A stretch of DNA of 64,000 bases from Coriobacteriales bacterium (lineage in GTDB: Bacteria; Actinomycetota; Coriobacteriia; Coriobacteriales; UBA8131). Below, piece after piece: positions 1-64,000 of the stretch (positions are counted from its first letter, which is position 1; the number at the start of each line of letters is the position of its first letter). The notes under the pieces are model-generated. The model was not told the DNA's origin, searched no databases, and saw nothing but the letters and a program-made list of their open reading frames with translations. Location of the stretch: assembly GCA_031264075.1 (NCBI GenBank), contig JAISEO010000060.1, forward strand, positions 6,354 to 70,353, in the 5' to 3' direction. A program made the translations under genes and the position numbers.

Positions 1-90
1 TTGCCGCGTCGCTACGCTCCTCGCAATGACAAAGTAGGTGGCTTGAATACTTGGGTACCCAATGACAAAGTGGGCGGCTTGAACGTTTGA
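1..90 (+). CDS. 3' end of an unidentified CDS entering from upstream of the window; the C-terminus carries a tandem NDKVGGLN peptide repeat
   Basis: Frame 1 is open from nt 1 to TGA 88-90 (LPRRYAPRNDKVGGLNTWVPNDKVGGLNV*). The repeat at 24-47 and 60-83, plus the next base, differs only at three codon third positions (GTA/GTG, GGT/GGC, AAT/AAC). All three changes are synonymous. No family recognised. Confidence 0.35.
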   Translation: MPRRYAPRNDKVGGLNTWVPNDKVGGLNV

Positions 91-98
91 AAACGCAG

Positions 99-722
99 CT
101 ACTTCAACAGATACACATTGGGCCCGGTGCCCATTTCGGTCAAGAGTTGTGTGTAATCACGCGTAGCAATCTGCTTGGCTATGTCAGAGTCTGGATCATC
201 CAAGTCTCCAAAACAGCGGGCTTGGGTTGGACATATCTCGATGCAGGCAGGCATATCGCCTCTGTCCACACGGTGTACACAGAAGGTGCACTTGGTCACG
301 TAATTGATCTCGTGAGCAGGTGCCTCGTCATCTCCTACAGGAAAACCGATAAGCCACTCCGGGTCGGTATCGTAGAAGGTCCGTACCTGATAGGGGCACG
401 CTTCCACACAGAGCTTGCAGCCGATGCAGAGCTCGTTATCCTGTATCACCAGGCCGTCCTCTGTGCGCCGGTACGTAGCATCAACAGGACACACCGACAC
501 ACAGGCGGGATTGCTGCAATGCTGGCAGGCAAGCGTGTAATAGGTTATAGTCAAGCCGTCCGGATAGCTTCCTCCCGGGGTATAGCGAACCTCGCCGCCC
601 TCTGTTTTGCCCTCACTCCACCAGACGGTGTCCGGGAGATTGTTCTCTACCTTGCAGGTCATAGAGCAGGCATTGCAGGCCGAGCAGCGAGCAGTATCAA
701 CAGCCATTCCATAGCGAGTCAT
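99..722 (-). CDS. 4Fe-4S ferredoxin-type electron-transfer subunit (DmsB/NrfC-like) of a molybdopterin oxidoreductase
   Basis: Multiple Cys clusters (CSACNACSMTC, CQHCSNPACVSVC, CIGCKLCVEAC, CTFC...CIEIC). Start placed at MTRYGMAVD (ATG 722), which overlaps the TAA of the upstream catalytic subunit by 1 nt (TAATG). The ORF-track start at 758 would lie inside that gene. Confidence 0.85.
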   Translation of the reverse strand: MTRYGMAVDTARCSACNACSMTCKVENNLPDTVWWSEGKTEGGEVRYTPGGSYPDGLTITYYTLACQHCSNPACVSVCPVDATYRRTEDGLVIQDNELCIGCKLCVEACPYQVRTFYDTDPEWLIGFPVGDDEAPAHEINYVTKCTFCVHRVDRGDMPACIEICPTQARCFGDLDDPDSDIAKQIATRDYTQLLTEMGTGPNVYLLK

Positions 723-3247
723 TACTGAGCACCTCCTTCGTATTTCTCTACCTGACACAGCCAGTCGTTATGGCTGTCATTGTTGGTGATTCTGTCTTTA
801 GCATCAATAGCAGTGAGTGACTGCAGGTGTCCGTCTATAAGCTCTCCATCCTCATATCCGCGAGGAAGATTAATGGTGTCTTCACGGATGCCCTTTGTTG
901 TCACAGCGCGCAAGACGGCGTAGCCCCGATCGTTGAAAACCCTCACCGTGTCGCCCGTTACTATGCCGCGATCAGCGGCAGCGGTTTCGTGTATGAATAG
1001 GTAGGGGTCGCCTTCAAAGCCACGAATCTCATTGAGCCAAGGAACGTTGCTGTGCATGGACTGACCTGTGTAATTGTCGTGATAGGAAACACCGAAGAGG
1101 GGATACTTCTCGCGCAGGGGATTATCCGCATACGCCTCGAAGGCATGTTCATAAGAGGGCAGGCGATCCTGGATAGTGATTTCCTGATCAAAGTTTCCGT
1201 TAGGTGTCAGTTTTTCCAGATAGAACTGGGTACGGCCTGTTGCGTTGGTCTCTTTTGCGATCCTTTCCACTCTCTCAATCTCGTCCAAGTAGATAACACC
1301 CTGCTCATGAAAATCGTCATAACCAAGGCCAGCTGCGATATTATCCTCCGTATCGAGGAGCTCGCGTAAATAGCCTTCTGCATCTTTGTCGTACAGATCG
1401 TCATAACCCATTGCCTTGGCAAGTTCAACAAATATCTCAAAGTCAGGCTTGGCTTCGCCAAGAGGGTCGATGGCTTTCTGAATCATGAAATCTCTATATT
1501 CCTCTGATTCGAATGTCGTGGTTACCGGGAGGACGAGACTTGCCTGATTTGCCGAGTCAGTCATGAAGCAATCGGCTACAACTACAAAGTCAACCTTTTT
1601 CCATGCCTCTATCTGGGCCGTGTATCCAATACCATTAGCGATGGCGTTGCTGCCGGCAATCCAGAGCACTCGCAGTGTATAGTCTTCTCCGGCGAATTTG
1701 CCCGACTCGACAATCTCGGGTACCTGAGTCAGGGAAGCCATCTTGTTCAGTTTTGCGCCCTCGACAGTCAAGGCTGCTTCTTTGTTCACCGTGGGTGCTT
1801 TGAATATCGGCGTGGCCCCACTGGTCATGCTGTAGTTTGTTCCTGGCTTACAGGCATTGCCGGTGAGAGCTACCAAAAGAGCCAGGGCATAATACATGCG
1901 CCATGAATTCTGATAGTGCTGCATACCGCAGATAAGGTGGGTAAATACCGGGCCTTCGTTTGCATAGGTATTGGCAAGACCCTCAATGATCTCTGTGGAA
2001 AGTCCACATTCGTTAGCTGCAAACTCAGTCGTATAAGGGGCTATCGTCTCTTTTACAAGCTCGTAAATCGGTCTCACGTTCACGCCATTTGCATCGAAGC
2101 TGCCCGTAACAGCAGGGTCTTTGACTTCAAAGGATGAACCAAAGGCTTCATTTGCGCTGTCATACACGACCTCAGTATCAACCTCAGTCTTCTCTCCAGT
2201 TGTAGCATCGGTCTTCTCGTAAAGATCCAAACCCAGATCGGAAAGCCTCAAATAGCTACCATCTTCTTTAATGAGCAGAGGTGCAATTGACTTATTGCGG
2301 AGATAGTCATAGTCAATCAGGTCGTTTGCAATGATGTAATTGCACAGAGCCAACATCAAAGCGCCATCGGTAGCGGGGCGCACGGGAATCCACTGATCGG
2401 AGTGGGCTGCAGAACTGGAATACCGTGGATCGATAGTAATAACCTTTACGCCCTTAGCTCTTGCAGTTAAGATATTCGCCTGTGCACATCTCATAGCGTC
2501 GGCCGGGTTAGAACCCCAGTTAATGATGGTCTTTGCATTGATGGCATCTTCCGTGGAGTTGCTCGGTGCAGCGAGTTGCACTAATTGCATGTACATTATG
2601 CCTATGTCTGCTGTGGCGTTAAACAGAGTCACGCCTGTTTTCTGATAGAAGCGTTCAGGCCCTATGCCGCAACGGGTTCTTGCCTCAGGAAAGTTCGTGA
2701 AACCGGTGTACGGACCGTTCAAAACACCGCTGAGTCCTCCGTAGCTACTCATGAACCCAACAGACTCGGGGCCGTATTCGTCAAAGGCGGCTTGCATTTT
2801 CTCTGCAATCATTGCGAGAGCCTCATCCCAGGAAATGCGCTCCCAATTGTCGCTGCCGCGTTCCCCTGTCTGTAACATAGGATAGAGCAGGCGATGAGCT
2901 CCATAGATACGCTGTGGATTGGCAGCACCCTTAACACAACCTGGCTGAATACTCGCATCGTTTGTTGGTAAGGGGTGTTGCCTGGTGCTCACCACCTTAC
3001 CCTCGCGCACCTTCGTCTCAAGGCAGCATCTGCTCTCGCCACCACAGTTACCTCGACACCAGTTGGCAAAGGTCTGCTCTCCTTCGATGGGCGGCGGGGT
3101 GTCACCTCCCGTGTCGATCGTTGAGCAGCCTATGCTGCCTGCCACCGCGGCTGTTCCCGCAACCGCAGCGGTGGTCTTGAGGAATGTGCGTCGGGTGAGT
3201 CCCTTCTTTGTTACCGGAGCCTTCTCTTTAACCAGAGCTTTTGTCAT
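722..3247 (-). CDS. Molybdopterin (bis-MGD) oxidoreductase catalytic subunit, DMSO-reductase family, Tat signal
   Basis: Start moved to MTKALVKEK (ATG 3247), with AGGAGGA (complement of 3251-3257) just upstream. Twin-arginine motif LTRRTFLK is followed by a hydrophobic stretch ending SIGC. N-terminal Cys cluster CRGNCGGESRCC. About 840 aa and translationally coupled to a DmsB-like gene. Confidence 0.88.
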   Translation of the reverse strand: MTKALVKEKAPVTKKGLTRRTFLKTTAAVAGTAAVAGSIGCSTIDTGGDTPPPIEGEQTFANWCRGNCGGESRCCLETKVREGKVVSTRQHPLPTNDASIQPGCVKGAANPQRIYGAHRLLYPMLQTGERGSDNWERISWDEALAMIAEKMQAAFDEYGPESVGFMSSYGGLSGVLNGPYTGFTNFPEARTRCGIGPERFYQKTGVTLFNATADIGIMYMQLVQLAAPSNSTEDAINAKTIINWGSNPADAMRCAQANILTARAKGVKVITIDPRYSSSAAHSDQWIPVRPATDGALMLALCNYIIANDLIDYDYLRNKSIAPLLIKEDGSYLRLSDLGLDLYEKTDATTGEKTEVDTEVVYDSANEAFGSSFEVKDPAVTGSFDANGVNVRPIYELVKETIAPYTTEFAANECGLSTEIIEGLANTYANEGPVFTHLICGMQHYQNSWRMYYALALLVALTGNACKPGTNYSMTSGATPIFKAPTVNKEAALTVEGAKLNKMASLTQVPEIVESGKFAGEDYTLRVLWIAGSNAIANGIGYTAQIEAWKKVDFVVVADCFMTDSANQASLVLPVTTTFESEEYRDFMIQKAIDPLGEAKPDFEIFVELAKAMGYDDLYDKDAEGYLRELLDTEDNIAAGLGYDDFHEQGVIYLDEIERVERIAKETNATGRTQFYLEKLTPNGNFDQEITIQDRLPSYEHAFEAYADNPLREKYPLFGVSYHDNYTGQSMHSNVPWLNEIRGFEGDPYLFIHETAAADRGIVTGDTVRVFNDRGYAVLRAVTTKGIREDTINLPRGYEDGELIDGHLQSLTAIDAKDRITNNDSHNDWLCQVEKYEGGAQ

Positions 3248-3322
3248 AGTTCCTCCTAACACTAGTGACCTATACGGCGACAATGCTGCTCCCATCTTCC
3301 TTCAAACGGGGGTCTTCTCTCG

Positions 3323-3364
3323 ATTGTCTGAGTGATATATTGTCATAGTGATATAGGATTGTCA
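3323..3364. promoter_or_regulatory. Tandem direct repeats ATTGTC-N3-GTGATATA (2.3 copies, 16-nt period) in the divergent region between the Mo-enzyme operon and the brnT-like gene
   Basis: attgtctgagtgatata (3323-3339), attgtcatagtgatata (3339-3355) and attgtc (3358-3363). On the minus strand the last copy reads TTGACA, a possible -35 for the Mo-enzyme operon. Confidence 0.4.
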
Positions 3365-3479
3365 AGAGGGAAACGTGAGATTTTTGGAGAAGTGTGAGAA
3401 AAAAGTGACAGTATGGTGGACAAATGTTGTTGTTGCCGTATTATGTTTAGGTACTATCTTTTAATAACACCGAAAGAGG

Positions 3480-3764
3480 ATGCTCGTGAATAAGATCTTT
3501 GTTGCCAAGAGAGTCACCTTGCGTCATCCCGACATCTCCGAGGAGGATGCGGCAAAGGCGTGGGCGAATTGCATAAAATCCCGGCCGAGAATCGGCAAGA
3601 ATCCAGACGAGTATCTGGCCATAGGAATGGACGGGGAAGGCAGACTTATAGAGCTTGTTGTCATTAGAGATGCAGAAGGTGATTGGCTGATTTATCACGC
3701 GATGACGCCGCCGACAGAAAACGCCAGGAGAGAGCTTCAGATGAAACAGAGGAAGTCATTATGA
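3480..3764 (+). CDS. BrnT-like (DUF497-type) toxin of a type II TA pair
   Basis: 94 aa. The C-terminal pattern EYLAIGMDGEGRLIELVVIRDAEGDWLIYHAMTPPTENARREL resembles the BrnT beta-core plus basic tail. The stop overlaps the downstream RHH gene (ATGA at 3761-3764), in toxin-first order as in brnTA. The start could be GTG 3486, which has better SD spacing. Confidence 0.45.
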   Translation: MLVNKIFVAKRVTLRHPDISEEDAAKAWANCIKSRPRIGKNPDEYLAIGMDGEGRLIELVVIRDAEGDWLIYHAMTPPTENARRELQMKQRKSL

Positions 3765-4036
3765 ACAAGAAGGAATTGCACACAAAGTTCGGCGTAACCG
3801 ACGAACAGCTCGATGCATGGGCCGCAGAATATGAAAACGAATCCTGGGATGGGTTGAGCTTCGGAACAATCATTCAGGGCAGGCCGAGGATCTATAACGA
3901 AGAACTGAAAACCATTACGGTTAAAGTACCGGTTTCGCGCATTGCGGCCATACAACATGCGGCCAGTAAGAACGGAATGTCACGCTCTGAGTTTGTGCGC
4001 CAGGCAATCGACAATGAGCTTATGGCCGCGAGTTGA
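3761..4036 (+). CDS. Ribbon-helix-helix antitoxin (BrnA/CopG-like)
   Basis: Start at MNKKELH (ATG 3761) overlaps the upstream stop. C-terminal RHH signature: ITVKVPVSRIAAIQHAASKNGMSRSEFVRQAIDNEL. Confidence 0.6.
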   Translation: MNKKELHTKFGVTDEQLDAWAAEYENESWDGLSFGTIIQGRPRIYNEELKTITVKVPVSRIAAIQHAASKNGMSRSEFVRQAIDNELMAAS

Positions 4037-4217
4037 TGTATTGAAAGCAGTGAGAAAAAGAGGTCGGCATCTGTAAAGTTCAACCCCCGCCACAGGACGG
4101 GGGGACAGCTCCGACAAGTCGGAACAAGAATAGGAATAGTCTAGCACATTGTGCGGCTTGAGTGGGCAACACTCTCGTGGCAAGACGTTAGGTGGTGTGG
4201 ACTCAAAGAAAGCCCAC

Positions 4218-4547
4218 TTACTGTACTATGAGTTTTGAGTTGATAAGACGACTGACCGAAATACCCTCTTCTTTTGCCTCTCGGCTGAGCTTACGGTGGA
4301 CTGATGGGGGCATACGCAGGCTTATCGTGCCGGAATACACCTTGCGAGAAAACGGTTCGGGAGCTTCTTCTCCGCTCTTCTCCATATCCTCTACTAGGTA
4401 GGCTACGGCCTTTACAATGCCATCAAACGCTGCCTTTTGATCTTCCTCAAGTACCGCCAGAGAGGGAAACTCAGAAACAGTCGCCACGAATTCTTCGTCT
4501 TCAGGGGAGTAAAATACCTTGTAGGTATAATCTTCTGCTCTATACAT
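4218..4547 (-). CDS. hicB: HicB family antitoxin with C-terminal RHH
   Basis: Start at MYRAEDYTYKVFYSPEDEEFVATVSEFPS (ATG 4547), a typical HicB N-terminal fold motif. The C-terminus ISLRMPPSVHRKLSREAKEEGISVSRLINSKL is RHH-like. 8-nt overlap with hicA. Confidence 0.8.
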   Translation of the reverse strand: MYRAEDYTYKVFYSPEDEEFVATVSEFPSLAVLEEDQKAAFDGIVKAVAYLVEDMEKSGEEAPEPFSRKVYSGTISLRMPPSVHRKLSREAKEEGISVSRLINSKLIVQ

Positions 4548-4797
4548 CCCGTTCACCTTCTCTATCAATTCTGTCGATAGCTTCGAGTACCTGTTTGACC
4601 TGATATGCCTTACCTTTGCCATTCTTTTCCTGGATGCAAACTCTTGGGTCGCCCTTCCAGGGCATCTTGTAGTAGTGGTGGGATCCGTTTATTCTCGGTT
4701 GTCCAAAATATCTTTCGCAAACCAGCTTTACATCGTCAAAGCGTACACCGCCTGCGTTGTTCTGCATATGCGCGATTATCTTCTCTACTTTATCCAC
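4540..4797 (-). CDS. hicA: HicA (YcfA-like) mRNA interferase toxin
   Basis: 85 aa. Motifs RFDDVKLVCERYFG...GSHHYYKMPW...IQEKNGKGKAYQVKQV match the HicA pattern. Located immediately upstream of hicB. Confidence 0.8.
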   Translation of the reverse strand: MDKVEKIIAHMQNNAGGVRFDDVKLVCERYFGQPRINGSHHYYKMPWKGDPRVCIQEKNGKGKAYQVKQVLEAIDRIDREGERDV

Positions 4798-4940
4798 AGA
4801 GCTATGGTATCACTATTGGTAGCGTTTGGCAAACCTAATCGGTTCTGCACTGTGCGATGTCTGGTTTCCCTCGAAACGGAACGTTGCTCTCTTTGCGAAC
4901 TGTCAAGTAATCCTTGATAGTTGAATCGGGCTACTGCACT

Positions 4941-5834
4941 CTATAACACCACCTGTATCGGCAGATGCAACCCCCCGGTAATCAGGCAGTAGCGGAGCGC
5001 AAACGCGCCGATGAGCAGGGCCGTGGCGCTCACTGCCCAGGTTACGGCGGACTGCGGTTGTGGGGTTCTTTGGGAGATGGCCCCCAGCGCCACCGGCAGC
5101 AGTATGCCCAACACGACCACCCCTATCCAAAAGGCGAGTAGATCCTCCCCAAAAAGCACGTTGAGCACGGTCTCGCGGGCTACTCCCGCCTCCAGGTACT
5201 TCTGCGCCAGCAGCGCGGCAAGCACGACAAGCTCCAGCGCAATGAGGATAAGATCGATACGCGAGATGATACGCAGGCCGTAGCGCATCGATTTTCTCTG
5301 CTGGTTGAAGAAGCCGTAGAGTGTTATCAACGCGGCCCCTCCAGAAAGCGACGAGACAGCAAAGAGCAGCACAACCAAGGGCGTATGAAGGAAGGGAACC
5401 GCAGGTATGCTGGACACCAGAACACCCGTGTAGATCATGACAGCGAGCGCCGCAAGCAGGGTGAGGACCTCTACAACCCTGAGCAGGAGCGTTGACACGT
5501 CCACGCGTTCCACGGTGTGAAGGAAGAGCGAGAGGCCGGCCAGAAGGCAGAACAGCAGGAGCGACCAGGCGCCAAAACCGAGTATCGTGAGCTTGGGGGT
5601 AAGAAAGATGGTGAAGGCCCGCTCGGGCACGGCGAGGTCAAAGACGAGGAACACCGTTCCAAAGGCCACTAACAGGGGGCCCAACCAAAAGGCGCCTCGG
5701 GTGATGATGCGGTACTCCCGCAGACTATCGCGCGTGCTGCGTCGTCCGATGACCGAGAATACCGCCGCGATGACATAGGCGCCGCTGCCAATTCCGGCGA
5801 GGAACACATAACACACGATGGTCAGGTTGAACAT
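4941..5834 (-). CDS. NrfD/DmsC-type polytopic membrane anchor subunit
   Basis: 297 aa with about 8 hydrophobic segments. The N-terminus FLAGIGSGAYVIAAV is typical of NrfD/PsrC/DmsC anchors. The nearest Mo-enzyme genes lie 1.7 kb downstream. Confidence 0.7.
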   Translation of the reverse strand: MFNLTIVCYVFLAGIGSGAYVIAAVFSVIGRRSTRDSLREYRIITRGAFWLGPLLVAFGTVFLVFDLAVPERAFTIFLTPKLTILGFGAWSLLLFCLLAGLSLFLHTVERVDVSTLLLRVVEVLTLLAALAVMIYTGVLVSSIPAVPFLHTPLVVLLFAVSSLSGGAALITLYGFFNQQRKSMRYGLRIISRIDLILIALELVVLAALLAQKYLEAGVARETVLNVLFGEDLLAFWIGVVVLGILLPVALGAISQRTPQPQSAVTWAVSATALLIGAFALRYCLITGGLHLPIQVVL

Positions 5835-5861
5835 GCGGCCTCGGTTCTACCACGACACTGC

Positions 5862-6824
5862 TTACTTCAGCTTCTTCGTGAGGTCGGCCACGCTGTCGAT
5901 ATTGTTGAAGCCCTCGGCAAAGGCACTGGGGGCAACCACCAATCCGCCATTCTCACGCACGCTCTCATAGATCAGGTTCATGGTGCGCAGCTGCATGGCC
6001 TTGTCGTTCTTGTCGTAGATCTCCGCCGCCTCAACAAACATCTCGCTGATATCCTTCTCCACCTCGGCCAACAGGATGCGCGCGTTGCGTTCGCGTTCTG
6101 CCTGCGCCTCCTTGGACATGGCGTTGACCAGCTCATTGGGGATGATGATGTCGCGGATCTCCACGCTCGTGATGGTAATACCCCAAGCACTCGTCTTGGC
6201 ATCGAGTATCTCCTGGAGTTGCACGTCGATATGCTTGCGTTGGGTGGCAAGCTCCGCCAGATTGACCCGGCCGATGGCATCGCGGAGTGCCGTCTGCGCA
6301 CTCCAGGCCACAGCCTTGGGATAGTTCTCCACCTCGACGCAGGCCTTCTTGGCATCCCAGACCATCCAGAACAGCACGGCATCCACATCAACGGACACGA
6401 GGTCGCAGGTCAGGGTTTCCTCGGCAACAAAGGGCGTGGCTATGACGCGCTGGTCTATGCAGATGGTCACGTGCTCAAAGAAGGGGATCACCAGGAAGAG
6501 CCCCGGGCCCGCCGTGCGGGCGTACTTGCCCAGGCGCAGCACCACGGCCTTCTCCCACTGCTGCACGATGCGGATGGCCGAGGCCGCAAGCACGCCTGCG
6601 ACCGTCGCAATGACAAGAGACCAGAGCGTGAGGGCGCCGGCCAGAAGAGACACCCCGATGATGACACAGAAAAAGGCCAGAAAGACCATGACGGTGAAGA
6701 AATAGATCCCGTTGCGCGAACTGCGGTTGCCCCTGACTCCCGAGAGGCTGGCCTTGGGCGCATCGTTGCTCCTCTTGGAGCGGGCTGTGACTGCATCAGG
6801 GTCGGTCTTGGGCATCTTGGGCAT
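5862..6824 (-). CDS. SPFH/band-7 (stomatin-like) membrane protein
   Basis: Start at MPKMPKTDP (ATG 6824; AGGAGG is the complement of 6829-6834). TM segment followed by an SPFH core: VQQWEKAVVLRLGKY...GPGLFLVIPFFE...ITSVEIRDIIIP...AQAERERNARILLAE. Confidence 0.85.
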   Translation of the reverse strand: MPKMPKTDPDAVTARSKRSNDAPKASLSGVRGNRSSRNGIYFFTVMVFLAFFCVIIGVSLLAGALTLWSLVIATVAGVLAASAIRIVQQWEKAVVLRLGKYARTAGPGLFLVIPFFEHVTICIDQRVIATPFVAEETLTCDLVSVDVDAVLFWMVWDAKKACVEVENYPKAVAWSAQTALRDAIGRVNLAELATQRKHIDVQLQEILDAKTSAWGITITSVEIRDIIIPNELVNAMSKEAQAERERNARILLAEVEKDISEMFVEAAEIYDKNDKAMQLRTMNLIYESVRENGGLVVAPSAFAEGFNNIDSVADLTKKLK

Positions 6825-6932
6825 CTTTCCTCCTAGAAGTGCCGTATGGGAAGCTATTGGTGCGAGAAAGCGCATATCGTCGTGGAGACACTGGCCACAC
6901 GCAGTCGCTCAGTTCGCTACTCGCTGTACTGC

Positions 6933-7385
6933 TCAGGCAATCCTGGTTTCTCTGTGCTCGGGAGCAGCCACGGAGACAGCCGCGGTGCTCCTTTTGGAGA
7001 GAAACAGCTCCTCATACTGGCGGATACAGGCGTTGACGGTCTTGCTGATCTCCTCACCATTCATACCAAAATCAAAGCCCTCGCGCACCAACTCATCCGC
7101 CAGAAGCTCTATTTTGTTGTCGAGCATCAGCAGGCTCTTCGAATCCAGATCGTTGACGAAGGTGCCGCGGCCACGACGGGTGAGGATGAAGCCATCCCGC
7201 TCCAGGTCCTGATAGACCTTGTTGACCGTATTGTAGTTGATGTCCAACTGCACGGCCAACTCTCTCACGGTGGGAAGCTGATCGCCGGGTTTGTACCTGC
7301 CGGACACGATGCAGTACACCAGACGCCTGCGAACCTGAATCCACACCGGAGTGCCACTGCTCTCATCGATCTTGAATCCTTGCAT
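6933..7385 (-). CDS. GntR-family (YtrA-like short) transcriptional regulator
   Basis: N-terminal wHTH signature: PVWIQVRRRLVYCIVSGRYKPGDQLPTVRELAVQLDINYNTVNKVYQDLERDGFILTRRGRGTFV. Confidence 0.85.
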   Translation of the reverse strand: MQGFKIDESSGTPVWIQVRRRLVYCIVSGRYKPGDQLPTVRELAVQLDINYNTVNKVYQDLERDGFILTRRGRGTFVNDLDSKSLLMLDNKIELLADELVREGFDFGMNGEEISKTVNACIRQYEELFLSKRSTAAVSVAAPEHRETRIA

Positions 7386-7894
7386 GATGCCACAGTCCTT
7401 TCGTGTAATGACGATGGGAAACGAAGGTTGGAGACGATGGTGGGAACGATGATTATCATGCTACCATATGACAATTAGACAAGCAAGGGGAGGAGGGGGT
7501 GAAGAGGATTCACGCCATCGGCTGTTCTCCCGGCTGTTCAGCCCATAGGCAACTGCCAAAAGTAGCCGAGCGTAGCCAATCATAGTACAATGAGCTTTCC
7601 ATGAAACAGAACTGCTGTAAAAATAGACGTGTTCTGCACCGGTATCAACTCGCCGCAGTGCCTGTTGAGCGCTACGGCTCCCGTGCTGGCGGGCGCGTGG
7701 ATGGGCAGGCATCGGGCGAAGGGATTGCTGCACTGGGCACGATAGTTCGAGCTCGCGTTTCTCCGGGTAACAGAGCAGTCCCGCGCGCGGGAGGGTCTCC
7801 CGGCAGGCGCACAGCCAGCACTGTGGGCAGGCAAGCCACCTCGCGTATGTACAACTCGGCTGGCAGCCGCGCCCGTTTTCGTGGGAGGATAGCG

Positions 7895-8617
7895 ATGAGC
7901 AGGCGCGCCGCTGTTGCGAAGAGCCTGAACTTCTTCTCCAAGGAAGCCCGGGACTGCTCACCCCTCAACTACTATCACCTTTTCTGGATCTTCATCATCG
8001 CCTCATTTGTTGGGCTCGTGCTCGAGACCGTGTATCACTTCGTGGTATTTGGCGGCTACGAGAGCCGCGTGGGCCTGGTGTGGGGGCCCTTCAGTCCTAT
8101 CTACGGCTGCGGGGCCGTGCTCTTCACCCTCCTCAGCAAAGGCAAACTGGTGGAACGCAAGAGCAGGTTCATCATCACCGTATTTCTCTCCTGCGCCTTT
8201 GCCGGTACCATCCTGGAGTTCATGACAAGTTGGCTCATGCAGAACTTCTTTGGCGTTGTCGCCTGGGATTATTCTGACCACTTCCTGAATATCGACGGCC
8301 GCACGAGTCTGTTCTTCAGCGTTATCTGGGGTGTGCTCGGAACCATCTGGATCTGCTGGTTCCTGCCCGGCATCATCCGCCTCATCGACCGCATACCCGA
8401 ACGTCGGCACGCCCTCGTCACCGCGCTCGTGAGCCTCTTCATGCTCCTCAATATCCTCACCACCTTCATGGCTGTGGGGCGGGCCTATGTGCGGAGCCAG
8501 GGCATTGTCGAGCAGAGCCAGCTCGACGCGGTCATAGACCGCCTGTACGACGATGAATTCATCGAGAATACTTTTGAGAATGCCACCATCGACCCCAGTC
8601 TTAACGCAGCCGAGTAA
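7895..8617 (+). CDS. Polytopic membrane protein, putative ABC-transporter type IV (CmpB/DUF1113-like)
   Basis: Start at MSRRAAV (ATG 7895; GGGAGGA at 7882-7888). The motif FVGLVLETVYHFVVFGGYESRVGLVWGPFSPIYGCGAV resembles that family's signature. The upstream part of the 338-aa ORF is Arg/Gly-rich and likely non-coding. Confidence 0.6.
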   Translation: MSRRAAVAKSLNFFSKEARDCSPLNYYHLFWIFIIASFVGLVLETVYHFVVFGGYESRVGLVWGPFSPIYGCGAVLFTLLSKGKLVERKSRFIITVFLSCAFAGTILEFMTSWLMQNFFGVVAWDYSDHFLNIDGRTSLFFSVIWGVLGTIWICWFLPGIIRLIDRIPERRHALVTALVSLFMLLNILTTFMAVGRAYVRSQGIVEQSQLDAVIDRLYDDEFIENTFENATIDPSLNAAE

Positions 8618-8634
8618 CGCGAAAGCAGAGGAAG

Positions 8635-10470
8635 GTGAGCAGTCCCATGCAAGCGAGCAGAAAGCCAGCCCCGATGAACGGTGCCGCGGCCCTGCTGCAC
8701 GCGCTGGAAGACCTCGGCGTTACGCAGGTCTTCGGGCTGCCCGGCGTGCAGAATATCGAGGTCTACGACGCGCTGTTGGCCTCCGACATCCATCACGTGC
8801 TCGCGCGCCACGAGCAGGCGGCGGTGCACATGGCCGACGGCTACGCGCGTGCCACCGGCAGGGTGGGTGTGGTGCTCGCCACCAGCGGCCCGGGCGCCAC
8901 CAACACGGTCACGGGTATTGCCACGGCCTACATGGACTCCGTGCCCGTCGTGGTCATCACCGGCCAGGTGGCCACGGCCTCCATCGGCACCGACGCCTTC
9001 CAGGAGGCCGACATCACCACCATCACCCTGCCCATAACCAAGCACAGCTATCTCATCAAGGAGCCAGGGGAACTGGTGCCCTCGGTGTTTGAGGCCTTCT
9101 ACCTCGCCACGAGCGGCAGGCCGGGCCCGGTGCTCATCGACCTGCCCGGTGACGTGGCACGGGCTCCCGTGCGCTACAGACGCCCCGCGTCTCCGCCCCA
9201 GCTTCCCTCCTACAAGCCCACCATCAAGGGTAATGCGCGGCAGATAAAGGCCGCAGCGGAACTCATAGCGGGCTCAGCGCGCCCGGTGCTGCTCGCCGGT
9301 GGGGGAGCGGTGAGTTCCGGGGCCTCTTCAGAACTCATCACACTGGCGGAGCAGAACACCCTGCCGGTGGTTACAACCCTGCTGGCAAAGGGAGTCTTTC
9401 CCGCCTCGCACCCGCTCTTCCGGGGACAGCCCGGGGTGTATGGGGCGCCTGGAGCAAACGCCGCCCTGCAGGAGGCCGATGTGCTGCTTGCCGTGGGCAC
9501 CCGCTTTTCGGAGCGCGTGACCGCTGAGGCAGAGGGCTTTGCCCCGAATGCCCGGATAATCCACATAGACATCGACCCGGCGGAGATTGGCAAGAACATC
9601 CGCGTGGATGTGCCTATTGTCGGCGACGCTGCCACGGTACTCGCTGCCCTCAGAGAGCGATTGGAAGCAGCGGGAGGCAGGGCTGCGCTCAGCGGGGCTA
9701 CCGGAGAGTATGCTGCGGGCGACGAAGCTGTGCTCAGTGAGGCTGCTGTAAACGGAATCGCACAGGGTGAGGCTGCTGAGAACGGAGCCGTAGGGGACGG
9801 CGTCCTCGACGTCCCGCCACACAACCCGTCATCTGGCGCGGATGCCTTCGGAGAGAATGCGACCAAACACTGCTTTGCGGCCCTGGGAGCCCTGCTACGG
9901 GAACACGACGACGTCATCATCACGACCGACGTGGGGCAGCACCAGCTCTGGGCGAGCCATCTCCTGGACGTGGACGAGCCCCGACGCTTCATCACCTCGG
10001 GTGGGCTGGGCACCATGGGATTCGGTCTGCCGGCGGCACTCGGGGCCCAGGTGGCATGCCCGGAGGCCCTCGTGCTCTGTGTCAGCGGCGACGGCTCGTT
10101 TCAGATGAACCTGCAGGAGATGGCCACGGCAGCCGTGCAGGGCCTGCCCGTCAAAGTGCTGCTGCTCAACAACCACAGCCACGGGCTGGTGAGGCAATGG
10201 CAGGAGCTCTTCCTGGAGCAACGCTACTCCCATACGCTCCTGAGCGATACCCCGGACTATGTTGCCCTGGCCAGGGCCTACGGCTGGGAGGGGCGGACGC
10301 TTGACCTTGCCGACTGGGACAGCGGGGACGGGGCAAGTCGGCGGCTGACAGAGGATCTGTGTTGGCTGCTCGAGACCGAAGGCCCGGCCCTGCTCGACGT
10401 GGTGGTTCCCACAAGCGACCTGCTGGAGCCCATGGTGAGGCCCGGCGGCTCCCTCTCGGAGGTGATCTGA
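8635..10470 (+). CDS. ilvB: Acetolactate synthase (AHAS) large subunit
   Basis: ThDP-enzyme motifs: GAAALLHALEDLGV..VFGLPG, ATSGPGATN, TDVGQHQLW, GGLGTMGFGLPAALGA, GDGSFQMN. Followed by ilvN with a 1-nt overlap. Contains an extra Ala/Gly/Glu-rich insertion (see findings). Confidence 0.9.
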   Translation: MSSPMQASRKPAPMNGAAALLHALEDLGVTQVFGLPGVQNIEVYDALLASDIHHVLARHEQAAVHMADGYARATGRVGVVLATSGPGATNTVTGIATAYMDSVPVVVITGQVATASIGTDAFQEADITTITLPITKHSYLIKEPGELVPSVFEAFYLATSGRPGPVLIDLPGDVARAPVRYRRPASPPQLPSYKPTIKGNARQIKAAAELIAGSARPVLLAGGGAVSSGASSELITLAEQNTLPVVTTLLAKGVFPASHPLFRGQPGVYGAPGANAALQEADVLLAVGTRFSERVTAEAEGFAPNARIIHIDIDPAEIGKNIRVDVPIVGDAATVLAALRERLEAAGGRAALSGATGEYAAGDEAVLSEAAVNGIAQGEAAENGAVGDGVLDVPPHNPSSGADAFGENATKHCFAALGALLREHDDVIITTDVGQHQLWASHLLDVDEPRRFITSGGLGTMGFGLPAALGAQVACPEALVLCVSGDGSFQMNLQEMATAAVQGLPVKVLLLNNHSHGLVRQWQELFLEQRYSHTLLSDTPDYVALARAYGWEGRTLDLADWDSGDGASRRLTEDLCWLLETEGPALLDVVVPTSDLLEPMVRPGGSLSEVI

Positions 10471-10952
10471 TGGCTGAGCATACCCTCTCCATCCTCGTAG
10501 ATAACAGACCCGGTGTGCTGACGCGTGTCACGGGGCTCATCGCCCGGCGGGGCTACAACATCGAGAGTCTGGCCGTGGACAGGACCGAAGACCCCCGCCT
10601 CTCACGCGTCACGCTCGTGGCGACAGCGGAGGATGTGCCGCTCGAGCAGATCAAGAAGCAGCTGCACAAGCTCATCAACGTGCACAAGATAGTGGAGCTT
10701 AGCGCCGCAGACAGCGTAGACCGGGAGCTTGCTCTCTTCAAGGTCAGGGCCGGCACAGCAGAGCGCCCGGAGCTTATCAAACTGGCAGGGGTGTGCAAGG
10801 CCCAGGTCATCGACGTGGGAAGCGACACCCTCACCATCGAGGCCACGGGCACGCATGACCAGCTCGCTCAACTCGAAGAACTTCTCAGCCCCTACTCCAT
10901 CGTCGAGACCGCGCGTAGCGGCAAACTGGCCCTACCCCGCGGCAGGCGCTGA
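10470..10952 (+). CDS. ilvN: Acetolactate synthase small (regulatory, ACT-domain) subunit
   Basis: Start at MAEHTLSILVDNRPGVLTRVTGLIARRGYNIESLAV (ATG 10470, TGATG overlap with ilvB). This is the classic IlvN/IlvH N-terminus. Confidence 0.9.
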   Translation: MAEHTLSILVDNRPGVLTRVTGLIARRGYNIESLAVDRTEDPRLSRVTLVATAEDVPLEQIKKQLHKLINVHKIVELSAADSVDRELALFKVRAGTAERPELIKLAGVCKAQVIDVGSDTLTIEATGTHDQLAQLEELLSPYSIVETARSGKLALPRGRR

Positions 10953-10994
10953 GAACCTTATCTCAACGGTGCGGCCTGTTGGCCCTGATTACTT

Positions 10995-12479
10995 CTACTG
11001 GTTATAACGCGCGTCATCGGCGGCGGCGTTGCGGGCTATCTCGTAGGAGCTGAGCTTGTGGTCGTAGATGCGCAGGGCGGCTATCTCGCCCTTGAAAAAG
11101 GCAGCTGCTAAAGAGGCACCGCCGTCTCCGTTCCTGCATGCCAAGTAAAGAAAGTCGTTGGCAAAGTTGCCTTGACCAGCCGAGTTTTCACCTGTGGCAG
11201 GCGTGGTTGCTTGGGACGTGGAAAAAGGAAGTCCATTATTCGTACCGTCGGTGTTCAATGGTTGAAAGGGGTAAAAGTCCTTCAGGATGCCATTGACATA
11301 GGCCAGACGACCAGTACAGTCTTTCACCTTTGAAAATACCAGGGAAAACGTAGTGAAACTGTCGGGGTCGTCTGTATATGCGAAGTTACGGGCACCAGTT
11401 CTGGAGCTTGAATAGTCGCTCCCAACGCGACCTACCGTGTGCGACCGACCGATTTCGTAGCCAAAGCCAGTGGAATTGACAGTAGCACCGATGGCTCCAC
11501 GACCAGCAGGATCGGCGTTCCAGGTCTTGGTCGTTTCAAAGAGGATACCATTGGAGCCCGCAGCTGCACGAAAGCAGACTTCCACAGTAACGGCATCGGC
11601 GCCGCTGAGGTCTACCGTATTCACGCTCTTGCCGTAGTCGCCGTTGCCGTCAAAAGTGATGCCTGTGGAACCGATGGGGTTGGCGTTCTCGGTAAAGGTG
11701 AGCTCAATGTTGCCGACACCCGAGTCATTCTCCCAGATGTACTTCCCATTGTCTCCCAGAGAGGGGTTTCCCTCGCTTACACCAAACCCATAGGAAAGGC
11801 CAAAGCTCACATAGTCGGACAGGGCAGTGGTTTGGCGGGCTGGCTTTATCAGGAGGTAGAACGGGGCTTCGGTGCTGGAGGCGAACTCAGAGGCCAGAGG
11901 TGCCTCGGACACCGGGGAGTTTATCAGCTCAAAGGCTGTGGAACCCGTGGTGTTCGTGGGCTGCCCGTCGTCTCGGTAGGCAGTCACCTTCACCTCGAAG
12001 TTCTTGGTGTCGTCGGGCAGGACGTTGGCACGGTATTCCAGCGCCACCTCATAGCCGCCATAGAAGGCCAATCCGAAGTTGTTATGCGGCTCCGTCCAGT
12101 CCTCGTCATCAATCCAGAGGTAGTAGTAGCCCCTGCCCGTCGTGCTGACCTCGCCGTCGGCATCGCCGATGAAGATGATTTTCTCGCCCGCAGAAAGCGT
12201 GGTGGGCAGCTGGTCGTCCTCAGCCACGGGCACTACTTCCACGCTGTGGGCCAGGCGCAGTTCTTTGGCAATGCTCTGGGAGACACTGGTGACGTCGGTC
12301 TGCTGCTGGGAGCTCCCGGCCGTCTGGCTGAGCAGGTTTGAGCCAAACACGAGAAAGGTGCCCGCCGCGCCGATGACGAGTGCCGCCAGCATGATGCCGA
12401 CGATAAGCTCCACAAGGGTAAAGCCGTGCCGTCCCCTGAGGTGGATGCTGCTGTGCCGGTATTTTGCTCTGCTCCACAT
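10995..12479 (-). CDS. Prepilin-type N-terminal cleavage/methylation domain protein with C-terminal LamG (concanavalin-like) domain
   Basis: Start at MWSRAKYRH (ATG 12479). Class III signal RGRHG|FTLVELIVGIMLAALVIGAAG. The C-terminus ...VTVEVCFRAAAGSNGILFET...FFKGEIAALRIYDHKLSSYEIARN is typical of LamG_3 domains. Confidence 0.75.
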   Translation of the reverse strand: MWSRAKYRHSSIHLRGRHGFTLVELIVGIMLAALVIGAAGTFLVFGSNLLSQTAGSSQQQTDVTSVSQSIAKELRLAHSVEVVPVAEDDQLPTTLSAGEKIIFIGDADGEVSTTGRGYYYLWIDDEDWTEPHNNFGLAFYGGYEVALEYRANVLPDDTKNFEVKVTAYRDDGQPTNTTGSTAFELINSPVSEAPLASEFASSTEAPFYLLIKPARQTTALSDYVSFGLSYGFGVSEGNPSLGDNGKYIWENDSGVGNIELTFTENANPIGSTGITFDGNGDYGKSVNTVDLSGADAVTVEVCFRAAAGSNGILFETTKTWNADPAGRGAIGATVNSTGFGYEIGRSHTVGRVGSDYSSSRTGARNFAYTDDPDSFTTFSLVFSKVKDCTGRLAYVNGILKDFYPFQPLNTDGTNNGLPFSTSQATTPATGENSAGQGNFANDFLYLACRNGDGGASLAAAFFKGEIAALRIYDHKLSSYEIARNAAADDARYNQ

Positions 12480-12717
12480 AAGCAACCCCTGCTGCCCAGT
12501 ATTGATGGTTGATAGTGCTGAGGAGTATAGCACAGTTTTGGAAAGCAGCCAAGCCTTCAATTGTGCCACACACATGAGTACTGGTATGTTAGAATAGTGC
12601 CCAACAAAAAGGAGTTGCAATAAGGTACGAGGGTTATGCCTTATTACGGTTTGAAACAAGAGACAGAAGTGAAAGGTGGGTACATGATGTTTGAGTCAAA
12701 GCTACAGACCCCAGAAT

Positions 12718-12729
12718 GGGGGGGGGGGG
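12718..12729. repeat. Homopolymeric G12 tract between the two divergent prepilin-like genes
   Basis: Read directly: aatGGGGGGGGGGGGctc. It lies within the long upstream extension of the 12636..13532 ORF (encoding WGGG) and about 240 nt upstream of the minus-strand pilin start. Confidence 0.95.
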
Positions 12730-12857
12730 CTCACTGCCTGAGAGATAATCGCTACGCCTGCTGCCCCGAGGATACAGAGCAGAACAACACGCATTATTAC
12801 CGAGAGGATGCCGCACGTCTGAGGACTGCGGTATTTTTGCGTTCTGGGGAGAGTGCG

Positions 12858-13532
12858 GTGGGACAGGAGGGACGGGGCTGGTATCCCATCGTCCCACAGC
12901 CTGTCCGCAGCACACGGCGCGGTTTCACCCTCGTCGAGCTTATCGTCGTTATCGTGATACTCGGCATACTCGCGGCCATAGCCGCGCCAGCGCTTACCGG
13001 CTATATAGCAAAGTCGCAGGATCAACAGTACATCGCGATGGCCCGTGACCACACGGTGGCCGTGCACAGTGTCATCGACGAGCTCTACGCCGATGGGATA
13101 GTGCCCTCGTCGGGTACTCAGTGGCAGACCGGCACACCACTGTTTACCGCCGCAAGCGTGAGAAGGGACTTTCTCGTGCTCTTCCTCTCGAGTGATGCGA
13201 CGGGCGATGTTTGGGCCATCGAGCGAGAGGCTTCCGAGCTGCTTGGCGAGGTGTATGAGACATCGGCAGCAAATCCAGGCTATTGGGCGCTCTCCCTGGT
13301 AGGGTCTCCTGGCTGCAGCTGGTCTGAGGCTGATGGGTTCAATTTTCAATACAATCCTATTGGCAATTCTTCAGGTGCGCCGTATATTGTCGTCACCTAC
13401 AAGGTTGGGCATATCGACGCACCCGAGGGCACCACAGACACGGCGTTCAGTGCGTTGTACAATGCCGCCAACACCACCGCTGCCTACGACGCAGACGCCG
13501 GCTACGAGGTCTATCATCTGGTTCGTGCCTGA
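12858..13532 (+). CDS. Prepilin-type N-terminal cleavage/methylation domain protein (pseudopilin-like)
   Basis: Motif STRRG|FTLVELIVVIVILGILAAIAAPALTGY. Start uncertain. GTG 12858 (GGGGAGA at 12845-12851) gives a 22-aa leader. The ORF is also open back to ATG 12684/12636, across the G12 tract. Confidence 0.7.
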   Translation: MGQEGRGWYPIVPQPVRSTRRGFTLVELIVVIVILGILAAIAAPALTGYIAKSQDQQYIAMARDHTVAVHSVIDELYADGIVPSSGTQWQTGTPLFTAASVRRDFLVLFLSSDATGDVWAIEREASELLGEVYETSAANPGYWALSLVGSPGCSWSEADGFNFQYNPIGNSSGAPYIVVTYKVGHIDAPEGTTDTAFSALYNAANTTAAYDADAGYEVYHLVRA

Positions 13533-13638
13533 TTGCCTGCCACGGTTTTAACCACACACAGGGCATCGGCTCGGCCCCACTGCCGGTGCCCTATCGACTT
13601 GGCACGCAAGACTGGTTGTACCTGGCAAAGCAGGGGCT

Positions 13639-13686
13639 CAGGCCAGTAGTGGCCCAGGCCAGCAGTGGAGTAGGCCAGCTTTGGTA
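13639..13686. repeat. Three decaying 16-bp tandem repeats (CAGGCCAGYAGTGGNN) in a convergent intergenic region
   Basis: caggccagtagtggcc / caggccagcagtggag / taggccagctttggta. Copies 1 and 2 match at 13 of 16 positions. Confidence 0.5.
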
Positions 13687-13700
13687 CTTCCGTTTTGTCG

Positions 13701-14150
13701 TCAGGCAGTGTCCAAGGCTGCATACGTGACCGTGTGCGGCTTGTAGATCTCCACGAATTGCCTGGGACTCATTGCGGGTACCGGTGAGTGCTCGAAGTCC
13801 TTTAGATTTCTCGTTATGATGAGATCGATACTGTTCCTCTGGGCCATAAAGGCAAGCAGTGCGTCTTCATAATCAGGCATGTTACTGCTGAGAGCCTTCT
13901 CTGCATCGACAGAACGTGCATCAAGTATCTGAACGAGCGACAAGAGTTGGACCAGAAGCTCCTTTGCCTGCTGTGCCGACGCATAGTTACGCCGAGGCAG
14001 GATGTAGGCAATATCCGTAGTAGAGGTAATGGGAACGAAAATCTCAAAGGAATGCAAGAGCGAGAGATCAAAGGCAGCGTACGAGTCGAGGAGGTCGCTG
14101 GTCTTGCCAAGAATGTCGATGACGACATTGGTATCAAGGCAGACCCTCAT
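13701..14150 (-). CDS. vapC: PIN-domain ribonuclease toxin (VapC-like)
   Basis: MRVCLDTNVVIDIL..., a central acidic residue region, and C-terminal IDLIITRNLKDF. This is the PIN acidic quartet pattern. ATGA overlap with the upstream antitoxin. Confidence 0.85.
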   Translation of the reverse strand: MRVCLDTNVVIDILGKTSDLLDSYAAFDLSLLHSFEIFVPITSTTDIAYILPRRNYASAQQAKELLVQLLSLVQILDARSVDAEKALSSNMPDYEDALLAFMAQRNSIDLIITRNLKDFEHSPVPAMSPRQFVEIYKPHTVTYAALDTA

Positions 14151-14482
14151 TGTATGCCCGCTCTCAGGTGCCTTTCGAGGCGTTCATCCCTTATCTGTTC
14201 AAGCGACAAGCTCGTTGGCGCGATGCCCGCGAGTCCTTTAAGTAGAGCTCGTTTCTGAGCTATCAGATCTGAAGAGCTGGAAGTGCCTTTGTCCCTGATA
14301 CAGTCAGGGATTTTTTGACGGTGTTCAAGGAATACATAAAACCTTCGAATGGCCTCCGAAACAGAAATACCTTCGCGCTCAAGCACCGCCTCTCCGCCCT
14401 CCTTAAGGCTTTGAGGTATTCGGACGTTAATGGTTGCATCGGCACGCTCGTCACGGTGGATTTTTGTAACAGTGCCTCGCAT
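14147..14482 (-). CDS. RHH/DinJ-RelB-like antitoxin partner of the PIN toxin
   Basis: INVRIPQSLKEGGEAVLEREGISVSEAIRRF is RHH-like. The stop overlaps the vapC start (14147-14150). Confidence 0.65.
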   Translation of the reverse strand: MRGTVTKIHRDERADATINVRIPQSLKEGGEAVLEREGISVSEAIRRFYVFLEHRQKIPDCIRDKGTSSSSDLIAQKRALLKGLAGIAPTSLSLEQIRDERLERHLRAGIQ

Positions 14483-14612
14483 ATTCTCAACCTTTCTGTT
14501 CTGCCTGCATGCTTACCTATCCAGTATATATGAATGCGTTACGTAATGCAACACTATGTATTGCATCAATGCCAACCAGCCAATCAGCACCCTTTGTGGT
14601 ATAACCATACCT

Positions 14613-15632
14613 ATGCGCACACGAACTGACCGAGAGCAGCAGGAAAACCAGAACCTCAGCGCCTTTGCGGCCCTGAGCGATGCTGCCACGCGCGTGCATT
14701 CCGAGCCGCCCGATGAGTTCCGCACGGCCTTTCAGCGCGACCGCGACCGCATCATCCACTGCAAGGCATTCCGGCGGCTCAAGCATAAGACCCAGGTGTT
14801 CATGGCTCCCGAAGGCGACCATTACCGCACGCGTCTCACGCATACCCTGGAGGTGTCGCAGATCTCGCGTTCCATAGCAACGGCTCTGGCGCTCAACGAG
14901 GATCTCACCGAGGCCATCGCCATGGGCCACGACCTCGGCCACACCCCCTATGGCCATGCTGGCGAGGAGGCTCTGGCGCGCTGTCTGTCCGCGAGGCGGG
15001 GCGAGCCCTACGACCCCAGGGCCCCGCTGTTCAAGCACTCTCGCCAGTCATTACGCGTCGTGGATGTCATAGAGCGCGACGGGCAGGGGCTCAACCTCAC
15101 CAACGAGACACGCGACGGCATCGTCCACCACAGCGGCAGCGAGAAGGCCGCCACGCTGGAGGGACGCATCGTTGCCACGGCCGACCGCATCGCCTACATC
15201 AACCACGACATCGACGACGCCATGCGTGCGGGCATCATCGTGGAAAGCGACCTGCCACTCTCCACGCATACCGTGCTGGGCAACTCGCACTCTGCGCGCA
15301 TCACCACGCTGGTCAGTGATATGATCACCCATTCCGACGGCACGGGCGACATCGGCATGAGTGAGCGGGTCTGGGAGGTGATGATGGAGCTGAGGGCCTT
15401 CCTCTTCGAGCACGTCTACCGGCTGGATAACGCCAGGCGGGCCGAGGAGCCCCGGGCCCTTGAGATCGTCAGCGCACTGTTCTCGTACTACCTCGAGCAC
15501 CCCGAGGCCCTGCCCGAGCGTACCCTGGCAATAGCCGGAGGCAGCACGGAGCAGGCGGTGGTGGACCATGTTGCCTCGATGACCGACAACTATGCCACGG
15601 CGGACTATCAGCGTCTGAGACTCGCCGGGTAG
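14613..15632 (+). CDS. dgt: dGTP triphosphohydrolase-like HD-domain protein
   Basis: Start at MRTRTDRE (ATG 14613). Motifs FQRDRDRIIHCKAFRRLKHKTQVF, HYRTRLTHTLEVSQISR and GHDLGHTPYGHAGE. Confidence 0.85.
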   Translation: MRTRTDREQQENQNLSAFAALSDAATRVHSEPPDEFRTAFQRDRDRIIHCKAFRRLKHKTQVFMAPEGDHYRTRLTHTLEVSQISRSIATALALNEDLTEAIAMGHDLGHTPYGHAGEEALARCLSARRGEPYDPRAPLFKHSRQSLRVVDVIERDGQGLNLTNETRDGIVHHSGSEKAATLEGRIVATADRIAYINHDIDDAMRAGIIVESDLPLSTHTVLGNSHSARITTLVSDMITHSDGTGDIGMSERVWEVMMELRAFLFEHVYRLDNARRAEEPRALEIVSALFSYYLEHPEALPERTLAIAGGSTEQAVVDHVASMTDNYATADYQRLRLAG

Positions 15633-15727
15633 GGAATGCGGGGCAGTGATCGCACGCAGCAGAACAGGGCAGGATAGGAGAGAACAGGACCGAACAGGGT
15701 CAGACCTTCAACAGGCAAGGAGGAGCC

Positions 15728-16189
15728 ATGCCAGCACAGACAGAAAAGCTACCAAGCAGCGCCTACGTCATCACCGAACTGAAGGACCCACCCATGCCTT
15801 CAGCCGCGTTCAAGGAGATGTACGACCGGTTTGCCAAACGCATCCTCTGGATGGACGGCAACGTGGTTCCGGGTGCGTTTCAGATGAACACCGCCTGGTA
15901 CTTTGCGGTGCCCGAGAAAACACCCGTCTTTGAAGAGCATGTCCATGACACGGACGAGATAATCGGCTTCCTGGGCTCCGACCCCGACAATCCCTACGAC
16001 CTCGGTGCGGAGCTTGAGGTTTGGGTAGATGGGGAGAAGCACACCCTCACCACCTCCACGATGATCTTCTGTCCTGCGGGCATGCCCCATATGCCGCTTG
16101 TCATCAAGCGGGTCGATCGCCCCGTCTTCCATTTCTCGGTCGTGACGAGCCCCGCCTACGACGCGGGAGCCTATGGCGGTACAGTCTGA
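15728..16189 (+). CDS. Hypothetical protein, possible cupin fold
   Basis: 153 aa. The His-rich stretch EEHVHDTDEIIGFLG...MIFCPAGMPHMP suggests a cupin metal site. Weak assignment. Confidence 0.45.
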   Translation: MPAQTEKLPSSAYVITELKDPPMPSAAFKEMYDRFAKRILWMDGNVVPGAFQMNTAWYFAVPEKTPVFEEHVHDTDEIIGFLGSDPDNPYDLGAELEVWVDGEKHTLTTSTMIFCPAGMPHMPLVIKRVDRPVFHFSVVTSPAYDAGAYGGTV

Positions 16190-16255
16190 CTTTGCAGAGA
16201 CAAGCTCTCTATGGTTATAATCAGGGGTAGACATTCGCGCGTTCAAAGGAATTGC

Positions 16256-17413
16256 ATGCAAAAGAAGTATCTGATGACCCCCGGCCCCACCCCTGTTCCG
16301 CCTGAGGTACTCCTCACGCAGGCCCGCCCGATGATCCATCATCGTACCCCGGAGTTCAATGCCGTGGTGCGCAACTGTGTCGAGGGGCTCAAATATGTCT
16401 TTCAAACCGAGCAGTCCGACGTGCTGCTGTTCTGCAGCTCGGGCACCGGTGCCATGGAAAGCTCCCTGGCCAATTGCTTCTGCGCGGGAGACGAGGTGCT
16501 CGTCTGCCATAACGGCAAGTTCGGCGAGCGCATGGTGCAGATAGCAGTGGTCTATGGGCTTGCGGTCACCGTGCTGGAGTATGGCTGGCAGGAGGTTGTC
16601 GACCCCGCCGACATCGCCGCGCATCTGGCAGCCCATCCCGCAACCCGCGGCGTCGTGGTGACCCAAAGCGAGACCTCCTCCGGCGTGCTCAACGACGTGG
16701 AGGCGGTAGGCAGGATAGTGAAGGACTACGCGGACTGCGTGCTCATCGTCGATTCCATCACCGGCATTGGTGCCGTAGAGTGCAGGACCGATGCCTGGGG
16801 CCTCGATGTGGTCATGACCGGCTCGCAAAAGGGCCTCATGCTGCCGCCGGGCCTGGCTGCCGTGACGGTCAGCCCCAAGGCCTGGCGCGCCTATGAGCGC
16901 TCGACGCTTCCCAAGTTCTATTTCGACTGGAAGAAGTACCTCAAGAACCTGGAGAAGGACACCACACCCTTCACCCCGGCGGTGAGCCTCATGATAGGCC
17001 TCGACCGGTCGCTCAAGATGATGCGCGAGGAGGGGCTGGACGGTATCATCGCCCGCCATGCCCGTCTCGCCGAGGCCACGCGCCAGGGCGTGGAGGCGTT
17101 GGGACTTGAGCTCTTTGCCCCCGTGGAGGGCCGTGGCAACGCGGTAACGCCCGTGTGGGTGCCGGACGGCATTGACGGCAAGGAGCTGGTGAGGATACTG
17201 AAGAACAGGCATGGCGTGACCATCGCCGGTGGCCAGGACGAGTACGCGGGCCGGATAATCCGCATAGGCCACCTCGGCTACTTTGGCGACTTTGACATCA
17301 CCACCACGCTCGTCGCGCTGGAAATGACGCTGAGCGAGTTGGGCTATGACTTCGAGCCGGGCGCGGGCATCAGGGCCGCCGAGGCGGTTCTGATGGCTGA
17401 AGAGGAGGACTGA
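16256..17413 (+). CDS. Class V aminotransferase (serine-pyruvate / phosphoserine aminotransferase-type)
   Basis: Start at MQKKYLMTPGPTPVPPEVL (ATG 16256; AAAGGA at 16245-16250). GSQKGLMLPPG carries the PLP-binding Lys. 1-nt overlap with serA suggests a serine-pathway role. Confidence 0.8.
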   Translation: MQKKYLMTPGPTPVPPEVLLTQARPMIHHRTPEFNAVVRNCVEGLKYVFQTEQSDVLLFCSSGTGAMESSLANCFCAGDEVLVCHNGKFGERMVQIAVVYGLAVTVLEYGWQEVVDPADIAAHLAAHPATRGVVVTQSETSSGVLNDVEAVGRIVKDYADCVLIVDSITGIGAVECRTDAWGLDVVMTGSQKGLMLPPGLAAVTVSPKAWRAYERSTLPKFYFDWKKYLKNLEKDTTPFTPAVSLMIGLDRSLKMMREEGLDGIIARHARLAEATRQGVEALGLELFAPVEGRGNAVTPVWVPDGIDGKELVRILKNRHGVTIAGGQDEYAGRIIRIGHLGYFGDFDITTTLVALEMTLSELGYDFEPGAGIRAAEAVLMAEEED

Positions 17414-18999
17414 TGAGGGTACTGATTGCAGAGAAACTGGCTGCCAGCGGTATCAAGCTGCTGGAGGAGGCCGGCCTTGCCGTTGATGTGAGGCTGGGCA
17501 TGAGCCCCGAGGAGCTCGTGGAGGTCATCCCCAACTACGAGGCCCTCATCGTGAGGAGCGCCACCAGGGCCACGCGCGAGGTCATTGAGGCGGGCACGAG
17601 CCTCAGGATTATCGGTCGCGCCGGCGTGGGCGTGGACAACGTGGATGTAGAAGCGGCCACCGAGCGCGGCATTATCGTCTGCAATGCCCCTACCTCCAAT
17701 GTGGTCAGCGCCGCCGAACAGGCGATGTGCCTGCTTCTGGCCAGCGCGCGCAAGACACCCGAGGCCAACGCCTCCATGCAGAAGGGCGAGTGGAACCGTG
17801 CCGCCTTCACGGGCAACGAGCTCTACCAGAAGACGCTCGCCATCTTTGGTCTGGGGCGCATAGGTGGGCTCGTGGCCCAACGCGCCGCCGCCTTTGAGAT
17901 GCAGCTCATCGGCTACGACCCCTACTGCTCCGCGGAGCGCGCCGCCAATCTCGGCGTTACCAAATTTGAGACCATCGAGGAGATTCTCCCTCTCGCTGAC
18001 TTTATCACCGTACATCTGCCCAAGAACAAGGAGACGCTCGGCATGTTCGGCTCCCGGCAGTACGCGCAGATGAAGGACGGCGTCTATCTGGTCAACACGG
18101 CGCGCGGCGGCATCTACAACCTGGCGGAGATGGTGGAATACCTCCAGAATGGCAAGATAGCCGGAGCGGCCATTGACGTGTACGAGACTGAGCCCTGCAC
18201 GAGTTCGCCCCTGCATGGCCTGGACAAGGTCATCCTGACTCCCCATCTCGGTGCCTCAACCGTCGAGGCCCAGGAGCGCGCGGGTGTGCAGATTGCCGAG
18301 TATGTCCTGCTGGGGCTGAGCAACAAGATGGTTCCCACAGCCGTCAACGTCAAGCTGGTGCCTGATGATGTCATGAGCGCGGTGACGCCCTATATCGGGG
18401 CCTGCGAGACGCTCGGTGTCATACTCGCCCAACTGAGCCGTGAGGCCATTTCCAGCGTGGAGCTCACCGTGAGTGGCGACCTGGCCGAATACGACGTGAG
18501 CCTGCTGGGTACGGCGGCCCTGCGCGGCATCTTCTCCCAGCACAGCGACGATCCGGTCAACTTCGTCAACGCCAACTATATCGCCGAGCAGCGTGGCGTT
18601 TCCATCACCATCACCAAGGAACGTCGGCAGGATGAATACACGAGCAAGGCCAGCCTGCTCACGATGAACGGCTCCCAGCGCGTGGAGGTCGGCTGCACCA
18701 CCTCCGGGCCGCTCACCGAGCCACGCATCATCTCACTCTTCGATTACAAACTCGACCTGATACCGCGCAAGTACGTCCTGGTGATGAAGTACGAGGATAC
18801 GCCGGGCAAGCTCGGGCGCATCGGCACGGTGCTGGGCAACGCCAACATCAACATCTCCACGATGGAGATAGGCACGCTGGAAAAGGTCACCGGTGAGGCC
18901 ATCGTCCTCATGAACGTGGATGATCCGGTGCCGCCCGAGGTCTATGACGAGCTGGTTGCGAGCGTGGGAGTCACCGACGGCTGGTTCATCGAACTATAA
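17413..18999 (+). CDS. serA: D-3-phosphoglycerate dehydrogenase, long form with ASB and ACT domains
   Basis: 528 aa. NAD motif GLGRIGGLVAQRA, catalytic region TPHLGAST, and a C-terminal ACT-like segment VLVMKYEDTPGKLGRIGTVLG. Confidence 0.9.
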   Translation: MRVLIAEKLAASGIKLLEEAGLAVDVRLGMSPEELVEVIPNYEALIVRSATRATREVIEAGTSLRIIGRAGVGVDNVDVEAATERGIIVCNAPTSNVVSAAEQAMCLLLASARKTPEANASMQKGEWNRAAFTGNELYQKTLAIFGLGRIGGLVAQRAAAFEMQLIGYDPYCSAERAANLGVTKFETIEEILPLADFITVHLPKNKETLGMFGSRQYAQMKDGVYLVNTARGGIYNLAEMVEYLQNGKIAGAAIDVYETEPCTSSPLHGLDKVILTPHLGASTVEAQERAGVQIAEYVLLGLSNKMVPTAVNVKLVPDDVMSAVTPYIGACETLGVILAQLSREAISSVELTVSGDLAEYDVSLLGTAALRGIFSQHSDDPVNFVNANYIAEQRGVSITITKERRQDEYTSKASLLTMNGSQRVEVGCTTSGPLTEPRIISLFDYKLDLIPRKYVLVMKYEDTPGKLGRIGTVLGNANINISTMEIGTLEKVTGEAIVLMNVDDPVPPEVYDELVASVGVTDGWFIEL

Positions 19000-20020
19000 G
19001 CGTTTCAGTGCCAAGGCTGCCCTTGAGTTGGCCTCGCCGTCCACCTGGGTGGCGTCCATCGGGCCGTGCTGCATCGCGGGCGCCTTTGCGCTGTGCTCTG
19101 CCATGGAGTCTGGCCTTGCGGAGGCCGTCTCCGTGCAGGCAGGCGAGGCTCTGGGCGAAGGGGCGGGGGAGGGAGTGGGCGTGCTCGCCGAGATGGGCAC
19201 CGTGCTCGACGGCCGTTCGGCTCTGTGCTGGGTTCTCATGCTGCTCTGCGCGGTGCTGTTGCAGAGTGCCGTCAATACCCTCAACGACTACCAGGACTTC
19301 AAGAGCGGCCTCGACACGGCTGAGACCATACGGGACGAGACCGACGCGTCCCTCGTCTATAACCAGATAAACCCGCGGAGCGCCCTGGCCTTTGCGCTCG
19401 TGCTGCTGGGCCTGGCGGCTGCTTTGGGAACAGCCGTCGTGCTTCTGACGAGCCTGTGGCTTCTCGTGCCCGCGGCCGTGGCAGCCGCCGCAGTGTGCCT
19501 CTATTCGGCAGGTCCCAAGCCCATCAGCTCGCTCCCGCTTGGCGAGGTGGTGAGCGGGATAGTGATGGGAGGCGTGCTCACCTGTGTGTGCTTCTACGCG
19601 GTGACGCTCAGCTTCTCGAGTGCCGTGGTGGCGCTGGCCGTGGTGCCCACGGTTGCCATCGCGCAGATCATGCTCACCAACAATACCTGTGACACGGCCC
19701 GGGACCGCGCGGCAGGCCGAAGGACGCTGCCCCTCCTCCTCGGCGTGCACAGATCGCGTGTGCTGAATGGCGCCCTGGGCGTGTTTGCCTTTCTCTGGCT
19801 CGGCCTGTTCGTGGTGGGGGAGGGCCTTGCCCCCGGCCTTATCGTCGTGCTCCTGGGCCTTGCGCTCTGCCTGCCCAAACTGGCGACGCTGCTCAAAGGC
19901 CCCTACAGTCTTGAGAACCGCCGCGTGATGATGCACAGTGTTGTCTCCTATAACAGGCTGCTGGATGCCTCAGCGTGTGTTGCCCTGCTGGCGGGAGGAG
20001 TGGCGCGTGCCATCTTCTGA
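18944..20020 (+). CDS. menA: UbiA-family prenyltransferase, 1,4-dihydroxy-2-naphthoate prenyltransferase-like
   Basis: NTLNDYQDFKSGLD (the NxxxDxxD motif) with many TM segments, followed by the menG-like gene. Start uncertain (ATG 18920 or 18944); either overlaps the serA 3' end. Confidence 0.7.
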   Translation: MTSWLRAWESPTAGSSNYKRFSAKAALELASPSTWVASIGPCCIAGAFALCSAMESGLAEAVSVQAGEALGEGAGEGVGVLAEMGTVLDGRSALCWVLMLLCAVLLQSAVNTLNDYQDFKSGLDTAETIRDETDASLVYNQINPRSALAFALVLLGLAAALGTAVVLLTSLWLLVPAAVAAAAVCLYSAGPKPISSLPLGEVVSGIVMGGVLTCVCFYAVTLSFSSAVVALAVVPTVAIAQIMLTNNTCDTARDRAAGRRTLPLLLGVHRSRVLNGALGVFAFLWLGLFVVGEGLAPGLIVVLLGLALCLPKLATLLKGPYSLENRRVMMHSVVSYNRLLDASACVALLAGGVARAIF

Positions 20021-20876
20021 AAAATCTGAGTACGTACACGAAGTCTTTTCCAGGATAGCCGGGTCCTACGACCTGATGAACGACCTGGAGAGCCTGGGGC
20101 TTCATCGTCTCTGGAAGGCGCGGCTCGTGCGCGAGCTTTCTCGTGCAAGGCCTGGGCGCATTCTCGACATCGCCTGTGGTACGGGGGATATCGCCATCGC
20201 TTTGGCAGAGGCCAATCCGGATTGCGAGGTCTTTGGGCTGGACTTCAACGAGGATATGCTGGACATTGCCCGCAGGCGCGCTGCGCGCGAGCTGCCGCTC
20301 GGTTTTGTTGTCAAGGTCAGGCCCGAGGCTGTCCAAGCTCATCCTGCCACTGCTACCGAAGCCGAGGAATCTTCGAGTGCGCAGCGCACAATTGGGGAGG
20401 AAGGGTCTCTCTTGGCAGAAATCGAGCTGCCTCCCAGCTGTCAGGGTGTCTGTGCGCACACAAGCAACCGCCTCAGCTTTGCCTTAGGTAACGCCCTGGA
20501 GCTGCCCTACGCGGAAGCGAGCTTTGATGCCGTGAGCATCTCCTTCGGGCTCCGCAACATGCCTGTCTACGCGGCCGTGTTGGCAGAGATCTACCGGGTG
20601 CTCAGGCCCGGCGGCCAGTTCCGCTGCCTTGAGGCCTCGTATCCCGAGGGCAGGCTCGCCAGGCCTCCGTTCAGGCTCTACTTCAAGTACTGGCTGCCAC
20701 TCCTGGGCAAGCTCGTCGTCAACAGTCCGGAGGAGTACTCCTGGCTCAACACCTCCACCGAGGCGTTTCTCAGCAAGGATGAGCTGGCAGAACTCATGCG
20801 CCAGACCGGCTTTACCCAGGTGAGCTACATGAGCTTCCTCCTGGGTGCCGCGGCCTTGCATCGCGGCACCCGGTAA
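20007..20876 (+). CDS. menG: Demethylmenaquinone/ubiquinone methyltransferase (UbiE/MenG family)
   Basis: Start at GTG 20007 (GGGAGGAG at 19992-19999). Motifs VHEVFSRIAGSYDLMND, ILDIACGTGD (SAM motif I) and FGLRNMP. Carries an insertion of about 50 aa between SAM motifs. Confidence 0.8.
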   Translation: MPSSEKSEYVHEVFSRIAGSYDLMNDLESLGLHRLWKARLVRELSRARPGRILDIACGTGDIAIALAEANPDCEVFGLDFNEDMLDIARRRAARELPLGFVVKVRPEAVQAHPATATEAEESSSAQRTIGEEGSLLAEIELPPSCQGVCAHTSNRLSFALGNALELPYAEASFDAVSISFGLRNMPVYAAVLAEIYRVLRPGGQFRCLEASYPEGRLARPPFRLYFKYWLPLLGKLVVNSPEEYSWLNTSTEAFLSKDELAELMRQTGFTQVSYMSFLLGAAALHRGTR

Positions 20877-20950
20877 GAAGGCACGTAAGGGCGGTGGCGC
20901 CTCGACCAGCACAGGGAGGCAGAACATTCCACCTGCCTGGCCGAGCCTCT

Positions 20951-20988
20951 CCGGACTGCGGGTTGGAGTGAGGCCGCCCACAGTCCGG
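20951..20988. terminator. GC-rich hairpin between the convergent menG and trpB2 genes
   Basis: ccggactg (20951-20958) pairs with cagtccgg (20981-20988). No clear U-tract on either strand. Confidence 0.3.
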
Positions 20989-21011
20989 TACAGCTGTCTG
21001 GCCTCTCGAGC

Positions 21012-22457
21012 CTACTGGATACCCGGCAGGGACGGGATGGAGGCAAAGCCGCGCGCCAGATCCTCGTCGGTAGGGATGAAATCGGTCATCGTTCCCTCCA
21101 GATACTGCTCGTAGGCGGCAAGATCCAAGAGCCCGTTGCCCGTGAGGCCGAAGAGGATGGCCTTCTCCTCGCCACTCTCCCTGCATTTGAGCGCCTCATC
21201 AATGGCCACGCGTATGGCATGGGCGCTTTCGGGAGCCGGCAGCGTGCCTTCGCTCCGGGCAAATTGGAGGGCCGCGGCCAATACCTCGGTCTGCTCCTCA
21301 GCGCGCGCCTCATCCAGGAAGCCGTCGTGATAGAGCTGCGAGAGGATGGGGCTCATGCCGTGGTAGCGCAGGCCGCCGGCGTGGGAGGGGGAAGGTATGA
21401 AATCATGGCCGAGCGTATACATCTTGGCGAGCGGTGTGACCTCGCCGGTGTCGCAGAAGTCGTAGGCAAAGCGTCCGCGCGTGAGGGAGGGACACGAGGC
21501 CGGCTCCACGGCGATGAAGTAGGGCGCGGCGCGTCCCGCCAGGCGGTCGGCCATATAGGGTGCCATGAGACCGCCGAGATTAGAGCCGCCTCCGGCGCAG
21601 CCGATGACGAGGTCGGGGTATACCTCCAGCTTGTCGAGCGCGGCCTTGGCCTCAAGCCCGATGATCGACTGATGGAGCAGCACCTGATTCAACACCGAGC
21701 CCAGCACGTAGCGCGTGGTGCCGTTGTTGTCCAGGGCCACTTCCACCGCCTCCGAGATAGCGGTTCCCAGCGAGCCGTAACTTTCCGGATCAGCCTCCAG
21801 CATCTTCTGTCCAATGCGGGTGGTGTTGGAAGGTGAGGGGCAGACAGAGGCGCCGTAGCACTGCATGATGGTCTTTCGGTAGGGCTTCTGCTCGTAACTG
21901 GCCTTGACCATGAAGACACTGAGGTCCAGGTCAAAATAGGCGCAGGCCATGGCCATGGCGGTGCCCCATTGGCCCGCACCGGTCTCGGTGGTGAGTGCGG
22001 CAAGCCCCTGCTCTTTGGCGTAGTAGGCCTGGGCGATGGCCGAGTTGAGCTTATGCGAGCCCGAGGTGTTGCCGCCCTCGTACTTGTAGTAGATTTTGGC
22101 AGGGGTATCCAGCGCCTTCTCCAGATAGTAGGCCCGCACCAGAGGGGAGGGACGGTACATGCGGTAGAAGTCCAGCACCGGCCCGGGGATGTCGATGTGC
22201 CGGTCGCTGTCGTTGAGTTCCTGTCTGGCCAGCTCGGTGCAGAACACGGGCTCCAGGTCGGCGAGCACCACCGGCTGGAGCGTGCCCGGATGGAGGATGG
22301 GAGCATGTTCCGTCTGCATGTCTGCCCTGACGTTATAGAATGCGGTAGGGATCTCGCTCTCGTCCAGATAGTACTTATAGGGGTCGCTCGTGTTGCGGGT
22401 ATTGCTGATACCGCTGGTGTTGCCGGGGGCACTGCCTTTGCTCATCGTGGTTGACAT
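21012..22457 (-). CDS. trpB: TrpB2-type (stand-alone) tryptophan synthase beta-like PLP enzyme
   Basis: Start at MSTTMSKG (ATG 22457; GAAAGGAG is the complement of 22463-22470). Motifs YYKYEGGNTSGSHKLNSA (PLP Lys), ETGAGQWG and GCAGGGSN. The length (~480 aa) and N-terminal extension are typical of TrpB2. Confidence 0.85.
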   Translation of the reverse strand: MSTTMSKGSAPGNTSGISNTRNTSDPYKYYLDESEIPTAFYNVRADMQTEHAPILHPGTLQPVVLADLEPVFCTELARQELNDSDRHIDIPGPVLDFYRMYRPSPLVRAYYLEKALDTPAKIYYKYEGGNTSGSHKLNSAIAQAYYAKEQGLAALTTETGAGQWGTAMAMACAYFDLDLSVFMVKASYEQKPYRKTIMQCYGASVCPSPSNTTRIGQKMLEADPESYGSLGTAISEAVEVALDNNGTTRYVLGSVLNQVLLHQSIIGLEAKAALDKLEVYPDLVIGCAGGGSNLGGLMAPYMADRLAGRAAPYFIAVEPASCPSLTRGRFAYDFCDTGEVTPLAKMYTLGHDFIPSPSHAGGLRYHGMSPILSQLYHDGFLDEARAEEQTEVLAAALQFARSEGTLPAPESAHAIRVAIDEALKCRESGEEKAILFGLTGNGLLDLAAYEQYLEGTMTDFIPTDEDLARGFASIPSLPGIQ

Positions 22458-22619
22458 AACGTCTCCTTTCGGTTGTGGGTCCAGCTCGTCAGCTCCCCTG
22501 TGAGCGAAGCGGTATGCTGCATACCACTCTGCGCCCAGGCCGAACAAACGCGCCAACCCGTTGGCTTTACCGGGCGTTCTGCCCGATACTTTGGAGACCT
22601 GGGCCACGTCTGAGCATAC

Positions 22620-22920
22620 AAAAAAGCCCATGCCTCCACATCAGTGATGCGGGGACAAGAGCTCTGGATATTCCGACTATTGGTCGGAGAAAAGACTCCT
22701 GCGGTGCCACCTCGCTTGCCAGCATAACGCCAGCCACTCATGAAGCGCTAACACGCTCCTGTTCTATAACGGGAACTCCCGTCCAAGGATACTGTCTGCA
22801 TCATGCCGAGGCAGAGTTCTCTCTGGCCCTCCGAGGTCCATTTGTCTCTTCGCTTGCTACCGGATTCTCAGCATCGCCGGTTCTCTGTGAGCGCGCCGTA
22901 GACGTTACTTCCTCATCAAC
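22620..22920 (-). promoter_or_regulatory. T-box leader RNA with a UGG (Trp) specifier, upstream of trpB2
   Basis: Minus-strand elements occur in canonical order. GAUGA (22917-22913), AGUA (22909-22906), AGAGA bulge (22886-22882), distal hairpin CCGG...CCGG. Specifier loop GAA...UGG-A (UGG at 22840-22838), then CCUC pairing with GAGG (22914-22911). F-box CCGUUA (22772-22767). T-box core GGUGGCACCGC (22711-22701). U6 tract (22625-22620). Confidence 0.6.
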
Positions 22921-23050
22921 GGTGTAGGGCTATGGTACCACAGTTTCACCGAGTGTCCAGAAAAATTTTTCCCGCTTGCAATTAAGGATAATCAACATTA
23001 CAATGTGTTGTATAAATTGCCAGTATTTTGAACAGCAAAAGGAGCACAAC

Positions 23051-23374
23051 ATGAGCCCTCTGACCGATGCGATAGATCGCCTCGTACCCATCACCCTCTT
23101 CAACAAGGGTCAGTCTTCCCGGATATTCGAGCGGGTGAAGACAGAGCATGAGCTTGTCGTTGTCAAGAACAACGCTCCTGCCGCCGTCATCCTCTCGCTT
23201 GACGAGTACAAGCGCCTGAAAGAGGTGGATGAGGATCTCTACCTGCTTCAGCTGGCCCATGAGCGGATGCAGGGCGACTGGGAGTCGCGGGCGATACCTT
23301 TCGATGAGGTTTTAGCACGGCAGGGGCTCACCCGTGCTGACCTCGACGATGTTGATGAGGGCGAGTTCGAATGA
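23051..23374 (+). CDS. Phd/YefM-family antitoxin
   Basis: Start at MSPLTDAI (ATG 23051; AAAGGAG at 23037-23043). The motif ITLFNKGQSSRIFERVKTEHELVVVKNNAPAAVILSLDEYKRL matches the Phd/YefM N-domain pattern. Confidence 0.8.
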   Translation: MSPLTDAIDRLVPITLFNKGQSSRIFERVKTEHELVVVKNNAPAAVILSLDEYKRLKEVDEDLYLLQLAHERMQGDWESRAIPFDEVLARQGLTRADLDDVDEGEFE

Positions 23375-23700
23375 GCTGGGAGATAGAGTTTCTTCCTGAG
23401 GCAGATGAGGAAATAGATGGCCTGGATGGGTCTGTCAAGAAGCGGGCGCTCAGCATCATCAACAGGGCAGCCAAGAATCCGCTTCCCCATGATGAGGGCG
23501 GGTATGGTTCTCCCCTGCGTAACACACAGGAAGCAAAGTTGGCCGGTCTGCTCAAACTGAAGCTCAAGAGCTCGGGGCTCCGCGTTGTCTACGCCCTCAA
23601 GCGCACGAAAACCACGATGACCGTCATAGTGGTGGGTGTACGTGAAGATTCCGAGGTCTATCGCGAGGCCGAGAAACGTCGCATACGGTACGATCTCTGA
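23371..23700 (+). CDS. RelE/ParE-family toxin
   Basis: 109 aa with ATGA overlap on the antitoxin. WEIEFLPEADEEIDGLD...LKLKLKSSGLRVVYALKRTKTTMTVIVVGVRED is the RelE/ParE beta-sheet pattern. Confidence 0.8.
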   Translation: MSWEIEFLPEADEEIDGLDGSVKKRALSIINRAAKNPLPHDEGGYGSPLRNTQEAKLAGLLKLKLKSSGLRVVYALKRTKTTMTVIVVGVREDSEVYREAEKRRIRYDL

Positions 23701-23857
23701 TTCTGCTCGCAGGGGGTGAGGCCAAAGCGCTGGGCAGGAGCAGAGTATACCTACCCCTGACGCTTTCTTTCTTACCGCAAAAACAGGCTGCCATCTTGTT
23801 CTTCGATGACAGCCTGTCCGTTCTCGCCTTTCGCAAAGCGTGAGCCCGAGTTGTAGC

Positions 23858-25447
23858 TCAGCCCTTGATAATCTCCAGTGCCTCGTCGCGATAGGCGTCC
23901 ATGACGTAGCTTATGCCGGAGACTTCGGCGGCCTCGGGGGTCAGCGCCACGAGATTGTCGCGGGTTATCGAGGCCAGGTTCATACAGCGGGATCCGGCCA
24001 TGATCTGCTGCAGGCCCACCTTGAGCCGGTCGGCATAGGTGTAGACGCCCACCGCTCCCAGTGGGATACGGTCGATATCCTTGCCGTAGCGGTCTTTGAG
24101 GGTCTCGTAGTTCACGAAGATCTCCTCCTTGCTGGAGCCGAACTCGCTGATGGTCTTGGGCAGGTCGCCTTCCTTCAGCCACTTCTCGATGTTCTTGCCC
24201 ACAAAGCCGGGAATCATGAGCGCGCGGCCCATGCAGACGGCCTTGAAGTACGGCGCGCCCATGGCCAGCGCCTTGTAGATGCCCGCCTCCTCGCTGAAGG
24301 AGCCCGCGATGGCCAGATCGGGCACGTAGGCACCCTGCTCGTCGAGTAGCGTGGCAAGCTCATACGCCATCGATTGCAGGTAGAAGGTCGGGATGCCCCA
24401 TTCCTCCATCATGCGCCAGGGGCTCATGCCCGTGCCGCCGGGGGCGCCGTCTATCGTGAGCAGGTCGATATGCGCGTTGCTCGACCACTTGAGCGCCATT
24501 GCCAACTCGCGCATCGGATAGGCACCGGTCTTAAGCGTGACACGCTTGGCACCGAGGGCACGCAGCTCCTCCACGGAGCGATAGAAGTCCTCCTCGTCGA
24601 TGAAGCCGAGACGGCTGTGGCGCTCGAACTGCTTGATGCTGCCGGCCTTGAAGGCCTCCTGGATGGCGGGGTTGGAGGGGTCGGGCGTGACGATATAGCC
24701 GCGACTCTGCAACTCGAGGGCCCGCTCCAGCGAATCCACCTTGATCTCGCCGCCGATACACTTGGCGCCCTGGCCCCATTTGAGCTCGACGGTCTCAACG
24801 CCCAGCTCCTCAACCACGTAGCGGGCCACACCGAGGCGCGTATCCTCAACATTCAGCTGCACGAGTATGTCGCCGTCGTCCTCCTGGAACTCCTTGTAGA
24901 GCCGCACGCGGCGCTCCATGTCGGGGGCCTTCGTCACTTTGCCCTGCGCGTCACGCTCGAGCGCCGGGTCAATGCCGCAGACATTCTCCCCGCAGACGAG
25001 TGAGATACCGGCGATGGCCGTGCCGATGGCAAACTGCTCCCAGTTGGCCCGCGCCACCTCGGTGGAGCCCAAAGCTCCCGTGAAGATGGGCATCTTCATG
25101 CTCACCTTGTTCTGCCATCCAAACTCCGTGCTCGTGTCCACGGTGGGAAAGGTCGCCGTGTCCGGGCCGGCCTCCATGCCCTTGGGCAGGCCGTCCAGGC
25201 CCAGCGCATAGCCGTTGATGTTGAGATGGGAGTAGTCAATGGGATAGTCTTTGTCGGCACCGGCCGTCACATGCCCAAACGGGCCGGGGTAGATGACCTC
25301 TCGCCCCCTGAAGGACGATTTGAACACCTCACAATTGCCCTTGCAATTATCCACACAGCGTGTACACAGCCCGCTGACGGGCACCACGCTGCGCGAGCGG
25401 TTCGTTGTCTGCGTCGCGTCGTTGGCATTCGGTCTCTGTAGGTTCAT
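23858..25447 (-). CDS. FMN-dependent glutamate-synthase-domain protein (GltB domain 2 homolog, stand-alone)
   Basis: Start at MNLQRPN (ATG 25447; AAGGAGGAG is the complement of 25455-25463). Motifs DLLTIDGAPGGTGMSP and AIAGSFSEEAGIYKALAMGA. N-terminal Cys cluster CTRCVDNCKGNC. Confidence 0.8.
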   Translation of the reverse strand: MNLQRPNANDATQTTNRSRSVVPVSGLCTRCVDNCKGNCEVFKSSFRGREVIYPGPFGHVTAGADKDYPIDYSHLNINGYALGLDGLPKGMEAGPDTATFPTVDTSTEFGWQNKVSMKMPIFTGALGSTEVARANWEQFAIGTAIAGISLVCGENVCGIDPALERDAQGKVTKAPDMERRVRLYKEFQEDDGDILVQLNVEDTRLGVARYVVEELGVETVELKWGQGAKCIGGEIKVDSLERALELQSRGYIVTPDPSNPAIQEAFKAGSIKQFERHSRLGFIDEEDFYRSVEELRALGAKRVTLKTGAYPMRELAMALKWSSNAHIDLLTIDGAPGGTGMSPWRMMEEWGIPTFYLQSMAYELATLLDEQGAYVPDLAIAGSFSEEAGIYKALAMGAPYFKAVCMGRALMIPGFVGKNIEKWLKEGDLPKTISEFGSSKEEIFVNYETLKDRYGKDIDRIPLGAVGVYTYADRLKVGLQQIMAGSRCMNLASITRDNLVALTPEAAEVSGISYVMDAYRDEALEIIKG

Positions 25448-25623
25448 GGTTTCGCTCCTCCTTGTCCGGGGCTTTCTGTGCCCGTACCGCATTCTCGCAT
25501 TGTCCACTCGTACCCTTTGCACGTGCTGCTGACTCCTGCTCAGATGTAAGAGTGGTAGCAACAGTATACCGGTTCGCGAACCATCAGCTTCCCCACAATG
25601 GAAAGCTCATAAAAATTGGTAGC

Positions 25624-25651
25624 TTGCCAACGCGCGGGTTTGCGCTATAAT
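25624..25651 (+). promoter_or_regulatory. Sigma70-like promoter for rplS
   Basis: TTGCCA (25624-25629), 16-nt spacer, TATAAT (25646-25651), about 85 nt upstream of the rplS ATG. Confidence 0.45.
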
Positions 25652-25737
25652 CCTTCTTTACGCCTGAAACAGGGCCAAGCGTTTTGTTCCCCTGAGGCAC
25701 CAGTACCGCACTGCACAGAAAACAGGAGAGTACCACC

Positions 25738-26082
25738 ATGGATATTATCCGTGCCCTTGAGCAGCAACAGATAAAAAACGACATTCCGGACTTCTTTGTC
25801 GGCGATAACGTCAAGGTTCACTACCGCATTATCGAGGGTAACCGCGAGCGTATCCAGGTCTTTCAAGGCGATGTCATCCGTAAGCATGGCGCCTCTAATC
25901 GAGAGACCTTCACCGTGCGTAAGATAAGCTTCAGTGTGGGCGTGGAGCGTACCTTTCCGGTGCACTCGCCCAAGATTGACCGGATAGAGGTCGTGCGCCA
26001 CGGCGCCGTACGCCGCTCCAAGCTCTACTACCTGCGCAAGAAGGTGGGCAAGGCTGCGCGCATCCGCGAGAAGGGCTTCTAG
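25738..26082 (+). CDS. rplS: 50S ribosomal protein L19
   Basis: [47 protein letters not shown]...[28 protein letters not shown] is an unmistakable L19 sequence. Confidence 0.95.
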
Positions 26083-26111
26083 GGAGCAACCGCCTCCCAG
26101 CCCAGGTTTTT

Positions 26112-26765
26112 GTGCCCAGCCGAGCAGAAAAGACGGCGGCCCTCGACCAGCTGCTCTATGGTTTTTTAGAGGAGTTGGACGGTGGCAATAATCTCACCAT
26201 CATAGGAATCGACGAAGTAGGCCGGGGGTCGCTCAGTGGCCCTTTGACGGTTGCCGCGGTCTGCCTGCCACTTACTCCGCGCATCAGCGGCCTCAACGAC
26301 TCAAAGAAGCTCAGCGCCGCGCGCCGCGAGTCCCTCGCCATCGAGTTGTATCGCGTCGTTGTGTGCTACAGCATTCAGGACATCTGCGCGGAGGAAATCG
26401 ACAGCGTGGGCATGGCCGAGGCGCTCAGACGGGGAGTGAGACAGGCGCTTGGCGAGGTGACGGACACAGCCGGTGAGCCCGACGCCGTTCTCATCGACGG
26501 CACGCCCCTCCATATCCACGCAAAGGAACAGGCCATTGTCAAGGGCGACGGCAAGGTGGCCTCTATCGCCGCCGCGTCCATCATCGCCAAGGTTCACCGC
26601 GACGCCCTCATGACCGGCTACAGCCAGGAGTATCCGCACTATGGTTGGGAGTCCAATAAGGGCTACGGTTCGGCGGCGCATATCGCTGCCATACGAGAGC
26701 GGGGCCTCAGTCCTCTGCATCGAAAGGGTTTCTGTCAAGGAATTCTGCAGGAGCGCCTGTTCTAG
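26112..26765 (+). CDS. rnhB: Ribonuclease HII
   Basis: GTG start. IIGIDEVGRGSLSGPLTVAAV (DEVGRG catalytic motif), NDSKKLS, ASIIAKVHRD, GYGS..H. Confidence 0.9.
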   Translation: MPSRAEKTAALDQLLYGFLEELDGGNNLTIIGIDEVGRGSLSGPLTVAAVCLPLTPRISGLNDSKKLSAARRESLAIELYRVVVCYSIQDICAEEIDSVGMAEALRRGVRQALGEVTDTAGEPDAVLIDGTPLHIHAKEQAIVKGDGKVASIAAASIIAKVHRDALMTGYSQEYPHYGWESNKGYGSAAHIAAIRERGLSPLHRKGFCQGILQERLF

Positions 26766-26783
26766 GGAGGCGCCGATTAATTG

Positions 26784-27072
26784 CTTCCCACCCCACAAAA
26801 CTCAGTCGCTTCGCTCCTTCGAGTTTTGCGGGGGCCCCGGGATGTCTGCCAGATTGCGTCTGATCTGTTCCAGGTCTGTTCGGGAGTGCAACGTCACTAC
26901 TTGCGGTAATGGCGTTGTACTCACGGGCAGAGCTGGGGCAAATCAGACGTGAGATGGCGGGCAATGAATAAATCGGTGCCTCCTAGCAGGAGCGGGAACG
27001 ACCTGAGTCCCTACACTCTTCCAAACCGCATCAAAATCCCGGTTTTGTACCGGTTAACCACTGGTGGGGAAG
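26784..27072. other. About 290-bp non-coding element with nested long-range inverted repeats (candidate structured RNA or MITE-like element)
   Basis: cttcccacc (26784-26792) pairs with ggtggggaag (27063-27072) with one bulge. cccacaaaactc (26792-26803) pairs with gagttttgcggg (26821-26832). ctgcca...cgtctgat (26848-26864) pairs with atcagacg...tggcgg (26942-26958). gtgcaacg and cgttgtac form a further pair. No convincing ORF. Confidence 0.25.
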
Positions 27073-27130
27073 AAATTAAGAGTCGTCGTGCATACTGCTC
27101 TTCATAACGAACTTCTGGATTGGAGAGCAT

Positions 27131-27598
27131 ATGGCTACGACGACGACATCACGAGACACGGCAACGTATATACTGGACGCACCCGCGCAAGTGGCTGAGG
27201 TGGCAGGGAAGCAGAGCGCTCGAAACGCCCGAGGCAGAAACCAGACGCTTGGCAGAAGGGGAGAGGAGCTCACCTGCATGTATCTCGCCGACCAGGGCTT
27301 CATCATCCTCGAACGCAACTGGAAATGTAAGAGTGGCGAGGCGGATATCATTGCCTTGGAGAAGGAGACACTGGTCTTTGTTGAGGTGAAGACCCGGTCG
27401 GAGGGGTCTCTCGGCCTGCCCGAGTCTGCCGTGACCACACAAAAACGTATCTGCTATGAGAAAATCGCCATCAGCTATCTCATGCAGACCCCACGCCCCT
27501 CCTGTCAGGTCCGCTTTGACGTTATCGCCGTTCAGATGACGGGAGAGCGGCAGTGCCTGCTCCGGCATCACCGTGATGCCTTCTGGGTTGATGCCTGA
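27131..27598 (+). CDS. yraN: YraN-family (UPF0102) endonuclease-like protein
   Basis: GEELTCMYLADQGFIILERNWKCKSGEADIIALEKETLVFVEVKTR...RFDVIAV is the YraN PD-(D/E)xK-like core. Confidence 0.8.
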   Translation: MATTTTSRDTATYILDAPAQVAEVAGKQSARNARGRNQTLGRRGEELTCMYLADQGFIILERNWKCKSGEADIIALEKETLVFVEVKTRSEGSLGLPESAVTTQKRICYEKIAISYLMQTPRPSCQVRFDVIAVQMTGERQCLLRHHRDAFWVDA

Positions 27599-29160
27599 TG
27601 GGGGCCGCAAGGGATGGCACCACGGACTGCGTGCGCACGGCCACCATTATCGGCGTTGAAGCAAAGCCGGTGACCGTGGAGGTCAGCTTTACCAACGGGC
27701 TTCCCGGAATCAGCATCGTCGGCATGCCCGATACCGCCGTGTGCGAGGCCCGCCTCAGGGTGCGCGCCGCGCTGCGTGCCTGCGGATTCGACGTGCCCAA
27801 TGTCAACATCCTCGTTAACCTCGCCCCCTCTGATATTCCCAAGAACGGCTCTGGATTCGATCTGCCCATTGCCTTGGGCATCCTGCTTGCCACCGGTCAG
27901 ATTTCCGGAGGGGATATCGCCGGCAGGCTCTGCGTAGGCGAGCTCAGTCTTGACGGCAGTGTGCGAGCCGTACGCGGGATGCTGGCCTATGCGCAACTGG
28001 CGCGGGAACTGGACCTCGGCATGCTCTCGGCACTCGTTGAAGGAGGGGTGCCCACCACCTCACTCAATCGGCATTCCTGTGTGAGAAGTCTGCGTGACGT
28101 GTGCACGAGCACCTATATCAAACCACAACCCGCCCAGGTGCCTGCTCACGGAACGGCAAAGGATTACTGCGACATCGCGGGAAACGTCCTGGCCAAACGT
28201 GCCCTGACCATTGCCGCGGCAGGCGAACATGCGCTGATGATGATAGGGCCGCCGGGGTCCGGCAAGACGATGCTGGCCAGCAGACTGCCTACGATAATGG
28301 CCACCTTGAACGAGGAGGAGCGCTTTGCAGCGGCCATGATCCACTCGGTCGCCGGGCTTCCCTACGACAGCATCCTGAGTGGGCAAAAGCCGTTCAGGGC
28401 GCCGCACCACAGTGCCACGAGGGCAGGGCTCATGGGAGGTGGCTCTCCGGTCGTACCCGGCGAGGTGTCTCTGGCTCACAACGGGATCCTCTTCTTGGAT
28501 GAGATATCTGAATTTGGCTCTGCCATCCTGCAGTTGCTCAGACAGCCGGTGGAAAGCGGGTATATATCGCTTGCGCGGGCGCGCGGTACCACGGTGCTGC
28601 CAGCCTCCTTCATGTTGGTTGCCGCCTCCAATCCGTGTCCCTGTGGCTACTTTGGCGATCCGGAGCGTAGCTGTACCTGTAGCGACGCAGAGATACGCAA
28701 GTATCAGGGCCGCATAGGCGGGCCACTCCTCGACCGTATCGACATGGTGATAGATGTCTGGCGCTCCAAGCCCGGCGAGGTACTGGCAACCGGCAGCGGC
28801 ACCAGCTCAGCACACATGCGTGAACAGGTGGCACAGGCACAGGAATTCGCGCGATGGCGCGGTGTGGAGCACGCGCATACTACCGACACACCAGCGCCCG
28901 TGCCCCGCGGAGTCGATGGCGCGAAGCTTTCCGGGGAGGGAGCCCGCCTGCTGAGTGCCTGCGGTCTTGGCCAGAGCGAGCGCGCGTGCTTTGAGGATGC
29001 GGCGGAGCGGCTCAGGCTGAGCGGTCGCGGCATCATGCGTGCTCTCTCCGTTGCCCGGACCATAGCAGACCTGGAGCAGTCTGAGCGTGTTGTAACAGAG
29101 CATCTTCTCGAGGCATTAACCTTCAGGGCAGACGGGCGGTGCGGCAATGGGAGCAGCTAA
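27598..29160 (+). CDS. comM: YifB/ComM-family Mg-chelatase-like AAA+ ATPase
   Basis: N-terminal Lon-like domain (GLPGISIVGMPDTAV.EAR.RV), Walker A GPPGSGKT, and GILFLDEISEF. TGATG overlap with yraN. Confidence 0.9.
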   Translation: MGAARDGTTDCVRTATIIGVEAKPVTVEVSFTNGLPGISIVGMPDTAVCEARLRVRAALRACGFDVPNVNILVNLAPSDIPKNGSGFDLPIALGILLATGQISGGDIAGRLCVGELSLDGSVRAVRGMLAYAQLARELDLGMLSALVEGGVPTTSLNRHSCVRSLRDVCTSTYIKPQPAQVPAHGTAKDYCDIAGNVLAKRALTIAAAGEHALMMIGPPGSGKTMLASRLPTIMATLNEEERFAAAMIHSVAGLPYDSILSGQKPFRAPHHSATRAGLMGGGSPVVPGEVSLAHNGILFLDEISEFGSAILQLLRQPVESGYISLARARGTTVLPASFMLVAASNPCPCGYFGDPERSCTCSDAEIRKYQGRIGGPLLDRIDMVIDVWRSKPGEVLATGSGTSSAHMREQVAQAQEFARWRGVEHAHTTDTPAPVPRGVDGAKLSGEGARLLSACGLGQSERACFEDAAERLRLSGRGIMRALSVARTIADLEQSERVVTEHLLEALTFRADGRCGNGSS

Positions 29161-30193
29161 AGGTACGGCCTCAAGAAATCTGCTCGACAGTTTCTCATCG
29201 GACGGTGTTGAGGCGAGCGCCTTGCCCAATCGTTCGGAACTCCTGCCCGGTTCGGCATTATTCCCCAAGAACCTGCTGCAACTCAGGGACACCCCCCGAA
29301 AACTCTACGTGCTCGGCGAGGTGAGGACACTGAGTATGCCGGCCATTGCCATTGTGGGAGCGCGCAAGGCTACAACCTACGGGCTGGAATGTGCTGAGCG
29401 GTTTGCGCGCAAGGCAGCGTATTGGGGCGTGGCCGTGGTTTCCGGCGGGGCCATCGGCTGTGACATGGCTGCCCACCGGGGTGCTCTGGAGGCGGGCGGC
29501 ACCACGATAGTGGTTTTGGGGTCCGGCGCCGATGTCGTCTATCCACTGCGTGCTCGCGCGCTCTTCAAAGAGGTGCTGGAGGCGGGCGGCACGCTGGTTT
29601 CCGAAGCTCCCTGGGGCTCGGCTCCGCTTACCTGGGCCTTCAGCAAGCGAAACCGCATCATCGCGGCGCTGGCGGGAGCAACCCTGATAGTTGAGGCCGG
29701 GCTGCCGAGTGGCACCTTCCAAACGGCCGATCATACCCTGGCACTCGGCAACGAGGTGCTGGTAGTGCCCGGGCCCATCTTCTCCAACACGTCGAGAGGC
29801 TCAAATCGGCTTCTGGCGCAGGGAGCGGTACCCATTGTTGATGATGAAAGTTTTGAGGACGCCCTGACACAACTCTTTGGGCCCCGGCTCTCTCGTGCCT
29901 GCGATTTGGGGGCATCGGGTGCTGGCGAGTCCGAGTTTGCCTCCAATGAGTCAGTATCGCAGGAGGGAGCCGTCCAGAGTGATGCTGTCTCTTTGGGCCC
30001 TCAGGAAATCATACTGCGCCAGCTCACCAACCATGTCATGGCTGATCTCAGTGCCAATCCTATGACTGTAGACGATATAGCAGCAGCCTATCAAAAGGAT
30101 GTTGTCGAGATCATTCGGGTTGTCAGTAAGTTGGAGGTGTCCGGCGAACTCGAGCGCCTCAGAGATGGCCGTTACATGACGAGGATCCGATGA
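29147..30193 (+). CDS. dprA: DNA-processing protein DprA (Smf)
   Basis: AIVGARKATTYG, VVSGGAIGCDMAAHRGAL, GTTIVVLGSGADVVYP and F.KRNRIIAALA. This is the Rossmann-like DprA core. Confidence 0.9.
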   Translation: MGAAKGTASRNLLDSFSSDGVEASALPNRSELLPGSALFPKNLLQLRDTPRKLYVLGEVRTLSMPAIAIVGARKATTYGLECAERFARKAAYWGVAVVSGGAIGCDMAAHRGALEAGGTTIVVLGSGADVVYPLRARALFKEVLEAGGTLVSEAPWGSAPLTWAFSKRNRIIAALAGATLIVEAGLPSGTFQTADHTLALGNEVLVVPGPIFSNTSRGSNRLLAQGAVPIVDDESFEDALTQLFGPRLSRACDLGASGAGESEFASNESVSQEGAVQSDAVSLGPQEIILRQLTNHVMADLSANPMTVDDIAAAYQKDVVEIIRVVSKLEVSGELERLRDGRYMTRIR

Positions 30194-30240
30194 GGAAATG
30201 ACCGCAAGGCGACATGCTATGCTGCTGACAATCAGCTTAT

Positions 30241-30501
30241 TTGAGTGTGTTGGAGAGGGAGCTGGAATGCTGTCCCATCGCTTGTCTATACAGTATGCTA
30301 TATTGTATAAATGAAGCCGAGATAGTCAAATATCCAACGGCTGCAACGGGTAAGTTCAATCCCGAAGCACTGGAATACGACTTGACAGGCTGGTTCTCGA
30401 GAGAGATAACCCGCAAGGATCGCTCTGTCTATCGACCGGATCCCTTGGATGCCAATGTCATTGAAGTGCACCAATGCAAGGGCCATTACTGCGATACCTG
30501 A
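30241..30501 (+). pseudogene. Orphan, N-terminally degenerate YoeB/Txe-family toxin remnant
   Basis: From about aa 23, INEAEIVKYPTAATGKFNPEALEYDLTGWFSREITRKDRSVYRP...IEVHQCKGHY parallels YoeB (..PF.G.GKPE.L...LSG.WSRRI...HRLVY......CR.HY). The first ~22 aa do not match. There is no YefM-type gene upstream, as dprA ends at 30193. Confidence 0.5.
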
Positions 30502-30522
30502 GAATAGCCAGGCACAAGACTC

Positions 30523-31923
30523 ATGACTGACACCGACGAAAAGGCTGTACATATCATAGGCGGCGGCCTGGCTGGGAGTGAGGCGGCGTGGCAGCTTGCC
30601 GAGCGCGGAGTACCGGTGCGGCTGTATGAGATGCGCCCGGCTCACAACACCCCGGCACATCGAACCGGTTACCTGGCAGAACTCGTGTGCTCCAACTCGC
30701 TCAAGAGTCTCGTACTTCCTTCGGCAGCCGCTGCGCTCAAACACGAATTGGCCCTCATGGGCTCCTTTCTGCTTAAAGAGGCGCTGCACAACCGTGTTCC
30801 GGCGGGAATGGCACTCGCGGTGGAGCGGGAAGCTTTCGCCCGGGCAGTGAGCCAGAAGATAGCGGCGCACCCCGGTATACAGCTCGTGCACGAGGAAATA
30901 ACGAGCCTTGCCCCCCTGCTTGCCGCTGCGAGCACACAGCAGATAATCGTCGCCACGGGCCCTCTCAGCTCGGATGCCCTGGCAGAGGACATCGCGCGAA
31001 TGTTGGGCAGGGAGCACCTGGCCTTCTTTGATGCTGCGGCACCCATAGTTGAGGCAGAGAGCCTGGACAGGCAGAAGCTGGTGAGCCAATCGCGCTTCGA
31101 CAAGGGTGAGGGCGCATACCTCAACGCGCTGCTCGACAAAGAACAGTACCTCGCCCTGGTTGCCAGCCTCGTCAGGGCAGAGCGCGTCACGCTCCGCAGC
31201 TTTGAGAAGCGGGAGCTGTTCAGTGCGTGCCAACCAATCGAGGAGGTGGCCAGAAGTGGGGTGGACGCGCTTCGCTACGGCGCGCTCAAGCCAATCGGGC
31301 TCACCGACCCCACAACCGGCAAGCGCCCCTATGCTGCCATTCAGCTGAGGGCGGAAAACACCCGGCAGAGCGCGTGGAACCTCGTGGGCTTTCAGACCAA
31401 CCTCAGCTTTGCGGCGCAGGAAGAAGTCATCCGGCGTATTCCCGGTTTTGAGCAGGTCAGTTTTGTGCGATACGGCGTCATGCATCGCAACACCTTCCTC
31501 AATTCCCCGGAAGTGCTGGGATCAGGCTTTGAGCTGCCCAGCGAGCCCCGTCTGCGTTTTGCCGGCCAGATAACCGGTACCGAAGGCTACACCGAAGCCA
31601 TAGCCTCCGGGCTCTTCGCGGCGCTTAACGCCTACGCAGCCCTCAGGGAAAGGTCGGCGCCTGTCCTGCCGGATACCAGCACCTTTGGCGCTCTGGTTGC
31701 CTATGCCACCACGGGAGAAACGAGACACTACCAGCCCCTGCATGTCAATTACGGGCTCATGCCTCCGCTTTCTCAGAAGCCCAGAGGCAAGCGAGAGCGC
31801 TACGCTGCCTATGCGGAACGGGCAATCGCCGCGACCAGGGCAATGAGAGAAGCCAATTCCCAGCTGGATTTTTTGCCAGCCTACGAGCTGCCTCACTTCG
31901 ATCACCTACGGCAGGAGCGCTGA
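30523..31923 (+). CDS. trmFO: Methylenetetrahydrofolate--tRNA-(uracil54-C5)-methyltransferase TrmFO (Gid)
   Basis: VHIIGGGLAGSEAAWQLAERGV.VRLYEMRP...TPAHRTGYLAELVCSNSLKS is the TrmFO signature N-terminus. 466 aa. Confidence 0.9.
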   Translation: MTDTDEKAVHIIGGGLAGSEAAWQLAERGVPVRLYEMRPAHNTPAHRTGYLAELVCSNSLKSLVLPSAAAALKHELALMGSFLLKEALHNRVPAGMALAVEREAFARAVSQKIAAHPGIQLVHEEITSLAPLLAAASTQQIIVATGPLSSDALAEDIARMLGREHLAFFDAAAPIVEAESLDRQKLVSQSRFDKGEGAYLNALLDKEQYLALVASLVRAERVTLRSFEKRELFSACQPIEEVARSGVDALRYGALKPIGLTDPTTGKRPYAAIQLRAENTRQSAWNLVGFQTNLSFAAQEEVIRRIPGFEQVSFVRYGVMHRNTFLNSPEVLGSGFELPSEPRLRFAGQITGTEGYTEAIASGLFAALNAYAALRERSAPVLPDTSTFGALVAYATTGETRHYQPLHVNYGLMPPLSQKPRGKRERYAAYAERAIAATRAMREANSQLDFLPAYELPHFDHLRQER

Positions 31924-31926
31924 ACA

Positions 31927-32835
31927 ATGGAACAGGATGCTGCCAGCCTCGTAGAATCGTATCTGCTTTCGCTCAAGGCTGAGCGCAATTTCTCTCCGCA
32001 CAGCCTCCGTGCCTATACCGGCGATTTGCATCTCTTTCTCGATTGGCTCAACACAGAAGCATGCGCGCTCAGCGATCTGGATAGCCGCGCGATGCGTTCG
32101 TATCTGGCGCAGCTGCTGGAACACGGCTACAGCAAGACCACGATAAACCGCCGCCTCTCTGCCGTGCGCTCATTTCTGCGCTGGCTTTCTGAGCAGGGCA
32201 TCCTGGACAGTGCCGCTGCATCCACAAAAGGCCCTAAGACCCCTCAGCGTTTGCCGAGGGTCGTGTCGGCCGCAGATATTACGAAGCTCTTGCAGCCATC
32301 CATTACGCATGAGCCGGCAGACATCCGCGACGACGCTCTCTTTGAATTGATGTACGCCACAGGGGCGCGCATATCCGAACTGGCGGCGCTTCGTCTCCAG
32401 GATATCGACGCTCCAGAACAGCTCGTGCACTTCTGGGGCAAGGGAAACAAGGAGCGAATAGTACCCCTGTACTCACTCGCGCTTGGAAAGCTCGAGCGTT
32501 ACCTCACCCAGGCCAGACCTCGCCTCATCAAAGCTCATAAGCTCAGGGGAGAGGATGCCGGCCGGGTCTTCATAGGCAAGAGTGGCAAGCCACTGAGTGC
32601 CGACAGCATTCGCGTTGCCTTCAAACGTCGGCTTGCGCTCGTGGGCATTGACAGCTCCGTTACTCCCCATGACATCCGCCACAGCTTTGCCACTGACCTC
32701 CTCGCCAGCGGTGCCGACCTCAGAAGCGTGCAGGCGTTGCTCGGTCATGAGCACCTGACAACCACACAGATATACACGCATCTTTCGATAGGGCATCTCC
32801 AAGAGCTGACGAAGCGTGCCCATCCCCGTGGGTAA
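31927..32835 (+). CDS. xerC: Tyrosine site-specific recombinase XerC/XerD family
   Basis: N-terminal SAM-like domain (HSLRAYTGDLHLFLDWL). Catalytic residues in ATGARISELAAL, HDIRHSFATDLL and LLGHEHLTTTQIYTH. It follows trmFO, as codV does in Firmicutes. The choice between xerC and xerD is not resolved. Confidence 0.8.
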   Translation: MEQDAASLVESYLLSLKAERNFSPHSLRAYTGDLHLFLDWLNTEACALSDLDSRAMRSYLAQLLEHGYSKTTINRRLSAVRSFLRWLSEQGILDSAAASTKGPKTPQRLPRVVSAADITKLLQPSITHEPADIRDDALFELMYATGARISELAALRLQDIDAPEQLVHFWGKGNKERIVPLYSLALGKLERYLTQARPRLIKAHKLRGEDAGRVFIGKSGKPLSADSIRVAFKRRLALVGIDSSVTPHDIRHSFATDLLASGADLRSVQALLGHEHLTTTQIYTHLSIGHLQELTKRAHPRG

Positions 32836-33027
32836 GCCTTCCCTCTTTCGCACCATCTACGACAATGTGCTACAATCATCGTTTGTGTCTGCGCACCCTG
32901 CAGACGCGGCAGGAATGGCTATCTCATCAGTGCGATCTGGAGCGTACGAAGAGTTCGCAGTGACGAGACAGCCCCTGTCGTACGCGAATGACGTCTATGC
33001 AGGTACACACGTGAGAGGAACTTTATA

Positions 33028-33207
33028 ATGGCTGTACCCAAAAGAAAAACCGGCCGCTCGGTTACCCATGCGCGCCGCAGTGCCAATACCGTACTCAAGC
33101 CTGCCGCCCGCTCTCTCTGCGAGCAGTGCGGTGCCGTCAAGCTCCCTCATTATGTCTGCGGCAACTGCGGTAGCTACAATGGTCGCGAGGTCCTTAACAT
33201 GGAGTAG
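33028..33207 (+). CDS. rpmF: 50S ribosomal protein L32
   Basis: Not in the ORF track (59 aa). ATG 33028 gives MAVPKRKTGRSVTHARRSANTVLKPAARSLCEQCGAVKLPHYVCGNCGSYNGREVLNME*, with TAG at 33205-33207. MAVPKR + CxxC...CxxC is the L32 signature. plsX follows. Confidence 0.9.
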   Translation: MAVPKRKTGRSVTHARRSANTVLKPAARSLCEQCGAVKLPHYVCGNCGSYNGREVLNME

Positions 33208-33211
33208 TCCC

Positions 33212-34291
33212 GTGACGCTTCACTCCCCAACAACAACGCAGACCAGCCCAATACAGGAGCCACGCCCAGACAGTGCCCTCTCAGATCAACCCGTCAAGGT
33301 CGTTGTCGATGTCATGGGCGGCGATGATGCGCCGGACGTTGTGCTCGAGGGCATCAGACGGCTCTTTGCTTCCACAGACCCCCTCGACGCAGGCATCAGG
33401 CTCATCCTCGTTGGTGCCGCAGACGCGATAGAACCCCTGCAAGAGGCGTATCCCGAGCGCATAGACACGGTGGCCACCACCGAAGTCATCGCGATGAACG
33501 AGCATCCCGCCGCTGCGGTCAAGCAGAAGAAGGACTCGTCTGTCGTAGTGGGCTGCCGCCTGGTAAAGGAGGGCAGGGCCGATGCCTTCTTTTCCGCCGG
33601 CTCTACCGGAGGGGTCATGACGGCGGCCACCCTGATTATCGGTCGCGTCAAGGGTGTCAAGCGTCCTGCCATCGCAACGGTCATACCTGCTCCCCGGGGC
33701 AGCGTCGTACTTATCGACGCGGGAGCCAATACCGACGTACTACCTGAATACGTGCTGCAATTCGCTGCCATGGGCGAGGTCTATGCCCGTGGGGTCATGG
33801 GAGTCAGGCATCCGCGCGTCGGCCTCCTCAATGTTGGCGAGGAAGCAAGCAAGGGCTCGCAGTTGGCCCAGGATGTGTATGCCTTGATGGCGGACAGAAT
33901 AGCTGGTTTTGCGGGCAACGCAGAGGGAACGGATCTGTTCCGCGGCAGCTTTGACGTCATTGCCACCGATGGCTTTACCGGCAACATCGTCCTCAAGGCC
34001 ATGGAGGGCCTCGTCGCTGGTCTTTTCGGCGAGCTCAAGACCATCTTCTATTCCTCCACCAAGAACAAGTTGGCCGCTGCCGTACTCAAGAGTGACCTTT
34101 CCGCGCTTAAAGACCAGCTGGACATCGAGGCAATCGGTGGCGCGCCCCTGCTCGGCCTTGCGGCCCCGGTGGTCATCGGGCATGGCTCCTCGGGCGCCTT
34201 TGCCATCGAGAGCGGCATCAGGGCAACGGCTACGGCCGCGCGCCAGCACATTCCCGAGCTTATCGCAGACGCGGTTGCCGCCAGGGGCTGA
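33212..34291 (+). CDS. plsX: Phosphate acyltransferase PlsX
   Basis: VKVVVDVMGGDDAP is the PlsX N-motif, with GEEASKGS and VIGHGSS further on. Start tentatively GTG 33212, just after rpmF. The ORF-track start at 33068 lies inside rpmF. Confidence 0.85.
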   Translation: MTLHSPTTTQTSPIQEPRPDSALSDQPVKVVVDVMGGDDAPDVVLEGIRRLFASTDPLDAGIRLILVGAADAIEPLQEAYPERIDTVATTEVIAMNEHPAAAVKQKKDSSVVVGCRLVKEGRADAFFSAGSTGGVMTAATLIIGRVKGVKRPAIATVIPAPRGSVVLIDAGANTDVLPEYVLQFAAMGEVYARGVMGVRHPRVGLLNVGEEASKGSQLAQDVYALMADRIAGFAGNAEGTDLFRGSFDVIATDGFTGNIVLKAMEGLVAGLFGELKTIFYSSTKNKLAAAVLKSDLSALKDQLDIEAIGGAPLLGLAAPVVIGHGSSGAFAIESGIRATATAARQHIPELIADAVAARG

Positions 34292-34294
34292 GCG

Positions 34295-35146
34295 GTGTCC
34301 AGGCAGGAAAAAAGCAGGGGAGAGGCATCCACACCGCAATTTGTGCAGTATGCCGAGCGACTCACACGCGCAGAGCAGATGCTCGACTACGAGTTCAGGG
34401 ACAGGGAACTCCTGCTGCTCGCCCTCACCCATCCTTCTGCCTCGGAGGGCAACAGGCAGAGCGCGATGGGCTCCTATGAACGCCTGGAGTTCCTCGGCGA
34501 TGCCATTCTGGGAGCCATCATCTCACGGGAGCTGTATGATCGGTACCCCAATCTCGATGAGGGCGCCCTCACCCGTCTCAAAGTCAGTGCGGTAGCGGGT
34601 CAGACGCTGGCCAGGTTGGCTGGCGAGCTCGGGTTGGAGAAGCTCGTCGTCTTTGGCTCTTCGGAGCGCGGTACGGGCAAACGCGGTCTGCAGTCGGCGC
34701 TGGAGAATGTCTATGAGGCCCTGGTCGCGGCGCTTGCCATTGACGGCGGAACAGAGGCTGCCGAGCGATTCGTTCTCCGCACGCTGGCTCCGATGATCAA
34801 TACCAGGGCGGCACGCGAGCCGGAGAATCCCAAGTCAATGCTTCAGGAGATGCTCCAGGCCGAGGGTGTTACGCCGACCTATGAGATCATCGACACGGAC
34901 GGCCCCCCGCACAACCGCCAGTTTACCGCCAGGGTTCTTGCCGACGAGCAGGCACTCGCCGCAGGTAGCGGTCATTCCAAGAAGGATGCCGAGATGCAGG
35001 CGGCCACCCGGGCGCTGGAATCCCTCAAAGCCGGCGAGCGCGCAACAGACCGCAGGGCCACAGAGGCCGGTGAGTCAGACGCAGCGGCAAGAGATGAGAC
35101 AAATCTAGCCCACAATGACCGCCCCGCCAGCGCTGAGAAGCGCTAG
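34295..35146 (+). CDS. rnc: Ribonuclease III
   Basis: LLLALTHPS....YERLEFLGDAILG is the RNase III signature. C-terminal dsRBD (PKSMLQEMLQAEG..P.YEI...GP.H...F). GTG start 34295. Confidence 0.9.
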   Translation: MSRQEKSRGEASTPQFVQYAERLTRAEQMLDYEFRDRELLLLALTHPSASEGNRQSAMGSYERLEFLGDAILGAIISRELYDRYPNLDEGALTRLKVSAVAGQTLARLAGELGLEKLVVFGSSERGTGKRGLQSALENVYEALVAALAIDGGTEAAERFVLRTLAPMINTRAAREPENPKSMLQEMLQAEGVTPTYEIIDTDGPPHNRQFTARVLADEQALAAGSGHSKKDAEMQAATRALESLKAGERATDRRATEAGESDAAARDETNLAHNDRPASAEKR

Positions 35147-35155
35147 AATAGAAGC

Positions 35156-38100
35156 ATGTACCTCAAATCACTCGTCATAAAGGGTTTCAAGTCCTTCGCG
35201 GATCGCACGGCGGTCAACTTTGAGCCGGGCATTTCTGTGATAGTCGGGCCCAACGGATCCGGCAAATCGAATATCTCCGAGGCGGTTCTGTGGGTGCTCG
35301 GCGAGCGGAACCCCCGCAACCTGCGTGTGCAGTCCCTGGAGGAGCTTATCTTCTCCGGTTCGAGCGCTCGTGAGGCCGTCGGCGTCGCCGAGGTTGACCT
35401 GGTTTTGGACAATTCGGACAACACCCTGCCCATTGAGTTTGATCAGGTCTCTATCTCGCGTCGCATGTACCGCAGCGGCGAGAGCGAGTACTTCATCAAT
35501 AAGACGCCCTGCCGCCGTCGCGACATCATCGACATACTCTACGACTCCGGCATCGGCGGCACGGTCAACTCCATCATCAGCCAGGGCAACCTCACCGCCA
35601 TCCTGGAGTCACGCCCCGAGGATCGCCACGCGCTCTTGGAGGACGCCGCCGGCATCCTCAAACATAAGAAGCGCAAGGAGGCCGCCGGGCGCAAGCTCGA
35701 CCGCATGGACGCTACGCTGGAACGCGTCGGCGACATCATCCGCGTCATAGAACAGCAGCTTCGTCCTTTGGAGCGTCAGGCAAAGCGGGCCGAGAAGTAT
35801 GCCGAGGTCAAGCGTGAGCTGCGGGACATCGACCTGGCACTCGCGGTTGACGAACTACGCAGCCTTCAGGCAGAGTGGAACAGGCTCTCAGGGGGTATAC
35901 GGGAGATTGACGCAGAGGCCGAACTCGCGAACTTTCGCCTGTCGGAGCGCGAGGCCGAGCTGGCAAAGCGCCAACACGCCCTGGAAGAGAAGGGGCTGTT
36001 CGTCGGCGACATCAATGAGCAGCGTATCCGCGTGCTCTCCATCATCCAGCGGCTTGACGCCACGATGCTGCTCCTGGAGGAAAAAGGCAGGAATATGGTG
36101 GCGCGCATCAGCGATCTGCGCTCGACCATCTATAACTCCGAGGCACGGCTCGGCGAGGCTGAGACCGAGCTCAAGCAGCTGGCCCTGGACTTCTCGGCGG
36201 GCGAGGGACGCCTGGCAGCGCTCTACACCAGCTTCAACGATCTCACGCGCGAGTCCGAAGGCATCACCAAAAACCGCCGTGAGGTAGAGACAGGTTATGA
36301 GCGCGTCCATGCCAAGCTGCATTCGCAGGAGAGCGCCCTTGCGGCCACCAGGAGCAATCTGACCCGCACCACCGAATCGCTCTCCTCGCTTGACCTGGAG
36401 GAAGGACTGCTGAAGGAGCGGGCCGAGCAGGTGGCAGAGGAACTCGCCGCCTGCCAGGAGCTTAAGGTGGAACGTGAGGAGGCTGTCCGTGCGGCACAGC
36501 AGGAGCTGCAAAAGCTCGGACGTGAGGCAGGGCTCTCCCAAAACGAAATTGAAAAGCAGCTCCGCCTGCTTGACGAGCGCAAGACGCGCCTGGAGGCCAA
36601 AACTACCGAGCTCATCAATACCCGGGCCCGACTCAGCAGCCTCGAAGAGGTGGACCGTGCCATGGAGGCGGCTTCTCCGGCGCTCAACTGGGCAGTGGAG
36701 AACAAGGCGCGTCACCGGGGCATTGTCGGGCGACTCTCGGATTCTCTGCACGTGGAGCTTGGCCGGACACTGCCGTTTGGGATGAGAACCGAGGAGATGG
36801 AGGGCCTTGTCGAGCGCCTGCTCGGCTCGGACTTCTTTGCCCTGCTGGTTGCCGACAACGACGCCGGACGCGAGCTTGTCGTGCATCTGAGTGAGCTGGC
36901 ACGCTCTGAAAGCAAGGACGGACCGGCCAATTCCGCGCTGGCGATACTGCCTCTGGTGGGCATGAGCGCTCCCGTGCAGAAGTCTGAACGTGGCGAGCGT
37001 CTCATCGACTATCTGGCCTACCCGCCCCGCGAGTATGAGGCCATGGCCGCGTTACTCGGCGACGTCTACCTGGTAGCCAACGTGGACGAGGCCATCAAAA
37101 ATCATCTCACCGATCATACGGGTGCCCGCTTCATCACACCGGATGGGCAGATTGTCTGGCCCAACGGCAAACTGACGGTGGGCTTCATGTTGGGCGATGT
37201 GGACGGGGTTCTTGAGCGGCGCAGGGATATCGACCGGTTCACAGACGATGTTGAACTCAAGTCCGCCGAAGTGGCCGATGTTGAGCTGGAAGTCTCTGAG
37301 ACCGAGCAGAAGCTGGAAGAAGCCCAGGGCGCGAGCCTGGATATCGCGCAGCTTGAGGCCAAGGCCCAGGCCGGGCTGGAGAGCGCCGAGCAGGAACTGG
37401 AACGCTTGGAAAAGACCCTCCACCAGCTGGAGCTACGCGAGACAGAGGCCGCGCGCAAGCTACAGGATGTGGCCCGCAGAAGGGACGTAGCTGCTCCCCT
37501 GGCGGGAGAATACAGCGAACGCATTGCCGTGTTGGAAACAGACATCGAGAGGCTTACCGAAGAAGCGGAGCGGGCCTCAAAGCAGCTCCTGGCCGCCACA
37601 GAGGAGAAAAACGCCATCTCCGAACGCCTTACGGAGTGCAAGATAGACCTGGAAGCAAACAAGGGCACGCAGGCCCATTTGACGAGCCGCATGAAGGCCC
37701 TCGAAACCCTGATGGCGGGGCTCAGCACCACGGTGGAGGTCTCTGCACAAACGGCGGGTTCCCTTGATCTCATCCATCTCCGCATAGACCCGCTCTACAA
37801 GCTGTATCAGGAACTGCACGCCGGGGCCAGTAGCTGGGCCGAGCGCCTGCACGACCAGGCCCTGTTGGAGCAGACCGACTCCGCCAACCTCCGGGAGATA
37901 ATCAATGAGGCCACCGAGGCTGCCCAGGATGCCCGCGATGCCCTGGCAGAGATAAACGAACGTCGCACGGCGGTACTCGTTGAGCAGGGCAAGCTGGAGA
38001 GCAGCGTGCAACACGCCATGCAGCGTATCATCTCAGAACATGAGACCTCTCTGGAGGCAGCCCTGGAGTTGCCTTCTGTTGAAGACCGCGTGAGCGCCGA

Positions 38101-38905
38101 AGAGCGTGCCTGTCGTCTTCGCTCGCAGATAGCCAATCTCGGTGCCATCAATCAGGTGGCGATGGAGGAATATGCGGCGCTCAGGGGCCGCCGCGACTAT
38201 ATGAATGAACAGATTGCCGATCTGACCGAGGCGCGCAAATCGCTGGCCAAGATCTCTCAGGCGCTGGACAAAAAGATGCGCAATCAGTTCCTCGAGACCT
38301 TCAACAGGGTCAATATGAACTTCCAGGAGATCATCGGCATCCTCTTTCCGGGAGGCAGGGGTGAGCTTATCCTCACGCAGGGCGACGATCCCGACCAACA
38401 GGGTATCGAGGTCAGTGCCCAGCCCGAGGGCAAGAGAATACTCAAGCTCTCCATGATGAGCGGGGGAGAAAAGTCGCTCGTGGCGCTCACGCTGATGTTT
38501 GCGGTGTACAGTATCCGCAAGGTGCCCTTCTATGTGCTTGACGAGGTGGATGCTGCGCTTGACGACACCAACCTGCTCCGTCTGCTCGACTACCTCAACC
38601 ACCTTCGTACCGATACGCAGCTCATCATGGTGAGTCATCAACGCCGCACCATGGAAACCGCCGACATACTCTACGGTGTAACGATGCAGGCGGCTGGGGT
38701 CTCCAAGCTGGTGAGCCAGCGTTTGGATCAGGCCATGGGCTACGCCTCACAGGATGTTGCGGGCAATGAGTCGGGCGAGCAAGCTGCTGCTGAGCAAGCT
38801 GTTGAGGAGTCAGCTGCTGAGGAGCAGGACGCAAAGCCTGCCGCCGCCAGCTCAGATGCCAAAGACAGCGCCGCTTCACCCACCAAGGCAAAAAAGGGCA
38901 GATAG
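35156..38905 (+). CDS. smc: Chromosome segregation protein SMC
   Basis: 1249 aa. N-terminal MYLKSLVIKGFKSFADRT...GPNGSGKSN, long coiled coils, a hinge, and C-terminal LSGGEKSL..LTLMFA...PFYVLDEVDAALD. Confidence 0.95.
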   Translation: MYLKSLVIKGFKSFADRTAVNFEPGISVIVGPNGSGKSNISEAVLWVLGERNPRNLRVQSLEELIFSGSSAREAVGVAEVDLVLDNSDNTLPIEFDQVSISRRMYRSGESEYFINKTPCRRRDIIDILYDSGIGGTVNSIISQGNLTAILESRPEDRHALLEDAAGILKHKKRKEAAGRKLDRMDATLERVGDIIRVIEQQLRPLERQAKRAEKYAEVKRELRDIDLALAVDELRSLQAEWNRLSGGIREIDAEAELANFRLSEREAELAKRQHALEEKGLFVGDINEQRIRVLSIIQRLDATMLLLEEKGRNMVARISDLRSTIYNSEARLGEAETELKQLALDFSAGEGRLAALYTSFNDLTRESEGITKNRREVETGYERVHAKLHSQESALAATRSNLTRTTESLSSLDLEEGLLKERAEQVAEELAACQELKVEREEAVRAAQQELQKLGREAGLSQNEIEKQLRLLDERKTRLEAKTTELINTRARLSSLEEVDRAMEAASPALNWAVENKARHRGIVGRLSDSLHVELGRTLPFGMRTEEMEGLVERLLGSDFFALLVADNDAGRELVVHLSELARSESKDGPANSALAILPLVGMSAPVQKSERGERLIDYLAYPPREYEAMAALLGDVYLVANVDEAIKNHLTDHTGARFITPDGQIVWPNGKLTVGFMLGDVDGVLERRRDIDRFTDDVELKSAEVADVELEVSETEQKLEEAQGASLDIAQLEAKAQAGLESAEQELERLEKTLHQLELRETEAARKLQDVARRRDVAAPLAGEYSERIAVLETDIERLTEEAERASKQLLAATEEKNAISERLTECKIDLEANKGTQAHLTSRMKALETLMAGLSTTVEVSAQTAGSLDLIHLRIDPLYKLYQELHAGASSWAERLHDQALLEQTDSANLREIINEATEAAQDARDALAEINERRTAVLVEQGKLESSVQHAMQRIISEHETSLEAALELPSVEDRVSAEERACRLRSQIANLGAINQVAMEEYAALRGRRDYMNEQIADLTEARKSLAKISQALDKKMRNQFLETFNRVNMNFQEIIGILFPGGRGELILTQGDDPDQQGIEVSAQPEGKRILKLSMMSGGEKSLVALTLMFAVYSIRKVPFYVLDEVDAALDDTNLLRLLDYLNHLRTDTQLIMVSHQRRTMETADILYGVTMQAAGVSKLVSQRLDQAMGYASQDVAGNESGEQAAAEQAVEESAAEEQDAKPAAASSDAKDSAASPTKAKKGR

Positions 38906-38906
38906 G

Positions 38907-39830
38907 ATGTCCTGGTTTGAACGACTGAGCGAGGGGCTCTCGCGTACGCGTCAACAGATGAAGGAGAGCCTCAATCTTCTCCTCGATCGCTCCCCGGAGG
39001 TCGATGAAAGTTTCTGGGACAATCTGGAAGAAGCGCTGATAGTCTCGGACTTTGGCGCCCCTGCCACCGATACCATCCTCGCCGAGCTGCGTGACGAGTC
39101 CACGCGCAAAGCCCTGCCGGACGCCTCCTCCGTGCTGGCGCTGCTCACCGAGAAGATCGCGGCACGCTTTGCCACCGCAGAACAGGACCTCTTTGAGCTC
39201 TGTCCGGTCTGTGTGCTCTTTGTGGGCATCAACGGCTCCGGCAAGACAACGACCGTGGGCAAACTCGCCAAGGCGGGTGTCCAGCAGGGGAGGAAGGTGC
39301 TGGTGGGTTCGGCCGATACCTTCAGGGCTGCGGCCATTGAGCAGCTCGACATCTGGGCAGAGCGGGCCGGGGTGCCGGTCATCAAGCGCGAGCGCGGAGC
39401 CGACCCTGCCTCGGTGGCCTTTGAAGTCGTGGAGGCAGCCGAGCGTGACAACGCAGACCTGGTGCTCATCGATACGGCCGGGCGTCTGCACAGCTCGGAT
39501 GACCTGATGCGCGAGCTTGCCAAGGTGGTGAGTGTGACCCGCAAACGGGCCGCTGCCGTAAAGCTTAAGCCCCTTCCCGTTAAGGTGGTGCTGGTGCTGG
39601 ATGCCACCACCGGCCAGAATGGCCTGGCCCAGGCACGCGAGTTCAACGCACGGCTCGATCTGGACGGGATAATCCTCACCAAGCTGGATGGCACGGCCAA
39701 AGGCGGTATAGCCGTGGCCGTATCCGAGGAACTTGACCTCCCCCTGCTGAGAATCGGGGTAGGGGAGCAGATAGACGATCTGCGTGCCTTTGACGCGCAG
39801 GACTTCAGCCGGGCCCTTATCGGTGAGTGA
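38907..39830 (+). CDS. ftsY: Signal recognition particle receptor FtsY (NG domains only)
   Basis: Start at MSWFERLSEGLSRTR (ATG 38907, 1 nt after the smc TAG). Motifs GINGSGKTTT, DTAGRLH and TKLDGTAKGG. Confidence 0.9.
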   Translation: MSWFERLSEGLSRTRQQMKESLNLLLDRSPEVDESFWDNLEEALIVSDFGAPATDTILAELRDESTRKALPDASSVLALLTEKIAARFATAEQDLFELCPVCVLFVGINGSGKTTTVGKLAKAGVQQGRKVLVGSADTFRAAAIEQLDIWAERAGVPVIKRERGADPASVAFEVVEAAERDNADLVLIDTAGRLHSSDDLMRELAKVVSVTRKRAAAVKLKPLPVKVVLVLDATTGQNGLAQAREFNARLDLDGIILTKLDGTAKGGIAVAVSEELDLPLLRIGVGEQIDDLRAFDAQDFSRALIGE

Positions 39831-39838
39831 GGTAGCAG

Positions 39839-41329
39839 GTGTTTGAGAATCTCTCCAATCGTTTGCAGAATATCTTCAGCGGCATGCGTTCCAAGGGGCG
39901 TCTTACCGAGGCCGATGTCGATGCGGCCATGCGGGAGATTCGACTGGCGCTCCTTGAGGCTGATGTCAACTTCAAGGTGGTCAAGGAGTTTGTCGCCTCC
40001 TCCAAGGCCAAGGCGCTGGAAAGTGAGGTACTGGAGTCTCTCACGCCGGCGCACAATGTCATTGCCATCGTCCTGGACGAGCTTACGGCCCTATTGGGCA
40101 CCGAGGCGGTCAAGATTCAGTTCTCGCCTCGGATTCCCAATGCATGGATGCTCGTGGGACTCCAGGGTTCGGGTAAGACCACGGCAGCGGCCAAGCTGGC
40201 CTATCGCCTCAAGAAGCAGGGGCATAGTCCCCTCCTGGTAGCGGCGGATGTGTACCGTCCGGCCGCGGCCGAGCAGCTGGAGGCACTCGGACGGGAACTG
40301 GACATCCGGGTGTTCCGAGGCGATGGCAGGGATCCGGTGGGCATTGCCCGCGCGTCGCTCCAGGAGGCCGTTGACAAGCTGTGCGACCTCGTCATCATCG
40401 ACACCGCAGGACGCCTGCATGTGGATGAGGAGATGATGGCCGAGGCTGAGGCCATTCGTGACGCCGTGGAGCCGGAGAGCATCCTCATGGTGGTGGACGC
40501 CATGACCGGCCAGGACATCGTCGGGGTTGTGGAGGCCTTCGCACAGCGCGTGGACTTTGATGGGGTCATCATGTCCAAGCTCGACGGCGATGCCCGTGGC
40601 GGCGGTGCGCTTTCCATTCGCGCGGTCACCGGCAAGCCGATACTCTATACCTCCGAGGGTGAGAAGCCCTCCTCGCTTGCCGAGTTCTATCCCGACCGCA
40701 TGGCCAGGCGCATTCTCGGCATGGGCGACGTCGTCACCCTCATAGAAAAGGCGCAGGAAGAGGCCACGCTCGAGATAGAGGAGGCAGAGGCGGAGCGCCT
40801 GGCGAGGGCGGAACTCAACTTTGACGACTTCGTCACCATCAATACCCAGGTGCGCAAACTCGGGGGCGTGGGTTCGCTCCTCAAGGCCCTGCCGGGAGGA
40901 GAGAAGGCCCTCTCCGGTGGCCAGGTGGACGAAGGTGCCATGGACCGGATGATAGTCATTATCGACTCCATGACAGCGGAGGAACGCGCCAGGCCCTCCC
41001 TACTCAACGGTCCTCGGCGTGCCCGTATCGCCAAGGGTGCCGGCGTGGAGGTGTCTGCGGTCAATCAGCTCGTCAAACAGTATGAGTCCATGCGCAAGAT
41101 GCTCAAGCAGATGAACCTCGGCGCAGACCAGGTGGTTAAGAAGCAGCGTCCGCGCAAGGGCAAGAAGGGCAAGAAGCATAAGGGCAAGCAGCAGGCCCTG
41201 CCCAAGGCAAGGGGAGGGGGAGGCAAGGGCATGCCCGATCTCAGCTCACTCGGCCTCGGCGGCAAAGCTGGAGGCAAGGGCGGCCTCAATCTCTCTGGGC
41301 TCAAGAATCTCGAGGATATGTTCAAATAA
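39839..41329 (+). CDS. ffh: Signal recognition particle protein Ffh
   Basis: GTG start. MFENLSNRLQ..., GLQGSGKTTT, DTAGRLH, SKLDGDARGG, an M-domain, and a Lys/Gly-rich C-terminal tail. Confidence 0.95.
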   Translation: MFENLSNRLQNIFSGMRSKGRLTEADVDAAMREIRLALLEADVNFKVVKEFVASSKAKALESEVLESLTPAHNVIAIVLDELTALLGTEAVKIQFSPRIPNAWMLVGLQGSGKTTAAAKLAYRLKKQGHSPLLVAADVYRPAAAEQLEALGRELDIRVFRGDGRDPVGIARASLQEAVDKLCDLVIIDTAGRLHVDEEMMAEAEAIRDAVEPESILMVVDAMTGQDIVGVVEAFAQRVDFDGVIMSKLDGDARGGGALSIRAVTGKPILYTSEGEKPSSLAEFYPDRMARRILGMGDVVTLIEKAQEEATLEIEEAEAERLARAELNFDDFVTINTQVRKLGGVGSLLKALPGGEKALSGGQVDEGAMDRMIVIIDSMTAEERARPSLLNGPRRARIAKGAGVEVSAVNQLVKQYESMRKMLKQMNLGADQVVKKQRPRKGKKGKKHKGKQQALPKARGGGGKGMPDLSSLGLGGKAGGKGGLNLSGLKNLEDMFK

Positions 41330-41601
41330 CAGATGCCACGCACCCGCCTGGCCGCGCATTGGCCGATACCCAACACGCGGATTGGTCGAGAGTAGTACGC
41401 ACGGGAGCACCGGGAACTCCCCACACCCCGCCTCAGCTATCCTCTGCTAGAATAAGGGGTGGCAAGGTTCATTGAAGAAAAGAGAGACATACGCAACGGC
41501 TGCGGTGAGTCGTCGGCTAATCTCGGTGCGGATTGTGAAAGCAACTCCGGCACGGGGATCCATGCTGATTCTGTTGCCGGTTCTCTCTCTGTCGTATTGA
41601 T

Positions 41602-43260
41602 GTGGAGCATCAAGTGACGAAGGACCAAGATAACAGCAGACCGCGGAGTATTCCCAGTCCCCTCGGTTCGCTTGTCGCCTCGCTCCGATATCTCGGTCTG
41701 GGGGTTTGGCTGGCGTGGCTGTACCTCATCACGAGCGGCTCGTCGTGGTTGTCCAACACCGATACCGACAGTTCGGCCCTGGTTGGCCTCCTCCTGTACT
41801 TCATAGGAGCGTCAGCGATAATCTGCCTCCTGGCACCCTTCCTCCAGACCTTCTATCAGCGGCTTCTCGGGTCGCGGCCCGCCCTGCTCGTCATCGGGAT
41901 AATGGGAGCGCTTGGTTCTGTGGGTATCGTGATGGCCGGCCCGCACTACCTCCAGAATACCTACATCTTCGTAGTGGGGAGCGTGTTTGCCGGCATCAGC
42001 TCGGCCCTCCTGTCGCTCAGATGTGGACAGGTCTTTGGAGAACTGCGGCCGATACAGACCCTGGTCTTCTCCCTGTTCTCCGAGCTGCTCGTCGTTGCCC
42101 TGTTCTATTTCGTCGTCGGCAACAGCGACTTCTATCCTGTCCCCGATGGCCCGCCGATAAGCGGCATCCTGGCCATGGTCATCCTTCCTGTGCTGGCTGC
42201 CTGGCTGCTCACGCTCAGGGCTTCTGTGAAAGGGGCATCGGAGGCTGGGCAGTCAAATGGTTCCATCGGGGCAAACGGGGCAAACGGAGGCGAGGCCGCG
42301 GAGCTTGAGGCGGGGAGAACTCCTTACGAAGGCCAGGCCCACCCCATCAATACGGTTGTCAAATCGCTGCCGTCCATCTTCTGGAAGTTCCTCATCGTTA
42401 TCTTCGTGTTTGTCGTTGCCAGCCTCATCGCGCGGAGCTTCTTTGTGTCGATGCACATACCGGTAACGACTTCCCTCGACATGAAGACCGCGCTCAACCT
42501 GCGCATGGCCTTTGCCCTCATCATCCTGTTCTTTCTCGCGCGCTTCAACAGGCCGGCAAACTTTGGCAAGCTCTTCCTCTTTGCCATGGTGGCGGTTGCC
42601 ATCGTCTTGATGCTCATCCCGTTTCTGCCTCTCTATAATGTCGTGCTCAGCAGCATTATCGGTTTTGCCAACAGTATCCTCGAACTCATCGTCTGGTGCC
42701 TGCTGGCCACCATTGTGTATGAAAAGCGGGTCTCACCGCTGATTGTCTTTGGCTTCGGGCGCGGTGTGCTCCTGGTGAGCCAGGCCTTTGGCTGGTTTCT
42801 GGGCACGAGCCTGCTGCCGTCGCTCGTCGGGTCGAGCTGGGAGGGCTTCTGCTACCTTGCCCTGGCGTGTCTCATCCTGCTGGCGACGACCCTGCTCTTT
42901 TCAGAGAAGGAGTTCGGGCGCATGTTTGCCGCCATGTCCGGCTACGAGCCGGCAGATGCTGCAACCGCCTATCCGGCCCTTGTGGGCGAAAGCGATGAGC
43001 AGTCCGGCCAACAGGCAGATATGCCCCGCCGTCCCTGGCTCAAAGCCTGCGGACAGCTGGGAAAACAGGCAGGACTTACGGCTCGCGAGCAAGAGGTGTT
43101 CGAGATGATAGCCTTTGGGCGCTCGCCGGAAATCATCTCGCAGAGGCTGTTCATTTCGCTCAATACCGTGAGGACGCACATCCATAACATCTATGCCAAA
43201 CTGGACGTGCATTCCAAGCAGGAACTCATGGAGCGCATCGAGAGCGAACGACAGGCGTAA
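41602..43260 (+). CDS. Polytopic-membrane LuxR-family transcriptional regulator
   Basis: 552 aa with about 10-12 hydrophobic segments. C-terminal LuxR HTH: LTAREQEVFEMIAFGRSPEIISQRLFISLNTVRTHIHNIYAKLDVHSKQEL. GTG start. Confidence 0.8.
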   Translation: MEHQVTKDQDNSRPRSIPSPLGSLVASLRYLGLGVWLAWLYLITSGSSWLSNTDTDSSALVGLLLYFIGASAIICLLAPFLQTFYQRLLGSRPALLVIGIMGALGSVGIVMAGPHYLQNTYIFVVGSVFAGISSALLSLRCGQVFGELRPIQTLVFSLFSELLVVALFYFVVGNSDFYPVPDGPPISGILAMVILPVLAAWLLTLRASVKGASEAGQSNGSIGANGANGGEAAELEAGRTPYEGQAHPINTVVKSLPSIFWKFLIVIFVFVVASLIARSFFVSMHIPVTTSLDMKTALNLRMAFALIILFFLARFNRPANFGKLFLFAMVAVAIVLMLIPFLPLYNVVLSSIIGFANSILELIVWCLLATIVYEKRVSPLIVFGFGRGVLLVSQAFGWFLGTSLLPSLVGSSWEGFCYLALACLILLATTLLFSEKEFGRMFAAMSGYEPADAATAYPALVGESDEQSGQQADMPRRPWLKACGQLGKQAGLTAREQEVFEMIAFGRSPEIISQRLFISLNTVRTHIHNIYAKLDVHSKQELMERIESERQA

Positions 43261-43512
43261 AACCGATACAATAACGGCACGCGCAGGGCAGGGAGCGAGC
43301 AGGGCAGCTATCAGACCAGTATGCTGCACACATCCGAGCCTCTCAACAAAAATCAATTAGAACAAACTGCATGAGAAAACGGCATGGCAAACCATGAATC
43401 ATCAATCCTTGGGTATTGTCCTGCGCGGAGTTCAGCCATAGACTGCAAAAAGAGAGAAACATCACATCCAAATGTATAGTAGCACGATGAGCTGCGAGGA
43501 GGCTGCTGACCG

Positions 43513-44172
43513 ATGCCCACTACCGATTGTGCGTTTGAAGAACGCTTCTCCACGTCCTGCGATCTGTTGCGAGCTAACACGCTCAATCGCCCCATTCTCT
43601 ACAAGATACTCAAGGCCTGCGCTGTAGAGCGTATGCCCCTGTTTGAGTTGGAGCTCTTCATTGGTGAGCAGCCCGAGGCACAGAGCGCTACGCAGCCACC
43701 CTACTTTCTCATACAATGGCTCGTTGACGCCGGCTCACTCGATGTCTATGAGCTTGACGATGAGGGCGTTGACGTCACCGACGAACGCAAGGAGGGTCTC
43801 AGTGAGGATGAAATCGACGACCTCATTTTTGAGACCGCCTATCGCACCAACGAGGTGGGGCTGGCGGTCCTCGGAGAGTTCGACCCCACCGCACGTCTCA
43901 AAACCCTGTTCGAGACGGTGCCGGAGCGCTTGAGCACCTATGCCGAGCTCCTCAGCTTTCTCGAAGAACCGCGCGCCTACGTGGAAGTTGATGCCCTGTT
44001 GCGCGGACGCGACATATTGATGCTGGGACGCGACGAAGGCGATCGCCCCCTGCAACCGAGTGTATTCCTCGACAAGCTGGCCGCCGCTGGTGGCATAGTC
44101 TGGAGCGAAGGTTGGATAATCACAGACGAAGGGAAGGAGCTATTGGAGGCCATCAGAACAGAGGAGGAGTAA
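43513..44172 (+). CDS. Hypothetical acidic cytoplasmic protein, no family recognised
   Basis: 219-aa ORF between the LuxR regulator and the Mo-enzyme operon. Coding-like composition, no TM segments, no motif I can name. Confidence 0.45.
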   Translation: MPTTDCAFEERFSTSCDLLRANTLNRPILYKILKACAVERMPLFELELFIGEQPEAQSATQPPYFLIQWLVDAGSLDVYELDDEGVDVTDERKEGLSEDEIDDLIFETAYRTNEVGLAVLGEFDPTARLKTLFETVPERLSTYAELLSFLEEPRAYVEVDALLRGRDILMLGRDEGDRPLQPSVFLDKLAAAGGIVWSEGWIITDEGKELLEAIRTEEE

Positions 44173-44245
44173 GCAGGCACGTCGAGTCAAAGAGTCAATG
44201 AGTCACATAAGTCAACTGAGTCAAATGGGAAGGAAAGGAGTACGT

Positions 44246-47200
44246 ATGCAAGAAGCAACCTTAACACGTCGTAGCTTTGTCAAAGCCGCGACAATCGCCG
44301 GTGCGGTTCTGGCTGGCGGTTCCGCCCTCACCGGGTGTCTCCAACAGGGAGGCTCGGACGGAGGCGGAGGCGGTACGCAGGTAGGAGGTCGTGTATTCTA
44401 TAATTCCATCTGCCACGGCTGTATCCAGGCCTGCCCCTGCAAGGTGTATGTGGAGGATGGCGTGGTCGTCAAGATTGAGGGCCATCCCGACGCTCCCACT
44501 AATCTGGGTTCGCTCTGTCTCAAGGGCCTCAATCAGATCCATACCTGCTACAGTCCCCGCCGCGTGCTGTATCCGCTCAGGCGTACCGGCGCTCGGGGAG
44601 CGGCAACCGCCGCCTGGGAGCGTATCAGCTGGGACGAGGCCGTTGAGTTGGCCGCAGTAAAAATCGCCGAGACCATCGAGAAGTACGGCACCTACGCGTT
44701 CTTCTGCTCGGTAGGCGGTGGCGGTGCCTATTCGTTCATGCAGGCGATGACCACGCCTATGGCGCTGGGATCTCCCACGGTCTTTGAGCCCGGCTGTGCA
44801 CAGTGCTACCTGCCACGCATCACCGAGGCAGCCTATATGTACGGCGGGGCCGACCAGTCCATTGCCGACTGTGCCGTGCTCGAGCCCTTCAAGGGCCTGG
44901 CTCCCCTCGAAGAGGCCAAGGGCGTCACGCAGGACACCAAGGTGCTCGTGCTCTGGGCAGCCCAGCCTTCCGTCTCGCAGACCGCACAGTCCGGTCGCGG
45001 CATGGCCGAGCTGCGCGCGCGCGGATGCAAGACCATCGTCGTTGACCCCAACTTCTCGCCGGACGCCGTCAAGGCGACCATTCACCTGCCCGTACGTCCG
45101 GGCTCGGACGCCGCGCTGATCCTCAGTTGGTACCGCGTCATCCTCGACGAGAAGCTCTACGATGAGGAGTTCATCAAGTTCTGGACCAATATGCCCTTCC
45201 TCATCAATCCGGGCACCAAGCTCCCGTGGCTGGCGGCTGAGGCGATAGAAGGCTACACCATTCCCGCCGACATGCCGGAGGATACACCGGTCTATCTGTG
45301 CGTGGACGAGAACACCGGCCAGGTCGCTCCTCTGCCCTTTGGCGACCCGGCCAAAGTCAAGGCAACGGTTAACCCGCAGGTACTCGCCACTGCCACCGTA
45401 AACGGCGCGGAGTCCAAGTCCGCTGCCCAGATCTACCGTGACGAGGCAGAGCCGTGGACACTTGCCAGGGCCGCCGAGTTCTGCTGGGTACCCGAAGACC
45501 GCATCCGTGCGGCCATCGACCTCTACACCGGCGCGGAAGTTGCCGGCATCGCCAACGGCGTGGCCTCCGACATGGAAGAGACCGCCTCACAGGTGCCGGT
45601 GGGCCTGATGGGCCTGGACATGATAATGGGCTATATCAACAAGCCCGGCGCCACCATGACCCAGAACGGGCCCCTGCCCGCCGAAGGAGAGGCACCACGC
45701 CCCACGATGTTCTGGAATGGTTTTGGCGGCATGTTCGGCCAGATGTACGGCATCGGCTACGAGGTCGGCGCTACCAAGGAGGCCAACGAGGCACGCATCA
45801 AGGCCATCGAGGACGGCACGAATCCCGAGGCCCCACCCTTCCAGAATGGCCCCACCCTGTTTGCGATGAACCAGCTGCTGCTTGACCGCCTCGGCATGAA
45901 GAACCATCGCGGCCTCTACAACTGGTGTCACAGCCACATCCCCAGCGTCCGCGAAGCTATCGAGACGGGCGAACCCTTCAAGCCGCGCGTCTGGTTTGAT
46001 ATGAGTGGCAACAAGTTTGCCGTGCTGGGGAGCGCCGGTGCCTGGTACAACGCCATCATGAACGACGGCCCGGAGTTCATCATCTGCCAGTATCCGATGA
46101 TCACCTCCTTCCAGATAGAGGTTGCCGACCTCATCTTCCCGCTTGAGGAATGGCTGGAGGCCACCGGTGCCTCTGAGTTCGGTCAGCTCAATTACGGCTT
46201 CCCGAGCCCGGGTGTCATCCATCTGGGTGAGACGGTACCCAACTCCGTGCCGCCCAAACGCGTGGTTGATGCCGCTTCGGTCCTGCTCAATGAGAAGCTC
46301 GACAGCGTCACCTTCGGTGCCACCGGCAAGTCGATGACGGAGATGGAACTGCAGTTCCCGCTTGGCCTGGGTGTCATGGGTGGCATCAACAGCGAGGAAG
46401 AGGTCTGGGCTACACAGATAGCAGCCTATGGCGGAGTCCTCGGCCTGGACGAGGGCGCCACACGAGAGGATTATCTCGAGGCGGCCAAGAACCGCGCCGA
46501 TGCCTACAACGTCACCCCACCGGATCAGTACTGGACCTATGGTCAGCATCTGGTCACCGCCAACGACGGCCTGCCCATGGGCTTTGCCACCGAGAGTCGC
46601 AAATGCGAGGTCTACAACACGCTGCACATCAAGCTCAGCCGCACCGGTTGGCCCTACTGCTACCCGCGCGAGCTTGGCCCCATCGACCCACGCGCCGGCA
46701 CCTGGGGAGGCGACTACTCGCCCATTTGCAATGTGCCCGTCCAAAAAGAGGTGCCCGAGATAGCCAATGGTGGCGATTTCGTCGCACCCTACGACCCCGA
46801 GTTCCCGCTGGCCATCACCTCCGGGCGCGTCTACTACTTCCATCACGGCACGATGCGCCATGCACCCTTTGCCCGCGAGCTCTATCCGGCACCCTTTGTG
46901 CGCATCAATCCGGCCACGGCCGCTCAGTACGGCATCGCCGACGGAGACTGGGTCGAGATCTCGTCGAGGCGCACCCAGGGCTCGGAGTATGTCAAAGGCA
47001 CGGGTCTTGAGCTCTCCTACTCCGGCACCAAGGAGCAGAACACCAAGACGGCAGAGCCCATTCGCACCATCGCCTATGTGGCCGAGGTCGTTGCTCCGGG
47101 CGTGCTGTGGATGGAGCGCTTCTGGAATCCCGAGTGCTTCGACTCCTCGCAGCCCAACAAGACGGGCGGCTGGCAGGAATGCAATGTCAACGTCATCACC

Positions 47201-47434
47201 AACGCTATCGACTGCAATTTCAACGAGGTCTTTGGCTCCTATACCAACCGCGGCTTTACCGTCAACATCAAGAAGTCGGAGCGGCCCGCAAACGTCTGGA
47301 TTGAGCCCAGGGAGTTTGAGCCCTTCATGCCCACCACCGCCAACGAGTACGTGGCTGACATCGGTGTGGCCAGGGATAACAAAGAGCTGCTCACGCCCAT
47401 CGTTGAATTTGCTGCGACAGAAGGAGGTGCCTGA
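44246..47434 (+). CDS. Large (~1060 aa) molybdopterin (bis-MGD) oxidoreductase catalytic subunit with Tat signal and lipobox
   Basis: Start at MQEATLTRRSFVKAATIAGAVLAGGSALTGC (ATG 44246; GGAAAGGAG at 44232-44240). FeS motif CHGCIQACPC...GSLCLKG. DMSO-reductase-family architecture. 1-nt overlap with the FeS subunit gene. Confidence 0.9.
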   Translation: MQEATLTRRSFVKAATIAGAVLAGGSALTGCLQQGGSDGGGGGTQVGGRVFYNSICHGCIQACPCKVYVEDGVVVKIEGHPDAPTNLGSLCLKGLNQIHTCYSPRRVLYPLRRTGARGAATAAWERISWDEAVELAAVKIAETIEKYGTYAFFCSVGGGGAYSFMQAMTTPMALGSPTVFEPGCAQCYLPRITEAAYMYGGADQSIADCAVLEPFKGLAPLEEAKGVTQDTKVLVLWAAQPSVSQTAQSGRGMAELRARGCKTIVVDPNFSPDAVKATIHLPVRPGSDAALILSWYRVILDEKLYDEEFIKFWTNMPFLINPGTKLPWLAAEAIEGYTIPADMPEDTPVYLCVDENTGQVAPLPFGDPAKVKATVNPQVLATATVNGAESKSAAQIYRDEAEPWTLARAAEFCWVPEDRIRAAIDLYTGAEVAGIANGVASDMEETASQVPVGLMGLDMIMGYINKPGATMTQNGPLPAEGEAPRPTMFWNGFGGMFGQMYGIGYEVGATKEANEARIKAIEDGTNPEAPPFQNGPTLFAMNQLLLDRLGMKNHRGLYNWCHSHIPSVREAIETGEPFKPRVWFDMSGNKFAVLGSAGAWYNAIMNDGPEFIICQYPMITSFQIEVADLIFPLEEWLEATGASEFGQLNYGFPSPGVIHLGETVPNSVPPKRVVDAASVLLNEKLDSVTFGATGKSMTEMELQFPLGLGVMGGINSEEEVWATQIAAYGGVLGLDEGATREDYLEAAKNRADAYNVTPPDQYWTYGQHLVTANDGLPMGFATESRKCEVYNTLHIKLSRTGWPYCYPRELGPIDPRAGTWGGDYSPICNVPVQKEVPEIANGGDFVAPYDPEFPLAITSGRVYYFHHGTMRHAPFARELYPAPFVRINPATAAQYGIADGDWVEISSRRTQGSEYVKGTGLELSYSGTKEQNTKTAEPIRTIAYVAEVVAPGVLWMERFWNPECFDSSQPNKTGGWQECNVNVITNAIDCNFNEVFGSYTNRGFTVNIKKSERPANVWIEPREFEPFMPTTANEYVADIGVARDNKELLTPIVEFAATEGGA

Positions 47435-48096
47435 TGCCTAAGAGAACACTCGTCATAGACCTCGACCGGTGCTCCGGTTGCGACAGCTGTGTCGTGGCCT
47501 GCAAGTTCGAGAACAATATCGGCCTGGGCAACTACTGGAACCACGTCAAGCCCGTTAACCCGGTTGGCACCCATCCCAATATCGACATGTACTGGGTGCC
47601 CCTGCAGTGTCAGCAGTGCGAGAATTCGCCCTGTATCACCGCCTGCCCCACGGGTGCCTCCTACCGAGACCCCGACAATAATGTCGTGCTCATCAACAAG
47701 GAGGAGTGCATAGGCTGCAAGACCTGTCTGCCCGCGTGTCCGTATTCCTCACCCGAAGGCAACGTGCGTCCCAGCGTGCGGTGGTTTAACGTGGAGGAGA
47801 ACGTCACCGAGAAGTGCACGCTCTGCAACCATCTCACTGCCGCCTCCGACGGCGTGGAAAACACCGAGGACACCACCGATCCGGCCCATGCCGTGCCGCC
47901 TTGCGTGCACAACTGCTCGTGCGGTGCGCGCTCCTACGGCGATCTGGAAGACCCCGACTCCAAGGCCAGCCAGGTGCTCGCCCGGGCCGAGGCCGACGGG
48001 CGCAAGGTCTGCATGATAGAGGCCGAGGGCGTCATGCCCGCTGCCCGCTACATCCTTTCGGAGAGCATAGCCGCGTGGAGAGGGCTGGGTGATTAA
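47434..48096 (+). CDS. 4Fe-4S ferredoxin-type subunit (DmsB-like)
   Basis: CSGCDSCVVAC, CQQCENSPCITAC, CIGCKTCLPAC and CTLC...C..NC clusters. Confidence 0.9.
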   Translation: MPKRTLVIDLDRCSGCDSCVVACKFENNIGLGNYWNHVKPVNPVGTHPNIDMYWVPLQCQQCENSPCITACPTGASYRDPDNNVVLINKEECIGCKTCLPACPYSSPEGNVRPSVRWFNVEENVTEKCTLCNHLTAASDGVENTEDTTDPAHAVPPCVHNCSCGARSYGDLEDPDSKASQVLARAEADGRKVCMIEAEGVMPAARYILSESIAAWRGLGD

Positions 48097-48973
48097 AACG
48101 GCAATCCCGTGGCTGGCGGTTCTCTTCAAGCTGCTTGCAGCCACAGGCTCGGGGGTACTCGCTTTTGCGGGTATCTCCGAGCTTGTCGGTTCCGGCGACG
48201 CTCGCGAGCTGCGCCCACAGGCCGCTCTCAGGGCAGCCATCGTGGCGCTGGCGCTCGTCGTGTGTGGCGGCGTGCTGTATATACTCCGTCTCGGCAGTCC
48301 CGCGCAGGCCATGGCGATAGTCCGCAACGTTTCCAGCGGCTCACCGGCCTCCTGGGAGTTCCTCATCTACCTGCTGCTGCTCGTCTGTAGCGTCGTCTGC
48401 CTGGTGCGGGTGCGCCGCGAGGGGAGCCTTGGCGGCGTGTTGAGTGTCGTGTGTATCGTGTTGGCTCTGGCAATGGGCTTCATCACCGGTTACAGCCATA
48501 TGGCCATGACCGGCACCCCTGCCTGGCACACCCCGGCCATTCCCGCGGGCTTTATGGCAAGCGCTCTGCTGCTGGGCGGCTTTATCTCCGTGTCTCTGGC
48601 GGGACAGAGCTCCAGCGAAGCTTCAGGGGAAGACCGGGAATCCCCAGAGGAGGGTCAGGAAGGCCAGGCTTCCCCAGGCGAGGACAGGGCAAAGAGAATA
48701 GCTTGGATACTCGTCGCGCTTGCTCTCATTACGGCTGTCTCTGCGGTGCTATTCGGCATTCCGGCATCGTTTGGCCCGGAGACGCTGCTATACTGGATAG
48801 CGGTGCCGGTCATAGGCGGTGTGGCATCTGCCTTTGCGGCCGTGCTCGCTGCTCGCACACGGGCACCCTGGTGGGCCTACGTCGGCGTGCTCTGCTCCCT
48901 TGTGGGCGCCTTGGTGTTCAGGGTGTCGCTTTGGCTGGTGGGCAGCACCATTCCTACCCTGTTGAGAGGGTGA
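48089..48973 (+). CDS. DmsC-like polytopic membrane anchor subunit
   Basis: GTG start overlapping the FeS gene by 8 nt. 294 aa with about 8 hydrophobic segments. Positionally equivalent to DmsC. Sequence motifs are weak. Confidence 0.65.
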   Translation: MIKTAIPWLAVLFKLLAATGSGVLAFAGISELVGSGDARELRPQAALRAAIVALALVVCGGVLYILRLGSPAQAMAIVRNVSSGSPASWEFLIYLLLLVCSVVCLVRVRREGSLGGVLSVVCIVLALAMGFITGYSHMAMTGTPAWHTPAIPAGFMASALLLGGFISVSLAGQSSSEASGEDRESPEEGQEGQASPGEDRAKRIAWILVALALITAVSAVLFGIPASFGPETLLYWIAVPVIGGVASAFAAVLAARTRAPWWAYVGVLCSLVGALVFRVSLWLVGSTIPTLLRG

Positions 48974-49029
48974 TCCCTCCCGAGAAGGCAGGCCCTTGAG
49001 ACAGCGGCCCCGCTCCAGAAAGGAATCGC

Positions 49030-49722
49030 ATGACCATCCCAGATAAGGCTCTCATCACCAGTGTGCTCGCAGAACGTGAAGCGAGCTACCGCATGCTCTC
49101 GCGTCTGTACCTGAAGCCCTTGAGCGAGCAGGACATAGACGAGCTGGCAGCCGTTGACTTTGTGGCAGCAGCCAAAGCGCTTGAAGAGGAGGGGCTCCTT
49201 TCCAAAGGCTTCAACGACATGGGCCGCGCCCTCACCAAACGCCATACCGGCACGCGTCAGCAGCTGGCCACCGACTTTACGATGTGTTTTGACGGCGTGG
49301 AAGCCTTGGAGGGCCAGGTCGCCGTGCCCTACGCGAGCGTGTTCCTCTCCGAGAAGGCGCTGTTGAACCAGGAGCCGCGTCATGAGGTCTACCGACTCTT
49401 CCGCTCCGAGTCCATAAGCCTCAAACGGGGCGTGAATCTGCCCGAGGATCACCTGAGCTTTGAGTTGGAGTTTCTGGCCATACTGTCCCAGCGTGCGGGA
49501 GAGGCGCTTGCGGCTGAGGACGCGGACGAGCTGGTCCGTAATCTCGAACTCTCCCGTAGCTTCATCAACGAATACATCCTCATCTGGTTCCCGCTGTTTC
49601 GCGACCGTGCCCTGAGGATACTCAAGACCCGCTTCTACCGCGGCGTGCTGGAGGCGACGGAGGGCTATCTGGAACTCGACCTCACCACCATCGACGGTCT
49701 TATGGAGACAGCTCGCGCATGA
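49030..49722 (+). CDS. TorD/DmsD-family redox-enzyme maturation chaperone
   Basis: MLSRLYLKPLSEQDI... and the conserved LPEDHLSFELEFLAIL motif. Confidence 0.75.
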   Translation: MTIPDKALITSVLAEREASYRMLSRLYLKPLSEQDIDELAAVDFVAAAKALEEEGLLSKGFNDMGRALTKRHTGTRQQLATDFTMCFDGVEALEGQVAVPYASVFLSEKALLNQEPRHEVYRLFRSESISLKRGVNLPEDHLSFELEFLAILSQRAGEALAAEDADELVRNLELSRSFINEYILIWFPLFRDRALRILKTRFYRGVLEATEGYLELDLTTIDGLMETARA

Positions 49723-50432
49723 CGGTGCTCTCCCGGCGTGAGATGCTCTGTGGTGTTGCGGGGGCAGCGGTGCTCCTGGGCCTGGGCGGTGGTGCCCGGT
49801 ATGCTTTCGGTAATGCCTCGCTCGTGCGTCCCCCGGGCGGCCAGGACGAGGCGCACCTGCTTGCCACCTGTATCAAGTGCTCCCGCTGTCGTATGGCCTG
49901 CCCGCGCGATGCCATAGCGGTCAGTGGCCTGGAGGACGGCGCCATCAACGCCCGCACTCCCAAGATGAACTTTCGCAGGGCGCTCTACGTGCCTCCTTCC
50001 GGCTCCCAGATAGAGGAAGGTAGCTCTGCAAGCTCGAGAGCCGGGTCTCTCAGTGCCGAGCAGGGCCTCGATACCCTGCTTCGCTCAGGTGGTGCAGCCT
50101 ACTGCGACTTCTGCAATCTCTGCATCGAGAACTGTCCCACCGGCGCGCTCAGGCCCTTCGACGCACTGGCATTGTGGATAGGCAAAGCCGTTGTCGTACC
50201 CGAGCGCTGTATCGCCTACGACAACAAGGGCGGCTGCCGCAAATGCGTGGACTACTGCCCATTTGGCGCCATCAGTCTGGACGAGAACGAATATCCTGTG
50301 GTAGACCTCACCCGCTGCAATGGCTGCGGGGTCTGCGAGAACATCTGCCCGACGGATACCTATCGCAGCTACACGGGCGACTCCCGCCGTGGCATCAACA
50401 TCGTGGTTGCCACAGAGGAGCGGCCGACATGA
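49719..50432 (+). CDS. NapG-like periplasmic 4Fe-4S ferredoxin with Tat-type signal
   Basis: LSRREMLCGVAGAAVLLGLGGGA leader. CIKCSRCRMACP, CDFCNLCIENCP, C.KCVDYCP and CNGCGVCENICP clusters. ATGA overlap with the chaperone gene. Confidence 0.7.
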   Translation: MTVLSRREMLCGVAGAAVLLGLGGGARYAFGNASLVRPPGGQDEAHLLATCIKCSRCRMACPRDAIAVSGLEDGAINARTPKMNFRRALYVPPSGSQIEEGSSASSRAGSLSAEQGLDTLLRSGGAAYCDFCNLCIENCPTGALRPFDALALWIGKAVVVPERCIAYDNKGGCRKCVDYCPFGAISLDENEYPVVDLTRCNGCGVCENICPTDTYRSYTGDSRRGINIVVATEERPT

Positions 50433-50529
50433 GCAGGAGGAAGCAGGCTCCCAGCCACACACAGGCACACGGCATCTGTAGCTTCAGGCAGCCCCTGCGG
50501 TGGTGTGGGGCAGCTGAAGGGCGGTTGCG

Positions 50530-51591
50530 ATGAAGCCCAAGCCTGAGAAGTCCGTCAATATCGCAGGCCCGCCAGATACCCCTCCGCCTGAGAAGTCCAT
50601 GAAGAAGGCGAAGCCGGGGAAGTTCACCCTGCTGCGCCGCCTGACGATAGGCGCGGTCTTTGTGCTGGTGCTAGTTGGCCTTGTCTTTCATACCGGCACC
50701 GGCACCCTGTCCTCCTTTGGCTGGCGTAGCATCGCCGCCCTGTGCCCGCTCGGTGCCATCGAGTCCTTCCTGGCAGACCAGACCATCTTTCCCCGTGCGC
50801 TTATCGTCCTTGTTGCCGTCATAGCTCTGGGCGCGCTCCTGGGCAAGTTCTTCTGCGCGTGGCTCTGCCCCGTGCCACCGCTACGCTCGCTTTTCAAACG
50901 CAAGGGAAGTAGCACCGGAAAAAGCGCCACCTTGAAACCTTCTGACAGACCAGCGGACAGCGGCAAAGAAGAGGAGTCCATCGCGACGGACGGGTGCGGC
51001 CAGGACGACCATGCCTTGGAGCTCAAAGGCACAGAGTCTCCCTGTGCGAACGGATGCGACTCCTGCGCGAAGAAGCGTGCGAAAATCGACTCGCGGCATA
51101 TCGTCTTAGGGGGAGCGCTGCTCTCCACAGCTGTGTTTGGGTTTCCGGTGTTCTGCCTCGTCTGCCCGGTGGGACTCGTCTTTGCCACCGTCATCGCCTT
51201 CTGGAACTGGATAGGCTTCAACGACCTCACCCTGTCGCTCGTGGTCTTTCCCGCCATCCTCATCGTAGAGGTCCTCGTGCTCAGGAAGTGGTGTCTGCGG
51301 TTCTGCCCGCTCGGTGCCGTGGCCTCCCTGATGGCGCTTCCCAACCGCTTCTTCCGCCCCCGGGTGGACAACACGAAATGCCTGCGTTCCAAGGGTGTGG
51401 CGTGCTCGGTCTGCACCGACGCCTGCGATGAGCTGCTCGACCCACACTCCACAGACGGCATGCACGAGTGCACCAAGTGCGGCAAGTGCCTGGAGCGCTG
51501 CCCCGCGCAGGCGATAACGCTGCCGTTTCGCTCGCAGAAGGCCCAGGCGGAAGAGCTGCACAAAATCGATACGAAGAGGGAGCCAGACTAA
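50530..51591 (+). CDS. NapH/MauN-like integral-membrane 4Fe-4S protein
   Basis: TM segments carry the conserved CPLG (twice) and CAWLCP motifs. C-terminal CSVCTDAC and CTKCGKCLERCP clusters. Confidence 0.7.
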   Translation: MKPKPEKSVNIAGPPDTPPPEKSMKKAKPGKFTLLRRLTIGAVFVLVLVGLVFHTGTGTLSSFGWRSIAALCPLGAIESFLADQTIFPRALIVLVAVIALGALLGKFFCAWLCPVPPLRSLFKRKGSSTGKSATLKPSDRPADSGKEEESIATDGCGQDDHALELKGTESPCANGCDSCAKKRAKIDSRHIVLGGALLSTAVFGFPVFCLVCPVGLVFATVIAFWNWIGFNDLTLSLVVFPAILIVEVLVLRKWCLRFCPLGAVASLMALPNRFFRPRVDNTKCLRSKGVACSVCTDACDELLDPHSTDGMHECTKCGKCLERCPAQAITLPFRSQKAQAEELHKIDTKREPD

Positions 51592-51604
51592 CTGACATCC
51601 GTCT

Positions 51605-52828
51605 TCACCCCAGCGGCTCATACCTCTTTCGCAAGGCGAGATAACAGAGTATCCCCACGGCGCACAGCACCGCCGCAGCCAGGAAGAGACTGCCGTAGCC
51701 TACGACATCTACGAACAGGCCCAACACCAGCGCCCCCGCGCCAGCACCCACATCAAAGCCGATCATCGCCGTGGCCATGGCACGCCCGCGGCGCTCGGGC
51801 TCTATTCCCTTGGCACTCATGGCATAGAAGGTGGAAAAGCTTGAGCTGTGCCCGATGCCCTGGAGGAGCGCCGCTACCAGCAACAGGGGCAGACTGTAGC
51901 AAAAGGCAAGCAGTGCCATCCCCAGTCCCAGGCAGACAAGCCCGGTGATGACCGGCCACTTGAAGCCCGCACGGTCGGTCCAGCGGCCAAAGAGCGGGCG
52001 GGCAATAACGGCGCAGACGGCAGAGAGCGCAAAGAATGCCGCTATACCCTCCACCCCACGCACTTCCAGCATGGTGGGCAAAAAGGTGGTGAGCACGCCG
52101 TAGGCGCAGGCGAGAAAGAACATCAGCAAGGCGGCCAGGAGCGCACGTCTGTCCAGAAGGCCTGAGATGGTGCGCCGCAGCGAGAACGGGCCTGTGTTTG
52201 GTCGGGTATGCGTCCTGGGTATTGTTCGGTAGCTGATACAGCAGCTGAGCAGCAGCGACAGTACGAAGAAGAAGCCGCAGATAAGGCAGGAGTATACCCC
52301 TCCAACAGCGTAGAACACCGTAAGTGAGATGGCCGGAGCGATAATCAGGGCGAGCGAGTTGGTCATGCCCAGAAAGCCGAAGCCCTCGGCATGGCGCTCA
52401 GCCGGGATGTTGTCGGCACCAACAGCACTCGTGGCTGTGTTGGCCGCTCCCCAGGCAAGCCCCTGGATGAAACGGAGCGCGATAATGACGCCCACGAGGG
52501 GAAAGAGCGCAAAGCCGATACAGGTCAGTATCATGCCCACGGTGCCGCAGACGAGCACGCCGCGCCTGCCATAGTAATCCACGGCAGCGCCCGAGACAGG
52601 TCGCGCAACGAGCGATGCCACAGAAAAGACCCCGGCAACCGTGCCCAGCAGGTAGTCCGGGGCACCCAACGAGCGGATGAAGACCGGCATCATCGAAGGC
52701 AGCATCTGCATACCGACGAAGTTGAGGAAGTTCACCGAGATGGCAAGGATGAAACCTCGTGTCCACAGCGGCTGCGGAGAGCGTCTGATCATCGCGTAGT
52801 TCTCAGGGGTGGTCAGGGTTGCCTGCAC
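51605..52828 (-). CDS. MFS transporter
   Basis: 407 aa with 12 predicted hydrophobic segments. The loop motif GAAVDYYGRRGVL resembles MFS motif A. Start ambiguous (GTG 52828 or ATG 52792). Confidence 0.85.
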   Translation of the reverse strand: MQATLTTPENYAMIRRSPQPLWTRGFILAISVNFLNFVGMQMLPSMMPVFIRSLGAPDYLLGTVAGVFSVASLVARPVSGAAVDYYGRRGVLVCGTVGMILTCIGFALFPLVGVIIALRFIQGLAWGAANTATSAVGADNIPAERHAEGFGFLGMTNSLALIIAPAISLTVFYAVGGVYSCLICGFFFVLSLLLSCCISYRTIPRTHTRPNTGPFSLRRTISGLLDRRALLAALLMFFLACAYGVLTTFLPTMLEVRGVEGIAAFFALSAVCAVIARPLFGRWTDRAGFKWPVITGLVCLGLGMALLAFCYSLPLLLVAALLQGIGHSSSFSTFYAMSAKGIEPERRGRAMATAMIGFDVGAGAGALVLGLFVDVVGYGSLFLAAAVLCAVGILCYLALRKRYEPLG

Positions 52829-52839
52829 AGCAACGCTTG

Positions 52840-54048
52840 TCAGGGCACAAGAAACTCATCCAGAGATGCTTGCTCGTCTTCTTCAAAGGTGATATGGCCC
52901 AATTTTCCTACCTGTATCTCACCCACCTCGCCGTAGAGGTAGAGTTGGTCGAGCAGCTCGATGGCGGCGCGGATACGGGTGCGCAGCAGATAGCCGTAGC
53001 GGTCGGTTGCCACGAGGAAGTCCTTGCTCTCCATCTGTGGTTCCCACCCAAAGGCGCGGCCATGACAGGCGAGTATCCCCGAGAGGATCTCGGCGGTCTC
53101 TTCGCGGTTCAGCGGTGCGAGTTGGGTGGCCCTTACTATGCTATTGAGTAGAGCTGTGATGGTGGCCTTTTCTGCAGGAGTGAGCCTCTCGTTCTTGTCC
53201 AACTCATCGTGCTCGTGCTTGCCCTCAATGACGTCGGGAACAAACGATGCGTTAAACGCGAACAGCGCAAAGCTGTGTTCCAGCTTCTCGCCAGCAAGAA
53301 AGCGGTTCATGTTGAGATAGGCTTTCTGTCTGGACTTTCTTCCCAGTCGTCCCACCAGCTCGGCTTCGTCAAAGAGGATAACCCAACCCTCGTACTCCTG
53401 CGTCCTGAACAGCTGTGAGAGGAAGCTGAGATAGTCGCCCATGTGTCGCGTCTTGACAAAGTTGGTGTTGAACGCTGCGGTCTCGCCAAAGACACGCCGA
53501 TAGACCTTGCGTACCCCCGCAGAGGTCATGAAGTCTCCTGCTATATCGGCGGCGAGCAGATACTTCTCATCGTCATCTTTCGTGCCCAGATACGACTTGA
53601 GCACATAGTAGAGCTTGTTGGTTTCCAGATGGGTGAGGCAGTATTCAAGCAACGCTGAGGTCGAGCGAGACCCCAGCGACAACTGCTCCAGTACCTGCGA
53701 CACTCCCGGCTGGATGCTTCCCGGCAGGTAGGTTCCCTGCACTATCTTCGCGTACAACTGTGGCAGGTTGGAAAGCGGCGCCTCTTTGCTGAGCGTCACG
53801 GTGCTCACCACCAAGTTCTGTTGATGGGCACGGTTAAACACCATGTTGAGCAGGTGCGTCTTGCCTTCCCCGTATTTTGCCGAGATGATCCTACCGGACG
53901 AGCCTTTGTCCGTGGCTACGGCCTCCAGCGCTTCGTCTATCTCGCCGAGTATCTTCGGTCTGGCGGAAGAGAAATATCGGCCCACCTCAAAGGACGAGAC
54001 ACCGGAGCGCAGTGCCTCGATTATCCTGCGGGCATCAAATTCATTCAT
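52840..54048 (-). CDS. P-loop ATPase, BrxD/DUF2791-like (BREX-type ATP-binding domain)
   Basis: Start at MNEFDARRIIEALRSGVSSFEVG (ATG 54048; GAGGGGG SD 6 nt upstream; ATGAATGA 8-nt overlap with the upstream gene). Walker A AKYGEGKTH and Walker B WVILFDEAE. The N-terminal RIIEALRSGV motif is what I recall for PF10923-type proteins. Confidence 0.65.
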   Translation of the reverse strand: MNEFDARRIIEALRSGVSSFEVGRYFSSARPKILGEIDEALEAVATDKGSSGRIISAKYGEGKTHLLNMVFNRAHQQNLVVSTVTLSKEAPLSNLPQLYAKIVQGTYLPGSIQPGVSQVLEQLSLGSRSTSALLEYCLTHLETNKLYYVLKSYLGTKDDDEKYLLAADIAGDFMTSAGVRKVYRRVFGETAAFNTNFVKTRHMGDYLSFLSQLFRTQEYEGWVILFDEAELVGRLGRKSRQKAYLNMNRFLAGEKLEHSFALFAFNASFVPDVIEGKHEHDELDKNERLTPAEKATITALLNSIVRATQLAPLNREETAEILSGILACHGRAFGWEPQMESKDFLVATDRYGYLLRTRIRAAIELLDQLYLYGEVGEIQVGKLGHITFEEDEQASLDEFLVP

Positions 54049-55120
54049 GTTCTGCCCCCTCAAGCTGTCTGGCCACCTTGTTCAGATCGATGATGTCGGC
54101 AAATCGGTTTACCCTGCTGCTGCTTATCTCGTTTTGGATGCGCATCCAGAGCGCCTGGTATGATTTCAGCCCCCGCGTCTCGTCTTCCAGCAGGCTTGCA
54201 TCCATCGCAAACACGATGATGAAATAGCCCAGCGCATCAATGCCGTCGATGAGCTCACGGATGCTTTCATAAGCATCCTCACGACGCATCTTCGTGTAGC
54301 GGATTTCCTCCAGAACCGAGGTCTCTGCCAGCATCTCCAAATTATCCACTGCCACCGCAATGCCGGCAAAGCCTGCAAGCCTCACGACTTCCAACAGCGA
54401 ATACAACATATGCCGCGCATTCTGGCGCGTGATACGCGAGGGAGAAAGCCCCAGTCTGCGCAAGCTGGCCACGCGGACACCCTTATCGCCCCAAAGCCAC
54501 CTGAGCAGTTGCTCTTCCGACTCGCTTTCCAGCGCGGGATAGCCCAGATACCCGCTGGTGATAAGCGCCGATGCTATGGCAAAGTTGCTGTCTATGTTGC
54601 GGTTCTCGAAAAACAACCTGCTCAGCTGAGCCCGTATCTCCCGCTTCGTGAGCGGATCAAGCGAGCCGGTCATCTGCAGGAAGTCCACAAAGCGCATGCC
54701 CTCCGGGATGTCGCTCTGGTCATAGCCCATAGCTTCTATCACCTGGTTTGCACAGGCCCGCATACAGCCCTCAAAATCTATCGACGAGAAGATGGCGGCG
54801 TAGATGTCCCTGAAGTCATGGAGCCAGGTTCCCTTGCCACTGATGAAGGTTGTCTTATAGCCACTGGCTGCTGCATCGCTCAGATAGTGTCGCAGGCAGG
54901 CCGATTTACCGCTTTCCGCAGCGCCGGTGAGGAACTTTATCTTACTGCCGCCCTGTGCTATGAAGGTTTCCAGATACTGCTCCGTCCAGAACCTGGAGAC
55001 ATACTGAGCGCACTCTTCCTTACTGCGCAGAGCAGCTCGCGCAGTTGCTTCCGTGGTGCCCATAGCTACGACTGGATCATTATCCATCAAGCGCGTATCT
55101 ACCATCGACTCATCGTCCAT
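54041..55120 (-). CDS. Second P-loop NTPase, distant paralog-like partner of the BrxD-like ATPase
   Basis: Start at ATG 55120 (GGGAGG 7 nt upstream). Walker A FLTGAAESGKSA. The Walker B-like strand IAVAVDNLE has Asn in place of the catalytic Glu position. Confidence 0.55.
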   Translation of the reverse strand: MDDESMVDTRLMDNDPVVAMGTTEATARAALRSKEECAQYVSRFWTEQYLETFIAQGGSKIKFLTGAAESGKSACLRHYLSDAAASGYKTTFISGKGTWLHDFRDIYAAIFSSIDFEGCMRACANQVIEAMGYDQSDIPEGMRFVDFLQMTGSLDPLTKREIRAQLSRLFFENRNIDSNFAIASALITSGYLGYPALESESEEQLLRWLWGDKGVRVASLRRLGLSPSRITRQNARHMLYSLLEVVRLAGFAGIAVAVDNLEMLAETSVLEEIRYTKMRREDAYESIRELIDGIDALGYFIIVFAMDASLLEDETRGLKSYQALWMRIQNEISSSRVNRFADIIDLNKVARQLEGAEHE

Positions 55121-55174
55121 CAAGCAACCTCCCTGTCCTCATCCTCAATCTCACCATTGTTCGTTTAGCTTTTA

Positions 55175-55957
55175 TCAGTCGGTAAAGAAGCGCACCGTTG
55201 CGATGAACAACTCGCTGCCATAGGCATCAAGGATGCGTATGGCCCGGTTGTTGTTGCGGCTCGGCCCAAACTGTATCCGCCGGCCGTCCGCAAGCACCAC
55301 GTCCTCGGCGCTGTACAACCGGGCAAGGTCAAACGCAAAGGCTCTCGCGTCGTAGTCTCTCCTGAAGCGCCGCATGGGAGTGAGGTACTTGTAGAGAGTG
55401 CTCAGATAGACGTCGGCGTCCATCACCGGCTTTTTGCCCTTGGCAGTGGCGATGATTGCCAGGTCGTAGGCCGCCGCCAGTTCGGCAGCAAATTGAACGG
55501 CATTAAACGACGCGGAAAGGAGCTTGGCCTTTCCGGCTTCCAGCATGTTGGCTATGGCTGCTGGCCTGAGCCCAGGTGCCTTTCTCCCGTTGATGAGCAC
55601 ATCCTCGTTTGAGGGGTCAATCTTGAGGCGATACGGGAATATCTCGTATGAGTTTCCTTCCCCGACGATGTCGATGCCGCGCTTGTCGCATTCTTCCACT
55701 AACTGCTCAGCAAAATCCCCTGATGCGAGGTAGGTGGCAGCATCAAAGCCCGTTACAGCGTCCGCAAGGGTGCCGATGTTGAGCGCCATCTCCTCAGCAG
55801 CTGCAGCAATGGCGGCGATGTCCTTTTCCGCCCCTCTGACGTCACCGTTCTCGATGCTCTTGCCTATTCGCCTCTGAAGCCTTTGCTGTAAGGCAATGCC
55901 TGCCCTGAGCTTTTCAGCGGTATCTGTACATTCGTCATGAAACGATTCAAAATCCAC
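55175..55957 (-). CDS. Hypothetical 260-aa protein, first gene of the ATPase operon, no family recognised
   Basis: Start proposed at GTG 55957 (AAGGAGG then 4 nt). The ORF-track start at 56044 lacks an SD. Helical Ala/Glu-rich N-half. No TM segment, no TerB-like motif visible. Confidence 0.5.
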   Translation of the reverse strand: MDFESFHDECTDTAEKLRAGIALQQRLQRRIGKSIENGDVRGAEKDIAAIAAAAEEMALNIGTLADAVTGFDAATYLASGDFAEQLVEECDKRGIDIVGEGNSYEIFPYRLKIDPSNEDVLINGRKAPGLRPAAIANMLEAGKAKLLSASFNAVQFAAELAAAYDLAIIATAKGKKPVMDADVYLSTLYKYLTPMRRFRRDYDARAFAFDLARLYSAEDVVLADGRRIQFGPSRNNNRAIRILDAYGSELFIATVRFFTD

Positions 55958-56088
55958 TTTGCCTCCTTGTTCAGATGAGTTTGCGACGCAAGCCGCAGAA
56001 ATAATCCACAGTCTGACGTTGCAGTATCCACTCGATGTTTTCAAAGGGAGACTATAGCATATTCGGGTAGACTATAAGGGAAAGGCGT

Positions 56089-56130
56089 GGGATTTGAGAG
56101 GGATTGAGAGAAATTGAGAGATTCGGAGGA
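56089..56130. promoter_or_regulatory. Phased 10-bp tandem repeat (RRATTGAGAG x3 plus a decayed fourth) in the divergent control region of the ATPase operon and helicase gene
   Basis: gggatttgagag / ggattgagag / aaattgagag / attcggagga. Preceded by a direct repeat AGACTATA...AGACTATA (56049-56078). Confidence 0.4.
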
Positions 56131-57882
56131 AAGGTGCGGGAACTTGCAGGAATCACTCTGTACGATTGGCAGGAACGCTGCCTTGATTCCTGGGCAGCAA
56201 ACGGGTATCGCGGCACGGTGAGTGTCGCAACCGGCGCCGGTAAGACGGTACTGGCGCTCGCTGCAATCAGGCTGCTGTTAAACGGGCCGATATATTCCGA
56301 GGGCAAACAGCTCAGTGTCAAGATCATCGTTCCCCGGATATTCCTTGCGCAGCAGTGGCGAGCGGAAATCATCAGGATTCTGGGGATTCCCTCTGAACAG
56401 ATAGGTCTGTACTACGGAGCACAGAAATGCGACCCCTCGCTCCCCTTTGTGATATACGTCCTTGACTCCGCACGCCATAACGTTGCCCGTCACATCCTTG
56501 CTGATGTCAAGGCAAACACCGGAGGCGACGTCATCGAGGGAGCCAGTGCCGTTTGTACGAGTGGAGCCAACACAGAACGTTCCGTATTCCTTATCTGCGA
56601 CGAGGTTCATCACTTTGGCAGCACGGAGAATGCGCACGTCTTTGACTTTGTTGGGCACATCCCCGACTCGCACTACTTTGCGCTCGGGCTTTCTGCGACG
56701 CCACACTGCGAGCATTTCAATGACCGGATAGCTCCGGCGATAGGTGGCATCATCTTCACCTATGACATCGAGCGGGCCAGCACAGAGAGCATCACGGCAA
56801 GCTATCACCTGTTCAGGGTAGCGGTAGACCTTAACAGCGGCGAGTTCGACCGCTATGACGAACTCACCGATACCATCGCGCGCGTGAGCGCCCGTCTTGC
56901 CACGCGCTGCCCTGAGCTCAGAAGGCTTAGAGGACGGGAGTTCTTTGCTTTCGTGCGTCGTCTTGCCAACCAGGACGGACCTGTGGCTCCGCTCGCGCGC
57001 AGCCTGCTTTCGCTCATCCTTAAACGCAGAGCCGTGGTGATACTTGCCGCCTCCCGCAATACCTGCGCCCTTGATCTCCTTTCCCGCCTGCCTTACGACA
57101 CACGGATCATCCTGTTCAGCGAGCGGATACGTTCTGACGATGAACTCTTCACCAGGCTTGAGGCGCTGTATCCGGGACGCGCCAGTCGCTATCACAGCCT
57201 CATGGAACCTGAGACCAGGCAGCGGGCACTGGAAGCTTACCGCAGTGGGCAGACACCGGTGATCGTCTGCTGTCGCGCGTTAGACGAGGGGCTCGACGTG
57301 CCCTTGACCGACATGGGCTTCATCGTGTCGAGCGGCACCAACCTCCGACAGCGCGTCCAACGCATGGGGAGGATACTCCGGAAGAGCAACACAGCTCAGC
57401 CCAAGCGTATCTTCTACCTATATGTTCCCTCGACCACCGAGAACCCCGAGCTGCTTTGGTCTGATGAGGCTGATAGGGAGGGAAATGCTGGTACTGTTGC
57501 CGTGCCAGTTGAGCTTGCCGGATCAGATGAAGCCTTTGAAGGGGCAGGGGAGAAGGGGACACCTTCTGCCTCTAGGGTCATCGAATCAACAGGTTTTGAT
57601 CTGCACTATGATGGCTTTAGTCAGTCTTTGGTCAACGAAGATTACGATGAAATCGCCGCCCGGGTCATGGCCGCGCTTACGAGCAGGAAAGCCTCGCCGC
57701 AGCAACTCAAAGCGGCCAGCAAGCAGCTCCGCCGGGGAGCGATAGCGCTTGATTACCTGATGGAGGAGTCCGAGTGCCGCGCACTCCTCAACAGGGCCGT
57801 GCGTGAGGAGAAGGCGTATCTGCAGACCATGCTCCTCATGATACAGGAGGCTGCCAAAGGCATGGGTACTGTTGGGGAATGA
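56104..57882 (+). CDS. Superfamily-2 helicase (ResIII/ERCC3-like DEAH-type) with a ~130-aa C-terminal extension
   Basis: Motif I VATGAGKT, Ia IIVPRIFLAQQW, II LICDEVHHF, III GLSATP, V CCRALDEGLDVP, VI QRVQRMGRILR. Start uncertain (TTG 56104 or GTG 56134). Confidence 0.85.
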   Translation: MREIERFGGKVRELAGITLYDWQERCLDSWAANGYRGTVSVATGAGKTVLALAAIRLLLNGPIYSEGKQLSVKIIVPRIFLAQQWRAEIIRILGIPSEQIGLYYGAQKCDPSLPFVIYVLDSARHNVARHILADVKANTGGDVIEGASAVCTSGANTERSVFLICDEVHHFGSTENAHVFDFVGHIPDSHYFALGLSATPHCEHFNDRIAPAIGGIIFTYDIERASTESITASYHLFRVAVDLNSGEFDRYDELTDTIARVSARLATRCPELRRLRGREFFAFVRRLANQDGPVAPLARSLLSLILKRRAVVILAASRNTCALDLLSRLPYDTRIILFSERIRSDDELFTRLEALYPGRASRYHSLMEPETRQRALEAYRSGQTPVIVCCRALDEGLDVPLTDMGFIVSSGTNLRQRVQRMGRILRKSNTAQPKRIFYLYVPSTTENPELLWSDEADREGNAGTVAVPVELAGSDEAFEGAGEKGTPSASRVIESTGFDLHYDGFSQSLVNEDYDEIAARVMAALTSRKASPQQLKAASKQLRRGAIALDYLMEESECRALLNRAVREEKAYLQTMLLMIQEAAKGMGTVGE

Positions 57883-58022
57883 AGCGGTTTTGTTCTGGAG
57901 GTTTGATGCCATCATGGTCAAGCAGCAGAAGATGAGCCGTATGAGAAAAAACTGGCAAGGCGCTTGGCAAACTTTACTTATTCAGTAAAACTTGCTAAAA
58001 TGAGCTAAAGTTAGGAGAATGC

Positions 58023-59003
58023 TTGGATTCAGGAATTGACAGAATACTCAACCAGCCAGTTGAGATGATCGGCAAGATCGATCTTTCAGGCTATCCTCGA
58101 TTTTACAGCACAGACTACGATATCAGCCATATAAGAATCGGTTCGGTCGATTGTATCTTGATCAAGACTGAAGGTGTTATCAAGCTGCCCGCTATTATAA
58201 AGATGGTGCAGTTTCTTGAATCCAAGAATAGTATGCCCTGCATAATCTCGACGTCAAAGCTCACCGATTATCAAAAGAAACGACTCTCAGAGCTTGGTAT
58301 CGCCTATATTATTTCGCCCAACAATCTCTACATTCCCTTTCTGGGGATATCGATTCTGCAATCGAAGAACAGGACGGAACCTATCACGAGCCTCTCTCCA
58401 CAGGCGCAGTACCTTGCATTGCACATCATCGATGGAAGCTGGGTTGGACTGAATGCAACCGCCGTGGCCCGCACAATGAAAAAGAGCTTGCCAAGCATCA
58501 GCAACTACTTCAAGGAAATCGAAGCTACCGTGCCCCAAGTCATCGACAGGTGCGGAACCAGGAAAGTCCTTGTGAATGACGGTGTCCTCTCCAGGGGAGA
58601 ACTATTCAGGTTGTTTGAGCCTTACCTCACAACTCCAGTGAAAGACTCATTCTATGCGAAATTCAAAGGAAGGCAACGCAGCTTGATCGACCATGGATAT
58701 CTTTACGCTGGCATCAGTGCCCTCAGCAAAACGACGATGCTTGTCGACTCTCCCTGGAAAACCTATGCCACCTCAGAATACGAGCGAAGCGATTCAGGCG
58801 AATTTGCAAGTGGCTTGACTGTTGTTACCGTTGACGACGATCCTGATATCCTCCTGCAGATATGGAAATACCCACCACAGGATAGCGGTGATGATACCGT
58901 TGATGATATATCACTCTATCTGTCTCTCAAGGATAGTCCTCAACTGGAGGATCCTCGAGGCGAAGAAGCTCTGGCGGGCCTGCTTGAGAGGATTGCTGGA
59001 TGA
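58023..59003 (+). CDS. Putative wHTH protein, antitoxin-like partner of the downstream nucleotidyltransferase (AbiEi-like role)
   Basis: 326 aa. Central HTH-like segment LSPQAQYLALHIIDGSWVGLNATAVARTMKKSLPSISNYFKEIE. ATGA overlap with the next gene. TTG start uncertain. Family assignment is weak. Confidence 0.4.
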   Translation: MDSGIDRILNQPVEMIGKIDLSGYPRFYSTDYDISHIRIGSVDCILIKTEGVIKLPAIIKMVQFLESKNSMPCIISTSKLTDYQKKRLSELGIAYIISPNNLYIPFLGISILQSKNRTEPITSLSPQAQYLALHIIDGSWVGLNATAVARTMKKSLPSISNYFKEIEATVPQVIDRCGTRKVLVNDGVLSRGELFRLFEPYLTTPVKDSFYAKFKGRQRSLIDHGYLYAGISALSKTTMLVDSPWKTYATSEYERSDSGEFASGLTVVTVDDDPDILLQIWKYPPQDSGDDTVDDISLYLSLKDSPQLEDPRGEEALAGLLERIAG

Positions 59004-59755
59004 GCGTAGAAGGTCTCGAATTGTTCAGACAGCGTTTTGCTCCCTACTCAGACGCTTATGTGCTGATAGGAGGCAGTGCTTGCGATCTGCTATTCTCTGA
59101 ACAAGGCATGGACTTTCGAGCAACCCATGACCTCGATATCGTAGTTCTGGTTGATAAGCCTCTTTCTGGTTTTGCCAAGACGCTTTGGCAATTCATCAAT
59201 GACGGCGATTATCTCTGCGGTTGGCGTAACAACCCGGATGTTCACTATTATCGCTTTACTGAGCCTAAGAGTCCTGGGTTTCCAAGGATGATTGAGCTTT
59301 TTGCTCGGCATCCAGGATTTCCCTTACGTGACGAAGCCTCATATATTGTGCCTCTGCCGGTCAATGATGATATTTCCAGCCTATCCGCCATTCTCCTTGA
59401 TGATGACTACTATGAGTTCTTAAAAAGCAGTCTATCTACCATTAATGGGATCAATGTGCCCGATGTAGCGCACCTGATCCCTCTGAAAGCCCGTGCTCAC
59501 ATAGACCTGAGTGAAAGAAAAGATGCAGGACAGCATGTGAACTCTACTGACCTCAAGAAGCACAAAAAGGATGTTGTCAGCTTGGTTTCCATAGTACCTG
59601 TCAACGTTCATATCGAACTGAGTTCCCAGATGAAAGAAGACATGAAGCGATTCGTCGGCACTCTGCGACAGGAAGGAGCGCAAAGTAACCAGACCAGACC
59701 AGGATTGCCCCTGCAAGGAGCACTTGATGCGCTTGAAGATATATACAACCTTTAA
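59000..59755 (+). CDS. Nucleotidyltransferase-fold protein, AbiEii/AbiGii-like toxin
   Basis: YVLIGGSACDLLFSEQGMDFRATHDLDIVVLV shows the G[GS]x9-13 D.D NTase motif. The downstream IPLKARAHIDL is typical of AbiEii/DUF1814-type proteins. Confidence 0.6.
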   Translation: MSVEGLELFRQRFAPYSDAYVLIGGSACDLLFSEQGMDFRATHDLDIVVLVDKPLSGFAKTLWQFINDGDYLCGWRNNPDVHYYRFTEPKSPGFPRMIELFARHPGFPLRDEASYIVPLPVNDDISSLSAILLDDDYYEFLKSSLSTINGINVPDVAHLIPLKARAHIDLSERKDAGQHVNSTDLKKHKKDVVSLVSIVPVNVHIELSSQMKEDMKRFVGTLRQEGAQSNQTRPGLPLQGALDALEDIYNL

Positions 59756-59829
59756 CGGGCTCTGAGAGGCAAGTGTTATTCTGAAGAAACATCTGACGCA
59801 TTTCTGTCTTTCCGGTAGAAATGACTTAA

Positions 59830-60072
59830 TGTTCAACACTAACAATCAACATCTCTAGGGCTACAAGAAGTGGTGCGATTTGCAGTCTTGAGCGTATGCT
59901 TGTCGAGTTGATGCGGAATAGTGCCAACATGCCTCTCGATTATTACAAGGAGGTCACTTCATCTTATTGCAAAAGAATTGATGCCATGGACATGCGAGCA
60001 GTCGAGGATTACATGAATCTATTTGAGCGCAATGACTATATGTGGGACATTCTCTACAAAGAGATACTTTAA
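59830..60072 (+). pseudogene. C-terminal fragment of an AbiEi-type antitoxin gene
   Basis: Frame open from 59830 to TAA 60070-60072: ...ICSLERMLVELMRNSANMPLDYYKEV...FERNDYMWDILYKEIL*. This resembles the AbiEi C-terminal region (..ERTL.DL.R..). There is no N-terminal wHTH part, and the stop overlaps the next fragment (TAATG). Confidence 0.4.
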
Positions 60073-60368
60073 TGGATCTGAGCGAGATACGTCAGAGCTA
60101 CGTTGATGATGGCATTGATTTTGAGAATGCAAATGCCAGGACGGCACAAGATGTGATGCTTGACATGATCTCTTCCTCCTCGATGGCAGACAAGGTGACC
60201 GTCAAAGCCGGTGTCGTGATGCAGCACCTTTCACATGATAATCGTAGAACATCTGTGGATATTTACGTTGTACAATGTGGGTATGACGGGTTGTATTCGC
60301 GAAGTGCAAAAGAGAAAAACCTCCACTGTATCGACATCAGTTCAGGTGTTGTCTGTGACAGAGCCTAG
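60072..60368 (+). pseudogene. N-terminal fragment of an AbiEii-type nucleotidyltransferase toxin gene
   Basis: MDLSEIRQSYVDDGIDFENANARTAQDVMLDMISSSSMADKVTVKAGVVMQHLSHDNRRTSVDIYV matches the AbiEii N-terminal pattern (..L.FKGGTAL......R.S.DIDF) and then loses similarity. The ORF ends after 98 aa. Confidence 0.45.
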
Positions 60369-60438
60369 CGTACAGGTCAATAGGATAGCGAGAAATCAGT
60401 ACAGGCAATTTGTAGTTTCATCCAGATACGAGGTCTCA

Positions 60439-61467
60439 ATGATTATTGAAAGCATTTTAGTCTTCCTACTCTATTTCATCGGAGCATTTCTTTTGTTTCT
60501 AATCGTGAACGCAGTTGGGCCACGTATGGCTTCACAATATAGGGATATACTGACTGATATGAACGATTCAGAGCGTTCATTTAATGCTATTTATCGTATT
60601 GTTGCACCAGTGGTTATTTGGTGTTTGTTTGCCAGTCTATTGAAGCTTCTTGGTATCAGCATCGGGGTTGAATCGTTTTCAGTTTTTATTTTCTATTGGA
60701 TCATCCGGTTGGCCAGTCTTTTTCTTTTTAATAAGATTCGTAGAGGATATCTTCTCGGTTTCTTTTGGCGCGTTGTGGCAAGCTGCTTGCTTGGATACTA
60801 TTTTACTTTTAACATTATATCTGTAGACGCCAATTTGCTTATACCTGAAACAAGCGATGTCGTTTTTCAATTTTGGCTGGTCTTTGCGCTTGCAATTGTC
60901 TCAGTCGTGTCGAGAGCTGGCAGCCAAGCGAGATATGATTTTGAAAAGCAGTTTCACGAAATTAGACGTCTCGCTAATGGGCTATTACCAAAAAGATTCA
61001 AGGAAGATTTCGTTTTGCAAGCCTTATTCTACTCCTTCGCCACGATCGAAGATTATTATCGACCATCTCCGATTAGGCGAATGGAACGGTTGGCTCACCG
61101 CTTCGGCCTAGCTGAAACTACTGGCATCATGCAGGTTAAATCATCTAGGCCACTGAGCGACAAAGAAAGTATATTAGCATCTGTGCCAATAATAGAGGAT
61201 ATCTGGGATGATTATTTAAAGAAATCGAAACCTGTTGGCGATCTTGAGCATTTCACGGTCAAAGAAGGGTCATACAGCTACAGATTTGGGGAGTTGCTTA
61301 ATCAAGTTCGGGTTGACTTCGATTCGATACATGCAAACTATATGGGTACCGTGCATTTTAATGGGGTGAACTTTTTTAATAATGCATCTTTCTATATTAG
61401 GTGCCAGGATTATATATCTGATGAGAGCGAGGTGATTGTGGAAACGTCGAGAGCTGAGATTTGTTAG
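60439..61467 (+). CDS. Hypothetical membrane protein (5-6 TM N-half, soluble C-half), low-GC
   Basis: Start at MIIESILVFLLYF (ATG 60439). About 40% G+C. The C-half contains ...RFGLAETTGIMQVKS..., faintly reminiscent of the SLT E...GLMQ motif. No confident family. Confidence 0.5.
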   Translation: MIIESILVFLLYFIGAFLLFLIVNAVGPRMASQYRDILTDMNDSERSFNAIYRIVAPVVIWCLFASLLKLLGISIGVESFSVFIFYWIIRLASLFLFNKIRRGYLLGFFWRVVASCLLGYYFTFNIISVDANLLIPETSDVVFQFWLVFALAIVSVVSRAGSQARYDFEKQFHEIRRLANGLLPKRFKEDFVLQALFYSFATIEDYYRPSPIRRMERLAHRFGLAETTGIMQVKSSRPLSDKESILASVPIIEDIWDDYLKKSKPVGDLEHFTVKEGSYSYRFGELLNQVRVDFDSIHANYMGTVHFNGVNFFNNASFYIRCQDYISDESEVIVETSRAEIC

Positions 61468-61668
61468 GGATGTATATTATTGATATTGCAAAACGTCACT
61501 CATGGATGTCTGGCATTTCCTCGCAAGAAAGTTTCTGGTTCTGGATCATTGGGTCAGTTTTTCAATTGTACTTGGCACAAAACAGGCTATGATTCTTACT
61601 CTTTAGCGAGAAGAATTCATTTGATGCTATTCCACGCCTTCGAAGCTGAGAAGAGGGGAGAGAACGAA

Positions 61669-61695
61669 GGGGCACCCCTGTGTTTCAGGTGCCCC
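61669..61695. terminator. GC-rich hairpin between convergent genes (bidirectional terminator candidate)
   Basis: ggggcacc (61669-61676), 11-nt loop, ggtgcccc (61688-61695). Pyrimidine-rich flanks rather than a clean U-tract. Confidence 0.45.
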
Positions 61696-61744
61696 CTCTT
61701 CTACGGCGAAAAGCCGTGTTCAAGCGAACTGTCTGAACAGAGAC

Positions 61745-63607
61745 TCAGAGGCTGGCAGCATGCTTTCCGGCAACACGGCCACTGGTCATGGCATGGCCCA
61801 TGTTATTGCCGGCCGAAGGACCGGTGTAGGAATTACCATAGCGCTGACCGGCGGTATTGCCCGTGGCATACAGACCCTTGATGACAGAACGACGATCTGC
61901 CGCCAGCACCTGGAAGTTGCCATCGGTGACCAGACCGGCAAGCGTATTCAGACCAGGGCCAAAGAGGCGGCTGGTGCCCTGCGGAAAGACATAGAAGGGA
62001 GCCTCATCCAGCGGAATCAGAACATCGGCGGGCTTGCCAAAGTCATCATCCACACCGGCTGCGCACACTTCGTTATAGCGTTTGACCGCCGCCACAGCCG
62101 TTGTGAGCTCGTCGCCGGAAAGGCCGGCATTCTGCATGGCCTCTTCTGGGGTGGCACCAATGTAGACGGTTGAGACGAACATCTCAGCCATCTCACTCTT
62201 ATTGGCGATTTCCAAACCGTGCACCGCTATCTCGGTGGCAGTGGTCGGGTCGGCTGTTTGCATGTCGGCATCGAACTTCTCCACGCCCTCTGGAAAGCCC
62301 CAGTTGGGAGCACCGTGATCAAGGCCGGCTCGTTGGACATACTGCATATACTTCTTGTCCAGAACCGCGAAGTTGCCAGCGATGCCGATCTCGGGCAGTG
62401 GGTCTGGCAGCGGTTGGCGAATGGACTGGGCCAGGATCAGCCCGGCAAAGGACTCATTCATGAAGCGCTCGCCGTGGCTGTTCAGGAATAATGCCGGAGT
62501 CGAACCCAAAGGCCCAAAGGAGATAGACGGTGCGTCGCCGGCCACCGGACGCGGATGGTCCTCTATGGCGCCGCCGACCCAGCAACCGATCTTGTGGCCG
62601 GAGCCATCGCAGTCGGTCATGCCCAGCAGGGTCTCCTTGGCAATGCCATAGCGATCGGCGTACTCGCCACACTCCGAACAGAGTTGATAGACCATCTCGT
62701 AGTTGGCACCAAAGTCGCCGGTGGAGAGGATGACGCCTTTGCTGGCGTTGAACAGCGTTATCTTGCCGTCAGCGTCTTCGGCATAGATACCGGTTACGGC
62801 TCCGCTTGCATCGGTTGCGCAGACCTGAGCGGTAAAGCCGCAGAACCAGGTGGCACCCAGGTCTTCGGCTGCCTCACGGGCATAGGTGCTCCACTCAGCC
62901 AGGCGCGAAATGCCGGTCTGCTCCGCCTTGCCTACCGGATTGGGATTCGTGGTACCAATGGTCTGGAGTGTCGAGGCCCACATCTTGTATCCGGCAATCT
63001 CCACAGGGTAATCAGAACCATCCGGTTTGTCATAGGCAATCTGCACGATGCATTCGCCGCCATCGCGATCCAACAGGTTCGAGCTTGCAGGGATGAGTGA
63101 GACCATGTTGTCCATCATCTCGCCGGAATTGTTCACGAAGGCTCGCACAACTTCCTGGTTGCAACGACCATTGGACCTGCGCACGTACTCATTGGTAATC
63201 TCATTCAGATCATAGGGCCCAAAACCCCAGCTCGCCAGAAGTTGAGAGTTATAGGAGCAGATGTCGTCGCCGCGGTAGACGATCTCGCCGTCGTTATGCT
63301 TTTCCACCACGGCCACTTTGGCGCCCAACTGAGCGGCAGCCAGTGCGGCCTGAGTGCCGGAATGTCCGCCGCCCACAACCACCACGTCAAAATCCTGTGT
63401 ATCGTCCGCGCTGGGCACAGTTGGGGCGCTGCCCAGCCAGTCCTCGCTGCAGATATACCCATCCGGACTATCGATTGCAACTACGGTGGAACCGCTGTCG
63501 GAAGACGCACTGCTGGTTTGCGGTGAACATCCCGTCAAGCCAAGAGTACCGGCGGCGGCTGCAGCGCTGGTCAGGGCCGCACCCTTCAGAAAACTTCTTC
63601 TATCCAT
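61745..63607 (-). CDS. Tat-exported FAD-dependent oxidoreductase (fumarate reductase / flavocytochrome-c flavoprotein family)
   Basis: Start at MDRRSFLKGAALTSAAAAAGTLGLTGC (ATG 63607; AAGGAG 6 nt upstream). FAD motif DVVVVGGGHSGTQAALAAAQLGAKVAVVEK. C-terminal GLYATGNTAG. Confidence 0.85.
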   Translation of the reverse strand: MDRRSFLKGAALTSAAAAAGTLGLTGCSPQTSSASSDSGSTVVAIDSPDGYICSEDWLGSAPTVPSADDTQDFDVVVVGGGHSGTQAALAAAQLGAKVAVVEKHNDGEIVYRGDDICSYNSQLLASWGFGPYDLNEITNEYVRRSNGRCNQEVVRAFVNNSGEMMDNMVSLIPASSNLLDRDGGECIVQIAYDKPDGSDYPVEIAGYKMWASTLQTIGTTNPNPVGKAEQTGISRLAEWSTYAREAAEDLGATWFCGFTAQVCATDASGAVTGIYAEDADGKITLFNASKGVILSTGDFGANYEMVYQLCSECGEYADRYGIAKETLLGMTDCDGSGHKIGCWVGGAIEDHPRPVAGDAPSISFGPLGSTPALFLNSHGERFMNESFAGLILAQSIRQPLPDPLPEIGIAGNFAVLDKKYMQYVQRAGLDHGAPNWGFPEGVEKFDADMQTADPTTATEIAVHGLEIANKSEMAEMFVSTVYIGATPEEAMQNAGLSGDELTTAVAAVKRYNEVCAAGVDDDFGKPADVLIPLDEAPFYVFPQGTSRLFGPGLNTLAGLVTDGNFQVLAADRRSVIKGLYATGNTAGQRYGNSYTGPSAGNNMGHAMTSGRVAGKHAASL

Positions 63608-63878
63608 TTCCATCTCCTTTTCCTGTCTTTGCATTATTGCTACATGGCTCCAGGCGGCACTGCATTATTGTGAGAGCAGCTTTCCCAAACGAGCCACGCC
63701 TTGTTGCAAGCATAGGGGGCAGGTGTTGAGAGGTCATCACATCAGACGACGATATTGGAGTTCTTGGGTCAGATGGCCTCGACGTTTTGAGGTATTTTTT
63801 GATTTGCCGCACCTATTCCGCCTCATATTCACCGCTTGTACCGCCAAAAACCTCTTCGTTTGCTATGCTTGAAACAGT

Positions 63879-64000
63879 ATGGAAAGCAGCAGATTCAGAG
63901 AAGAACTGTCCGCCTTATCTCCGCGAATAGTTGCGGGGCTGCCGCTTCTGCTTTCAACCCTGCTGTTCTACTCAGCTCCCAACACCCTTTTTGTAGCCTC
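63879..64000 (+). CDS. Possible 5' end of a divergently transcribed gene (hydrophobic N-terminus), running out of the window
   Basis: ATG 63879 opens a frame with no stop to the window end (MESSRFREELSALSPRIVAGLPLLLSTLLFYSAPNTLFVA). Only 40 codons are visible. Confidence 0.25.
   Translation, partial: MESSRFREELSALSPRIVAGLPLLLSTLLFYSAPNTLFVA

Follow-up and report, generated by a model that had tools for sequence, protein, structure and literature searches.

We found that positions 41330-51591 of the window (the whole 64,000-nt stretch of Coriobacteriales DNA analysed here) hold an operon that is intact and encodes an exported molybdenum reductase together with its own regulator, chaperones and membrane electron-input proteins. 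All eight open reading frames (ORFs) are present on the + strand and overlap or are tightly spaced (Table 1), and they bear out the gene calls and gene placement of the initial annotation. We consider it likely that this is an operon for an extracytoplasmic respiratory reductase, inducible by its substrate and of the Eggerthella-type catechol dehydroxylase kind, a judgement that concerns system type and architecture and not the substrate; the link drawn earlier to the membrane-LuxR and molybdoenzyme architecture of the Eggerthellaceae catechol dehydroxylases was correct, and so was the statement that the substrate is not readable from the sequence. The double membrane module has the layout that earlier work described for the catechol dehydroxylases of gut bacteria; it is the clade of the catalytic subunit that is uncharacterised.

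Table 1. Features of the molybdenum reductase operon, in positions of the window.
Feature	Position	Strand	Basis
LuxR-type regulator, polytopic membrane	41602..43260	+	552 aa; Pfam GerE E 1.1e-15
Intergenic region, 252 nt	43261..43512	+	candidate promoter/operator
Acidic 219-aa protein, DadhE-like accessory family	43513..44172	+	AF2, hhalign, synteny
bis-MGD catalytic subunit, Tat-exported (predicted)	44198..47434	+	Tat motif, Pfam domains, trees, AF2
FeS electron-transfer subunit, DmsB/PsrB-like	47434..48096	+	Fer4_11 and related domains; four Cys groups
NrfD/PsrC-type membrane anchor	48089..48973	+	294 aa; ~8 TM helices (hydropathy scan)
TorD/DmsD-family chaperone, DadhF-like	49030..49722	+	Pfam Nitrate_red_del E 1.1e-24
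NapG-like ferredoxin, DadhG-like, Tat-exported (predicted)	49719..50432	+	SRREML motif; four CxxCxxCxxxC
NapH-like membrane FeS protein, DadhH-like	50530..51591	+	~4 TM helices; CX3CP; two C-terminal [4Fe-4S] motifs

Gene content and probable regulation

The reference clusters were E. lenta dadh, hcdh and cadh, with DadhABC, DadR and the accessory proteins DadhD-I (PMC11887054, PMC7028382, PMC9734109); the dopamine dehydroxylase gene set of E. lenta comprises DadR, DadhA-C, the hypothetical protein DadhE, the TorD-like DadhF and the NapG/NapH-like DadhG/H (PMC11887054). Several of their features recur in the operon described here, from a host of the same bacterial class: the bis-MGD subunit is Tat-exported and has FS0 and a ligand-position Cys, an FeS subunit with four clusters and an anchor of NrfD type are encoded beside the catalytic gene, a 10-12-TM LuxR regulator is adjacent, and the accessory genes specify an acidic hypothetical protein, a chaperone of TorD type and proteins like NapG and NapH (for DadhE, G and H, the equivalence is drawn from position and from homologues found in Adlercreutzia clusters, not from E. 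lenta sequences). Unlike the E. lenta systems, however, it has a catalytic subunit in a separate, uncharacterised clade; the FS0 motif of this subunit reads CHGCIQACPC (vs. CCR[GA]CGKxEC in Eggerthella-type enzymes) and the segment before the ligand Cys reads GGGG (vs. GTSR). The acidic accessory gene lies directly upstream of the catalytic gene and not ahead of torD, the regulator gene has the same orientation as the operon instead of a divergent one, the genes for the helicase (DadhD), LysR (DadS) and DadhI are absent from the cluster, and the host is probably a Coriobacteriales bacterium of the termite gut, not an Eggerthella of the human gut. DadhD, a helicase-domain accessory protein, is indispensable for Dadh expression (PMC11887054), whereas no DadhD-like helicase ORF was found within 41330-51591. 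The only nearby helicase gene lies outside the cluster, at 56104-57882.

Much of the set is kept around related molybdenum subunits: among 37 related loci (those with enough flank), the FeS subunit and TorD were present in 37/37 each, the acidic protein in 36/37, LuxR in 30/37 and NapGH in 21/37. Spacing and synteny suggest that the operon would be co-transcribed and controlled by LuxR. The LuxR protein, which carries its GerE HTH at the C-terminus (residues 492-543) and ~10-11 hydrophobic segments in a hydropathy scan, is probably the substrate sensor and operon activator; an adjacent 10-12-TM LuxR-type activator is a feature of Eggerthella-type systems with which the predicted domains agree, and this family activates the catechol dehydroxylase genes of E. 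lenta (PMC9734109). The 252-nt gap that follows the regulator gene would probably serve as the operon promoter/operator. Within it, CGCGCAGGGCAG is directly repeated (43280-43291 and 43296-43307) and has a partner in inverted orientation at 43417-43427; no sigma-70-like match was found on the + strand of 43261-43512.

The catalytic subunit and its clade

The catalytic subunit is 1078 aa long from the first ATG (1062 aa if the start is Met17) and, as the initial annotation had pointed out, exceeds DmsA by ~250 aa (814 aa in E. coli). It has a Tat motif (TRRSF) and Tat domain (TIGR01409) and the Pfam domains Fe4S4, Molybdopterin and Molydop_binding. The ligands of the N-terminal FS0 [4Fe-4S] (Cys72/75/79/107) are invariant and accompanied by Lys109. 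Cys203, also invariant, aligns with the W ligand of acetylene hydratase and with Cys173 of Psr, and is probably the Mo/W ligand; acetylene hydratase and Psr likewise have a Cys metal ligand, whereas that of DmsA is Ser.

Two trees placed the query in clade II, which, like clade I, had a support of 100. Clade I includes A0A1H8RUQ6, R9KXL1 and A0A2K2U422, all listed in the published catechol dehydroxylase table, as stand-ins in the trees for the characterised Dadh/Hcdh/Cadh sequences. The two clades are sisters at moderate support (84-85), and their enclosing clade (support 97-98) leaves out the DmsA and NapA types in both trees. Membership in the characterised Dadh/Hcdh/Cadh clade was rejected by the position of the query in sister clade II (support 100). 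With clade I members, BLAST aligns only ~270-340 residues at 28-32% identity, and the closest relatives of the catalytic subunit are termite-gut Coriobacteriales MAGs. No substrate for any clade II enzyme was found in the literature searched, and the clade II FS0 motif is absent from the published catechol dehydroxylase table, so that catechol chemistry would be extrapolated from the sister clade.

The closest solved catalytic subunits are those of PsrABC (PDB 2vpw) and acetylene hydratase (PDB 2e7z), each with a profile E of ~1e-70, and they also provide the best structural cores for the AF2 model (pLDDT 82; TM 0.79 for Psr and 0.78 for acetylene hydratase), although the query is ~300-350 aa longer than either and has several insertions. 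PsrABC further shares a PsrB-like subunit and an NrfD-type PsrC with the operon, and differs from it in having no NapGH, DadhE-like protein or LuxR partner. Identity with acetylene hydratase was rejected; Ile76 occupies the position of the catalytic Asp13 in the profile alignment, and the query carries a Tat leader and is encoded with partner subunits, unlike acetylene hydratase, which is a cytoplasmic monomer. Equivalog identity with DmsABC, Psr-Phs, Ttr or Arr is not supported by the NCBIfam scores, which are far under the cut-offs (DmsA 122/778, PhsA 140/694, TtrA 50/1750, ArrA 58/1600). The operon does resemble E. coli DmsABC in its Tat catalytic subunit, four-cluster FeS subunit, membrane anchor and TorD/DmsD-family chaperone, but the catalytic subunits fall in separate clades in both trees.

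The likeness to Psr bears on the nature of the acceptor, which could be an inorganic or small S, Se, As or N/S-oxide compound (Psr/Phs/Ttr/Arr-like) rather than an aromatic. Polysulfide/thiosulfate reductase is among the best solved relatives (E 3.6e-28 with the single sequence and 1.1e-70 with the profile, level with acetylene hydratase), PhsA is the second-best NCBIfam match, and the probable Cys metal ligand and the NrfD/PsrC-type anchor are as in Psr. We nevertheless think an inorganic acceptor unlikely: the PhsA, TtrA and ArrA scores miss their cut-offs widely, and both trees put the Dadh/Hcdh-type clade nearest to the query. Furthermore, a polytopic LuxR sensor together with many diverged paralogues per genome is a pattern of organic substrates, and the E/F/G/H accessory set belongs to the catechol dehydroxylases (PMC11887054).

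The membrane module

The FeS subunit has no signal peptide of its own and is therefore presumably exported together with the catalytic subunit. The membrane anchor had been called DmsC-type; Pfam instead puts it in NrfD (PF03916; E 1.2e-7; score 32.2 bits, cut-off 25.8), a further difference from E. coli DmsABC. The NapG/NapH-like pair can be aligned over its full length to E. coli NapG and NapH, and it shares with the E. coli and Wolinella proteins the Tat leader and four [4Fe-4S] motifs of NapG and the four TM helices, CX3CP motifs (here Cys109-113 and Cys255-259) and two cytoplasmic [4Fe-4S] motifs of NapH. Identity to the E. coli proteins, however, is just 26% for NapG and 21% for NapH (full length), and the scores are well under the NCBIfam cut-offs (71.5 bits vs. 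234 for NapH, the best match, and 54.5 vs. 178.85 for MauM/NapG), whereas identity to the counterparts in Hcdh-type clusters is 34-37% for NapG and 40-45% for NapH. The NapH-like protein also differs in an additional Cys-containing loop of ~50-70 aa across residues 120-190. No NapA, NapB or NapC partner was found in the cluster, and, unlike in Nap, the pair here is combined with a DmsB-like subunit and an anchor of NrfD type.

The initial annotation had allowed that the NapGH-like genes might form a separate transcription unit; this fails on the 4-nt overlap of the NapG-like start with the torD stop, the conserved TorD-NapG-NapH order and the 97-nt gap at 50433-50529, in which no terminator-like site was found. 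It had also read the NrfD-type anchor and NapGH as two alternative, independent quinol-oxidising routes, unusually combined in one operon, which we consider very unlikely. The combination is common: the same set is published for E. lenta dadh, hcdh and cadh (PMC11887054), is present in the Dadh/Hcdh-type clusters examined (clade I clusters L081, L083, L084 and L106), and recurs in 21/37 clade II loci. Anchor and NapGH occurred both in 20 loci and neither in 15, with one alone in 3 (tally corrected for two loci with a mis-called anchor ORF). As they are usually found together, and were gained and lost jointly in most cases, they look like partners in one joint module rather than alternative routes, although the association is not significant when relatedness is allowed for (3-4/6 independent pairs agree, 0 opposite, p 0.125-0.25). 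Published AlphaFold3 models likewise predict that DadhG/H contact B and C as one chain (PMC11887054). On the side of separate routes, both protein types act as quinol dehydrogenase modules elsewhere (Psr/Nrf; Nap), a few loci (L003, L008 and L115) do have one without the other, and deletions in the dadh system showed dadhB, dadR and dadhD-H to be indispensable but dadhC, the anchor gene, dispensable (PMC11887054), so that anchor and G/H are not strictly interdependent.

The same deletions bear on another reading, in which the NapG/NapH-like pair serves enzyme maturation or reductive activation while turnover electrons pass through the NrfD anchor. NosR/NosGH have been suggested to act in this way on nitrous oxide reductase. 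The napGH-like genes lie downstream of the structural genes and beside the chaperone gene, which the NapG-like gene overlaps, fifteen related cassettes have neither a local anchor nor NapGH, NapGH sets are apparently shared by neighbouring cassettes (e.g. L018 and L122), and the cytoplasmic FeS clusters of NapH could take low-potential electrons; the study that described DadhG/H moreover counts them among the accessory proteins whose role goes 'beyond protein expression' (PMC11887054). A dispensable anchor beside indispensable G/H is, however, hard to square with the anchor as the sole catalytic route (PMC11887054), and a Tat-exported NapG with four clusters resembles a wire that leads to the FeS subunit. 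We therefore give the maturation role a low probability and retain a joint input module as the preferred reading.

Probable assembly proteins and proposed working

The TorD-like protein would by family be a Tat-proofreading and cofactor-insertion chaperone, although its NCBIfam TorD score (96.8 bits) is under the cut-off of 132. The acidic 219-aa protein (48 D/E vs. 20 K/R) had no match in Pfam or NCBIfam; its AF2 model (pLDDT 95.5) predicts a tandem winged-helix fold, which Foldseek matched weakly to PadR/LmrR-like wHTH folds. A profile search with it gathered 962 representatives, and hhalign against the acidic ORFs that precede TorD in clusters of the Dadh/Cadh type gave probabilities of 99.6 and 99.3. 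The protein is probably a partner of the catalytic subunit during its biogenesis in the cytoplasm.

We propose a working scheme in which homology is demonstrated and the steps are inferred. The 10-12-TM LuxR protein would sense an external small molecule and switch on a promoter in the 252-nt gap, from which the seven genes downstream would be transcribed as one unit. While still in the cytoplasm, the apo-enzyme would be held by the TorD-like chaperone and the DadhE-like winged-helix protein for the insertion of bis-MGD and the FeS cluster; the molybdenum subunit would then take the signal-less FeS subunit out via Tat, and the NapG-like ferredoxin would leave by its own Tat leader. Outside the membrane, the enzyme would be seated on the NrfD-type anchor with NapH/NapG, such that anchor and NapGH would be parts of one input module and not alternatives. 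Electrons from menaquinol would pass through the NapH/NapG-like proteins, perhaps with the anchor taking part, and reach FS0 and then Mo (Cys203) by way of the four clusters in the FeS subunit; at Mo the substrate would be reduced. The same genome encodes TatC, a NiFe hydrogenase, a MenA-like protein and MenG, while searches of it (90% complete) found no genes for the early steps of the menaquinone pathway.

Our best guess for the substrate is a plant- or lignin-derived aromatic or phenolic. That the last step removes an aromatic hydroxyl group from such a phenolic is a tentative reading, to which we would give slightly less than an even chance. A more far-reaching proposal, which we regard as somewhat unlikely, is that clade II chemistry is distinct from catechol para-dehydroxylation (e.g. 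lignin-derived aromatics other than catechols might be reduced or dehydroxylated in the termite hindgut) and is carried out by a five-subunit menaquinol:substrate oxidoreductase, with the NrfD-type anchor and NapGH as one obligatory membrane module and the acidic winged-helix protein as a new class of dedicated molybdoenzyme assembly factor. Genomes of Adlercreutzia and Denitrobacterium carry several paralogous cassettes each, every one with its own LuxR, a pattern that fits diversified organic substrates.

Organisation of the cassette

We found eight closely packed ORFs, and every gene of the cluster proposed in the initial annotation was recovered, with domains assigned by Pfam and NCBIfam (see table). 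The cluster is complete and probably functional as an operon. Its anchor had been read as DmsC-type, and Pfam instead gives the NrfD/PsrC type; it had also been allowed that the NapG- and NapH-like genes might form a separate transcription unit, and when the gap between these two genes was scanned, it held no terminator-like hairpin. The candidate operator upstream consists of a direct repeat (CGCGCAGGGCAG / CGAGCAGGGCAG, 16 nt spacing) with an inverted partner 126 nt downstream. A downstream MFS transporter was considered as a further component of the system and rejected, as it is not kept alongside the cassette in related loci.

Features of the cassette and of its surroundings in the window
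Feature	Position (strand)	Size	Assignment	Junction to next gene
Eight-gene cluster	41602-51591 (+)
LuxR protein			C-terminal GerE/LuxR HTH (Pfam, NCBIfam); ~10-11 hydrophobic segments within residues 1-440; 552 aa
Candidate operator	43280-43427		between LuxR gene and operon
Acidic protein	43513-44172 (+)	219 aa	no family match (Pfam, NCBIfam)	25 nt gap
Mo (catalytic) subunit		1078 aa	Tat motif; Fe4S4, Molybdopterin and Molydop_binding domains	1 nt overlap
Mo-subunit leader	44246-44338		LTGC lipobox-like ending after Tat motif
FeS subunit			four-cluster ferredoxin, directly after Mo subunit	8 nt overlap
Anchor			NrfD-family membrane protein (Pfam)	56 nt gap
Chaperone			TorD/Nitrate_red_del	4 nt overlap
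NapG-like ferredoxin			SRREML Tat motif, four CxxCxxCxxxC; top families NapF, NapG	97 nt gap
NapH-like membrane FeS protein			top family NapH, score under cut-off
Extra NapH-like loop	50887-51099	residues 120-190	between TM2 and TM3; low-complexity, charged, C-x3-C-x2-C motif
Second Tat molybdoenzyme	99-3295 (-)	857 aa	FeS subunit adjoining
MenD-like match	8635-10470		acetolactate synthase
MenA-like, then MenG/UbiE	18920-20876

The Eggerthella lenta dopamine dehydroxylase (Dadh), expressed in a Gordonibacter host, is reported to require for its activity genes beyond the core, which comprises DadhABC and the 12-TM LuxR regulator DadR; dadhB, dadR and dadhD-H are indispensable, whereas dadS, dadhI and the anchor gene dadhC could each be deleted without effect (PMC11887054). 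In the same work DadhG and DadhH resembled NapG and NapH by Foldseek and touched DadhB/C in AlphaFold3 models, and hcdh and cadh were found to have similar accessory genes (PMC11887054); the polytopic LuxR family was characterised elsewhere (PMC9734109). Two membrane modules in one operon, initially regarded as unusual, are thus how this class of enzymes is already known to be arranged (PMC11887054). In organisation and accessory proteins, the cluster matches the Eggerthella-type catechol dehydroxylase systems.

The catalytic subunit in a sister clade

Trees were built from the Mo enzymes of the host, A. caecimuris B7, A. equolifaciens, R. badeniensis, D. detoxificans and the related loci, with E. 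coli DmsA and NapA included, and FastTree (135 rows) and IQ-TREE (59 rows) agreed. Dadh, Hcdh, Cadh, Cldh and acetylene hydratase were left out of these trees, and the clade of the published catechol dehydroxylases (clade I, support 100) is anchored by three published-table proteins, A0A1H8RUQ6, R9KXL1 and A0A2K2U422, matched by length and N-terminus. Our catalytic subunit fell within a second clade (clade II, support 100), sister to clade I (support 84-85), and both grouped with shorter enzymes, Gordonibacter-type-like and environmental, in a clade (97-98) that leaves the DmsA-type and NapA-type enzymes outside. The phylogeny that had been proposed as a check thus places the subunit in uncharacterised clade II and not among the characterised enzymes of clade I; we found no characterised clade II enzyme in the literature on catechol dehydroxylases, respiratory reductases, Adlercreutzia/pyrogallol or termites. 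Because the catalytic subunit lies outside the characterised enzymes, we class the cluster as working like the Eggerthella-type system, in an uncharacterised sister clade.

The N-terminal [4Fe-4S] (FS0) motif of the subunit is CHGCIQACPC, and that of the characterised enzymes is CCR[GA]CGKxEC (PMC11887054 supplement); the CHGC, CRACI, CRGCIQ and CRSCPR motifs are absent from the table of that supplement, and CRACI-type E. lenta sequences appear as uncharacterised entries in a 2020 alignment of 'catechol dehydroxylase homologs'. Invariant in clade II are Cys72/75/79/107, Lys109, a GGGG segment and Gln202-Cys203. Inspection of the active-site ligand position, likewise suggested in the initial annotation, points to Cys203, whose aligned counterparts are Cys141, the tungsten ligand, in acetylene hydratase and Cys173 in Psr; where acetylene hydratase has its catalytic Asp13, the subunit has Ile76. 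These two enzymes are also the nearest solved relatives by profile (~1e-70 each) and gave the top target-normalised TM-scores (0.78-0.79), and the Foldseek E-values of the catalytic model did not separate the DMSO-reductase subfamilies. Compared with acetylene hydratase and Psr, the subunit owes its additional length to insertion blocks; compared with the shorter members of clade II, it owes it to scattered short insertions, the largest at residues 928-954.

Accessory proteins and recurrence of the cassette

The acidic protein comprises two repeated halves (alignment, 36 homologues), and its AlphaFold2 model (pLDDT 95.5) matched PadR/LmrR winged-helix domains weakly by halves (E 0.03, TM 0.6 on target); ESM Atlas pointed, as a lead only, to double winged-helix proteins, and no named family was found for it in Pfam, NCBIfam or ESM Atlas. 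Its profile matched acidic ORFs in two A. equolifaciens clusters of the Dadh/Cadh type, L106:7684-8640 (hhalign probability 99.6, E 1e-23) and L116:7840-8685 (99.3, E 2e-20), both directly upstream of a TorD gene, the position that DadhE occupies in E. lenta. Because the matched ORFs occupy the DadhE position, we infer from these profile matches that the protein is probably a DadhE-family accessory factor, of a family with 962 representatives at 50% clustering for which a Pfam model is absent. The strong acidity of its surface speaks against a DNA-binding role; the protein may hold the apo-enzyme, in agreement with a published prediction of contact between DadhE and the catalytic subunit.

Full-length alignments of the NapG- and NapH-like proteins to E. 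coli NapG (26% identity) and NapH (21%) take in the CX3CP and FeS motifs. The two proteins are much closer (34-45%) to the pairs that adjoin Hcdh-type enzymes of Adlercreutzia and Rubneribacter. Unlike E. coli NapH, the NapH-like protein carries an extra loop with a Cys motif, seen as a 49-residue alignment gap.

We searched the eight proteins by tblastn/blastp against 80 related loci and extra regions from four named genomes, and the cassette recurred repeatedly, even with catalytic subunits at just 29-35% identity. Among the 37 loci having enough flanking DNA, the FeS subunit and TorD were present in all (37/37 each), the acidic protein in 36/37, LuxR in 30/37, and NapG with NapH in 21/37. 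After correction of two ORF calls, a polytopic anchor ORF and NapGH occurred together in 20 loci and were both missing from 15, with NapGH alone in one and the anchor alone in two. The association was strong by Fisher test on the initial count (p ~1e-5, relatedness uncorrected); of six independent contrasts on the tree, NapGH changed in the same direction in 3-4 and in the opposite direction in 0 (p 0.125-0.25), which is not significant, the pairs being too few. Since the independent contrasts do not reach significance, the anchor and NapGH as one joint module is the better-supported reading, not a demonstrated one.

Cassettes without anchor and NapGH often adjoin cassettes having them, as in two Adlercreutzia equolifaciens arrays (L018 and L122, record ~1,326-1,372 kb). 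These hold at least five clade II cassettes in tandem, with the acidic protein in each, an own LuxR in most, and anchor and NapGH in some. By analogy with a proposal for the E. lenta cadh array, this suggests that membrane modules may be shared between cassettes.

Probable chemistry and host

We consider the removal of an aromatic hydroxyl from a plant-derived phenolic the most likely chemistry, a tentative assignment to which we give slightly less than an even chance. The main rival, a small inorganic or oxide acceptor as substrate, we regard as unlikely. Benzyl ether reductase (Ber) was rejected as a function, Ber being a fumarate-reductase-like flavoprotein (10.1101/357640).

The cluster leaves the picture of how such systems are built unchanged. 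The accessory set (acidic winged-helix protein, TorD-like and NapG/NapH-like proteins), recently shown to be essential for gut catechol dehydroxylases, extends beyond the characterised Eggerthella enzymes and is common also to a large uncharacterised sister clade reaching termite-gut Coriobacteriales. This widens the search space for enzymes transforming plant and lignin phenolics, and the DadhE-like protein represents a family of ~1000 sequence clusters without database annotation. The cluster itself is concrete, complete and compact (~10 kb), and testable in the existing Gordonibacter expression host.

The assembly (2.18 Mb, 105 contigs, 90% complete) encodes ~22 molybdopterin oxidoreductases, TatC and a NiFe hydrogenase; the cassette is single-copy, and paralogues of the acidic protein, the anchor or NapG were not found in the host genome. 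The window encodes a MenA-like DHNA polyprenyltransferase (under curated cut-offs) and a MenG/UbiE methyltransferase (over its cut-off), the 90%-complete genome yielded no MqnA, and its sole MenD-like match is an acetolactate synthase. A quinone pool is therefore plausible and its synthesis incomplete in the assembly; menaquinone may be made from scavenged DHNA. A Tat-lipoprotein reading of the LTGC leader was rejected, and lipid anchoring of the enzyme is unsupported, because a search of the same 90%-complete genome gave no Lgt, and a lipobox Cys occurs in just ~7/33 clade II leaders, most having ...GS....

The nearest relatives of the catalytic subunit (79-95% identity) are in Coriobacteriales MAGs with the isolate names Gx481, Rs511, Po218, Lab288 and Nt197, which we take to be termite-gut metagenome bins; relatives at 48-55% identity occur in Slackia, Adlercreutzia, Raoultibacter, Rubneribacter, Enterorhabdus and Denitrobacterium. 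The second molybdoenzyme of the window falls on the DmsA side in the trees and is unrelated to the cassette studied here. Clade II cassettes also lie on three Bacillota-binned contigs (L036, L042 and L043, labelled Lachnospiraceae, Agathobacter rectalis and Acutalibacteraceae), which reflect either mis-binned Coriobacteriia contigs or horizontal transfer.

Follow-up and report, generated by a model that had tools for sequence, protein, structure and literature searches.

A divergently transcribed four-gene cassette

Four genes and a control region make up the cassette that we examined in a 64,000-nt stretch of DNA from a Coriobacteriales metagenome-assembled genome (the window; Table 1). All four open reading frames of the original prediction were confirmed in the sequence, and translation placed the Walker and helicase motifs where it had put them. 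The gene for the 260-aa protein, here called U260, begins with GTG, 6 nt downstream of an AAGGAGG Shine-Dalgarno sequence. As predicted, the stop of NTPase A and the start of NTPase B have 8 nt in common (ATGAATGA), and this overlap suggests translational coupling of the two genes.

The helicase reading frame stood as predicted, but its start did not. In place of the TTG at 56104 (592 aa), the start codon is most likely the GTG at 56134: a GGAGG lies 5 nt before it, and starting there gives the 582 aa of the NCBI call. Because the start moved to this GTG, the divergent control region, which had been recognized but given as ~150 bp, is 176 bp long. The sequence of this region contains three ~10-nt copies of the type ATTGAGAG in tandem. 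The gap between U260 and the helicase is short in related loci, and its sequence is not kept.

Table 1. Positions of the cassette genes, their ATPase motifs and adjacent features in the window.
Feature	Positions	Strand	Description
NTPase B gene	52840-54048	(-)	402 aa
NTPase B Walker B	53365-53382	(-)	VILFDE, by translation
NTPase B Walker A	53857-53880	(-)	AKYGEGKT, by translation
NTPase A gene	54041-55120	(-)	359 aa
NTPase A degenerate Walker B	54335-54355	(-)	VAVDNLE, by translation
NTPase A Walker A	54902-54925	(-)	GAAESGKS, by translation
U260 gene	55175-55957	(-)	260 aa
Divergent control region	55958-56133	.	45.5% G+C
Tandem copies in control region	56093-56122		three copies
Helicase gene	56134-57882	(+)	582 aa
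Adjacent block	58023-61467		44.6% G+C
Neighbor ORF	58023-59003
Neighbor ORF	59000-59755

The two NTPases form an asymmetric BrxD-type pair

Both NTPases matched the Pfam family PF10923, BrxC_BrxD (NTPase A, 1.1e-25, 90.9 bits; NTPase B, 4.7e-23, 82.2 bits; gathering cut-off 22.2), bearing out the BrxC/BrxD-type (DUF2791) ATP-binding domain that had been proposed. BrxD was the best PADLOC and NCBIfam match for each of them. The PADLOC BrxD model (1.4e-18 for NTPase A and 1.6e-14 for NTPase B) outscored the SngB model (7.3e-12 and 2.4e-12), and the match to NCBIfam NF033438 (BREX_BrxD) was weak, at 62.4 and 51.8 bits compared to a cut-off of 350. By these profile matches, the two NTPases belong to the same Pfam family as BrxD and are not BrxD orthologs.

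Walker A GEGKT and the Walker B residues DE (D227, E228) were invariant in all 74 NTPase B homologs. The 78 NTPase A homologs all had GK[TS], and the residue following their Walker B aspartate was D in 60, N in 16, E in one and K in one, so that the catalytic glutamate was replaced in 77/78 sequences. The asymmetry suspected from a single locus is thus family-wide. The ATPase gene is present as a pair, as the original prediction held, but not as a recent duplication: at an identity of only about 20-25%, the two sequences are ancient, distant paralogs. NTPase A reads as a BrxD-type paralog with an intact Walker A motif and no canonical Walker B glutamate. The AF2 model of NTPase B (pLDDT 84.8) found its best PDB folds in BrxC, RdrA, Cdc6/Orc1, ORC, Hda, TnsC, MuB and DnaA, with low TM-scores of 0.3-0.4. 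Its motifs and model mark NTPase B as a BrxD/SngB-type AAA+ protein of the ORC/Cdc6 (initiator/loader) clade and as the subunit predicted to be catalytically intact.

The helicase resembles XPB/Rad25 and the helicase half of PbeA

The helicase matched Pfam ResIII (2.8e-15) and Helicase_C (4e-14) and carries the motifs TGAGKT, DEVH and QRVQRMGRILR. All 70 helicase homologs share motifs I, II, III and VI without change; the family consensus for the DEVH box is DECH, and DEVH is peculiar to this copy. Among the 24 PADLOC families matched at E<=0.1, PbeA was the best (2e-56, over profile positions 249-627 of 672 only), and SngC was not among them. TIGR04095 matched at 1.3e-46, and BrxHI models aligned only to residues 363-431 (67 residues, 1.8e-5). 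Archaeal XPB/Rad25 proteins were the nearest solved structures (7e-21). Searches of Pfam and PADLOC found no nuclease domain in the protein, which ends in a family-conserved C-terminal extension of ~95 aa. This pattern of matches identifies it as an SF2 helicase/translocase of the XPB/Rad25-ResIII type, similar to the helicase half of PbeA.

U260 belongs to a family outside the profile libraries

U260 had no match in Pfam, PADLOC 2.0, NCBIfam (June 2026), PHROGs or PDB sequences, with nothing in Pfam or PADLOC even at E<=0.1, and a distant U260 relative had no PADLOC match either. A Foldseek search of PDB and BFVD with the AF2 model (pLDDT 88.6) gave nothing significant. The novelty claimed for this protein therefore held across all the profile libraries and the structure search. 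So did its lack of a TerB domain: among the families listed at E<=1 for 35 U260 family members, there was no TerB, TerB_N or TerB_C. Searches found 280 homologs of U260 and, at 50% identity, 631 clusters. Only six positions were at least 95% conserved in an alignment of 103 sequences: P108, F156, Y164, Y202, D210 and G247. In the protein, residues 3-70 at the N-terminus form a helical hairpin and the C-terminal part an alpha/beta domain with many conserved arginine and aromatic residues. We predict that U260 has no enzymatic activity and serves the ATPase pair as an adaptor or as a DNA-binding partner.

The cassette is conserved and its helicase is interchangeable

Matches to the search patterns put relatives of U260 in 260 species genomes out of about 185,000. 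All four genes occurred together in 70 of the 80 loci fetched, and most of the other 10 run off contig ends, so the co-occurrence expected in other genomes was found, and in several phyla. Four-gene loci came from Lachnospiraceae, Oscillospiraceae, Family XIII, Peptococcaceae, Synergistaceae, Spirochaetales and this Coriobacteriales genome, with U260 identities of 40-60%. No fifth gene is conserved around the cassette in the 80 loci, and the flanks vary. The cassette is a real, tightly conserved four-gene unit, and it turns up in hundreds of species of bacteria.

The deeper conserved unit is the triad of U260, NTPase A and NTPase B, to which the helicase is an interchangeable addition. Loci with distant U260 relatives retain U260 and two BrxC_BrxD genes with overlapping stops and starts, and the helicase family differs: the partner is a ZorD/DpdE-like SNF2 protein fused to Mrr_cat (L081), an SNF2 protein with DUF3670 (L084), an MkoA-like helicase (L086) or a minimal SNF2 protein in convergent orientation (L089).

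Genomic context and a possible role in DNA repair

The G+C content of the cassette is 56.1% compared to 61.1% for the 13 kb of core upstream; the lowered G+C had been predicted correctly, from hand counts of 53-55% that were slightly low. Together with the patchy phyletic spread and the variable flanks, it suggests that the cassette was acquired horizontally. The Abi/TA genes predicted beside the cassette found no support in the searches made: the three ORFs adjoining it matched nothing in Pfam, PADLOC, NCBIfam or PHROGs, and neither of the neighbor ORFs of Table 1 had a match among PDB sequences. Searches of 72,556 plasmids, 50,697 phages and IMG/VR did not find the cassette. It has no conserved companion among integrases, relaxases and transposases and no conserved replication-origin repeats, and no tRNA target was found at it.

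Most immediate neighbors of the cassette in the 80 loci have housekeeping functions. Of the 134, no more than about 10, as a raw count, were convincing defense genes; they include DpdF, a type II REase, PsyrT, PDC-M19B, PDC-S01, PDC-M45B, capP and a few others. Matches to mad3 and DrmC among the neighbors were rejected as probably ABC ATPases and cardiolipin synthases. Counted as indirect support for defense were the component families, helicase swapping including the nuclease fusion, the patchy spread and this modest defense content nearby. The predominance of housekeeping neighbors and the absence from the plasmids, phages and IMG/VR searched count against it.

The housekeeping flanks, the chromosomal location away from plasmids and phages, the lack of an encoded nuclease or toxin and the kinship of the helicase with archaeal DNA-repair XPB/Rad25 proteins could also be explained by a housekeeping-like repair or replication-restart module, in which an XPB-type helicase, a loader-like AAA+ pair and an adaptor act on the host chromosome. 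We consider this unlikely. The helicase matches NCBIfam repair_heli_XPB weakly, but it reaches only 49.8 bits of the 610 set as cut-off for the XPB equivalog; the occurrence in 260 of about 185,000 species genomes and the variable flanks are unlike a core repair pathway. Moreover, the other partners of the triad are defense-type helicases, one of them a nuclease fusion, and the ATPase family is known only from BREX and Shango.

Comparison with named defense systems

Shango consists of SngA (a TerB protein), the ATPase SngB and the helicase SngC (Millman et al. 2022, bioRxiv 10.1101/2022.05.11.491447). Like Shango, the cassette is compact and joins a BrxD/SngB-family ATPase and a helicase to a third protein without enzymatic function (as predicted for U260). 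Unlike Shango, which has one ATPase, it has two divergent ATPase paralogs; U260 has neither a TerB, TerB_N or TerB_C domain nor a PADLOC match to SngA, and the helicase is XPB/PbeA-like, divergently transcribed and without a match to SngC. Thus only an SngB-like ATPase was found of the three Shango components, and identity with Shango was rejected on the missing TerB domain and SngC match.

In type 2 BREX, the proposed role of BrxD is to load BrxHI or to activate it (PMC12839542), and the cassette resembles this dyad in the tight linkage of a stand-alone ORC/Cdc6-clade BrxD-type ATPase to an SF2 helicase (PMC12839542). It differs from type 2 BREX in having U260 and an asymmetric pair of ATPases, and in lacking PglX, PglZ, PglW and BrxC. 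The cassette helicase is nearest to XPB/Rad25 among solved relatives, whereas BrxHI is Ski2/Lhr-like. A search of the window's other 47 ORFs (E<=1e-8) gave no PglX, PglZ, PglW or BrxC/PglY, and none of these is conserved in the 80 loci, which agrees with the BREX core having been called absent. Neither the core genes nor a BrxD equivalog nor a BrxHI helicase was present, and identity with BREX was rejected for want of PglX and PglZ.

MANTIS (Gao_RL) comprises MtsA (a DUF499 AAA+ protein), the co-regulator MtsB, the methyltransferase MtsC and the helicase-nuclease MtsD (bioRxiv 10.64898/2026.09.23.753747). There, the ORC/Cdc6-clade MtsA and MtsB load their partner on DNA, and MtsABC triggers the helicase-nuclease (10.64898/2026.09.23.753747). 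We propose the same logic for the cassette, which differs in having no methyltransferase, no nuclease in this clade and ATPases of BrxD rather than DUF499 type; U260 had no PADLOC match and by the searches made is unrelated to DUF3780/MtsB. PbeA, a defense nuclease-helicase of PbeABCD (the CxC-ABC-ATPase system, PMC6459918) reannotated in PMC10853773, is the closest defense-system relative of the cassette helicase. The N-terminal HKD nuclease of PbeA is missing, however, and the 176-bp gap is too small for that domain. Pfam and PADLOC found no PbeB, PbeC, PbeD, dnd or PLD/HKD genes in the cassette, so that of HKD-SF2 PbeA, CxC ABC ATPase PbeC and DndE-like PbeD only the helicase part is there.

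It is improbable that the cassette is a system already named, whether a divergent Shango, a BREX type 2 remnant or one named after the libraries used were made. PADLOC 2.0 dates from 2023, the SngB and BrxD models both match the ATPases, and an ATPase, a helicase and a third protein are the Shango layout. Against this stand the differences in U260 and the helicase, the BrxD equivalog scores (62 and 52 bits vs 350) and the window's lack of BREX genes. U260 is not covered by any NCBIfam model of June 2026, and full-text literature searches found no description of the cassette. The source names of the window proteins are generic ('hypothetical', 'ATP-binding protein', 'DEAD/DEAH box helicase family protein'; from JGI, 'superfamily II DNA or RNA helicase' for the helicase), and some homologs are named 'DUF2791 family P-loop'. 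As anticipated, no named system in PADLOC 2.0 or NCBIfam takes in any of the four genes, and the cassette most likely represents a system not yet described that is related to the phage-defense modules Shango and type 2 BREX.

A proposed mechanism

The resemblance of the NTPase B fold to initiators and loaders (Cdc6/Orc1, ORC, DnaA and Hda; also TnsC and MuB), the G+C below that of the core and the varying flanks might suggest a replication-initiation or maintenance module whose ORC/Cdc6-like initiators and helicase serve an integrated mobile element, but this is very unlikely for a cassette of only 5 kb that stands alone in many different contexts, with no conserved integrase, relaxase, transposase or origin repeats, no tRNA target and no match in the plasmids, phages or IMG/VR.

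For the undescribed defense module that we favor, we propose that NTPase A, NTPase B and U260 assemble as an asymmetric complex. NTPase B would hydrolyze ATP, and NTPase A would bind ATP, hydrolyze it poorly and serve as a regulatory subunit. The helical hairpin of U260 may dimerize or bridge, and its arginine-rich C-terminal domain may supply, in trans, the DNA-contact surface missing from BrxD-type ATPases. The complex would load or activate the divergently encoded XPB-like dsDNA translocase once it recognizes invader DNA or a replication intermediate, and the translocase in turn would interfere with replication or transcription of the invader.

The SNF2-Mrr nuclease fusion accompanies the triad in a sister clade, and the outcome there is therefore probably DNA cleavage. 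The cassette of this clade encodes no nuclease, toxin or modification enzyme to account for self/non-self discrimination or for a killing step, which speaks against immunity; with no nuclease encoded, the effector step would have to be translocase-only or host-factor-dependent. We infer a function in anti-phage defense, and the cassette is probably a self-contained, horizontally mobile four-gene module of nucleic-acid-targeting immunity, of the general kind of Shango and the BrxD-BrxHI dyad.

Gene organization of the cassette

A six-frame ORF list placed all four genes where the original prediction had put them: U260, a 260-aa protein without annotation, and two BrxD-type ATPases, NTPase A and NTPase B, on the minus strand, with a helicase gene diverging from them. 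Translation also bore out the motifs quoted for NTPase B (AKYGEGKT, VILFDE), NTPase A (GAAESGKS, VAVDNLE) and the helicase (TGAGKT, DEVH, QRVQRMGRILR). For the helicase, the proposed strand and end stood and the start was corrected to a GTG with GGAGG 5 nt upstream, which fits the N-termini of the homologues and is also the start used by NCBI. This start sets the extent of the divergent control region. The G+C content of the cassette is 56.1%, compared to 61.1% in the 13 kb upstream and 44.6% in the adjacent block.

Coordinates of the cassette and of other features in the window
Feature	Position	Strand	Description
SMC-like protein	35156-38902		1249 aa
dGTPase-like protein	14556-15629		PADLOC match
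MFS transporter gene	51605-52828	-	61.8% G+C
NTPase B	52840-54048	-	start overlaps stop of NTPase A in ATGAATGA
NTPase A	54041-55120	-	ATG with GGGAGG before it
16-nt context, NTPase B	54072-54087	-	ATCTGAACAAGG(A/T)GGC
U260	55175-55957	-	start GTG 55957, 6 nt after AAGGAGG
Divergent control region	55958-56133		176 bp, 45.5% G+C
16-nt context, U260	55961-55976	-	ATCTGAACAAGG(A/T)GGC
Tandem copies	56093-56122		three of ~10 nt: ATTTGAGAG / GGATTGAGAG / AAATTGAGAG
Helicase Shine-Dalgarno	56125-56129	+	GGAGG
Helicase	56134-57882	+	start GTG 56134, 582 aa, MDR1088605.1
Low-G+C block	58023-61467		44.6% G+C, down to 39%; ORFs of 326, 251 and 410 aa

The helicase Shine-Dalgarno sequence lies between its GTG and three tandem copies just upstream, which may be an operator, a translational element or a chance occurrence. 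Intergenic sequences of the control region were not alignable between clades when related loci were compared. Near-identical 16-nt contexts precede the starts of NTPase B and U260 and may be shared translation-initiation signals, or chance. At the other end, the MFS transporter gene begins 11 nt past the NTPase B stop on the same strand, so the left edge of the acquired cassette directly abuts a core gene; read-through transcription from NTPase B into this gene is possible. Flanking direct repeats, tRNA genes and Rfam elements were not found at the cassette.

The two ATPases are a fixed asymmetric pair

Both NTPases matched Pfam PF10923 (BrxC_BrxD) well past threshold (NTPase A, 1.1e-25; NTPase B, 4.7e-23), and the PADLOC BrxD and SngB models each matched both proteins. 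Scores against the NCBIfam BrxD equivalog were 62 and 52 bits, compared to a cut-off of 350. The two proteins share only ~20-25% identity, which indicates that they are old paralogues.

In the family alignment, the Walker A motif GEGKT of NTPase B was retained in 74 of 74 sequences (one with S for T), as was the D-E of Walker B, followed by an invariant E..GR. NTPase A kept GK[TS] in all 78 sequences, and the residue after its Walker B aspartate was D in 60, N in 16 (including the window copy), E in 1 and K in 1. These motif states show a fixed pairing of a canonical ATPase with a subunit in which the canonical catalytic glutamate is missing. The asymmetry originally proposed from one sequence thus holds family-wide, with 77 of 78 NTPase A sequences carrying a residue other than Glu.

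The AlphaFold2 model of NTPase B (pLDDT 84.8) had BrxC of Acinetobacter BREX as its top PDB match (E 8.4e-4), followed by RdrA, a Cdc6/Orc1 heterodimer on origin DNA, Hda, ORC subunits, TnsC, MuB and DnaA. These matches agree with the published assignment of BrxD to the ORC/Cdc6 AAA+ clade (PMC12839542); as the TM-scores are low (0.3-0.4), they support membership of this clade and no closer kinship.

U260 is a candidate DNA-binding partner

Neither the single U260 sequence nor its profile matched anything in Pfam, PADLOC 2.0, NCBIfam (June 2026), PHROGs or among PDB sequences. In its confident model (pLDDT 88.6), residues 3-70 make up a long helical hairpin and an alpha/beta domain comes after it; for this model Foldseek returned nothing significant in PDB or BFVD. 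Only P108, F156, Y164, Y202, D210 and G247 were at least 95% conserved in the wide-family alignment of 103 sequences. No catalytic constellation survives in this alignment, which makes an enzymatic role unlikely. A narrower clade has many invariant arginines (R131, R197, R199, R213, R234, R241, R256).

The C-terminus of the model runs through a helix (185-192), a second helix (204-216) and a hairpin (227-243), a predicted order of elements that would suit a DNA-binding unit of the winged-helix-like type. A lack of DNA-binding domains of their own has been reported for BrxD-type ATPases (PMC12839542), and U260 may be the source of such a domain in trans, with the helical hairpin serving for dimerisation or docking.

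Other readings of U260 fared worse. A divergent TerB, which would have made the cassette a Shango system, was named beforehand as one example of a refuting outcome; it was rejected, as none of 35 members had a TerB family among the families listed at E<=1 and there was no SngA match. MutH/Mrr nucleases appeared among the weak matches of two Foldseek searches (ranks 4-18, E>1, in one; rank 11 in the other) with insignificant E-values, and the (D/E)xK motif is absent from the 103-sequence alignment, leaving a nuclease reading unsupported. The sole long match, P0184 (646 aa), proved to be a rhamnosidase chimera and was discarded as a functional hint.

The helicase is XPB-like

The helicase carries the Pfam domains ResIII and Helicase_C, and its closest solved structures are archaeal XPB/Rad25 (7e-21). 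In the family alignment, motifs I, II, III and VI are invariant, motif II reading DECH, with DEVH only in the window copy. The best defence model was PADLOC PbeA (2e-56), matched over profile positions 249-627 of 672, that is, over its helicase half. PbeA joins an HKD nuclease to an SF2 helicase (PMC10853773); the nuclease half is missing from the cassette helicase, and the 176-bp control region leaves no room for it.

The cassette is conserved across distant hosts

A word-indexed search yielded 280 U260 homologues, and an exhaustive profile search 631 clusters at 50% identity, almost all of them stand-alone proteins of 255-280 aa, with gut and anaerobic-digester Firmicutes, Spirochaetes and Synergistetes as the main sources. 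With each species represented by a single genome, a scan showed relatives in 260 species, and 80 loci were retrieved. In 70 of the 80, tblastn with the four window proteins gave matches to all four genes, in line with the co-occurrence on which the original prediction depended, and nearly all of these 70 had the same gene order with the helicase divergent. Among the 70, the helicase of L010 is a 42-aa remnant only and that of L072 is inverted relative to the usual orientation. Eight of the remaining 10 loci end at a contig edge; L004 and L078 lack a helicase in the fetched DNA. In L024 and L057, 2.6-3.2 kb are inserted between U260 and the helicase. L004 adjoins a PDDEXK_2 transposase-like gene. 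When all ORFs of the 80 loci were clustered against one another, no further conserved gene emerged beside the four; the next genuine family around the cassette is ABC ATPase-like and present in 11 loci.

Hosts are mainly Lachnospiraceae, with Oscillospiraceae, Eubacteriales Family XIII, Peptococcaceae, Desulfosporosinus, Synergistaceae, Spirochaetales/Sphaerochaeta and the termite-gut Coriobacteriales MAG of the window. One complete cassette (L077, JAMPFK010000006.1) sits on a contig whose label names a Bacteroides fragilis MAG, nearly all other hosts being Firmicutes, Spirochaetes or Synergistetes; this copy could reflect horizontal transfer or a binning error. Searches of plasmid, phage and IMG/VR collections turned up no U260 relatives.

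The triad is constant and the helicase is exchanged

The contigs of distant U260 relatives (profile E-values 1e-19 to 1e-47) were examined in eight look-ups. In seven of them one or more BrxC_BrxD genes directly follow U260, often with overlapping stop and start codons, and five have both. P0233 (L092, L093) has one BrxC_BrxD gene before the contig ends, the gene downstream of U260 in P0206 (L091) has no Pfam record, and P0240 (L094), on a 3-kb contig, has no BrxC_BrxD gene.

The helicases of these loci differ. L081 encodes a 706-aa SNF2 helicase fused to Mrr_cat, L084 a 1144-aa SNF2 helicase with DUF3670, and L089 and L090 a 481-aa SNF2 helicase in convergent orientation; the SNF2 partners most resemble ZorD and DpdE in PADLOC. 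In L086 the helicase lies upstream and is closest to Mokosh MkoA. In these distant loci the triad of U260 and both ATPases is constant and the helicase effector is exchanged, once together with a nuclease. A constant core with a swapped effector is a pattern typical of defence systems, and we consider this swapping the strongest indirect argument for a putative defence function.

Between ATPase B and the SNF2-Mrr helicase-nuclease, L081 (3670-4158) and also L082 encode a further protein of 162 aa, unmatched in Pfam and PADLOC, which may be a clade-specific fifth component.

Defence genes in the neighbourhood

Most of the 134 genes that border the cassette directly in the 80 loci are housekeeping genes. 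Real PADLOC matches among them include DpdF (4e-204), a type II REase (4e-132), PsyrT (2e-108), PDC-M19B, PDC-S01, PDC-M45B and capP. The neighbourhood lends modest support to a defence function. In a first PADLOC count the neighbours had looked richer in defence genes than they are, a count we rejected because the mad3/LmuB/GajA-type matches are generic ABC/SMC proteins. The flanking mad3 matches are probably ABC ATPases, and the DrmC matches, which coincide with PLDc_N cardiolipin-synthase-type proteins, are probably cardiolipin synthases.

In the window, one SMC-like protein alone yields PADLOC matches to mad3, LmuB, GajA, AriA and AbiLi, which shows that such models fire on generic ABC/SMC ATPases and inflate defence counts. 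The other PADLOC matches in the window include the dGTPase-like protein, ShosA/PsyrA and mad2; PglX, PglZ, PglW and BrxC are not among them.

The low-G+C block beside the cassette is a second, separate acquired module. Its first two ORFs overlap by 4 nt and are hypothetical in NCBI (LBL23_04985, LBL23_04990). All three ORFs are without matches in Pfam, PADLOC, NCBIfam and PHROGs, as are the first two among PDB sequences; these searches lent no support to the Abi/TA genes that the original prediction put next to the cassette. By eye, a GGSA...DLDIVV stretch in the 251-aa protein resembles a nucleotidyltransferase.

Discussion

Judged from its sequence, we classify the cassette as a candidate ATPase-helicase defence module built on BrxD/SngB-type AAA+ proteins, a kind already known, and as new in its partner family U260 and its fixed asymmetric ATPase pair.

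That it is instead a system that already has a name seems to us improbable. Shango and the BrxD-BrxHI dyad come closest to it in working. Relative to Shango, the cassette lacks the TerB protein and an SngC-type helicase; relative to BREX type 2 and BrxD-BrxHI, it lacks the BREX core and a BrxHI-type helicase, and its ATPases score far below the BrxD equivalog threshold. It belongs to neither PbeABCD nor MANTIS. Public names of the window proteins are only "hypothetical", "ATP-binding protein" and "DEAD/DEAH box helicase family protein", some homologues being called "DUF2791 family P-loop", and full-text literature searches on DUF2791, BrxD, SngB, PF10923, Shango/TerB and Cdc6/anti-phage turned up no account of the cassette.

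As a mechanism for such a new module, ATPases A and B would make up, together with U260, an asymmetric AAA+ complex for recognising DNA and for loading or activating the XPB-like translocase. This loader logic has precedents. A role in loading or activating BrxHI has been proposed for BrxD (PMC12839542), and in MANTIS (Gao_RL) the ORC/Cdc6-clade AAA+ protein MtsA and its co-regulator MtsB load a partner on DNA, after which the MtsABC complex triggers the helicase-nuclease MtsD (10.64898/2026.09.23.753747). A third precedent is that of heteromeric Cdc6/Orc1 pairs, which bind DNA (PDB 2qby, among the matches of the NTPase B model). No nuclease is encoded in this clade, and one option for the step after loading would be interference by translocation. 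For PbeABCD, one account reports a non-cleaving outcome (PMC6459918), an interpretation disputed elsewhere (PMC10853773).

A broader proposal, which we put forward tentatively and regard as rather doubtful, is that a widespread and as yet unnamed family of immune systems would be built around the triad, a "licensing" machine that would recognise foreign DNA and load interchangeable helicases (XPB-like, SNF2, SNF2-Mrr or MkoA-like), the window clade restricting by translocase alone, without nuclease or DNA modification.

Few components of BREX type 2 and Shango are as poorly understood as BrxD and SngB. The cassette presents the same ATPase type in a minimal four-gene setting, with a fixed pair of intact and degenerate subunits, a dedicated partner and helicases that vary by clade, and so amounts to a natural experiment on what BrxD/SngB-type ATPases do. 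If the loader model is true, it would be a compact system in which to reconstitute ATPase-dependent helicase loading in immunity, and could show defence working without a nuclease or methyltransferase. The U260 family, so far unannotated, gains from the cassette a context linked to function.
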